64,000 bases of DNA, taken from Auanema rhodensis (lineage: Eukaryota; Animalia; Nematoda). The stretch spans positions 5,270,001 through 5,334,000 of the forward strand of contig OZ059895.1 in assembly GCA_964057225.1 (NCBI GenBank). The letters run 5' to 3'. Within the stretch, counting starts at the first letter, position 1, and each line of letters opens with the position of its first letter. A model generated the notes under the pieces. It was not told the DNA's origin and searched no databases. It saw only the letters and a list, made by a program, of their open reading frames with translations. Position numbers and translations under genes: made by a program. Below, one piece after another: positions 1 to 64,000 of this stretch.

Positions 1-52
1 GTTTGGCTCCTCCCTTTCCAAGACCTTTTCCTCCTTTACCACGTCCAGACAT
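1..52 (-). CDS. H4: Histone H4, 5' part only (cut by window edge)
   Basis: ATG at 50-52 reading [17 protein letters not shown]; identical to 3546-3597. Confidence 0.97.
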   Translation of the reverse strand, partial: MSGRGKGGKGLGKGGAK

Positions 53-514
53 GCTGATGAGTTGTTCACACTGTGTGCTTGATGAAGTGAAGAAAGTTCT
101 TCATTATATACTAGGACAGAGGAGGTCACCCTGCGACAACCCATATGAGCATTATCATCAAAAAATGCTACCAACCAGTTTTCAATATACATAGTTAAGA
201 TTATTCAAATATACACACAGGATATAGATAAATATATTTAATTCAGCTTGAAATCATTTGAATTTTTTAAAAAATTAAAAACTTTAAAATTTACTCATAT
301 AAGGCTGTTTCACATGAAAGTTATTTAGATAAACTTATTTGAATGCCGTGACATTATCATGAATTTCATTTTAAAGCCTTCAACTACTCTCTCAAAATCA
401 ACAACACATCCCATACATTGTGACATCTACGTTAGTGTAAATAGCATAAAAGCTTGCAATAATTCATACAAAACTAATTTATTTTATCACAAATAATCAT
501 ATCAAAATTAAATT

Positions 515-542
515 TGTGGCCCTAAAGAGGGCCGTTGGGTTA
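515..542 (-). promoter_or_regulatory. Histone mRNA 3' stem-loop of H3 (TAACCCAACGGCCCTCTTTAGGGCCACA); the same 28-mer follows every histone gene in the window
   Basis: GGCCCT-CTTT-AGGGCC hairpin at 518-533 downstream of the stop; also at 1513-1528 (H2A), 2413-2428 (H2B), 3237-3252 (H4) and in all other units. Confidence 0.97.
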
Positions 543-559
543 TGTAACGTTGCAAACGC

Positions 560-1084
<525 letters not shown>

Positions 1085-1556
1085 TTATATTCAAAAAAAA
1101 GATGCCTTAACATATTGTATTTAATGTAAACAACTTAAATTCAAATTTAAAAACATAACCTTACTCTTCTTCTCAACAGTAATCTTTTTTTTTTTTGGAT
1201 TTCTAACAAAAAACATGAATCAAAGGTAAATGCTATGAAAATTCAAAGATTAGAAGAAAAACAATTCTCCTTAATCTTTAAAGTTTCAGATAATTAGTTA
1301 ACTATGAATAGCATCAAAAAACTAAGCTTATCACCCTCTCCTTATAAGTAGACAATTAAAAAATTCAACCGCTTATCATCAGTCCACATTTAAAATGATG
1401 GAGCACACACACTTTGAAACTGAGGTATTTTTGAAATTATTATTGAAACATCCAACATATTTTTATTTGAATTACACAATTATTAACTCATACAGAATAA
1501 AAAGAGTAATGTGGCCCTAAAGAGGGCCGTTGGGTTAGATGATAGCAGCACATCAC

Positions 1557-1940
1557 TTATTCCTTTTCTCCGGCAGTCTTCTTGGGGAGAAGGCTGGCTT
1601 GGATGTTTGGAAGAACTCCTCCTTGAGCGATGGTTACACCGGAAAGAAGTTTGTTCAACTCTTCGTCATTTCTGACGGCAAGTTGAAGATGGCGAGGGTT
1701 GATTCTGCTCTTCTTGTTATCACGGGCAGCGTTACCAGCCAACTCAAGAACTTCAGCGGCAAGATATTCAAGAACGGCAGCAAGGTAGACTGGAGCTCCG
1801 GCACCAACACGCTTAGCGTAGTTACCTTTGCGAAGCATACGATGAAGACGTCCAACAGGGAATTGAAGTCCTGCTCTTGAAGAACGGGACTTGGCCTTTC
1901 CGCCGGTCTTAGCTTTTCCTCCTTTTCCACGTCCAGACAT
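1557..1940 (-). CDS. H2A: Histone H2A (127 aa)
   Basis: [31 protein letters not shown]...; ATG at 1938-1940. Confidence 0.99.
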
Positions 1941-2460
1941 GATGATAGCTAGTGGTGAGTTGTGAGACTCGTTAACCCCAAACAAATTGCGCACGCACTA
2001 TATACAGTATAGCAAGCAAGCTCCGCCCACCACCTTCCTTTGTTGCAGGACTAAATTTTAAAAAATGAAAACTTATGTACAATTAAAAATGAAACAACAT
2101 CATATCTAATATAGTTAGTTATAATATAAAATTGCAATTATGCATAATGAGAACAAAACCGATTTATCTGAAATTAGCATGAAGCTCAAGACGTCAATAT
2201 CATGTTGTGCTTTACATTCAGATACAGCTTGACATCCAAACAACTTATTTTCAACACTAAAACCCTATTACATTGGATAGTTAAATAATGTACCTGAATC
2301 AATATGAGCAATTCTGATAGTGCATGATGACAAAATGCGCTTCAGTACATTTAAAAAAATGTTTATTAACGTAACAACATTCAGAAAACAAAACAGCAAA
2401 TTAAGGATATGTGGCCCTAAAGAGGGCCGTTGGGTTAGGTTGCAGTACAACTCTAACAAT

Positions 2461-2832
2461 TTACTTGCTAGAGGTGTACTTGGTGACAGCCTTGGTTCCT
2501 TCAGAGACGGCGTGCTTGGCAAGTTCTCCAGGGAGGATAAGTCTGACGGCAGTCTGGACTTCGCGAGATGAGATGGTGGATCTCTTGTTGTAGTGGGCCA
2601 GACGGGAAGCCTCAGCAGCAATGCGCTCAAAAACGTCATTAACAAATGAGTTCATGATGCTCATGGCCTTGGAGGAAATTCCAGTGTCAGGGTGGACCTG
2701 CTTAAGTACACGGTAGACGTAGACAGAGTAAGATTCCTTTCTGGACTTTCTCTTCTTCTTGTCTCCGGTACGGCTGACCTTCTGGGTCTTGGCGGCTTTC
2801 TTAGCTCCCTTGGCGGATGGCTTGGGTGGCAT
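2461..2832 (-). CDS. H2B: Histone H2B (123 aa)
   Basis: [15 protein letters not shown]...[20 protein letters not shown]...AVTKYTSSK. Confidence 0.99.
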
Positions 2833-3285
2833 GGTTATTGCTACGCTGACGAATCAACTGTTAATGTACAACTCGATTTGCTGACCTATATGTTAGTTAG
2901 CGCGCAAACCACGCCCCCATGCTCAGAACTCTGGTTAGAAGCTGTACTGTAAGAAGTTTAAATAATGTTCAGCTAGTAAAACATCTGAATATATTACACA
3001 TATCCTATATAATATATAATAATATATAACCATATTCAAACTATTTAATATTACAAAACAATTTATATCAAAAGTCAACAAATTATTTTACCATGATAAT
3101 TAGCATTGAGCGGTTGTATTCCATATAGTTCTATTTAATTTTTTCCAAACAAAACAAAAAAAATTAATACAGAAAAGTTATTTATTATTATTTACATATT
3201 GATTATATCTTATAGCAATAATATTAATTTGTATGTGGCCCTAAAGAGGGCCGTTGGGTTAGGTAATAGTCACAAGATATGCAAC

Positions 3286-3645
<360 letters not shown>

Positions 3646-4104
3646 TCATTATATACTAGGACAGAGGAGGTCACCCTGCGACAACCCATATGAGCATTAT
3701 CATCAAAAAATGCTACCAACCAGTTTTCAATATACATAGTTAAGATTATTCAAATATACACACAGGATATAGATAAATATATTTAATTCAGCTTGAAATC
3801 ATTTGAATTTTTTAAAAAATTAAAAACTTTAAAATTTACTCATATAAGGCTGTTTCACATGAAAGTTATTTAGATAAACTTATTTGAATGCCGTGACATT
3901 ATCATGAATTTCATTTTAAAGCCTTCAACTACTCTCTCAAAATAAACAACACATCCCATACATTGTGACATCTACGTTAGTGTAAATAGCATAAAAGCTT
4001 GCAATAATTCATACAAAACTAATTTATTTTATCACAAATAATCATATCAAAATTAAATTTGTGGCCCTAAAGAGGGCCGTTGGGTTATGTAACGTTGCAA
4101 ACGC

Positions 4105-4629
<525 letters not shown>

Positions 4630-5102
4630 TTATATTCAAAAAAAAGATGCCTTAACATATTGTATTTAATGTAAACAACTTAAATTCAAATTTAAAAACA
4701 TAACCTTACTCTTCTTCTCAACAGTAATCTTTTTTTTTTTTTGGATTTCTAACAAAAAACATGAATCAAAGGTAAATGCTATGAAAATTCAAAGATTAGA
4801 AGAAAAACAATTCTCCTTAATCTTTAAAGTTTCAGATAATTAGTTAACTATGAATAGCATCAAAAAACTAAGCTTATCACCCTCTCCTTATAAGTAGACA
4901 ATTAAAAAATTCAACCGCTTATCATCAGTCCACATTTAAAATGATGGAGCACACACACTTTGAAACTGAGGTATTTTTGAAATTATTATTGAAACATCCA
5001 ACATATTTTTATTTGAATTACACAATTATTAACTCATACAGAATAAAAAGAGTAATGTGGCCCTAAAGAGGGCCGTTGGGTTAGATGATAGCAGCACATC
5101 AC

Positions 5103-5486
5103 TTATTCCTTTTCTCCGGCAGTCTTCTTGGGGAGAAGGCTGGCTTGGATGTTTGGAAGAACTCCTCCTTGAGCGATGGTTACACCGGAAAGAAGTTTGT
5201 TCAACTCTTCGTCATTTCTGACGGCAAGTTGAAGATGGCGAGGGTTGATTCTGCTCTTCTTGTTATCACGGGCAGCGTTACCAGCCAACTCAAGAACTTC
5301 AGCGGCAAGATATTCAAGAACGGCAGCAAGGTAGACTGGAGCTCCGGCACCAACACGCTTAGCGTAGTTACCTTTGCGAAGCATACGATGAAGACGTCCA
5401 ACAGGGAATTGAAGTCCTGCTCTTGAAGAACGGGACTTGGCCTTTCCGCCGGTCTTAGCTTTTCCTCCTTTTCCACGTCCAGACAT
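5103..5486 (-). CDS. H2A: Histone H2A
   Basis: Identical protein to 1557-1940. Confidence 0.99.
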
Positions 5487-6006
5487 GATGATAGCTAGTG
5501 GTGAGTTGTGAGACTCGTTAACCCCAAACAAATTGCGCACGCACTATATACAGTATAGCAAGCAAGCTCCGCCCACCACCTTCCTTTGTTGCAGGACTAA
5601 ATTTTAAAAAATGAAAACTTATGTACAATTAAAAATGAAACAACATCATATCTAATATAGTTAGTTATAATATAAAATTGCAATTATGCATAATGAGAAC
5701 AAAACCGATTTATCTGAAATTAGCATGAAGCTCAAGACGTCAATATCATGTTGTGCTTTACATTCAGATACAGCTTGACATCCAAACAACTTATTTTCAA
5801 CACTAAAACCCTATTACATTGGATAGTTAAATAATGTACCTGAATCAATATGAGCAATTCTGATAGTGCATGATGACAAAATGCGCTTCAGTACATTTAA
5901 AAAAATGTTTATTAACGTAACAACATTCAGAAAACAAAACAGCAAATTAAGGATATGTGGCCCTAAAGAGGGCCGTTGGGTTAGGTTGCAGTACAACTCT
6001 AACAAT

Positions 6007-6378
6007 TTACTTGCTAGAGGTGTACTTGGTGACAGCCTTGGTTCCTTCAGAGACGGCGTGCTTGGCAAGTTCTCCAGGGAGGATAAGTCTGACGGCAGTC
6101 TGGACTTCGCGAGATGAGATGGTGGATCTCTTGTTGTAGTGGGCCAGACGGGAAGCCTCAGCAGCAATGCGCTCAAAAACGTCATTAACAAATGAGTTCA
6201 TGATGCTCATGGCCTTGGAGGAAATTCCAGTGTCAGGGTGGACCTGCTTAAGTACACGGTAGACGTAGACAGAGTAAGATTCCTTTCTGGACTTTCTCTT
6301 CTTCTTGTCTCCGGTACGGCTGACCTTCTGGGTCTTGGCGGCTTTCTTAGCTCCCTTGGCGGATGGCTTGGGTGGCAT
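6007..6378 (-). CDS. H2B: Histone H2B
   Basis: Identical protein to 2461-2832. Confidence 0.99.
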
Positions 6379-6831
6379 GGTTATTGCTACGCTGACGAAT
6401 CAACTGTTAATGTACAACTCGATTTGCTGACCTATATGTTAGTTAGCGCGCAAACCACGCCCCCATGCTCAGAACTCTGGTTAGAAGCTGTACTGTAAGA
6501 AGTTTAAATAATGTTCAGCTAGTAAAACATCTGAATATATTACACATATCCTATATAATATATAATAATATATAACCATATTCAAACTATTTAATATTAC
6601 AAAACAATTTATATCAAAAGTCAACAAATTATTTTACCATGATAATTAGCATTGAGCGGTTGTATTCCATATAGTTCTATTTAATTTTTTCCAAACAAAA
6701 CAAAAAAAATTAATACAGAAAAGTTATTTATTATTATTTACATATTGATTATATCTTATAGCAATAATATTAATTTGTATGTGGCCCTAAAGAGGGCCGT
6801 TGGGTTAGGTAATAGTCACAAGATATGCAAC

Positions 6832-7191
<360 letters not shown>

Positions 7192-7650
7192 TCATTATAT
7201 ACTAGGACAGAGGAGGTCACCCTGCGACAACCCATATGAGCATTATCATCAAAAAATGCTACCAACCAGTTTTCAATATACATAGTTAAGATTATTCAAA
7301 TATACACACAGGATATAGATAAATATATTTAATTCAGCTTGAAATCATTTGAATTTTTTAAAAAATTAAAAACTTTAAAATTTACTCATATAAGGCTGTT
7401 TCACATGAAAGTTATTTAGATAAACTTATTTGAATGCCGTGACATTATCATGAATTTCATTTTAAAGCCTTCAACTACTCTCTCAAAATAAACAACACAT
7501 CCCATACATTGTGACATCTACGTTAGTGTAAATAGCATAAAAGCTTGCAATAATTCATACAAAACTAATTTATTTTATCACAAATAATCATATCAAAATT
7601 AAATTTGTGGCCCTAAAGAGGGCCGTTGGGTTATGTAACGTTGCAAACGC

Positions 7651-17553
<9,903 letters not shown>

Positions 17554-17592
17554 AATTTCTTAAATTTTCCTATTTTATGAAGTAAAATTTTA

Positions 17593-17768
17593 ATTATATC
17601 CCATGTCTTAAGCTATTTATTTTCCAAATAACATATCTTCTCGGTAATCAATAAAACAAAAATTAACAGAAATCAACAGTATTTCGTAACACATTGTAAA
17701 ATGAGCGTATCATTACCCGTGGTGCTAACCAGTAATGACACGCCCCCTAACTAACACATAAACATCAG
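17593..17768. repeat. DIRS 3' inverted terminal repeat (176 bp), preceded by a ~39-bp terminal extension at 17554-17592
   Basis: Reverse complement of 21838-22013 with no mismatch seen by eye. Confidence 0.95.
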
Positions 17769-17994
17769 AGTCAAAAAAAAAAAAAAATATAAACTTCACA
17801 ATGTAACAAGGTATAATACATCAAAACAAAAGAAACAATAAAATCACTTCTTCATTTTACTGTTGTTTCTATTAAAAGGTTTTACAGGTATTGAGTTCGA
17901 AGACGACCATCTACTGCAATAACATAAACATTTTTTTCAAGCTGAATATAAAAGAGGGATGGTGAACACACACAGGGGATGGTGGAGGGAAGTC

Positions 17995-18070
17995 AGACAT
18001 GGGATATAATTAAAATTTTACTTCATAAAATAGGAAAATTTAAGAAATTATATCCCATGTCTTAAGCTAT
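17995..18070. repeat. DIRS internal complementary region (ICR)
   Basis: Reverse complement of the left terminus joined through ATT to the reverse complement of the right terminus (taagaa-ATT-atatccc), i.e. the predicted circle junction. Confidence 0.95.
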
Positions 18071-18073
18071 CTT

Positions 18074-19285
18074 TCAAAAAATTGCAGCTTGAAAGGATCT
18101 GGTTCTGCAGTAGTGTTTGAAAAATGAAGTGTCGGATTTCCAATTTGCGGCACTCATTATAGTTTTCAATGGAACCCCTTTTTTAAAAGCTGACGAAGTA
18201 GAAGCGTGACGGGTAGAGTGCGCAGAAAATCTATGCGGTATTTTTGCCAACGATAAAATATCCCTTATCCACCGAGCTACTGTTGTACTTGTAATACTCG
18301 TTCCTTGTGAGATGGATATCAGTAAATTATTTGAAAGCCGTTTAGACTCAGTTTTGTCTAAATATGCTTTGATACATGCTACCGGACAGAGTAACGGTCT
18401 GTCTAAAGAAATCTCATAGGTAGCTTTATGAGGTATTCCCGCTTTTCTATTTTTATTTCTATAATTTATGAAAAACGTAACACCGTTATCATTGAATTGA
18501 ACATGGTCTATAGAGAACTGCGCTATTTCTGACACTCGTTTTGGGGAGCATAAAGCTAATAGCATTGCTAATTTTTTGGTTAGTAGTTCCAACGATAATT
18601 CGTTGTTGGGCCCCAGACTTTCTAAATATGAAAGAACAATGGAAGGTTCCCAAGAATCTATATATTTAGGTTGTGGAGGTTTTAATCTGAACGCTCCCCT
18701 AGATATTCTACTAAGTAAAGGGTTATCCCGAAGAGGGGGACTAATTTTCAGAAAGTCAGCTAAAGCACAAAGTGCGGATTTATAGCCCAAAACTGTTGAA
18801 ACGGCTTTGTCGTTAAACATAGATGACAAAAAATCTGCAGCGGTTGAAGGAGAGGGAGTAATAGAAATTTTGTGAGAAGCACAATAAATTTCCCACTTTT
18901 TAAGAGCTGTATTATATTGCTTACGAGTTCCTGCAGCCCAGGAGTTTAAGAATAGAGACATGGTATCATTAGATATATCAGGAATTAGGCCAGTCAAATT
19001 CTCCATGCTAAGAGCTGGAAGTTGTGGCTCTTCAACAGTGGGTGAACTTCTCCCACTGGGTTCCGTAAGAGGTAAGGGTGTTGTAATACCCGTACTTCCT
19101 TGTGAATTTTCTTTAATGTAGGGAACCAATATTGACTTGTCCAGTTCGGAGCTATTAAGATTGCTTTGCATCGATCTCGAACAATCTTTGCTATTGCTTT
19201 CCCCACCATTGAAAATGGAGGGAAAATGTAAGCGTATCCTTGTGATACTTCTGCCCAATTTACGGCAAAGGAGTTGATAAAGCAA
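18074..19285 (-). CDS. DIRS tyrosine recombinase (YR); true start uncertain; overlaps the 3' end of pol in another frame
   Basis: N-terminal TRKQYNTALKKW; catalytic set PKRVSEI (R), NKNRK (K), HSTR (HxxR), AANW (W), FKHY (Y); LCPVACI motif. Confidence 0.93.
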   Translation of the reverse strand: MLYQLLCRKLGRSITRIRLHFPSIFNGGESNSKDCSRSMQSNLNSSELDKSILVPYIKENSQGSTGITTPLPLTEPSGRSSPTVEEPQLPALSMENLTGLIPDISNDTMSLFLNSWAAGTRKQYNTALKKWEIYCASHKISITPSPSTAADFLSSMFNDKAVSTVLGYKSALCALADFLKISPPLRDNPLLSRISRGAFRLKPPQPKYIDSWEPSIVLSYLESLGPNNELSLELLTKKLAMLLALCSPKRVSEIAQFSIDHVQFNDNGVTFFINYRNKNRKAGIPHKATYEISLDRPLLCPVACIKAYLDKTESKRLSNNLLISISQGTSITSTTVARWIRDILSLAKIPHRFSAHSTRHASTSSAFKKGVPLKTIMSAANWKSDTSFFKHYCRTRSFQAAIF

Positions 19286-21057
19286 GCTCCCGGGTCTGGA
19301 AGGTATGAAATATATCTATCTAATTTGAAATTATTTGAAGAAGCAAATAGATCAATGTTAGGTGTTCCCCATTCAAGGAATATTTCTTTAATGATTTCAT
19401 CATGTAAGGACCACTCCTCACTATCTAAGAACTGTCCTCTCGATAACTTGTCGGCGGAAATATTTTGTCGTCCCGGAATATGAGAAGCTTTTATTCTGAT
19501 ACCGCGGACAGTGCAAAATTCCCATAACTTTAAGGCTATATCTGAGCCTTCAGCCGAACGAGTGCCTCCTCGTTTGTTAATATAAGCAATAGCCGACATG
19601 TTATCAAGAAGTAAGGTCACGTCTACGTAACTTTTAGATTTGAGGAAGAAGGAAACCGCTTTATAAGCAGCGCTCAGTTCTCTCCAGTTAATATGAAGTT
19701 TCTTTTCTTCAATAGACCAGATTCCGGAAATTTGTTGACCGTCCATACAACCTCCATATCCTCGCAAGGAAGCGTCGGATGTTATAGTTATCGAAGGTGA
19801 AAACGGACAAAACGAAACAGGCAGATGCATTACAGTTTCCAAGATAAATTTAACTTGAGGAAATATTATGTCCAAATCTCGCGATCTATTTAACTTTTCG
19901 TTAATGTGTAAAGAAGAAGAGAGAGCTTTCAAGGATACCACACCTAGCGCACGTTGGAGAGAGTGAACGAAAAAACTGATTTCGGGATGAACAATAGCAG
20001 TAAAGTTCAATAAGCCCAACAGGGATGCAAAACATCTTAATGTGGCGTCTGGTTTATTTACCCGATCTAATGCATTTTGAATGCGATCTAACTTTGATAC
20101 TGGTATTGACCATGTACCTTCCTGGGCATTTAGATTGATTCCCAGAAATTCTATTCTTTGAGTAGGGATTAAAATGGACTTAGTGTGGTTAACTGAGAAA
20201 CCAGATTGCTTGAATAAACACAAGGCTAACTGAATATGCTCTTGTACTTGAGTGACAGATGACCCAATAAACAGCCAATCGTCTAGATAGTTAATAATGC
20301 GAACTCCTTTACTTCGTAAATACGAAGCAAGGACTCTAACGATCTTATGAAAAGTGAATGGAGCTGAACTAAGGCCAAATGGCATGGCTTGAAAAACATA
20401 ACCAGAACCTCCAGCTCGAAAAGCTAGGAAAGGTTGATGTTCTGGATCAATAGGAACAGCATGATATGCAGACGAAAAATCTATTTTAGCTAACCAATCC
20501 GATGGTTGTATCAATAGTGATACATCTTTAATTGATTCTAGCTTGAAGGGAAGGTCCTGCAGATATGAATTGAGTCGTCTCAGATTCAAAATAAAGCGAA
20601 ACTCTCCATCTTTCTTGGGCACAACAAAAGCAGGGGATAAGAATACCTTTTCATTTTCTTGAATAGGTCTAATGGTGCCTTCTGACAGCATATCCACTAT
20701 CAATAAGTCAAGGTTTCTTGAAGAGACCGAGTTATTAAGCGAGGAATCAAAATTACTCAAAGGAGGTAGAGAACCGTTAAATGGTAAACGATAATTAATA
20801 ACTGATTGCAAAATGAACAAATCAGACGAAATAGAAAACCAAAATGAACAATGATTGGCTAATGAACGTGCAGAAAAGGAGGGAACTAACTTCGTACGTT
20901 GAGCAACAGAGCGGGAAGTAGTTTTCCTATTAACAGTGTGTCTACGGTCCGATGGTACCACACGACGTTGAGATTGCTCCGAGCGGTGTTTCATAACCTC
21001 GTTAGGTTTTCTCAGTTCGGCTCGCAGTGCTCGCCCAAACAGTTCCACGGCCTGAGC
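18994..21057 (-). CDS. DIRS pol: reverse transcriptase + RNase H + N6-adenine methyltransferase-like domain (probably exon 2 of a spliced gag-pol)
   Basis: RT: FVVPKKDG, KIDFSSAYH, MPFGLSSAP, NYLDDW, IEFLG; RNase H: TSDAS, HINWREL, LDNMSA, NISADKLSR; MT-like: IDLFAS, YIFPPF, APNWTSQYW. Confidence 0.95.
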   Translation of the reverse strand, partial: AQAVELFGRALRAELRKPNEVMKHRSEQSQRRVVPSDRRHTVNRKTTSRSVAQRTKLVPSFSARSLANHCSFWFSISSDLFILQSVINYRLPFNGSLPPLSNFDSSLNNSVSSRNLDLLIVDMLSEGTIRPIQENEKVFLSPAFVVPKKDGEFRFILNLRRLNSYLQDLPFKLESIKDVSLLIQPSDWLAKIDFSSAYHAVPIDPEHQPFLAFRAGGSGYVFQAMPFGLSSAPFTFHKIVRVLASYLRSKGVRIINYLDDWLFIGSSVTQVQEHIQLALCLFKQSGFSVNHTKSILIPTQRIEFLGINLNAQEGTWSIPVSKLDRIQNALDRVNKPDATLRCFASLLGLLNFTAIVHPEISFFVHSLQRALGVVSLKALSSSLHINEKLNRSRDLDIIFPQVKFILETVMHLPVSFCPFSPSITITSDASLRGYGGCMDGQQISGIWSIEEKKLHINWRELSAAYKAVSFFLKSKSYVDVTLLLDNMSAIAYINKRGGTRSAEGSDIALKLWEFCTVRGIRIKASHIPGRQNISADKLSRGQFLDSEEWSLHDEIIKEIFLEWGTPNIDLFASSNNFKLDRYISYLPDPGACFINSFAVNWAEVSQGYAYIFPPFSMVGKAIAKIVRDRCKAILIAPNWTSQYWFPTLKKIHKEVRVLQHPYLLRNPVGEVHPLLKSHNFQLLAWRI

Positions 21058-21100
21058 CTGTAAAACAAATAATATAAGGTTAAAAGGCGGAGTGACTTAC
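21058..21100 (-). other. Putative 43-nt spliceosomal intron at the gag/pol boundary (GTAAGT...TTTTACAG, phase 0)
   Basis: Consensus donor and acceptor; contains the gag stop; removal joins DTVLG to AQAVELFGR in the pol frame; size matches the host-type introns at 48461-48998. Confidence 0.75.
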
Positions 21101-21805
21101 TCCTAGTACCGTATCAAAGGAGGAAGACGAACTAAGGCCAACTTTACGATAGTTCGGCATGCTCTGTGAAGGGCGAGAGAATCCCATTCTGAGAAGGGCA
21201 AGCTCTCGAGTTGCTCCTAAGAAAGTGCGCAGATTTGCACTGACAAAGCGTTCCAGAATTGAGAGATAACCAGCAACTTTCGGAGAAAGTGGGCCACCTT
21301 CATCATTGGATCCGAGAAAACGGATAATAGTAACGATATTCAAAACTTGTAACTCGTTTTCGTAAAGTCCTCGTAACTCCTGTTCTGATACTTTATGAAA
21401 TGATCTCGTTGAGCCATCCAAAAGATTTTGAAGTTTAGAGTCCAACACCGGGAGATCTGCTAAGATGGATTCCGGGCGAGGGAGTTCTTGAATTAGGGAT
21501 GAGCGGTCCGAAGGAAGGAGAGTAATACCAGCTGCGAGATGTTCAAAGTTAGTAAGAAGATCTTCCGCAAGCGAGATAACCGGTCGTTCCTTGGAGGCTG
21601 GAGTTGAAGGAGGTAGAGGAACAGAGCTAGGTTGAGGACAAGGCCTCTGGCGCTTGACAGGCCTGAGAGATAGTGAACAGGATCTAGATGACGAAACGGA
21701 TCTAGAACGTGAACGTCGAATATCTTGCTCTCGCGAAGGCGAACGCGAATAATGAGACGAAGAATCCAAATCACGGGGAGTTGAAGGTTCCCGTGAAGAC
21801 GGCAT
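21080..21805 (-). CDS. DIRS ORF1 (Gag-like, RS-rich N-terminus; 241 aa unspliced)
   Basis: First ORF after the 5' ITR; clearly homologous to the ORF of the second element (NFEHLAAG/NFEHLASG, AGYLS, MPNYRK/MPSFRK). Confidence 0.85.
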   Translation of the reverse strand: MPSSREPSTPRDLDSSSHYSRSPSREQDIRRSRSRSVSSSRSCSLSLRPVKRQRPCPQPSSVPLPPSTPASKERPVISLAEDLLTNFEHLAAGITLLPSDRSSLIQELPRPESILADLPVLDSKLQNLLDGSTRSFHKVSEQELRGLYENELQVLNIVTIIRFLGSNDEGGPLSPKVAGYLSILERFVSANLRTFLGATRELALLRMGFSRPSQSMPNYRKVGLSSSSSFDTVLGVSHSAF

Positions 21806-21837
21806 AGCGACCGATCAGCGTATGTCGGAAAATAAAA

Positions 21838-22013
21838 CTGATGTTTATGTGTTAGTTAGGGGGCGTGTCATTACTGGTTAGCACCACGGGTAATGATACG
21901 CTCATTTTACAATGTGTTACGAAATACTGTTGATTTCTGTTAATTTTTGTTTTATTGATTACCGAGAAGATATGTTATTTGGAAAATAAATAGCTTAAGA
22001 CATGGGATATAAT
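21838..22013. repeat. DIRS 5' inverted terminal repeat (176 bp)
   Basis: Reverse complement of 17593-17768. Confidence 0.95.
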
Positions 22014-25000
22014 CTGAATATTTTATTGAAATTTTGCCAGGATCTATCTGTTCTCCGGAAAAACGGTTTATATCGATTCCACCCTGAAGATTGTTCACAA
22101 AAAAGTTCAGGCTGTGAACAAGATGTGACTGCTGAATCCCCCTTTTTCTCCTCGATCATGAGTGATATCCAGGTGAATGTATACAGAACTTTTGTAATAA
22201 AATGTGTAGAATCTGAATATTTTATTGAAATTTTGCCAGGATCTATCTGTTTTCCGGAAAAACGGTTTATATCGAATCCACCCTGAAGATTGTTCACAAA
22301 AAAGTTCAGGCTGTGAACAAGATGTGACTGGTGAATCCCCCTTTTTCTGCTCGATCATGAGTGATATCCAGGTGAAAGTATACAGAACTAGGGTATTAAA
22401 ATGTGTAGAATCTGAATATTTTATTGAAATTTTGCCAGGATCTATCTGTTTTCCGGAAAAACGGTTTATATCGAATCCACCCTGAAGATTGTTCACAAAA
22501 AAGTTCAGGCTGTGAACAAGATGTGACTGCTGAATCCCCCTTTTTCTCCTCGATCATGAGTGATATCCAGGTGAAAGTATACAAAACTTGGGTATTAAGA
22601 TGTGTAGAATCTGAATATTTTATTGAAATTTTGCCAGGATCTATCTGTTCTCCGGAAAAACGGTTTATATCGATTCCACCCTGAAGATTGTTCACAAAAA
22701 AGTTCAGGCTGTGAACAAGATGTGACTGGTGAATCCCCCTTTTTCTCCTCGATCATGAGTGTTATCCTGGTGAAAGTATACAGAACTAGGGTATTAAAAT
22801 GTGTAGAATCTGAATATTTTATTGAAATTTTGCCAGGATCTATCTGTTTTCCGGAAAAACGGTTTATATCGATTCCACCCTGAAGATTGTTCACAAAAAA
22901 GTTCAGGCTGTGAACAAGATGTGACTGCTGAATCCCCCTTTTTCTCCTCGATCATGAGTGATATCCAGGTGAAAGTATACAAAACTTGGGTATTAAGATG
23001 TGTAGAATCTGAATATTTTATTGAAATTTTGCCAGGATCTATCTGTTTTCCGGAAAAACGGTTTATATCGATTCCACCCTGAAGATTGTTCACAAAAAAG
23101 TTCAGGCTGTGAACAAGATGTGACTGGTGAATCCCCCTTTTTCTGCTCGATCATGAGTGATATCCAGGTGAAAGTATACAGAACTAGGGTATTAAGATGT
23201 GTAGAATCTGAATATTTTATTGAAATTTTGCCAGGATCTATCTGTTTTCCGGAAAAACGGTTTATATCGAATCCACCCTGAAGATTGTTCACAAAAAAGT
23301 TCAGGCTGTGAACAAGATGTGACTGCTGAATCCCCCTTTTTCTCCTCGATCATGAGTGTTATCGAAGTGAATGTATACAGAACTTGGGTATTAAAATGTG
23401 TAGAATCTGAATATTTTATTGAAATTTTGCCAGGATCCATCTGTTTTCCGGAAAAACGGTTTATATCGATTCCACCCTGAAGATTGTTCACAAAAAAGTT
23501 CAGGCTGTGAACAAGATGTGACTGCTGAATCCCCCTTTTTCTGCTCGATCATGAGTGATATCCAGGTGAAAGTATACAGAACTTGGGTATTAAAATGTGT
23601 AGAATCTGAATATTTTATTGAAATTTTGACAGGATCTATCTGTTTTCCAGAAAAACGGTTTATATCGAATCCACCCTGAAGATTGTTCACAAAAAAGTTC
23701 AGGCTGTGAACAAGATGTGACTGCTGAATCCCCCTTTTTCTGCTCGATCATGAGTGATATCCAGGTGAAAAAATACAGAACTTGGGTATTAAAATGTGTA
23801 GAATCTGAATATTTTATTGAAATTTTGCCAGGATCCATCTGTTTTCCGGAAAAACGGTTTATATCGATTCCACCCTGAAGATTGTTCACAAAAAAGTTCA
23901 GGCTGTGAACAAGATGTGACTGCTGAATCCCCCTTTTTCTCCTCGATCATGAGTGATATCCAGGTGAAAGTATACAGAACTTGGGTATTAAAATGTGTAG
24001 AATCTGAATATTTTATTGAAATTTTGCCAGGATCCATCTGTTTTCCGGAAAAACGGTTTATATCGAATCCACCCTGAAGATTGTTCACAAAAAAGTTCAG
24101 GCTGTGAACAAGATGTGACTGCTGAATCCCCCTTTTTCTCCTCGATCATGAGTGATATCCAGGTGAAAGTATACAGAACTTGGGTATTAAAATGTGTAGA
24201 ATCTGAATATTTTATTGAAATTTTGACAGGATCTATCTGTTTTCCAGAAAAACGGTTTATATCGAATCCACCCTGAAGATTGTTCACAAAAAAGTTCAGG
24301 CTGTGAACAAGATGTGACTGGTGAATCCCCCTTTTTCTGCTCGATCATGAGTGATATCCAGGTGAAAAAATACAGAACTTGGGTATTAAGATGTGTAGAA
24401 TCTGAATATTTTATTGAAATTTTGCCAGGATCCATCTGTTTTCCGGAAAAACGGTTTATATCGATTCCACCCTGAAGATTGTTCACAAAAAAGTTCAGGC
24501 TGTGAACAAGATGTGACTGCTGAATCCCCCTTTTTCTGCTCGATCATGAATGATATCCAGGTGAAAGTATACAGAACTTGGGTATTAAGATGTGTAGAAT
24601 CTGAATATTTTATTGAAATTTTGCCAGGATCTATCTGTTTTCCGGAAAAACGGTTTATATCGAATCCACCCTGAAGATTGTTCACAAAAAAGTTCAGGCT
24701 GTGAACAAGATGTGACTGCTGAATCCCCCTTTTTCTGCTCGATCATGAGTGATATCCAGGTGAAAAAATACAGAACTTGGGTATTAAAATGTGTAGAATC
24801 TGAATATTTTATGGAAATTTTGCCAGGATCTATCTGTTTTCCGGAAAAACGGTTTATATCGATTCCACCCTGAAGATTGTTCACAAAAAAGTTCAGGCTG
24901 TGAACAAGATGTGACTGCTGAATCCCCCTTTTTCTGCTCGATCATGAATGATATCCAGGTGAAAGTATACAGAACTTGGGTATTAAGATGTGTAGAATCT

Positions 25001-28000
25001 GAATATTTTATTGAAATTTTGCCAGGATCTATCTGTTCTCCGGAAAAACGGTTTATATCGATTCCACCCTGAAGATTGTTCACAAAAAAGTTCAGGCTGT
25101 GAACAAGATGTGACTGCTGAATCCCCCTTTTTCTGCTCGATCATGAATGATATCCAGGTGAAAGTATACAGAACTTGGGTATTAAGATGTGTAGAATCTG
25201 AATATTTTATTGAAATTTTGCCAGGATCTATCTGTTCTCCGGAAAAACGGTTTATATCGATTCCACCCTGAAGATTGTTCACAAAAAAGTTCAGGCTGTG
25301 AACAAGATGTGACTGCTGAATCCCCCTTTTTCTGCTCGATCATGAATGATATCCAGGTGAAAGTATACAGAACTAGGGTATTAAGATGTGTAGAATCTGA
25401 ATATTTTATTGAAATTTTGCCAGGATCTATCTGTTTTCCGGAAAAACGGTTTATATCGATTCCACCCTGAAGATTGTTCACAAAAAAGTTCAGGCTGTGA
25501 ACAAGATGTGACTGCTGAATCCCCCTTTTTCTGCTCGATCATGAATGATATCCAAGTGAATGTATACAGAACTTTTGTATTAAAATGTGTAGAATCTGAA
25601 TATTTTATGGAAATTTTGCCAGGATCTATCTGTTCTCCGGAAAAACGGTTTATATCGATTCCACCCTGAAGATTGTTCACAAAAAAGTTCAGGCTGTGAA
25701 CAAGATGTGACTGCTGAATCCCCCTTTTTCTGCTCGATCATGAATGATATCCAGGTGAAAGTATACAGAACTAGGGTATTAAGATGTGTAGAATCTGAAT
25801 ATTTTATTGAAATTTTGCCAGGATCTATCTGTTTTCCGGAAAAACGGTTTATATCGATTCCACCCTGAAGATTGTTCACAAAAAAGTTCAGGCTGTGAAC
25901 AAGATGTGACTGCTGAATCCCCCTTTTTCTGCTCGATCATGAATGATATCCAGGTGAAAGTATACAGAACTTGGGTATTAAGATGTGTAGAATCTGAATA
26001 TTTTATTGAAATTTTGCCAGGATCTATCTGTTTTCCGGAAAAACGGTTTATATCGATTCCACCCTGAAGATTGTTCACAAAAAAGTTCAGGCTGTGAACA
26101 AGATGTGACTGGTGAATCCCCCTTTTTCTGCTCGATCATGAATGATATCCAGGTGAAAGTATACAGAACTTGGGTATTAAGATGTGTAGAATCTGAATAT
26201 TTTATTGAAATTTTGCCAGGATCTATCTGTTCTCCGGAAAAACGGTTTATATCGATTCCACCCTGAAGATTGTTCACAAAAAAGTTCAGGCTGTGAACAA
26301 GATGTGACTGCTGAATCCCCCTTTTTCTGCTCGATCATGAATGATATCCAGGTGAAAGTATACAGAACTTGGGTATTAAGATGTGTAGAATCTGAATATT
26401 TTATTGAAATTTTGCCAGGATCTATCTGTTTTCCGGAAAAACGGTTTATATCGATTCCACCCTGAAGATTGTTCACAAAAAAGTTCAGGCTGTGAACAAG
26501 ATGTGACTGCTGAATCCCCCTTTTTCTGCTCGATCATGAATGATATCCAGGTGAAAGTATACAGAACTTGGGTATTAAGATGTGTAGAATCTGAATATTT
26601 TATTGAAATTTTGCCAGGATCTATCTGTTTTCCGGAAAAACGGTTTATATCGATTCCACCCTGAAGATTGTTCACAAAAAAGTTCAGGCTGTGAACAAGA
26701 TGTGACTGCTGAATCCCCCTTTTTCTGCTCGATCATGAATGATATCCAGGTGAAAGTATACAGAACTTGGGTATTAAGATGTGTAGAATCTGAATATTTT
26801 ATTGAAATTTTGCCAGGATCTATCTGTTTTCCGGAAAAACGGTTTATATCGATTCCACCCTGAAGATTGTTCACAAAAAAGTTCAGGCTGTGAACAAGAT
26901 GTGACTGGTGAATCCCCCTTTTTCTGCTCGATCATGAGTGATATCCAGGTGAAAGTATACAGAACTAGGGTATTAAGATGTGTAGAATCTGAATATTTTA
27001 TTGAAATTTTGACAGGATCTATCTGTTTTCCGGAAAAACGGTTTATATCGAATCCACCCTGAAGATTGTTCACAAAAAAGTTCAGGCTGTGAACAAGATG
27101 TGACTGGTGAATCCCCCTTTTTCTGCTCGATCATGAGTGATATCCAGGTGAAAGTATACAGAACTAGGGTATTAAGATGTGTAGAATCTGAATATTTTAT
27201 TGAAATTTTGCCAGGATCTATCTGTTTTCCGGAAAAACGGTTTATATCGATTCCACCCTGAAGATTGTTCACAAAAAAGTTCAGGCTGTGAACAAGATGT
27301 GACTGGTGAATCCCCCTTTTTCTGCTCGATCATGAGTGATATCCAGGTGAAAGTATACAGAACTAGGGTATTAAGATGTGTAGAATCTGAATATTTTATT
27401 GAAATTTTGACAGGATCTATCTGTTTTCCGGAAAAACGGTTTATATCGATTCCACCCTGAAGATTGTTCACAAAAAAGTTCACGCTGTGAACAAGATGTG
27501 ACTGGTGAATCCCCCTTTTTCTCCTCGATCATGAGTGATATCCAAGTGAATGTATACAGAACTTTTGTATTAAAATGTGTAGAATCTGAATATTTTATTG
27601 AAATTTTGACAGGATCTATCTGTTTTCCGGAAAAACGGTTTATATCGAATCCACCCTGAAGATTGTTCACAAAAAAGTTCAGGCTGTGAACAAGATGTGA
27701 CTGGTGAATCCCCCTTTTTCTGCTCGATCATGAGTGATATCCAAGTGAAAGTATACAGAACTAGGGTATTAAGATGTGTAGAATCTGAATATTTTATTGA
27801 AATTTTGCCAGGATCTATCTGTTTTCCGGAAAAACGGTTTATATCGAATCCACCCTGAAGATTGTTCACAAAAAAGTTCAGGCTGTGAACAAGATGTGAC
27901 TGGTGAATCCCCCTTTTTCTGCTCGATCATGAATGATATCCGGGTGAAAGTATACAGAACTTGGGTATTAAGATGTGTAGAATCTGAATATTTTATTGAA

Positions 28001-31000
28001 ATTTTGCCAGGATCTATCTGTTTTCCGGAAAAACGGTTTATATCGATTCCACCCTGAAGATTGTTCACAAAAAAGTTCAGGCTGTGAACAAGATGTGACT
28101 GCTGAATCCCCCTTTTTCTCCTCGATCATGAGTGATATCCAGGGGAAAAAAACAGAACTTGGGTATTAAAATGTGTAGAAACTGAATATTTCATTAAAGT
28201 TTTGCTAGGATCTTTCTGTTTTCCGGAAAAACGGTTTATATCGAATCCACCCTGAAGATTGTTCACAAAAAAGTTCAGGCTGTGAACAAGATGTGACTGC
28301 TGAATCCCCCTTTTTCTGCTCGATCATGAGTGATATCCAGGTGAAAGTATACAGAACTTGGGTATTAAAATATGTAGAATCTGAATATTTTATTGAAATT
28401 TTGCCAGGATCTATCTGTTTTCCGGAAAAACGGTTTATATCGATTCCACCCTGAAGATTGTTCACAAAAAAGTTCAGGCTGTGAACAAGATGTGACTGCT
28501 GAATCCCCCTTTTTCTGCTCGATCATGAATGATATCCGGGTGAAAGTATACAGAACTTGGGTATTAAGATGTGTAGAATCTGAATATTTTATTGAAATTT
28601 TGCCAGGATCTATCTGTTTTCCGGAAAAACGGTTTATATCGATTCCACCCTGAAGATTGTTCACAAAAAAGTTCAGGCTGTGAACAAGATGTGACTGCTG
28701 AATCCCCCTTTTTCTCCTCGATCATGAGTGATATCCAGGGGAAAAAAACAGAACTTGGGTATTAAAATGTGTAGAAACTGAATATTTCATTAAAGTTTTG
28801 CTAGGATCTTTCTGTTTTCCGGAAAAACGGTTTATATCGAATCCACCCTGAAGATTGTTCACAAAAAAGTTCAGGCTGTGAACAAGATGTGACTGCTGAA
28901 TCCCCCTTTTTCTGCTCGATCATGAGTGATATCCAGGTGAAAGTATACAGAACTTGGGTATTAAAATATGTAGAATCTGAATATTTTATTGAAATTTTGC
29001 CAGGATCTATCTGTTTTCCGGAAAAACGGTTTATATCGATTCCACCCTGAAGATTGTTCACAAAAAAGTTCAGGCTGTGAACAAGATGTGACTGCTGAAT
29101 CCCCCTTTTTCTGCTCGAGCATGAGTGATATCCAGGTGAAAGTATACAGAACTTGGGTATTAAAATGTGTAGAATCTGAATATTTTATTGAAATTTTGCC
29201 AGGATCTATCTGTTTTCCGGAAAAACGGTTTATATCGATTCCACCCTGAAGATTGTTCACAAAAAAGTTCAGGCTGTGAACAAGATGTGACTGCTGAATC
29301 CCCCTTTTTCTGCTCGAGCATGAGTGATATCCAGGTGAAAGTATACAGAACTTGGGTATTAAAATGTGTAGAATCTGAATATTCTATTGAAATTTTGACA
29401 GGATCTATCTGTTTTCCGGAAAAACGGTTTATATCGATTCCACCCTGAAGATTGTTCACAAAAAAGTTCACGCTGTGAACAAGATGTGACTGCTGAATCC
29501 CCCTTTTTCTGCTCGAGCATGAGTGATATCCAGGTGAAAGTATACAGAACTTGGGTATTAAAATGTGTAGAATCTGAATATTTTATGGAAATTTTGCCAG
29601 GATCTATCTGTTTTCCGGAAAAACGGTTTATATCGATTCCACCCTGAAGATTGTTCACAAAAAAGTTCAGGCTGTGAACAAGATGTGACTGCTGAATCCC
29701 CCTTTTTCTGCTCGATCATGAGTGATATCCAGGTGAAAGTATACAGAACTTGGGTATTAAAATGTGTAGAATCTGAATATTTTATTGAAATTTTGCCAGG
29801 ATCCATCTGTTTTCCGGAAAAACGGTTTATATCGATTCCACCCTGAAGATTGTTCACAAAAAAGTTCAGGCTGTGAACAAGATGTGACTGCTGAATCCCC
29901 CTTTTTCTGCTCGAGCATGAGTGATATCCAGGTGAAAGTATACAGAACTTGGGTATTAAGATGTGTAGAATCTGAATATTTCATTGAAATTTTGACAGGA
30001 TCTATCTGTTTTCCGGAAAAACGGTTTATATCGAATCCACCCTGAAGATTGTTCACAAAAAAGTTCAGGCTGTGAACAAGATGTGACTGGTGAATCCCCC
30101 TTTTTCTGCTCGAGCATGAGTGATATCCAGGTGAAAGTATACAGAACTTGGGTATTAAAATGTGTAGAATCTGAATATTTTATTGAAATTTTGCCAGGAT
30201 CTATCTGTTTTCCGGAAAAACGGTTTATATCGAATCCACCCTGAAGATTGTTCACAAAAAAGTTCAGGCTGTGAACAAGATGTGACTGCTGAATCCCCCT
30301 TTTTCTGCTCGATCATGAGTGATATCCAGGTGAAAGTATACAGAACTTTTGTATTAAAATGTGTAGAATCTGAATATTTTATTGAAATTTTGCCAGGATC
30401 TATCTGTTTTCCGGAAAAACGGTTTATATCGAATCCACCCTGAAGATTGTTCACAAAAAAGTTCACGCTGTGAACAAGATGTGACTGCTGAATCCCCCTT
30501 TTTCTCCTCGATCATGAGTGATATCCAGGTGAAAGTATACAGAACTTTTGTATTAAAATGTGTAGAATCTGAATATTTTATTGAAATTTTGCCAGGATCT
30601 ATCTGTTTTCCGGAAAAACGGTTTATATCGAATCCACCCTGAAGATTGTTCACAAAAAAGTTCAGGCTGTGAACAAGATGTGACTGCTGAATCCCCCTTT
30701 TTCTGCTCGATCATGAGTGATATCCAGGTGAAAGTATACAGAACTTTTGTATTAAAATGTGTAGAATCTGAATATTTCATTGAAATTTTGACAGGATCTA
30801 TCTGTTTTCCGGAAAAACGGTTTATATCGAATCCACCCTGAAGATTGTTCACAAAAAAGTTCAGGCTGTGAACAAGATGTGACTGGTGAATCCCCCTTTT
30901 TCTGCTCGAGCATGAGTGATATCCAGGTGAAAGTATACAGAACTTGGGTATTAAGATGTGTAGAATCTGAATATTTTATTGAAATTTTGCCAGGATCTAT

Positions 31001-34000
31001 CTGTTTTCCGGAAAAACGGTTTATATCGAATCCACCCTGAAGATTGTTCACAAAAAAGTTCACGCTGTGAACAAGATGTGACTGCTGAATCCCCCTTTTT
31101 CTCCTCGATCATGAGTGATATCCAGGTGAAAGTATACAGAACTTTTGTATTAAAATGTGTAGAATCTGAATATTTTATTGAAATTTTGCCAGGATCTATC
31201 TGTTTTCCGGAAAAACGGTTTATATCGAATCCACCCTGAAGATTGTTCACAAAAAAGTTCAGGCTGTGAACAAGATGTGACTGCTGAATCCCCCTTTTTC
31301 TGCTCGATCATGAGTGATATCCAGGTGAAAGTATACAGAACTTTTGTATTAAAATGTGTAGAATCTGAATATTTCATTGAAATTTTGACAGGATCTATCT
31401 GTTTTCCGGAAAAACGGTTTATATCGAATCCACCCTGAAGATTGTTCACAAAAAAGTTCAGGCTGTGAACAAGATGTGACTGGTGAATCCCCCTTTTTCT
31501 GCTCGAGCATGAGTGATATCCAGGTGAAAGTATACAGAACTTGGGTATTAAGATGTGTAGAATCTGAATATTTTATTGAAATTTTGCCAGGATCTATCTG
31601 TTTTCCGGAAAAACGGTTTATATCGAATCCACCCTGAAGATTGTTCACAAAAAAGTTCAGGCTGTGAACAAGATGTGACTGCTGAATCCCCCTTTTTCTG
31701 CTCGATCATGAGTGATATCCAGGTGAAAGTATACAGAACTTTTGTATTAAAATGTGTAGAATCTGAATATTTTATTGAAATTTTGCCAGGATCTATCTGT
31801 TTTCCGGAAAAACGGTTTATATCGAATCCACCCTGAAGATTGTTCACAAAAAAGTTCACGCTGTGAACAAGATGTGACTGCTGAATCCCCCTTTTTCTCC
31901 TCGATCATGAGTGATATCCAGGTGAAAGTATACAGAACTTTTGTATTAAAATGTGTAGAATCTGAATATTTTATTGAAATTTTGCCAGGATCTATCTGTT
32001 TTCCGGAAAAACGGTTTATATCGATTCCACCCTGAAGATTGTTCACAAAAAAGTTCAGGCTGTGAACAAGATGTGACTGGTGAATCCCCCTTTTTCTGCT
32101 CGATCATGAATGATATCCAGGTGAAAGTATACAGAACTTGGGTATTGAGATGTGTAGAATCTGAATATTTTATTGAAATTTTGACAGGATCTATCTGTTT
32201 TCCGGAAAAACGGTTTATATCGATTCCACCCTGAAGATTGTTCACAAAAAAGTTCAGGCTGTGAACAAGATGTGACTGCTGAATCCCCCTTTTTCTGCTC
32301 GATCATGAGTGATATCCAGGTGAAAGTATACAGAACTTTTGTATTAAAATGTGTAGAATCTGAATATTTTATTGAAATTTTGCCAGGATCTATCTGTTTT
32401 CCGGAAAAACGGTTTATATCGATTCCACCCTGAAGATTGTTCACAAAAAAGTTCACGCTGTGAACAAGATGTGACTGCTGAATCCCCCTTTTTCTCCTCG
32501 ATCATGAGTGATATCCAGGTGAAAGTATACAGAACTTTTGTATTAAAATGTGTAGAATCTGAATATTTTATTGAAATTTTGCCAGGATCTATCTGTTTTC
32601 CGGAAAAACGGTTTATATCGATTCCACCCTGAAGATTGTTCACAAAAAAGTTCAGGCTGTGAACAAGATGTGACTGGTGAATCCCCCTTTTTCTGCTCGA
32701 TCATGAATGATATCCAGGTGAAAGTATACAGAACTTGGGTATTGAGATGTGTAGAATCTGAATATTTTATTGAAATTTTGACAGGATCTATCTGTTTTCC
32801 GGAAAAACGGTTTATATCGATTCCACCCTGAAGATTGTTCACAAAAAAGTTCAGGCTGTGAACAAGATGTGACTGCTGAATCCCCCTTTTTCTCATCGAT
32901 CATGAGTGATATCCAGGTGAAAGTATACAGAACTTGGGTATTAAGATGTGTAGAATCTGAATATTTTATTGAAATTTTGACAGGATCTATCTGTTTTCCG
33001 GAAAAACGGTTTATATCGATTCCACCCTGAAGATTGTTCACAAAAAAGTTCAGGCTGTGAACAAGATGTGACTGCTGAATCCCCCTTTTTCTCATCGATC
33101 ATGAGTGATATCCAGGTGAAAGTATACAGAACTTGGGTATTGAGATGTGTAGAATCTGAATATTTTATTGAAATTTTGACAGGATCTATCTGTTTTCCGG
33201 AAAAACGGTTTATATCGATTCCACCCTGAAGATTGTTCACAAAAAAGTTCAGGCTGTGAACAAGATGTGACTGCTGAATCCCCCTTTTTCTGCTCGATCA
33301 TGAATGATATCCAGGTGAAAGTATACAGAACTTGGGTATTAAGATGTGTAGAATCTGAATATTTTATTGAAATTTTGACAGGATCTATCTGTTTTCCGGA
33401 AAAACGGTTTATATCGATTCCACCCTGAAGATTGTTCACAAAAAAGTTCAGGCTGTGAACAAGATGTGACTGCTGAATCCCCCTTTTTCTCATCGATCAT
33501 GAGTGATATCCAGGTGAAAGTATACAGAACTTGGGTATTAAGATGTGTAGAATCTGAATATTTTATTGAAATTTTGCCAGGATCTATCTGTTTTCCGGAA
33601 AAACGGTTTATATCGATTCCACCCTGAAGATTGTTCACAAAAAAGTTCAGGCTGTGAACAAGATGTGACTGCTGAATCCCCCTTTTTCTGCTCGATCATG
33701 AATGATATCCAGGTGAAAGTATACAGAACTTGGGTATTGAGATGTGTAGAATCTGAATATTTTATTGAAATTTTGACAGGATCTATCTGTTTTCCGGAAA
33801 AACGGTTTATATCGATTCCACCCTGAAGATTGTTCACAAAAAAGTTCAGGCTGTGAACAAGATGTGACTGCTGAATCCCCCTTTTTCTCATCGATCATGA
33901 GTGATATCCAGGTGAAAGTATACAGAACTTGGGTATTAAGATGTGTAGAATCTGAATATTTTATTGAAATTTTGCCAGGATCTATCTGTTTTCCGGAAAA

Positions 34001-37000
34001 ACGGTTTATATCGAATCCACCCTGAAGATTGTTCACAAAAAAGTTCAGGCTGTGAACAAGATGTGACTGCTGAATCCCCCTTTTTCTCCTCGATCATGAG
34101 TGATATCCAGGTGAAAGTATACAGAACTTGGGTATTAAGATGTGTAGAATCTGAATATTTTATTGAAATTTTGACAGGATCTAGCTGTTTTCCGGAAAAA
34201 CGGTTTATATCGATTCCACCCTGAAGATTGTTCACAAAAAAGTTCACGCTGTGAACAAGATGTGACTGCTGAATCCCCCCTTTTTCTCATCGATCATGAG
34301 TGATATCCAGGTGAAAGTATACAGAACTTGGGTATTAAGATGTGTAGAATCTGAATATTTTATTGAAATTTTGCCAGGATCTATCTGTTTTCCGGAAAAA
34401 CGGTTTATATCGAATCCACCCTGAAGATTGTTCACAAAAAAGTTCACGCTGTGAACAAGATGTGACTGCTGAATCCCCCTTTTTCTCCTCGATCACGAGT
34501 GATATCCAGGTGAAAGTATACAGAACTTGGGTATTAAAATGTGTAGAATCTGAATATTTTATTGAAATTTTGCCAGGATCTATCTGTTTTCCGGAAAAAC
34601 GGTTTATATCGATTCCACCCTGAAGATTGTTCACAAAAAAGTTCACGCTGTGAACAAGATGTGACTGCTGAATCCCCCTTTTTCTCCTCGATCACGAGTG
34701 ATATCCAGGTGAAAGTATACAGAACTTGGGTATTAAAATGTGTAGAATCTGAATATTTTATTGAAATTTTGCCAGGATCTATCTGTTTTCCGGAAAAACG
34801 GTTTATATCGAATCCACCCTGAAGATTGTTCACAAAAAAGTTCACGCTGTGAACAAGATGTGACTGCTGAATCCCCCTTTTTCTCATCGATCATGAGTGA
34901 TATCCAGGTGAAAGTATACAGAACTTGGGTATTAAAATGTGTAGAATCTGAATATTTTATTGAAATTTTGCCAGGATCTATCTGTTTTCCGGAAAAACGG
35001 TTTATATCGAATCCACCCTGAAGATTGTTCACAAAAAAGTTCACGCTGTGAACAAGATGTGACTGCTGAATCCCCCTTTTTCTCCTCGATCACGAGTGAT
35101 ATCCAGGTGAAAGTATACAGAACTTGGGTATTAAAATGTGTAGAATCTGAATATTTTATTGAAATTTTGCCAGGATCTATCTGTTTTCCGGAAAAACGGT
35201 TTATATCGATTCCACCCTGAAGATTGTTCACAAAAAAGTTCAGGCTGTGAACAAGATGTGACTGCTGAATCCCCCTTTTTCTCCTCGATCACGAGTGATA
35301 TCCAGGTGAAAGTATACAGAACTTGGGTATTAAGATGTGTAGAATCTGAATATTTCATTGAAATTTTGCCAGGATCTATCTGTTTTACGGAAAAACGGTT
35401 TATATCGAATCCACCCTGAAGATTGTTCACAAAAAAGTTCACGCTGTGAACAAGATGTGACTGCTGAATCCCCCTTTTTCTCCTCGATCACGAGTGATAT
35501 CCAGGTGAAAGTATACAGAACTTGGGTATTAAAATGTGTAGAATCTGAATATTTTATTGAAATTTTGCCAGGATCTATCTGTTTTCCGGAAAAACGGTTT
35601 ATATCGATTCCACCCTGAAGATTGTTCACAAAAAAGTTCACGCTGTGAACAAGATGTGACTGCTGAATCCCCCTTTTTCTCCTCGATCACGAGTGATATC
35701 CAGGTGAAAGTATACAGAACTTGGGTATTAAAATGTGTAGAATCTGAATATTTTATTGAAATTTTGCCAGGATCTATCTGTTTTCCGGAAAAACGGTTTA
35801 TATCGAATCCACCCTGAAGATTGTTCACAAAAAAGTTCACGCTGTGAACAAGATGTGACTGCTGAATCCCCCTTTTTCTCATCGATCATGAGTGATATCC
35901 AGGTGAAAGTATACAGAACTTGGGTATTAAGATGTGTAGAATCTGAATATTTTATTGAAATTTTGCCAGGATCTATCTGTTTTCCGGAAAAACGGTTTAT
36001 ATCGATTCCACCCTGAAGATTGTTCACAAAAAAGTTCACGCTGTGAACAAGATGTGACTGCTGAATCCCCCTTTTTCTCCTCGATCACGAGTGATATCCA
36101 GGTGAAAGTATACAGAACTTGGGTATTAAAATGTGTAGAATCTGAATATTTTATGGAAATTTTGCCAGGATCTATCTGTTTTCCGGAAAAACGGTTTATA
36201 TCGAATCCACCCTGAAGATTGTTCACAAAAAAGTTCAGGCTGTGAACAAGATGTGACTGCTGAATCCCCCTTTTTCTCCTCGATCATGAGTGATATCCAG
36301 GTGAAAGTATACAGAACTTGGGTATTAAGATGTGTAGAATCTGAATATTTTATTGAAATTTTGCCAGGATCTATCTGTTTTCCGGAAAAACGGTTTATAT
36401 CGATTCCACCCTGAAGATTGTTCACAAAAAAGTTCACGCTGTGAACAAGATGTGACTGCTGAATCCCCCTTTTTCTCCTCGATCATGAGTGATATCCAGG
36501 TGAAAGTTTACAGAACTTGGGTATTAAGATGTGTAGAATCTGAATATTTTATTGAAATTTTGCCAGGATCTATCTGTTTTCCGGAAAAACGGTTTATATC
36601 GATTCCACCCTGAAGATTGTTCACAAAAAAGTTCAGGCTGTGAACAAGATGTGACTGCTGAATCCCCCTTTTTCTGCTCGATCATGAGTGATATCCAGGT
36701 GAAAGTATACAGAACTTCGGTATTAAAATGTGTAGAATCTGAATATTTTATTGAAATTTTGCCAGGATCTATCTGTTTTCCGGAAAAACGGTTTATATCG
36801 ATTCCACCCTGAAGATTGTTCACAAAAAAGTTCACGCTGTGAACAAGATGTGACTGCTGAATCCCCCTTTTTCTCATCGATCATGAGTGATATCCAGGTG
36901 AAAGTATACAGAACTTGGGTATTAAGATGTGTAGAATCTGAATATTTTATTGAAATTTTGCCAGGATCTATCTGTTTTCCGGAAAAACGGTTTATATCGA

Positions 37001-40000
37001 TTCCACCCTGAAGATTGTTCACAAAAAAGTTCACGCTGTGAACAAGATGTGACTGCTGAATCCCCCTTTTTCTCCTCGATCATGAGTGATATCCAGGTGA
37101 AAGTATACAGAACTTGGGTATTAAGATGTGTAGAATCTGAATATTTTATTGAAATTTTGCCAGGATCTATCTGTTTTCCGGAAAAACGGTTTATATCGAT
37201 TCCACCCTGAAGATTGTTCACAAAAAAGTTCACGCTGTGAACAAGATGTGACTGCTGAATCCCCCTTTTTCTCCTCGATCATGAGTGATATCCAGGTGAA
37301 AGTTCACAGAACTTGGGTATTAAGATGTGTAGAATCTGAATATTTTATTGAAATTTTGCCAGGATCTATCTGTTTTCCGGAAAAACGGTTTATATCGATT
37401 CCACCCTGAAGATTGTTCACAAAAAAGTTCAGGCTGTGAACAAGATGTGACTGCTGAATCCCCCTTTTTCTGCTCGATCATGAGTGATATCCAGGTGAAA
37501 GTATACAGAACTTCGGTATTAAAATGTGTAGAATCTGAATATTTTATTGAAATTTTGCCAGGATCTATCTGTTTTCCGGAAAAACGGTTTATATCGATTC
37601 CACCCTGAAGATTGTTCACAAAAAAGTTCACGCTGTGAACAAGATGTGACTGCTGAATCCCCCTTTTTCTCATCGATCATGAGTGATATCCAGGTGAAAG
37701 TATACAGAACTTGGGTATTAAGATGTGTAGAATCTGAATATTTTATTGAAATTTTGCCAGGATCTATCTGTTTTCCGGAAAAACGGTTTATATCGATTCC
37801 ACCCTGAAGATTGTTCACAAAAAAGTTCAGGCTGTGAACAAGATGTGACTGCTGAATCCCCCTTTTTCTGCTCGATCATGAGTGATATCCAGGTGAAAGT
37901 ATACAGAACTTGGGTATTAAAATGTGTAGAATCTGAATATTTTATTGAAATTTTGCCAGGATCTATCTGTTTTCCGGAAAAACGGTTTATATCGATTCCA
38001 CCCTGAAGATTGTTCACAAAAAAGTTCAGGCTGTGAACAAGATGTGACTGCTGAATCCCCCTTTTTCTGCTCGATCATGAGTGATATCCAGGTGAAAGTA
38101 TACAGAACTTCGGTATTAAAATGTGTAGAATCTGAATATTTTATTGAAATTTTGCCAGGATCTATCTGTTTTCCGGAAAAACGGTTTATATCGATTCCAC
38201 CCTGAAGATTGTTCACAAAAAAGTTCAGGCTGTGAACAAGATGTGACTGCTGAATCCCCCTTTTTCTGCTCGATCATGAGTGATATCCAGGTGAAAGTAT
38301 ACAGAACTTGGGTATTAAAATGTGTAGAATCTGAATATTTTATGGAAATTTTGCCAGGATCTATCTGTTTTCCGGAAAAACGGTTTATATCGAATCCACC
38401 CTGAAGATTGTTCACAAAAAAGTTCAGGCTGTGAACAAGATGTGACTGCTGAATCCCCCTTTTTCTGCTCGATCATGAGTGATATCCAGGTGAAAGTATA
38501 CAGAACTTGGGTATTAAGATGTGTAGAATCTGAATATTTTATGGAAATTTTGCCAGGATCTATCTGTTTTCCGGAAAAACGGTTTATATCGATTCCACCC
38601 TGAAGATTGTTCACAAAAAAGTTCAGGCTGTGAACAAGATGTGACTGCTGAATCCCCTTTTTCTGCTCGATCATGAGTGATATCCAGGTGAAAGTATACA
38701 GAACTTGGGTATTAAGATGTGTAGAATCTGAATATTTTATTGAAATTTTGACAGGATCTATCTGTTTTCCGGAAAAACGGTTTATATCGATTCCACCCTG
38801 AAGATTGTTCACAAAAAAGTTCAGGCTGTGAACAAGATGTGACTGCTGAATCCCCCTTTTTCTCCTCGATCATGAGTGTTATCCAGGTGAAAGTATACAG
38901 AACTTTTGTATTAAAATGTGTAGAATCTGAATATTTTATTGAAATTTTGCCAGGATCTATCTGTTTTCCGGAAAAACGGTTTATATCGATTCCACCCTGA
39001 AGATTGTTCACAAAAAAGTTCAGGCTGTGAACAAGATGTGACTGCTGAATCCCCCTTTTTCTCCTCGATCATGAGTGTTATCCAGGTGAAAGTATACAGA
39101 ACTTGGGTATTAAAATGTGTAGAATCTGAATATTTTATTGAAATTTTGCCAGGATCTATCTGTTTTCCGGAAAAACGGTTTATATCGATTCCACCCTGAA
39201 GATTGTTCACAAAAAAGTTCACGCTGTGAACAAGATGTGACTGCTGAATCCCCCTTTTTCTGCTCGATCATGAGTGTTATCGAAGTGAATGTATACAGAA
39301 CTTTTGTATTAAAATGTGTAGAATCTGAATATTTTATTGAAATTTTGCCAGGATCTATCTGTTTTCCGGAAAAACGGTTTATATCGATTCCACCCTGAAG
39401 ATTGTTCACAAAAAAGTTCAGGCTGTGAACAAGATGTGACTGCTGAATCCCCCTTTTTCTGCTCGATCATGAGTGATATCCAGGTGAAAGTATACAAAAC
39501 TTGGGTATTAAAATGTGTAGAATCTGAATATTTTATGGAAATTTTGCCAGGATCTATCTGTTTTCCGGAAAAACGGTTTATATCGATTCCACCCTGAAGA
39601 TTGTTCACAAAAAAGTTCAGGCTGTGAACAAGATGTGACTGCTGAATCCCCCTTTTTCTGCTCGATCATGAGTGATATCCAGGTGAAAGTATACAGAACT
39701 TGGGTATTAAGATGTGTAGAATCTGAATATTTCATGGAAATTTTGACAGGATCTATCTGTTTTCCGGAAAAACGGTTTATATCGATTCCACCCTGAAGAT
39801 TGTTCACAAAAAAGTTCAGGCTGTGAACAAGATGTGACTGGTGAATCCCCCTTTTTCTGCTCGATCATGAGTGATATCCAGGTGAAAGTATACAGAACTT
39901 GGGTATTAAGATGTGTAGAATCTGAATATTTTATTGAAATTTTGCCAGGATCTATCTGTTTTCCGGAAAAACGGTTTATATCGATTCCACCCTGAAGATT

Positions 40001-43000
40001 GTTCACAAAAAAGTTCAGGCTGTGAACAAGATGTGACTGCTGAATCCCCCTTTTTCTGCTCGATCATGAGTGATATCCAGGTGAAAGTATACAGAACTTG
40101 GGTATTAAAATGTGTAGAATCTGAATATTTCATTGAAATTTTGCCAGGATCTATCTGTTTTCCGGAAAAACGGTTTATATCGAATCCACCCTGAAGATTG
40201 TTCACAAAAAAGTTCAGGCTGTGAACAAGATGTGACTGCTGAATCCCCCTTTTTCTCCTCGATCATGAGTGATATCCAGGTGAAAGTATACAGAACTTGG
40301 GTATTAAGATGTGTAGAATCTGAATATTTTATTGAAATTTTGCCAGGATCTATCTGTTTTCCGGAAAAACGGTTTATATCGATTCCACCCTGAAGATTGT
40401 TCACAAAAAAGTTCAGGCTGTGAACAAGATGTGACTGCTGAATCCCCCTTTTTCTGCTCGATCATGAGTGATATCCAGGTGAAAGTATACAGAACTTGGG
40501 TATTAAAATGTGTAGAATCTGAATATTTCATTGAAATTTTGCCAGGATCTATCTGTTTTCCGGAAAAACGGTTTATATCGAATCCACCCTGAAGATTGTT
40601 CACAAAAAAGTTCAGGCTGTGAACAAGATGTGACTGCTGAATCCCCCTTTTTCTCCTCGATCATGAGTGATATCCAGGTGAAAGTATACAGAACTTGGGT
40701 ATTAAGATGTGTAGAATCTGAATATTTCATTGAAATTTTGCCAGGATCTATCTGTTTTCCGGAAAAACGGTTTATATCGATTCCACCCTGAAGATTGTTC
40801 ACAAAAAAGTTCAGGCTGTGAACAAGATGTGACTGGTGAATCCCCCTTTTTCTGCTCGATCATGAATGATATCCAGGTGAAAGTATACAGAACTTGGGTA
40901 TTAAGATGTGTAGAATCTGAATATTTTATCGAAATTTTGCCAGGATCTATCTGTTCTCCGGAAAAACGGTTTATATCGAATCCACCCTGAAGATTGTTCA
41001 CAAAAAAGTTCAGGCTGTGAACAAGATGTGACTGCTGAATCCCCCTTTTTCTGCTCGATCATGAGTGATATCCAGGTGAAAGTATACAGAACTTTTGTAT
41101 TAAAATGTGTAGAATCTGAATATTTTATTGAAATTTTGCCAGGATCTATCTGTTTTCCGGAAAAACGGTTTATATCGATTCCACCCTGAAGATTGTTCAC
41201 AAAAAAGTTCAGGCTGTGAACAAGATGTGACTGCTGAATCCCCCTTTTTCTCCTCGATCATGAGTGATATCCAGGTGAAAGTATACAGAACTTTTGTATT
41301 AAAATGTGTAGAATCTGAATATTTTATTGAAATTTTGCCAGGATCTATCTGTTTTCCGGAAAAACGGTTTATATCGAATCCACCCTGAAGATTGTTCACA
41401 AAAAAGTTCACGCTGTGAACAAGATGTGACTGCTGAATCCCCCTTTTTCTGCTCGATCATGAGTGATATCCAGGTGAAAGTATACAGAACTTTTGTATTA
41501 AAATGTGTAGAATCTGAATATTTTATTGAAATTTTGCCAGGATCTATCTGTTTTCCGGAAAAACGGTTTATATCGAATCCACCCTGAAGATTGTTCACAA
41601 AAAAGTTCAGGCTGTGAACAAGATGTGACTGCTGAATCCCCCTTTTTCTGCTCGATCATGAGTGATATCCAGGTGAAAGTATACAGAACTTGGGTATTAA
41701 AATGTGTAGAATCTGAATATTTTATTGAAATTTTGCCAGGATCTATCTGTTTTCCGGAAAAACGGTTTATATCGATTCCACCCTGAAGATTGTTCACAAA
41801 AAAGTTCAGGCTGTGAACAAGATGTGACTGCTGAATCCCCCTTTTTCTGCTCGATCATGAGTGATATCCAAGTGAATGTATACAGAACTTTTGTATTAAA
41901 ATGTGTAGAATCTGAATATTTCATGGAAATTTTGCCAGGATCTATCTGTTTTCCGGAAAAACGGTTTATATCGATTCCACCCTGAAGATTGTTCACAAAA
42001 AAGTTCAGGCTGTGAACAAGATGTGACTGGTGAATCCCCCTTTTTCTGCTCGATCATGAGTGATATCCAGGTGAAAGTATACAGAACTTGGGTATTAAGA
42101 TGTGTAGAATCTGAATATTTTATTGAAATTTTGCCAGGATCTATCTGTTTTCCGGAAAAACGGTTTATATCGATTCCACCCTGAAGATTGTTCACAAAAA
42201 AGTTCAGGCTGTGAACAAGATGTGACTGCTGAATCCCCCTTTTTCTGCTCGATCATGAGTGATATCCAGGTGAAAGTATTCAGAACTTTTGTATTAAAAT
42301 GTGTAGAATCTGAATATTTTATTGAAATTTTGCCAGGATCTATCTGTTTTCCGGAAAAACGGTTTATATCGATTCCACCCTGAAGATTGTTCACAAAAAA
42401 GTTCAGGCTGTGAACAAGATGTGACTGCTGAATCCCCCTTTTTCTGCTCGATCATGAGTGATATCCAGGTGAAAGTATACAGAACTTGGGTATTAAAATG
42501 TGTAGAATCTGAATATTTCATTGAAATTTTGCCAGGATCTATCTGTTTTCCGGAAAAACGGTTTATATCGAATCCACCCTGAAGATTGTTCACAAAAAAG
42601 TTCAGGCTGTGAACAAGATGTGACTGCTGAATCCCCCTTTTTCTCCTCGATCATGAGTGATATCCAGGTGAAAGTATACAGAACTTGGGTATTAAGATGT
42701 GTAGAATCTGAATATTTCATTGAAATTTTGCCAGGATCTATCTGTTTTCCGGAAAAACGGTTTATATCGATTCCACCCTGAAGATTGTTCACAAAAAAGT
42801 TCAGGCTGTGAACAAGATGTGACTGGTGAATCCCCCTTTTTCTGCTCGATCATGAATGATATCCAGGTGAAAGTATACAGAACTTGGGTATTAAGATGTG
42901 TAGAATCTGAATATTTTATCGAAATTTTGCCAGGATCTATCTGTTCTCCGGAAAAACGGTTTATATCGAATCCACCCTGAAGATTGTTCATAAAAAAGTT

Positions 43001-46000
43001 CAGGCTGTGAACAAGATGTGACTGCTGAATCCCCCTTTTTCTCCTCGATCATGAGTGTTATCCAGGTGAAAGTATACAGAACTTGGGTATTAAAATGTGT
43101 AGAATCTGAATATTTTATTGAAATTTTGCCAGGATCTATCTGTTTTCCGGAAAAACGGTTTATATCGATTCCACCCTGAAGATTGTTCACAAAAAAGTTC
43201 AGGCTGTGAACAAGATGTGACTGCTGAATCCCCCTTTTTCTGCTCGATCATGAGTGATATCCAGGTGAAAGTATACAGAACTTGGGTATTAAAATGTGTA
43301 GAATCTGAATATTTTATTGAAATTTTGCCAGGATCTATCTGTTTTCCGGAAAAACGGTTTATACCGAATCCACCCTGAAGATTGTTCACAAAAAAGTTCA
43401 GGCTGTGAACAAGATGTGACTGCTGAATCCCCCTTTTTCTGCTCGATCATGAGTGATATCCAGGTGAAAGTATACAGAACTTTTGTATTAAAATGTGTAG
43501 AATCTGAATATTTTATTGAAATTTTGCCAGGATCTATCTGTTTTCCGGAAAAACGGTTTATATCGATTCCACCCTGAAGATTGTTCACAAAAAAGTTCAG
43601 GCTGTGAACAAGATGTGACTGCTGAATCCCCCTTTTTCTCCTCGATCATGAGTGATATCCAGGTGAAAGTATACAGAACTTTTGTATTAAAATGTGTAGA
43701 ATCTGAATATTTTATTGAAATTTTGCCAGGATCTATCTGTTTTCCGGAAAAACGGTTTATATCGAATCCACCCTGAAGATTGTTCACAAAAAAGTTCACG
43801 CTGTGAACAAGATGTGACTGCTGAATCCCCCTTTTTCTGCTCGATCATGAGTGATATCCAGGTGAAAGTATACAGAACTTTTGTATTAAAATGTGTAGAA
43901 TCTGAATATTTTATTGAAATTTTGCCAGGATCTATCTGTTTTCCGGAAAAACGGTTTATATCGAATCCACCCTGAAGATTGTTCACAAAAAAGTTCAGGC
44001 TGTGAACAAGATGTGACTGCTGAATCCCCCTTTTTCTGCTCGATCATGAGTGATATCCAGGTGAAAGTATACAGAACTTGGGTATTAAAATGTGTAGAAT
44101 CTGAATATTTTATTGAAATTTTGCCAGGATCTATCTGTTTTCCGGAAAAACGGTTTATATCGATTCCACCCTGAAGATTGTTCACAAAAAAGTTCAGGCT
44201 GTGAACAAGATGTGACTGCTGAATCCCCCTTTTTCTGCTCGATCATGAGTGATATCCAAGTGAATGTATACAGAACTTTTGTATTAAAATGTGTAGAATC
44301 TGAATATTTCATGGAAATTTTGCCAGGATCTATCTGTTTTCCGGAAAAACGGTTTATATCGATTCCACCCTGAAGATTGTTCACAAAAAAGTTCAGGCTG
44401 TGAACAAGATGTGACTGGTGAATCCCCCTTTTTCTGCTCGATCATGAGTGATATCCAGGTGAAAGTATACAGAACTTGGGTATTAAGATGTGTAGAATCT
44501 GAATATTTTATTGAAATTTTGCCAGGATCTATCTGTTTTCCGGAAAAACGGTTTATATCGATTCCACCCTGAAGATTGTTCACAAAAAAGTTCAGGCTGT
44601 GAACAAGATGTGACTGCTGAATCCCCCTTTTTCTGCTCGATCATGAGTGATATCCAAGTGAATGTATACAGAACTTTTGTATTAAAATGTGTAGAATCTG
44701 AATATTTTATTGAAATTTTGCCAGGATCTATCTGTTTTCCGGAAAAACGGTTTATATCGAATCCACCCTGAAGATTGTTCACAAAAAAGTTCAGGCTGTG
44801 AACAAGATGTGACTGGTGAATCCCCCTTTTTCTGCTCGATCATGAGTGATATCCAGGTGAAAGTATACAGAACTTGGGTATTAAAATGTGTAGAATCTGA
44901 ATATTTTATTGAAATTTTGCCAGGATCTATCTGTTTTCCGGAAAAACGGTTTATATCGAATCCACCCTGAAGATTGTTCATAAAAAAGTTCAGGCTGTGA
45001 ACAAGATGTGACTGCTGAATCCCCCTTTTTCTGCTCGATCATGAGTGATATCCAGGTGAAAGTATACAGAACTTGGGTATTAAAATGTGTAGAATCTGAA
45101 TATTTTATTGAAATTTTGCCAGGATCTATCTGTTTTCCGGAAAAACGGTTTATATCGATTCCACCCTGAAGATTGTTCACAAAAAAGTTCAGGCTGTGAA
45201 CAAGATGTGACTGCTGAATCCCCCTTTTTCTGCTCGATCATGAGTGTTATCGAAGTGAATGTATACAGAACTTTTGTATTAAAATGTGTAGAATCTGAAT
45301 ATTTTATTGAAATTTTGCCAGGATCTATCTGTTTTCCGGAAAAACGGTTTATATCGATTCCACCCTGAAGATTGTTCACAAAAAAGTTCAGGCTGTGAAC
45401 AAGATGTGACTGCTGAATCCCCCTTTTTCTCCTTGATCATGAGTGATATCCAGGTGAAAGTATACAGAACTTGGGTATTAAGATGTGTAGAATCTGAATA
45501 TTTCATTGAAATTTTGACAGGATCTATCTGTTTTCCGGAAAAACGGTTTATATCGATTCCACCCTGAAGATTGTTCACAAAAAAGTTCAGGCTGTGAACA
45601 AGATGTGACTGCTGAATCCCCCTTTTTCTCCTCGATCATGAGTGATATCCAGGTGAAAGTATACAGAACTTGGGTATTAAGATGTGTAGAATCTGAATAT
45701 TTTATTGAAATTTTGCCAGGATCTATCTGTTTTCCGGAAAAACGGTTTATATCGATTCCACCCTGAAGATTGTTCACAAAAAAGTTCAGGCTGTGAACAA
45801 GATGTGACTGCTGAATCCCCCTTTTTCTCCTCGATCATGAGTGTTATCCAAGTGAATGTATACAGAACTTTTGTATTAAAATATGTAGAATCTGAATATT
45901 TTATTGAAATTTTGCCAGGATCTATCTGTTTTCCGGAAAAACGGTTTATATCGAATCCACCCTGAAGATTGTTCACAAAAAAGTTCACGCTGTGAACAAG

Positions 46001-48010
46001 ATGTGACTGCTGAACCCCCTTTTTCTGCTCGATCATGAGTGATATCCAGGTGAAAGTATACAGAACTTTTGTATTAAAATGTGTAATATCTGAATATTTT
46101 ATTGAAATTTTGCCAGGATCTATCTGTTTTCCGGAAAAACGGTTTATATCGAATCCACCCTGAAGATTGTTCACAAAAAAGTTCAGGCTGTGAACAAGAT
46201 GTGACTGCTGAATCCCCCTTTTTCTGCTCGATCATGAGTGATATCCAGGTGAAAGTATTCAGAACTTTTGTATTAAAATGTGTAGAATCTGAATATTTTA
46301 TTGAAATTTTGCCAGGATCTATCTGTTTTCCGGAAAAACGGTTTATATCGATTCCACCCTGAAGATTGTTCACAAAAAAGTTCAGGCTGTGAACAAGATG
46401 TGACTGCTGAATCCCCCTTTTTCTGCTCGATCATGAGTGATATCCAGGTGAAAGTATACAGAACTTGGGTATTAAAATATGTAGAATCTGAATATTTTAT
46501 TGAAATTTTGCCAGGATCTATCTGTTTTCCGGAAAAACGGTTTATATCGATTCCACCCTGAAGATTGTTCACAAAAAAGTTCAGGCTGTGAACAAGATGT
46601 GACTGCTGAATCCCCCTTTTTCTGCTCGATCATGAGTGATATCCAGGTGAAAGTATACAGAACTTTTGTATTAAAATGTGTAGAATCTGAATATTTTATT
46701 GAAATTTTGCCAGGATCTATCTGTTTTCCGGAAAAACGGTTTATATCGAATCCACCCTGAAGATTGTTCACAAAAAAGTTCAGGCTGTGAACAAGATGTG
46801 ACTGCTGAATCCCCCTTTTTCTGCTCGATCATGAGTGATATCCAGGTGAAAAAATACAGAACTTGGGTATTAAAATGTGTAGAATCTGAATATTTTATTG
46901 AAATTTTGCCAGGATCTATCTGTTTTCCGGAAAAACGGTTTATATCGAATCCACCCTGAAGATTGTTCACAAAAAAGTTCAGGCTGTGAACAAGATGTGA
47001 CTGCTGAATCCCCCTTTTTCTGCTCGATCATGAGTGATATCCAGGTGAAAGTATACAGAACTTTTGTATTAAAATGTGTAGAATCTGAATATTTTATTGA
47101 AATTTTGCCAGGATCTATCTGTTTTCCGGAAAAACGGTTTATATCGAATCCACCCTGAAGATTGTTCACAAAAAAGTTCAGGCTGTGAACAAGATGTGAC
47201 TGCTGAATCCCCCTTTTTCTGCTCGATCATGAGTGATATCCAGGTGAAAAAATACAGAACTTGGGTATTAAAATGTGTAGAATCTGAATATTTTATTGAA
47301 ATTTTGCCAGGATCTATCTGTTTTCCGGAAAAACGGTTTATATCGATTCCACCCTGAAGATTGTTCACAAAAAAGTTCAGGCTGTGAACAAGATGTGACT
47401 GCTGAATCCCCCTTTTTCTGCTCGATCATGAGTGATATCCAGGTGAAAGTATACAGAACTTGGGTATTAAAATGTGTAGAATCTGAATATTTTATTGAAA
47501 TTTTGCCAGGATCTATCTGTTTTCCGGAAAAACGGTTTATATCGATTCCACCCTGAAGATTGTTCACAAAAAAGTTCAGGCTGTGAACAAGATGTGACTG
47601 CTGAATCCCCCTTTTTCTCCTCGATCATGAGTGATATCCAGGTGAAAGTATACAGAACTTTTGTATTAAAATGTGTAGAATCTGAATATTTTATTGAAAT
47701 TTTGCCAGGATCTATCTGTTTTCCGGAAAAACGGTTTATATCGATTCCACCCTGAAGATTGTTCACAAAAAAGTTCAGGCTGTGAACAAGATGTGACTGC
47801 TGAATCCCCCTTTTTCTCCTCGATCATGAGTGATATCCAGGTGAAAGTATACAGAACTTGGGTATTAAAATGTGTAGAATCTGAATATTTTATTGAAATT
47901 TTGCCAGGATCTATCTGTTTTCCGGAAAAACGGTTTATATCGATTCCACCCTGAAGATTGTTCACAAAAAAGTTCAGGCTGTGAACAAGATGTGACTGCT
48001 GAATCCCCCT
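22014..48010. repeat. 199-bp tandem satellite, right part (~131 monomers; a few 198/200-bp units)
   Basis: Same monomer and periodicity; ends at gaatccccct (48010). Confidence 0.99.
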
Positions 48011-48418
48011 TAATAATATACAAAAAGTTGACGCTGGCGCACCTTTTTTGCCCAAATGCGATTTTGCAGATTTTCAACAATTTAAAAACATTTTTTCATT
48101 GAAAATCATACTTAATTTCCCCACAATGTGTCATTTTTCAAAAATGACCAAAATTTGTCTGGCGCACCACTTACCCATTTGGCCCACTTTCATTTTTACT
48201 TGTATTTATTGTTTTTATTGCTATTAAATGATCTTTTCAGAAAACCTCGGAGCTCTAACAAATTATGATCTCATTTAATTAGTAGACACATTAAAGATCA
48301 AGAATTTCAGAGGAATCTTTATGAGACATATTTATACTCATTGCAATATTTCAAAAATATATTTTAATCAATACTTCGCGAAAACGTACAGACAAGATCA
48401 CCGGATGAATAGCTGAGA

Positions 48419-49193
48419 TCAAACGTGCATATCATCCAATTTGTTCTTTTGCGGTGGTTCCTAAAGTTAAATGATAACAATTGAACCAACTCCTTAACTG
48501 AATCAACTTACATCAGTATCAGAGATTCCGGCGATTACCACAATCATGTCACAGCTCACAATTTTCGTATCCGGCTTGTGGTGCGCAATCTCTGGAATAG
48601 TCATATTCGAGAGATTTGAGCAGGCGAAGTCTTTACTTCCAATAGAAATTCCGATAAGACAACCATCATCATTATATAGTCCAGATCCAGAGTCGCCTAG
48701 ATTTCCGTGTGACGTACCGTAAAAATTAGAACCTAAATCGAACAATTAACATCTTACAGTTAAGAAACTAGACTTACGGCGTTTCTCAGCAACGATTCCA
48801 CTATTCCAAGTGACATCTCGTTTCGAGTTCACCCCTAACTGCTTGTAATCTTCTCCACAGAACATATATCGAATACGTGGAACCTCGGGAAAAAATCCTG
48901 TTCTTATTTCGAAAATAGCAACATCGTAAAGCTGAGAAATGGCCTTCACAGTAGCCTAAAAGCAGCAAGTAGTTCAATTAATTGGAAAAAAAACGAACCT
49001 CCACTTTGATATCCGGGTTTAAGACGTTATACAAATGAATAACTTCAGCTTCCTTGAGCTTAGAGTGAGATCCATGAGCGAAGGAAACTGCGTGCTTCTC
49101 ATCAAATACGACAGCACAACAGTGTATGGTGGCATCCGGTGGTGACGTGGTAAAAATCATTCTTTCCAACCTCTTCACGGTTTCTTTAAGCAT
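48419..49193 (-). CDS. Trypsin-like (PA clan) serine protease, ~211 aa, 4 exons: 49193-48999, 48955-48778, 48732-48512, 48460-48419
   Basis: Three GT-AG introns (43, 45, 51 nt) join the ORF fragments in frame; catalytic triad motifs AVSFAH (His), YDVAIF (Asp), GDSGSG (Ser) followed by LIGI. Confidence 0.82.
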
Positions 49194-49212
49194 CGTATTC
49201 AGTAAAAATTGC

Positions 49213-49220
49213 CTGAAAAA
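49213..49220 (-). promoter_or_regulatory. TTTTTCAG acceptor 19 nt upstream of the protease ATG; likely trans-splice site behind a U-rich outron
   Basis: Nematode consensus TTTTCAG with no obvious upstream donor or exon in ~130 nt of pyrimidine-rich sequence. Confidence 0.55.
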
Positions 49221-49381
49221 CATTTATTACTAAAGTATAAGGATTATTATAACAATATTTAGTTGTAAACTTATAAGGAGAATGAATAGAGTTTTACACG
49301 ATAGAAGAAAAGAGAAAGTTGAAAGTTGTTAAAGAAACCAGAAACGGGAAAAGGGTGCAATTGCCCACCTCGTCCAGCTCT

Positions 49382-49395
49382 CCCCCCCCCCCCCC
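49382..49395. repeat. C14/G14 homopolymer tract
   Basis: 14 consecutive C on the plus strand. Confidence 0.9.
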
Positions 49396-49904
49396 GCCAC
49401 CTACAGTCCTAACATACCATATATCTCTCTTTCTTTCTCTTTCCATCTCATTTACAATTATCTTATTTCATTAACATTTTTTCTCTTTCATCTTCAAACT
49501 ATTAATATTTCATTCTAAAATTCTCCGTAAAAATCAAACCCCCAAACTTCCGTCAGATTGAAAAGGGGAGTTCAATACGCAATGTTGAAAATGAGAACAA
49601 AACCGATTTATCTGAAATTAGCATGAAGCTCAAGACGTCAATATCATGTTGTGCTTTACATTCAGATACAGCTTGACATCCAAACAACTTATTTTCAACA
49701 CTAAAACCCTATTACATTGGATAGTTAAATAATGTACCTGAATCAATATGAGCAATTCTGATAGTGCATGATGACAAAATGCGCTTCAGTACATTTAAAA
49801 AAATGTTTATTAACGTAACAACATTCAGAAAACAAAACAGCAAATTAAGGATATGTGGCCCTAAAGAGGGCCGTTGGGTTAGGTTGCAGTACAACTCTAA
49901 CAAT

Positions 49905-50276
49905 TTACTTGCTAGAGGTGTACTTGGTGACAGCCTTGGTTCCTTCAGAGACGGCGTGCTTGGCAAGTTCTCCAGGGAGGATAAGTCTGACGGCAGTCTG
50001 GACTTCGCGAGATGAGATGGTGGATCTCTTGTTGTAGTGGGCCAGACGGGAAGCCTCAGCAGCAATGCGCTCAAAAACGTCATTAACAAATGAGTTCATG
50101 ATGCTCATGGCCTTGGAGGAAATTCCAGTGTCAGGGTGGACCTGCTTAAGTACACGGTAGACGTAGACAGAGTAAGATTCCTTTCTGGACTTTCTCTTCT
50201 TCTTGTCTCCGGTACGGCTGACCTTCTGGGTCTTGGCGGCTTTCTTAGCTCCCTTGGCGGATGGCTTGGGTGGCAT
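49905..50276 (-). CDS. H2B: Histone H2B
   Basis: Identical protein to other copies. Confidence 0.99.
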
Positions 50277-50727
50277 GGTTATTGCTACGCTGACGAATCA
50301 ACTGTTAATGTACAATTCGATTTGCTGACCTATATGTTAGTTAGCGCGCAAACCACGCCCCCATGCTCAGAACTCTGGTTAGAAGCTGTACTGTAAGAAG
50401 TTTAAATAATGTTCAGCTAGTAAAACATCTGAATATATTACACATATCCTATATAATATATAATAATATATAACCATATTCAAACTATTTAATATTACAA
50501 AACAATTTATATCAAAAGTCAACAAATTATTTTACCATGATAATTAGCATTGAGCGGTTGTATTCCATAGTTCTATTTAATTTTTTCCAAACAAAACAAA
50601 AAAAATTAATACAGAAAAGTTATTTATTATTATTTACATATTGATTATATCTTATAGCAATAATATTAATTTGTATGTGGCCCTAAAGAGGGCCGTTGGG
50701 TTAGGTAATAGTCACAAGATATGCAAC

Positions 50728-51087
<360 letters not shown>

Positions 51088-51546
51088 TCATTATATTCTA
51101 GGACAGAGGAGGTCACCCTGCGACAACCCATATGAGCATTATCATCAAAAAATGCTACCAACCAGTTTTCAATATACATAGTTAAGATTATTCAAATATA
51201 CACACAGGATATAGATAAATATATTTAATTCAGCTTGAAATCATTTGAATTTTTTAAAAAATTAAAAACTTTAAAATTTACTCATATAAGGCTGTTTCAC
51301 ATGAAAGTTATTTAGATAAACTTATTTGAATGCCGTGCCATTATCATGAATTTCATTTTAAAGCCTTCAACTACTCTCTCAAAATAAACAACACATCCCA
51401 TACATTGTGACATCTACGTTAGTGTAAATAGCATAAAAGCTTGCAATAATTCATACAAAACTAATTTATTTTATCACAAATAATCATATCAAAATTAAAT
51501 TTGTGGCCCTAAAGAGGGCCGTTGGGTTATGTAACGTTGCAAACGC

Positions 51547-52077
<531 letters not shown>

Positions 52078-52500
52078 CTAAGTTATGACGTAAAATTAAG
52101 ATTATATTCCACGTCTCAGCTATTTATTACGAAAACATCTCGGTTACAAAAAACAAAAATTTCAACATATTAGTTGCGAAATAGGGTTGTAAACAGCGAA
52201 CTAACCCTAGGTACAATAACGATTAACTAAACTCCACAGGCTTTCAAAAACAAAACAATATTAAAATAAACATTTCCAAGTGAATTATAAAACAATGAAA
52301 CAAAATTAAGATCTTTTAAATTTGTTATATCCGTTCTTGTTATAGGTTCTCAATATGCTGAATTTACTATAAAACAATAATCAGCGGAAGGTGAAAGAAA
52401 AAGGGGTGGAAGGTGGGATTTAGAGGCGTGGAATATAATTGATAATTTTACGTCATAACTTAGCAAAATTATCAATTATATTCCACGTCTCAGCTATCTT

Positions 52501-52590
52501 TCAGCAAATAACAGCGGATAGAAACGATGGAGTAAAATGATAATGTTTAAAGAAAGAGTTATCTGAACTCCAATTGGCAGCTTTGCTTAT
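52501..52590 (-). pseudogene. C-terminal remnant of tyrosine recombinase
   Basis: Translates as ISKAANWSSDNSFFKHYHFTPSFLSAVIC*, aligning with IMSAANWKSDTSFFKHYCRTRSFQAAIF* of the full element, at the same position next to the ICR. Confidence 0.88.
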
Positions 52591-53557
52591 GATGACTTGC
52601 TTCGTTAGAGACTCCGAGTTCATCACGTAGAGAGCGTCCAAATAGGTCTACAGCTTCAAGCTGAAAAGAGCTGGAGTTAATATTCTTATTTAACTTACTT
52701 AAGTATACTCCGGAACTGTGGTCTACTGAGGACGACGAAGATAATGATGCTTTACGAAAGCTGGGCATACCGCTTGTAGGGCGAGAAATGCCCATCCGGA
52801 GAAGATAGAATTCGCGATGTAGCGAAATATGCGTCCTTATATCAGCACTGAACAGCCGTTCCATAACTGAGAGATATCCAGCTAGTTTGGGATGGAAAGG
52901 AGCTCCTTTATCGTCGGAACCCAAGACTCTAGCCACTGCGATGAGGTTCAGAGTTTTCAGGTCAATTTCGTACAGTCCTTTCATCTCGGAGTCGGAGACT
53001 TCAAAGCCGGTACGAGAAGAGGTTTCTACCAGACTAATCAGCTTTTTATCCACAATTGGGATGTCCACGTACTTGCTATCCACGTGTGGGAGCTCGCTGA
53101 TGAGCGATACACGGTCCGTCTGGGACATATATAGGCCAGAAGCCAAGTGCTCAAAATTGTCCAATTGAGCCTTGCTAAGGCTAAACGTATTGCGAGATTT
53201 ATTTTCCAGGACCACTGTTGGAGATGGAATACTCTCCCAGACTGGTCGGGCTCTGGGTTGTGGACTGGAGCGAGATCTGGATCGAGATCTCCAGCTACCA
53301 TCCGTTTTGAAACGAGAAAGGGAGAACGAATTCCGCCCCAAGCGGGCAGGAATTCTACGTCGAGGAAGACGTACCTCTCGCAATCTGGAACGAGATCGAT
53401 TGTGGGCGAGAGAAGTTGATCTGGAACGAGATCGGTTGTTTGCGAGAGAATTTGATTCTTCCTTGTCATGAAGCCGGTAAGAAACCTTCGGGCGTAGAGG
53501 AGAGATATCCGGAGAAGAAACGTCTTCATTTTCTTCTCTATGAGGAGAGGAAACCAT
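52559..53557 (-). CDS. Gag-like ORF1 of the deleted DIRS, reading through an intron-like segment into the first codons of pol and across the deletion junction
   Basis: ATG at 53555-53557; homologous to 21080-21805, and EAVDLFGRSLRDEL matches QAVELFGRALRAEL at the pol start. Confidence 0.82.
   Translation of the reverse strand: MVSSPHREENEDVSSPDISPLRPKVSYRLHDKEESNSLANNRSRSRSTSLAHNRSRSRLREVRLPRRRIPARLGRNSFSLSRFKTDGSWRSRSRSRSSPQPRARPVWESIPSPTVVLENKSRNTFSLSKAQLDNFEHLASGLYMSQTDRVSLISELPHVDSKYVDIPIVDKKLISLVETSSRTGFEVSDSEMKGLYEIDLKTLNLIAVARVLGSDDKGAPFHPKLAGYLSVMERLFSADIRTHISLHREFYLLRMGISRPTSGMPSFRKASLSSSSSVDHSSGVYLSKLNKNINSSSFQLEAVDLFGRSLRDELGVSNEASHHKQSCQLEFR
52661..52708 (-). other. Putative intron at the gag/pol boundary (48 nt GTATAC...TTTTCAG, or 38 nt from GTAAGT at 52698)
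   Basis: AT-rich insert ending in a perfect TTTTCAG at the position homologous to 21058-21100. Confidence 0.65.
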
Positions 53558-54201
53558 GGTCACCGAGTAGTAGGAGTTCTCAAATAAAAATGAGGAGTTA
53601 AGTTAATTGTTATTGTACCTAGGGTTAGTACGCTGTTTACAAACCTATTTCGCAACTAATATGTTGAAATTTTTGTTTTTTGTAACCGAGATGTTTTCGT
53701 AATAAATAGCTGAGACGCGGAATGAAATATTATATTCAAAAAAAAGATGCCTTAACATATTGTATTTAATGTAAACAACTTAAATTCAAATTTAAAAACA
53801 TAACCTTACTCTTCTTCTCAACAGTAATCTTTTTTTTTTTTGGATTTCTAACAAAAAACATGAATCAAAGGTAAATGCTATGAAAATTCAAAGATTAGAA
53901 GAAAAACAATTCTCCTTAATCTTTAAAGTTTCAGATAATTAGTTAACTATGAATAGCATCAAAAAACTAAGCTTATCACCCTCTCCTTATAAGTAGACAA
54001 TTAAAAAATTCAACCGCTTATCATCAGTCCACATTTAAAATGATGGAGCACACACACTTTGAAACTGAGGTATTTTTGAAATTATTATTGAAACATCCAA
54101 CATATTTTTATTTGAATTACACAATTATTAACTCATACAGAATAAAAAGAGTAATGTGGCCCTAAAGAGGGCCGTTGGGTTAGATGATAGCAGCACATCA
54201 C

Positions 54202-54585
54202 TTATTCCTTTTCTCCGGCAGTCTTCTTGGGGAGAAGGCTGGCTTGGATGTTTGGAAGAACTCCTCCTTGAGCGATGGTTACACCGGAAAGAAGTTTGTT
54301 CAACTCTTCGTCATTTCTGACGGCAAGTTGAAGATGGCGAGGGTTGATTCTGCTCTTCTTGTTATCACGGGCAGCGTTACCAGCCAACTCAAGAACTTCA
54401 GCGGCAAGATATTCAAGAACGGCAGCAAGGTAGACTGGAGCTCCGGCACCAACACGCTTAGCGTAGTTACCTTTGCGAAGCATACGATGAAGACGTCCAA
54501 CAGGGAATTGAAGTCCTGCTCTTGAAGAACGGGACTTGGCCTTTCCGCCGGTCTTAGCTTTTCCTCCTTTTCCACGTCCAGACAT
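54202..54585 (-). CDS. H2A: Histone H2A
   Basis: Identical protein to other copies. Confidence 0.99.
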
Positions 54586-55105
54586 GATGATAGCTAGTGG
54601 TGAGTTGTGAGACTCGTTAACCCCAAACAAATTGCGCACGCACTATATACAGTATAGCAAGCAAGCTCCGCCCACCACCTTCCTTTGTTGCAGGACTAAA
54701 TTTTAAAAAATGAAAACTTATGTACAATTAAAAATGAAACAACATCATATCTAATATAGTTAGTTATAATATAAAATTGCAATTATGCATAATGAGAACA
54801 AAACCGATTTATCTGAAATTAGCATGAAGCTCAAGACGTCAATATCATGTTGTGCTTTACATTCAGATACAGCTTGACATCCAAACAACTTATTTTCAAC
54901 ACTAAAACCCTATTACATTGGATAGTTAAATAATGTACCTGAATCAATATGAGCAATTCTGATAGTGCATGATGACAAAATGCGCTTCAGTACATTTAAA
55001 AAAATGTTTATTAACGTAACAACATTCAGAAAACAAAACAGCAAATTAAGGATATGTGGCCCTAAAGAGGGCCGTTGGGTTAGGTTGCAGTACAACTCTA
55101 ACAAT

Positions 55106-55477
55106 TTACTTGCTAGAGGTGTACTTGGTGACAGCCTTGGTTCCTTCAGAGACGGCGTGCTTGGCAAGTTCTCCAGGGAGGATAAGTCTGACGGCAGTCT
55201 GGACTTCGCGAGATGAGATGGTGGATCTCTTGTTGTAGTGGGCCAGACGGGAAGCCTCAGCAGCAATGCGCTCAAAAACGTCATTAACAAATGAGTTCAT
55301 GATGCTCATGGCCTTGGAGGAAATTCCAGTGTCAGGGTGGACCTGCTTAAGTACACGGTAGACGTAGACAGAGTAAGATTCCTTTCTGGACTTTCTCTTC
55401 TTCTTGTCTCCGGTACGGCTGACCTTCTGGGTCTTGGCGGCTTTCTTAGCTCCCTTGGCGGATGGCTTGGGTGGCAT
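55106..55477 (-). CDS. H2B: Histone H2B
   Basis: Identical protein to other copies. Confidence 0.99.
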
Positions 55478-55928
55478 GGTTATTGCTACGCTGACGAATC
55501 AACTGTTAATGTACAATTCGATTTGCTGACCTATATGTTAGTTAGCGCGCAAACCACGCCCCCATGCTCAGAACTCTGGTTAGAAGCTGTACTGTAAGAA
55601 GTTTAAATAATGTTCAGCTAGTAAAACATCTGAATATATTACACATATCCTATATAATATATAATAATATATAACCATATTCAAACTATTTAATATTACA
55701 AAACAATTTATATCAAAAGTCAACAAATTATTTTACCATGATAATTAGCATTGAGCGGTTGTATTCCATAGTTCTATTTAATTTTTTCCAAACAAAACAA
55801 AAAAAATTAATACAGAAAAGTTATTTATTATTATTTACATATTGATTATATCTTATAGCAATAATATTAATTTGTATGTGGCCCTAAAGAGGGCCGTTGG
55901 GTTAGGTAATAGTCACAAGATATGCAAC

Positions 55929-56288
<360 letters not shown>

Positions 56289-56747
56289 TCATTATATTCT
56301 AGGACAGAGGAGGTCACCCTGCGACAACCCATATGAGCATTATCATCAAAAAATGCTACCAACCAGTTTTCAATATACATAGTTAAGATTATTCAAATAT
56401 ACACACAGGATATAGATAAATATATTTAATTCAGCTTGAAATCATTTGAATTTTTTAAAAAATTAAAAACTTTAAAATTTACTCATATAAGGCTGTTTCA
56501 CATGAAAGTTATTTAGATAAACTTATTTGAATGCCGTGCCATTATCATGAATTTCATTTTAAAGCCTTCAACTACTCTCTCAAAATAAACAACACATCCC
56601 ATACATTGTGACATCTACGTTAGTGTAAATAGCATAAAAGCTTGCAATAATTCATACAAAACTAATTTATTTTATCACAAATAATCATATCAAAATTAAA
56701 TTTGTGGCCCTAAAGAGGGCCGTTGGGTTATGTAACGTTGCAAACGC

Positions 56748-58929
<2,182 letters not shown>

Positions 58930-59402
58930 ATTATATTCAAAAAAAAGATGCCTTAACATATTGTATTTAATGTAAACAACTTAAATTCAAATTTAAAAAC
59001 ATAACCTTACTCTTCTTCTCAACAGTAATCTTTTTTTTTTTTGGATTTCTAACAAAAAACATGAATCAAAGGTAAATGCTATGAAAATTCAAAGATTAGA
59101 AGAAAAACAATTCTCCTTAATCTTTAAAGTTTCAGATAATTAGTTAACTATGAATAGCATCAAAAAACTAAGCTTATCACCCTCTCCTTATAAGTAGACA
59201 ATTAAAAAATTCAACCGCTTATCATCAGTCCACATTTAAAATGATGGAGCACACACACTTTGAAACTGAGGTATTTTTGAAATTATTATTGAAACATCCA
59301 ACATATTTTTATTTGAATTACACAATTATTAACTCATACAGAATAAAAAGAGTAATGTGGCCCTAAAGAGGGCCGTTGGGTTAGATGATAGCAGCACATC
59401 AC

Positions 59403-59786
59403 TTATTCCTTTTCTCCGGCAGTCTTCTTGGGGAGAAGGCTGGCTTGGATGTTTGGAAGAACTCCTCCTTGAGCGATGGTTACACCGGAAAGAAGTTTGT
59501 TCAACTCTTCGTCATTTCTGACGGCAAGTTGAAGATGGCGAGGGTTGATTCTGCTCTTCTTGTTATCACGGGCAGCGTTACCAGCCAACTCAAGAACTTC
59601 AGCGGCAAGATATTCAAGAACGGCAGCAAGGTAGACTGGAGCTCCGGCACCAACACGCTTAGCGTAGTTACCTTTGCGAAGCATACGATGAAGACGTCCA
59701 ACAGGGAATTGAAGTCCTGCTCTTGAAGAACGGGACTTGGCCTTTCCGCCGGTCTTAGCTTTTCCTCCTTTTCCACGTCCAGACAT
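59403..59786 (-). CDS. H2A: Histone H2A
   Basis: Identical protein to other copies. Confidence 0.99.
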
Positions 59787-60306
59787 GATGATAGCTAGTG
59801 GTGAGTTGTGAGACTCGTTAACCCCAAACAAATTGCGCACGCACTATATACAGTATAGCAAGCAAGCTCCGCCCACCACCTTCCTTTGTTGCAGGACTAA
59901 ATTTTAAAAAATGAAAACTTATGTACAATTAAAAATGAAACAACATCATATCTAATATAGTTAGTTATAATATAAAATTGCAATTATGCATAATGAGAAC
60001 AAAACCGATTTATCTGAAATTAGCATGAAGCTCAAGACGTCAATATCATGTTGTGCTTTACATTCAGATACAGCTTGACATCCAAACAACTTATTTTCAA
60101 CACTAAAACCCTATTACATTGGATAGTTAAATAATGTACCTGAATCAATATGAGCAATTCTGATAGTGCATGATGACAAAATGCGCTTCAGTACATTAAA
60201 AAAAATGTTTATTAACGTAACAACATTCAGAAAACAAAACAGCAAATTAAGGATATGTGGCCCTAAAGAGGGCCGTTGGGTTAGGTTGCAGTACAACTCT
60301 AACAAT

Positions 60307-60678
60307 TTACTTGCTAGAGGTGTACTTGGTGACAGCCTTGGTTCCTTCAGAGACGGCGTGCTTGGCAAGTTCTCCAGGGAGGATAAGTCTGACGGCAGTC
60401 TGGACTTCGCGAGATGAGATGGTGGATCTCTTGTTGTAGTGGGCCAGACGGGAAGCCTCAGCAGCAATGCGCTCAAAAACGTCATTAACAAATGAGTTCA
60501 TGATGCTCATGGCCTTGGAGGAAATTCCAGTGTCAGGGTGGACCTGCTTAAGTACACGGTAGACGTAGACAGAGTAAGATTCCTTTCTGGACTTTCTCTT
60601 CTTCTTGTCTCCGGTACGGCTGACCTTCTGGGTCTTGGCGGCTTTCTTAGCTCCCTTGGCGGATGGCTTGGGTGGCAT
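60307..60678 (-). CDS. H2B: Histone H2B
   Basis: Identical protein to other copies. Confidence 0.99.
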
Positions 60679-61131
60679 GGTTATTGCTACGCTGACGAAT
60701 CAACTGTTAATGTACAACTCGATTTGCTGACCTATATGTTAGTTAGCGCGCAAACCACGCCCCCATGCTCAGAACTCTGGTTAGAAGCTGTACTGTAAGA
60801 AGTTTAAATAATGTTCAGCTAGTAAAACATCTGAATATATTACACATATCCTATATAATATATAATAATATATAACCATATTCAAACTATTTAATATTAC
60901 AAAACAATTTATATCAAAAGTCAACAAATTATTTTACCATGATAATTAGCATTGAGCGGTTGTATTCCATATAGTTCTATTTAATTTTTTCCAAACAAAA
61001 CAAAAAAAATTAATACAGAAAAGTTATTTATTATTATTTACATATTGATTATATCTTATAGCAATAATATTAATTTGTATGTGGCCCTAAAGAGGGCCGT
61101 TGGGTTAGGTAATAGTCACAAGATATGCAAC

Positions 61132-61491
<360 letters not shown>

Positions 61492-61950
61492 TCATTATAT
61501 ACTAGGACAGAGGAGGTCACCCTGCGACAACCCATATGAGCATTATCATCAAAAAATGCTACCAACCAGTTTTCAATATACATAGTTAAGATTATTCAAA
61601 TATACACACAGGATATAGATAAATATATTTAATTCAGCTTGAAATCATTTGAATTTTTTAAAAAATTAAAAACTTTAAAATTTACTCATATAAGGCTGTT
61701 TCACATGAAAGTTATTTAGATAAACTTATTTGAATGCCGTGACATTATCATGAATTTCATTTTAAAGCCTTCAACTACTCTCTCAAAATAAACAACACAT
61801 CCCATACATTGTGACATCTACGTTAGTGTAAATAGCATAAAAGCTTGCAATAATTCATACAAAACTAATTTATTTTATCACAAATAATCATATCAAAATT
61901 AAATTTGTGGCCCTAAAGAGGGCCGTTGGGTTATGTAACGTTGCAAACGC

Positions 61951-62475
<525 letters not shown>

Positions 62476-62948
62476 TTATATTCAAAAAAAAGATGCCTTA
62501 ACATATTGTATTTAATGTAAACAACTTAAATTCAAATTTAAAAACATAACCTTACTCTTCTTCTCAACAGTAATCTTTTTTTTTTTTTGGATTTCTAACA
62601 AAAAACATGAATCAAAGGTAAATGCTATGAAAATTCAAAGATTAGAAGAAAAACAATTCTCCTTAATCTTTAAAGTTTCAGATAATTAGTTAACTATGAA
62701 TAGCATCAAAAAACTAAGCTTATCACCCTCTCCTTATAAGTAGACAATTAAAAAATTCAACCGCTTATCATCAGTCCACATTTAAAATGATGGAGCACAC
62801 ACACTTTGAAACTGAGGTATTTTTGAAATTATTATTGAAACATCCAACATATTTTTATTTGAATTACACAATTATTAACTCATACAGAATAAAAAGAGTA
62901 ATGTGGCCCTAAAGAGGGCCGTTGGGTTAGATGATAGCAGCACATCAC

Positions 62949-63332
62949 TTATTCCTTTTCTCCGGCAGTCTTCTTGGGGAGAAGGCTGGCTTGGATGTTT
63001 GGAAGAACTCCTCCTTGAGCGATGGTTACACCGGAAAGAAGTTTGTTCAACTCTTCGTCATTTCTGACGGCAAGTTGAAGATGGCGAGGGTTGATTCTGC
63101 TCTTCTTGTTATCACGGGCAGCGTTACCAGCCAACTCAAGAACTTCAGCGGCAAGATATTCAAGAACGGCAGCAAGGTAGACTGGAGCTCCGGCACCAAC
63201 ACGCTTAGCGTAGTTACCTTTGCGAAGCATACGATGAAGACGTCCAACAGGGAATTGAAGTCCTGCTCTTGAAGAACGGGACTTGGCCTTTCCGCCGGTC
63301 TTAGCTTTTCCTCCTTTTCCACGTCCAGACAT
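62949..63332 (-). CDS. H2A: Histone H2A
   Basis: Identical protein to other copies. Confidence 0.99.
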
Positions 63333-63852
63333 GATGATAGCTAGTGGTGAGTTGTGAGACTCGTTAACCCCAAACAAATTGCGCACGCACTATATACAGT
63401 ATAGCAAGCAAGCTCCGCCCACCACCTTCCTTTGTTGCAGGACTAAATTTTAAAAAATGAAAACTTATGTACAATTAAAAATGAAACAACATCATATCTA
63501 ATATAGTTAGTTATAATATAAAATTGCAATTATGCATAATGAGAACAAAACCGATTTATCTGAAATTAGCATGAAGCTCAAGACGTCAATATCATGTTGT
63601 GCTTTACATTCAGATACAGCTTGACATCCAAACAACTTATTTTCAACACTAAAACCCTATTACATTGGATAGTTAAATAATGTACCTGAATCAATATGAG
63701 CAATTCTGATAGTGCATGATGACAAAATGCGCTTCAGTACATTAAAAAAAATGTTTATTAACGTAACAACATTCAGAAAACAAAACAGCAAATTAAGGAT
63801 ATGTGGCCCTAAAGAGGGCCGTTGGGTTAGGTTGCAGTACAACTCTAACAAT

Positions 63853-64000
<148 letters not shown>

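What the first reader, a model, noticed from the sequence alone, without database searches (positions are those of the whole stretch)
21058..21100. Spliceosomal intron controls the Gag to Gag-Pol switch in a DIRS retrotransposon, at a position conserved in two diverged families
Seen: gag has 235 whole codons, then GTAAGT...TTTTACAG (43 nt, containing the gag stop), then GCT CAG GCC GTG GAA CTG in the pol frame. Splicing gives ...DTVLG|AQAVELFGRALRAEL... and one Gag-RT-RH-MT polyprotein. The second family has an AT-rich segment ending in TTTTCAG at the same place (...DHSSG|[16 codons]|LEAVDLFGRSLRDEL). Protein similarity resumes immediately after the acceptor, upstream of the first pol ATG, so that stretch is probably translated as a fusion. 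Established: retroelements usually set Gag:Pol ratios by frameshift or readthrough, and reverse transcription of spliced RNA should purge introns. Inference: unspliced RNA serves as Gag mRNA and genome, spliced RNA makes Gag-Pol, and something biases packaging or selection towards intron-retaining RNA. Introns have occasionally been noted in YR retroelements, so novelty needs a literature check.
Basis: partly seen in the sequence, partly recalled or inferred. Interest (0 to 1): 0.85.

Follow-up and report, generated by a model that had tools for sequence, protein, structure and literature searches.

The report
Short intron between gag and pol
A nematode DIRS-type retrotransposon carries what looks by every sequence test like a host-style 43-base intron exactly between its gag and pol genes, so splicing probably decides whether Gag alone or a Gag-Pol fusion is made, but no RNA data were available to show the splice.

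Summary
A 43-nt GTAAGT...TTTTACAG piece (21100-21058) contains the gag stop. pol then follows in the +1 frame.

Comparison makes a real spliceosomal intron the best reading:
- Four DIRS families in this genome carry a GT...AG piece of 43, 48, 45 and 45 nt at the same codon boundary.
- A fifth family lacks exactly that piece and has one 958-codon Gag-Pol frame.
- Outside relatives are also continuous there.
- Host actin introns are 44-47 nt with the same end signals.
- The pieces are AT-rich, and the one informative pair differs evenly across codon positions.

The "switch" reading fits family 1 only. In the other three families the piece is in frame and stop-free, so unspliced RNA also encodes Gag-Pol.

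Splicing itself is untested, because no RNA run held the element. A +1 frameshift at GCC_UUU_UAA_C remains a rival.

The mechanism has a plant precedent, the Ogre Ty3/gypsy elements. I found no report of it for DIRS elements. First-stage readers flagged the same feature on two other pieces of this genome.

The parts
17557..22013 (-). Complete DIRS1-like tyrosine-recombinase retrotransposon (family 1), 4457 bp, inserted without target-site duplication into a 199-bp satellite
   Evidence: Satellite arrays end at 17556 and resume at about 22011-22014. All copies begin ATTATATC next to different flanks.
21838..22013 (-). 5' inverted terminal repeat
   Evidence: arms 17584-17768 and 21838-22022, 98% complementary. 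The last 9 nt of the second arm lie in the satellite.
21101..21805 (-). gag, exon 1: 235 codons, ATG to GGA
   Evidence: Homologous to the gag of four other families in this genome and to outside proteins. No Pfam family.
21058..21100 (-). Putative phase-0 spliceosomal intron, 43 nt, GTAAGT...TTTTACAG, GC 33% against 48-54% in the flanks
   Evidence: Splicing itself was not observed.
21080..21088 (-). GCC TTT TAA: the gag stop codon in unspliced RNA, and the only plausible +1 frameshift site (rival reading)
   Evidence: the gag frame stops at 21082-21080 and the pol frame is open from 21095. tRNA-Phe could re-pair one base forward on TTTT.
18994..21057 (-). pol, exon 2: 687 codons plus stop, with reverse transcriptase and a Dam-like methyltransferase
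20992..20994 (-). First ATG in the pol frame (codon 22 of exon 2), downstream of the conserved ELFG motif
18074..19285 (-). Tyrosine recombinase open frame, overlapping the end of pol. An ATG (MENLTG...) lies about 13 nt before the pol stop.
   Evidence: PF00589, E 1e-13.
17995..18070 (.). Internal complementary region: complementary to both element termini
   Evidence: pairs I2 and I3.
17584..17768 (-). 3' inverted terminal repeat
   Evidence: pair I1.
52097..53732 (-). Family 2 element, internally deleted and non-autonomous, inside a histone-gene repeat unit
52661..52708 (-). Family 2 intron-like piece: 48 nt, GTATAC...TTTTCAG, in frame, no stop, GC 27%
57298..58933 (-). Second copy of the family 2 element, duplicated together with the histone unit (period 5201 bp)
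57862..57909 (-). The same 48-nt piece in the second copy

Best explanation
The 43-nt piece is a genuine short, phase-0, U2-type spliceosomal intron. It sits in the linker between gag and pol of a DIRS1-like retrotransposon of a nematode.

The intron position is shared by a clade of DIRS families in this genome. It was either lost once (family 3) or, less likely, gained twice at the same site.

Proposed mechanism in family 1:
- The intron is 43 nt and carries a stop.
- Unspliced full-length RNA therefore encodes Gag only. It is also the template that is reverse-transcribed, which is why every copy keeps the intron.
- The spliced fraction joins ...DTVLG to AQAVELFGR... and encodes the Gag-RT-RNase H-methyltransferase fusion.
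- Splicing efficiency would then set the Gag to Gag-Pol ratio, as in plant Ogre elements.

In families 2, 4 and 5 the intron is a multiple of three and stop-free. Spliced and unspliced RNA both encode Gag-Pol there, and nothing is switched.

Shown here: the anatomy, the conserved position, the precise absence in family 3, the likeness to host introns, and retention through at least 8 transpositions.

Inferred: that the piece is spliced in vivo, that splicing is partial, and that proteins act on unspliced RNA.
For: 1. Same boundary in all families. Five residues after an invariant Asp and four residues before [ED]LFG, families 1, 2, 4 and 5 each carry a piece that starts GT and ends AG, of 43, 48, 45 and 45 nt. 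Family 3 joins GAG|GAT with nothing between. With fixed boundaries, GT plus AG in three independent lineages has a chance of about (1/256)^3.

2. Spacing in relatives. Outside relatives and family 3 have 18-21 residues between the P[SN][YF] and [ED]LFG motifs. Removing the pieces gives 20-21, keeping them gives 36.

3. Likeness to host introns. Six actin introns of this genome are 44-47 nt with GC 19-32%. Their donors are GTATGA, GTAACT, GTAAAT, GTTTAG and GTAAGA, and their 3' ends are T-rich followed by CAG, TAG or AAG. The element pieces are 43-48 nt with GC 27-40%, against 46-54% in their flanks.

4. Substitution pattern. Family 4 versus family 5 differs 3:4:5 by codon position in the piece, against 33:21:126 in gag.

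5. Faster change in the piece. The oldest family-1 copy has 4 changes in the 43 nt against 11 in the 705 nt of gag (Fisher p = 0.008). GT, AG and the length are kept.

6. Translation of exon 2. Its first 20 codons show 9 synonymous-only differences between families 1 and 2. The stretch is therefore translated in the pol frame, yet no ATG precedes it there.

7. Retention. Eight family-1 copies with different flanks all keep the 43 nt.

8. Recurrence elsewhere. Two unrelated outside elements (L085, L086) have AT-rich GT...AG pieces of 132 and 86-98 nt that end the gag frame. Both lie in the same linker, at another shared position.

9. Precedent. [quoted passage not shown]
Against: - No spliced RNA was seen. 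The only three runs offered held none of the element.
- The donors of families 2 (GTATAC) and 4 (GTAGGA) are weak.
- Two of three independent lineages have in-frame, stop-free pieces. The chance is about 0.09 per lineage, or about 0.02 for two of three. This shows that translation through the piece matters and fits a coding linker as well.
- The piece diverges only 27% between families 4 and 5, far less than third codon positions (about 50%). It is therefore constrained, not free.
- Family 3 thrives without the piece, so a splice-set ratio is dispensable.
- A clean +1 slippery site lies in the 14-nt overlap of the two frames.
- The gag tree leaves an intron-less outside element (P0121) in an unresolved three-way split with the two intron-bearing groups. 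Loss versus double gain is therefore not settled.
Confidence: 0.6

Rival explanations
1. Programmed +1 ribosomal frameshifting. Ribosomes translating unspliced RNA pause at the gag stop in GCC_UUU_UAA_C. tRNA-Phe slips one base forward on UUUU, and translation continues in the pol frame. The fusion would then carry about 14 extra residues.
For: The pol frame is open from 21095 and the gag frame stops at 21082-21080. The overlap contains UUU_UAA, with perfect re-pairing after a +1 slip and a stop codon in the A site. The oldest copy keeps UUU_UAG. Stop-adjacent +1 sites are established in prfB, antizyme and Ty elements (general knowledge; reviewed in PMC5009743, which I did not read in detail).
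Against: - It explains family 1 only. It does not explain why four families share GT...AG pieces at one boundary, or why family 3 lacks exactly that piece.
- The product would have 34-35 residues between the two motifs where relatives have 20-21.
- A T-run before a stop is not rare in 33% GC sequence.
- The two mechanisms do not exclude each other.
Confidence: 0.1
2. Pol is made on its own, not as a fusion. Either the spliced leader SL1 is trans-spliced onto the TTTTACAG acceptor, or ribosomes start internally at the ATG at 20994-20992.
For: The genome has large arrays of canonical SL1 genes (GGTTTAATTACCCAAGTTTGAG), so trans-splicing exists in this host. The acceptor matches the nematode consensus.
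Against: - A strong donor (GTAAGT) lies 43 nt upstream, within the host's intron size class. This favours cis-splicing.
- The 21 codons upstream of that ATG, including the ELFG motif, are conserved at protein level with many synonymous changes. They are continuous with gag in all relatives. A product starting at the ATG would lack them.
Confidence: 0.08
3. The piece is not spliced at all. It is a variable coding linker in families 2, 4 and 5. Family 1 is a pol-dead derivative, with its frame broken by a small indel, that spread using proteins supplied in trans or by segmental duplication.
For: In-frame, stop-free pieces in families 2, 4 and 5, and peptide-level similarity between families 4 and 5 (9 of 15 residues). 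Family-1 copies are 97-100% alike, so intact frames could reflect youth alone.
Against: - GT and AG lie at fixed boundaries in every family, with T-rich ...CAG ends, low GC and a host-intron size.
- Substitutions are flat across codon positions.
- Family 3 shows a precise 45-nt absence.
- The flanks of the 8 copies differ, so they arose by transposition and not by duplication.
- The 43-nt state is already present in the oldest copy, about 3% diverged, and seven more insertions followed.
- No close autonomous helper exists. Family 2 is 47% identical in gag and is present only as a deleted copy.
Confidence: 0.12

Closest known systems
Ogre elements (plant Ty3/gypsy LTR retrotransposons)
   Same: Two non-overlapping frames, gag-protease and RT-RNase H-integrase, are separated by an intron. 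It is spliced from only part of the transcripts, so that the whole polyprotein can be translated (PMC6317226, citing Neumann 2003 and Steinbauerova 2008; also PMC3735527). This is the logic proposed here for family 1.
   Different: Ogre is a different class (LTR with integrase, not tyrosine recombinase) in a different kingdom. Its spacer averages 274 bp, against 43 nt here. Its splicing was shown experimentally; here it was not. Sister families here carry in-frame or absent versions.
copia (Drosophila) and BARE1 / plant Ty1-copia elements
   Same: Alternative splicing of the element's own RNA sets the Gag to Pol balance, and only unspliced RNA is replicated (PMC3735527, PMC5580714).
   Different: The direction is opposite. 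There the spliced RNA encodes Gag only and the unspliced RNA encodes Gag-Pol.
Penelope-like elements
   Same: Retroelements that keep spliceosomal introns through retrotransposition (the title 'Retroelements containing introns in diverse invertebrate taxa' is cited in PMC3681739 and PMC4209133).
   Different: No gag, a different reverse transcriptase clade, and target-primed insertion. The intron is not at a gag-pol boundary.
DIRS-1 of Dictyostelium and DIRS1-like elements of animals
   Same: Inverted terminal repeats plus an internal complementary region, RT-RNase H-methyltransferase, an overlapping tyrosine recombinase frame, and no target-site duplication (PMC7192593, PMC3266345, PMC4157794).
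   Different: I found no native intron described for them in the papers I could read. Those papers describe overlapping frames. Outside relatives found here mostly have gag and pol continuous.
Retroviral and foamy-virus subgenomic splicing
   Same: Unspliced RNA is the genome and spliced RNA serves for another product (established knowledge).
   Different: Retroviral Gag-Pol is made by frameshift or readthrough on unspliced RNA. Foamy-virus Pol comes from a spliced mRNA but is not fused to Gag.

Membership tests
DIRS1-like tyrosine-recombinase retrotransposon | Reverse transcriptase domain | tested here: met
   PF00078, E 2e-22, 80 bits against a cut-off of 29.6.
DIRS1-like tyrosine-recombinase retrotransposon | Tyrosine recombinase instead of a DDE integrase | tested here: met
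   PF00589, E 1e-13, 51.6 bits against a cut-off of 27.1, in the 403-codon frame overlapping pol.
DIRS1-like tyrosine-recombinase retrotransposon | Dam-like methyltransferase domain after RNase H | tested here: inconclusive
   PF05869, E 9e-6, but 25.9 bits is below the 28.1 cut-off. Homologues carry the domain in precomputed hits.
DIRS1-like tyrosine-recombinase retrotransposon | Inverted terminal repeats plus an internal complementary region (not the split direct repeats of PAT elements) | tested here: met
   185-nt inverted arms, 98% complementary. 17995-18070 is complementary to both termini.
U2-type spliceosomal intron of the host | GT...AG ends with host-like extended signals | tested here: met
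   GTAAGT and TTTTACAG. Host actin introns show GTAAGA, GTAAAT, GTATGA and T-rich CAG, TAG or AAG ends.
U2-type spliceosomal intron of the host | Length and composition within the host's intron class | tested here: met
   43 nt, GC 33%. Host actin introns are 44-47 nt with GC 19-32%; only six were sampled.
U2-type spliceosomal intron of the host | Presence or absence at exact boundaries among homologues, with removal restoring the conserved protein | tested here: met
U2-type spliceosomal intron of the host | Removed from RNA in vivo | not testable with these tools
   No RNA run holds the element. The three runs laid gave zero coverage.
Ogre-type intron-controlled Gag / Gag-Pol expression | gag and pol in separate frames, joined only by removal of the spacer | tested here: met
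   Met for family 1. Not met for families 2, 4 and 5 (in frame) or family 3 (no piece).
Ogre-type intron-controlled Gag / Gag-Pol expression | Partial splicing, with both RNA forms present | not testable with these tools
   No RNA data. Retention of the piece in all 8 copies shows only that unspliced RNA is the template.
Ogre-type intron-controlled Gag / Gag-Pol expression | Member of the Ogre / Ty3-gypsy lineage | tested here: not met
   The element is a DIRS type with a tyrosine recombinase. It is a functional analogue only.
Programmed +1 frameshift site | Slippery codon next to a slowly decoded or stop codon, within the frame overlap | tested here: inconclusive
   GCC_UUU_UAA_C is present. 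No functional test was possible.
Programmed +1 frameshift site | Conservation of the site among related elements | tested here: not met
   The other families have no frame change or no piece at all.

The most novel reading that the evidence does not exclude
Introns in the gag-pol linker are a recurrent, selected feature of a whole clade of DIRS elements. They occur at one position in four families of this nematode and at another shared position in two unrelated outside elements.

Two benefits are proposed. First, host-like splicing marks the transcript as a gene and blunts nuclear small-RNA silencing. In C. elegans, introns are a barrier that silencing needs the Aquarius helicase to overcome (PMC5554785). 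Second, the intron is kept translatable, or else used as a Gag / Gag-Pol valve. Proteins then still act on unspliced RNA, and that is how a retroelement keeps an intron over many cycles.

Family 3 would be the escape product: a reverse-transcribed spliced RNA.
Probability: 0.2. Interest if true: 0.85.

Novelty: new variant of a known kind. Interest (0 to 1): 0.62.

Why it matters
Reverse transcription of spliced RNA should erase introns from retroelements. Elements that keep one therefore show how the RNA used for translation and the RNA used for replication are kept apart.

This genome offers a natural series within one clade:
- a frame-breaking intron (family 1),
- in-frame, translatable introns (families 2, 4 and 5),
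- a precise loss (family 3).

Three questions become directly testable with RNA-seq and reporters:
- Does splicing set the Gag to Gag-Pol ratio outside plants?
- How are unspliced templates chosen?
- Does an intron help a transposon escape nematode small-RNA surveillance?

It would also be the first such case, as far as I could find, in tyrosine-recombinase retrotransposons. Their gene expression is poorly understood.

Tried and rejected
RNA evidence:
- The look-up of sequencing runs listed only three small runs of the same species label, each with next to none of the element's words. Laying them gave zero coverage. This says nothing either way about expression.

Searches that found nothing useful:
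- A word-indexed protein search with gag found nothing.
- The pol search found no relative above 37% identity. Close sister species could therefore not be sampled.
- A metagenome scan with the gag alignment found no relative.
The 3' flanks and full lengths of the other copies were not read.

Papers:
- Not held, so not checked for earlier mentions of introns: PubMed id 11606703 (recalled as Goodwin and Poulter 2001), PMC1462361 (recalled as the Volvox kangaroo paper) and PMC2596294 (Steinbauerova 2008).
- The DIRS surveys I could read (PMC3266345, PMC4157794, PMC3783388) contain no mention of introns.

Readings rejected:
- Copies made by segmental duplication: the flanks differ.
- A chance GT...AG: shuffles give 0.01 per element.
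- The family-4 deletion copy L030 as a spliced retrocopy: its deletion ends inside the piece, not at GT/AG.
- L087, from a large animal genome, has a 49-53-nt frame-breaking GT...AG piece further upstream. No choice of boundaries gave a clean join, so I count it as undecided.

Not done:
One 30-nt frame check of the alternative family-2 donor was read inside a script only.

Full report
**What is there**

The feature lies on the minus strand. A 4457-bp element (17557-22013) interrupts a 199-bp satellite at GTAGAAT^CTGAAT, without target-site duplication.

Its parts, in element order:
- a 5' inverted repeat;
- gag, 21805-21101, 235 codons;
- the 43-nt piece, 21100-21058;
- pol, 21057-18994, 687 codons, with RT PF00078 (E 2e-22) and a Dam-like methyltransferase PF05869 (E 9e-6, just under Pfam's cut-off);
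- an overlapping tyrosine recombinase frame, 19285-18074 (PF00589, E 1e-13);
- an internal complementary region, 17995-18070, that pairs with both termini;
- a 3' inverted repeat.

This is the anatomy of a DIRS1-like element, not of a PAT element.

The host is a nematode. Its histone H2B reads like that of C. elegans (from memory; no comparison was run). Its genome holds large arrays of genes with the canonical SL1 leader.

**The observation**

The piece starts GTAAGT, ends TTTTACAG and holds the gag stop (TAA, 21082-21080). Because 43 = 42 + 1, pol is in the +1 frame. A donor-to-acceptor pattern of this kind occurs once in the element on both strands. Block shuffles give 0.01.

**Comparison inside the genome**

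Exon-by-exon searches of the window's own assembly (181 Mb, 112 contigs) found five DIRS families.

| Family | Piece | Ends | Frame | Copies |
|---|---|---|---|---|
| 1 | 43 nt | GTAAGT...TTTTACAG | out of frame, stop inside | 8, at different insertion sites, all with the piece |
| 2 | 48 nt | GTATAC...TTTTCAG | in frame, no stop | one internally deleted element, present twice because its histone unit was duplicated |
| 4 | 45 nt | GTAGGA...TTCTCAG | in frame, no stop | about 11, seven with 897-1033-codon frames running through gag, piece and pol |
| 5 | 45 nt | GTAAAT...TTCTCAG | in frame, no stop | one |
| 3 | none | exons meet as GAG\|GAT | single frame | about 12, ten with one 958-codon Gag-Pol frame |

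In the protein alignment, exon 1 ends in the same column in all five families: five residues after an invariant Asp. Exon 2 begins four residues before [ED]LFG in all five. The pieces therefore share one codon boundary, and each begins GT and ends AG.

**Comparison outside the genome**

A profile of the five gag exons, run against 1.8 billion representative proteins, found 29 relatives. Where they reach the linker, P[SN][YF] and [ED]LFG are 18-21 residues apart in one continuous frame. Removing the pieces from families 1, 2, 4 and 5 gives 20-21 residues. Keeping them gives 36. The pieces are thus insertions relative to the conserved protein.

**Likeness to host introns**

Six actin introns were read, with boundaries fixed by the known actin protein sequence. 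They are 44-47 nt with GC 19-32%. Their donors include GTAAGA, GTAAAT and GTATGA, and their 3' ends are T-rich CAG, TAG or AAG. The element pieces are 43-48 nt with GC 27-40%, in flanks of 46-54%.

**Substitution patterns**

- Families 4 and 5 differ at codon positions 1:2:3 as 33:21:126 in gag, but 3:4:5 in the piece. The piece lacks the coding signature. At 27% divergence it is still constrained, as expected if most of a minimal intron is signal, or if it is also read as protein.
- The oldest family-1 copy has 4 changes in the 43 nt against 11 in the 705 nt of gag (p = 0.008). It keeps GT, AG, the length and a stop.
- The first 20 codons of exon 2 differ between families 1 and 2 by 9 synonymous-only codons, with 3 identical and 8 replaced. 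The stretch is therefore translated in the pol frame, yet family 1 has no ATG there before codon 22.

**Direction of change**

The gag tree groups (1,2) and (3,(4,5)), with support 84/90, 100/99 and 99/97. These two groups form an unresolved three-way split with the intron-less outside element P0121.

One gain plus a loss in family 3, or two gains at the same site, cost the same in parsimony. I favour loss, because reverse transcription of a spliced RNA gives exactly the family-3 state. That argument is inference.

**How it most likely works**

In family 1, unspliced RNA gives Gag and serves as the template. A spliced fraction gives Gag-Pol.

- All eight insertions keep the piece, so templates were unspliced.
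- If splicing is a minor fate, as with a typical retroelement excess of Gag, eight of eight needs no special packaging filter.
- In families 2, 4 and 5 both RNA forms encode Gag-Pol. In-frame, stop-free pieces in two of three independent lineages are unlikely by chance (about 0.02). Translation through the retained intron thus seems to be selected.
- Family 3 shows that the clade can live with a permanent fusion.

**Rivals**

- **+1 frameshift.** A shift at GCC_UUU_UAA_C is mechanically clean, but it explains one family only and predicts a linker 14 residues too long.
- **Separate Pol.** SL1 trans-splicing or internal initiation would discard the conserved ELFG stretch.
- **Unspliced coding linker with a dead family 1.** This is contradicted by the GT/AG boundaries, the precise absence in family 3, the different flanks, and continued transposition after the 43-nt state arose.

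None of these is excluded without RNA.

**Recurrence elsewhere**

Two outside elements have AT-rich GT...AG pieces that end the gag frame:
- L085 (a JGI metagenome): 132 nt, GC 20% against about 50% in the flanks.
- L086 (a Logan assembly): 86 or 98 nt, GC 33% against 53-63%.

Both are phase 1 at the same point, ten codons upstream of the site studied here. In both, removal restores 21 residues before LFG. The hosts are unknown, and this too is sequence inference only.

**What is known**

- Ogre elements of plants split gag-protease from pol by an intron that is spliced from only part of the transcripts (PMC6317226, PMC3735527).
- copia and BARE use splicing in the opposite direction (PMC3735527, PMC5580714).
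- Penelope-like elements keep introns.
- The DIRS surveys I could read do not mention introns (PMC3266345, PMC4157794, PMC3783388). Older subscription papers were not available.
- First-stage readers of this scan noted the same 43-nt feature on two other pieces of this genome. These are other copies of family 1, not independent evidence.

**Limits**

- No RNA evidence.
- Only six host introns were sampled.
- Other copies were read over 3.6 kb only.

**Verdict**

An intron is strongly supported by comparison but not shown by RNA. The switch is plausible for family 1 only. The novelty is a new variant of a known strategy.

Noticed in passing
window 1-7978 and 48012-64000; satellite 7979-17556 and 22014-48011: The window is a tandem histone gene array: a 3546-bp unit with H2A, H2B, H3 and H4, each match carrying a histone 3' stem-loop. 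About 40 kb of a 199-bp satellite splits the array, and the satellite in turn holds the family-1 element.
   Followed up: partly
window 52097-53732 and 57298-58933: A 1.64-kb deleted DIRS element (family 2) sits between H3 and H2A of a histone unit. The unit with the insert (5201 bp) is itself repeated at least twice next to insert-free 3546-bp units. The array was therefore reshuffled after the insertion.
   Followed up: partly
L009-L016 (family 1 copies on contigs C1, C3, C4, C6, C8): Seven of the eight family-1 insertions lie in tandem repeats: three in the 199-bp-type satellite and four in AT-rich repeats. The join is always directly at ATTATATC. This suggests a preference for satellite DNA.
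   Followed up: partly
window about 18994-19010, minus strand: An ATG of the recombinase frame (MENLTG...) lies about 13 nt before the pol stop codon. The layout would suit termination-reinitiation or internal initiation for the recombinase.
   Followed up: no
window 52661-52708, minus strand: Family 2 has a second, stronger donor (GTAAGT) 10 nt inside its 48-nt piece. Its use would remove 38 nt and run into a stop at once, giving Gag only. This would be a possible alternative-donor switch, untested and below the host's sampled intron sizes.
   Followed up: partly
G000:C3:6.74-7.10 Mb (L075, L076): At least 51 SL1 spliced-leader RNA genes with the canonical 22-nt leader, in arrays where neighbouring genes lie 252 or 504 bp apart. 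They score 54-62 bits, below Rfam's 75-bit cut-off.
   Followed up: partly
L085:725-856 and L086:1053-1138/1150: Two DIRS elements from unrelated public samples carry AT-rich GT...AG pieces between gag and pol. Both lie at one shared position, ten codons upstream of the site studied here, and the gag stop is inside the piece.
   Followed up: partly
L070-L072, L069 (host actin genes): Four of the six actin introns carry a TACT[AT]A[AT]-like motif about 14 nt before the 3' end, resembling a branch-site consensus. Families 1, 2 and 4 have TTTTAAC, TATTAAC and TATTAAT at comparable distances.
   Followed up: no
window 53383-53456 and 58584-58657: A 36-nt tandem duplication inside the Ser/Arg-rich N-terminal part of family-2 gag.
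   Followed up: no
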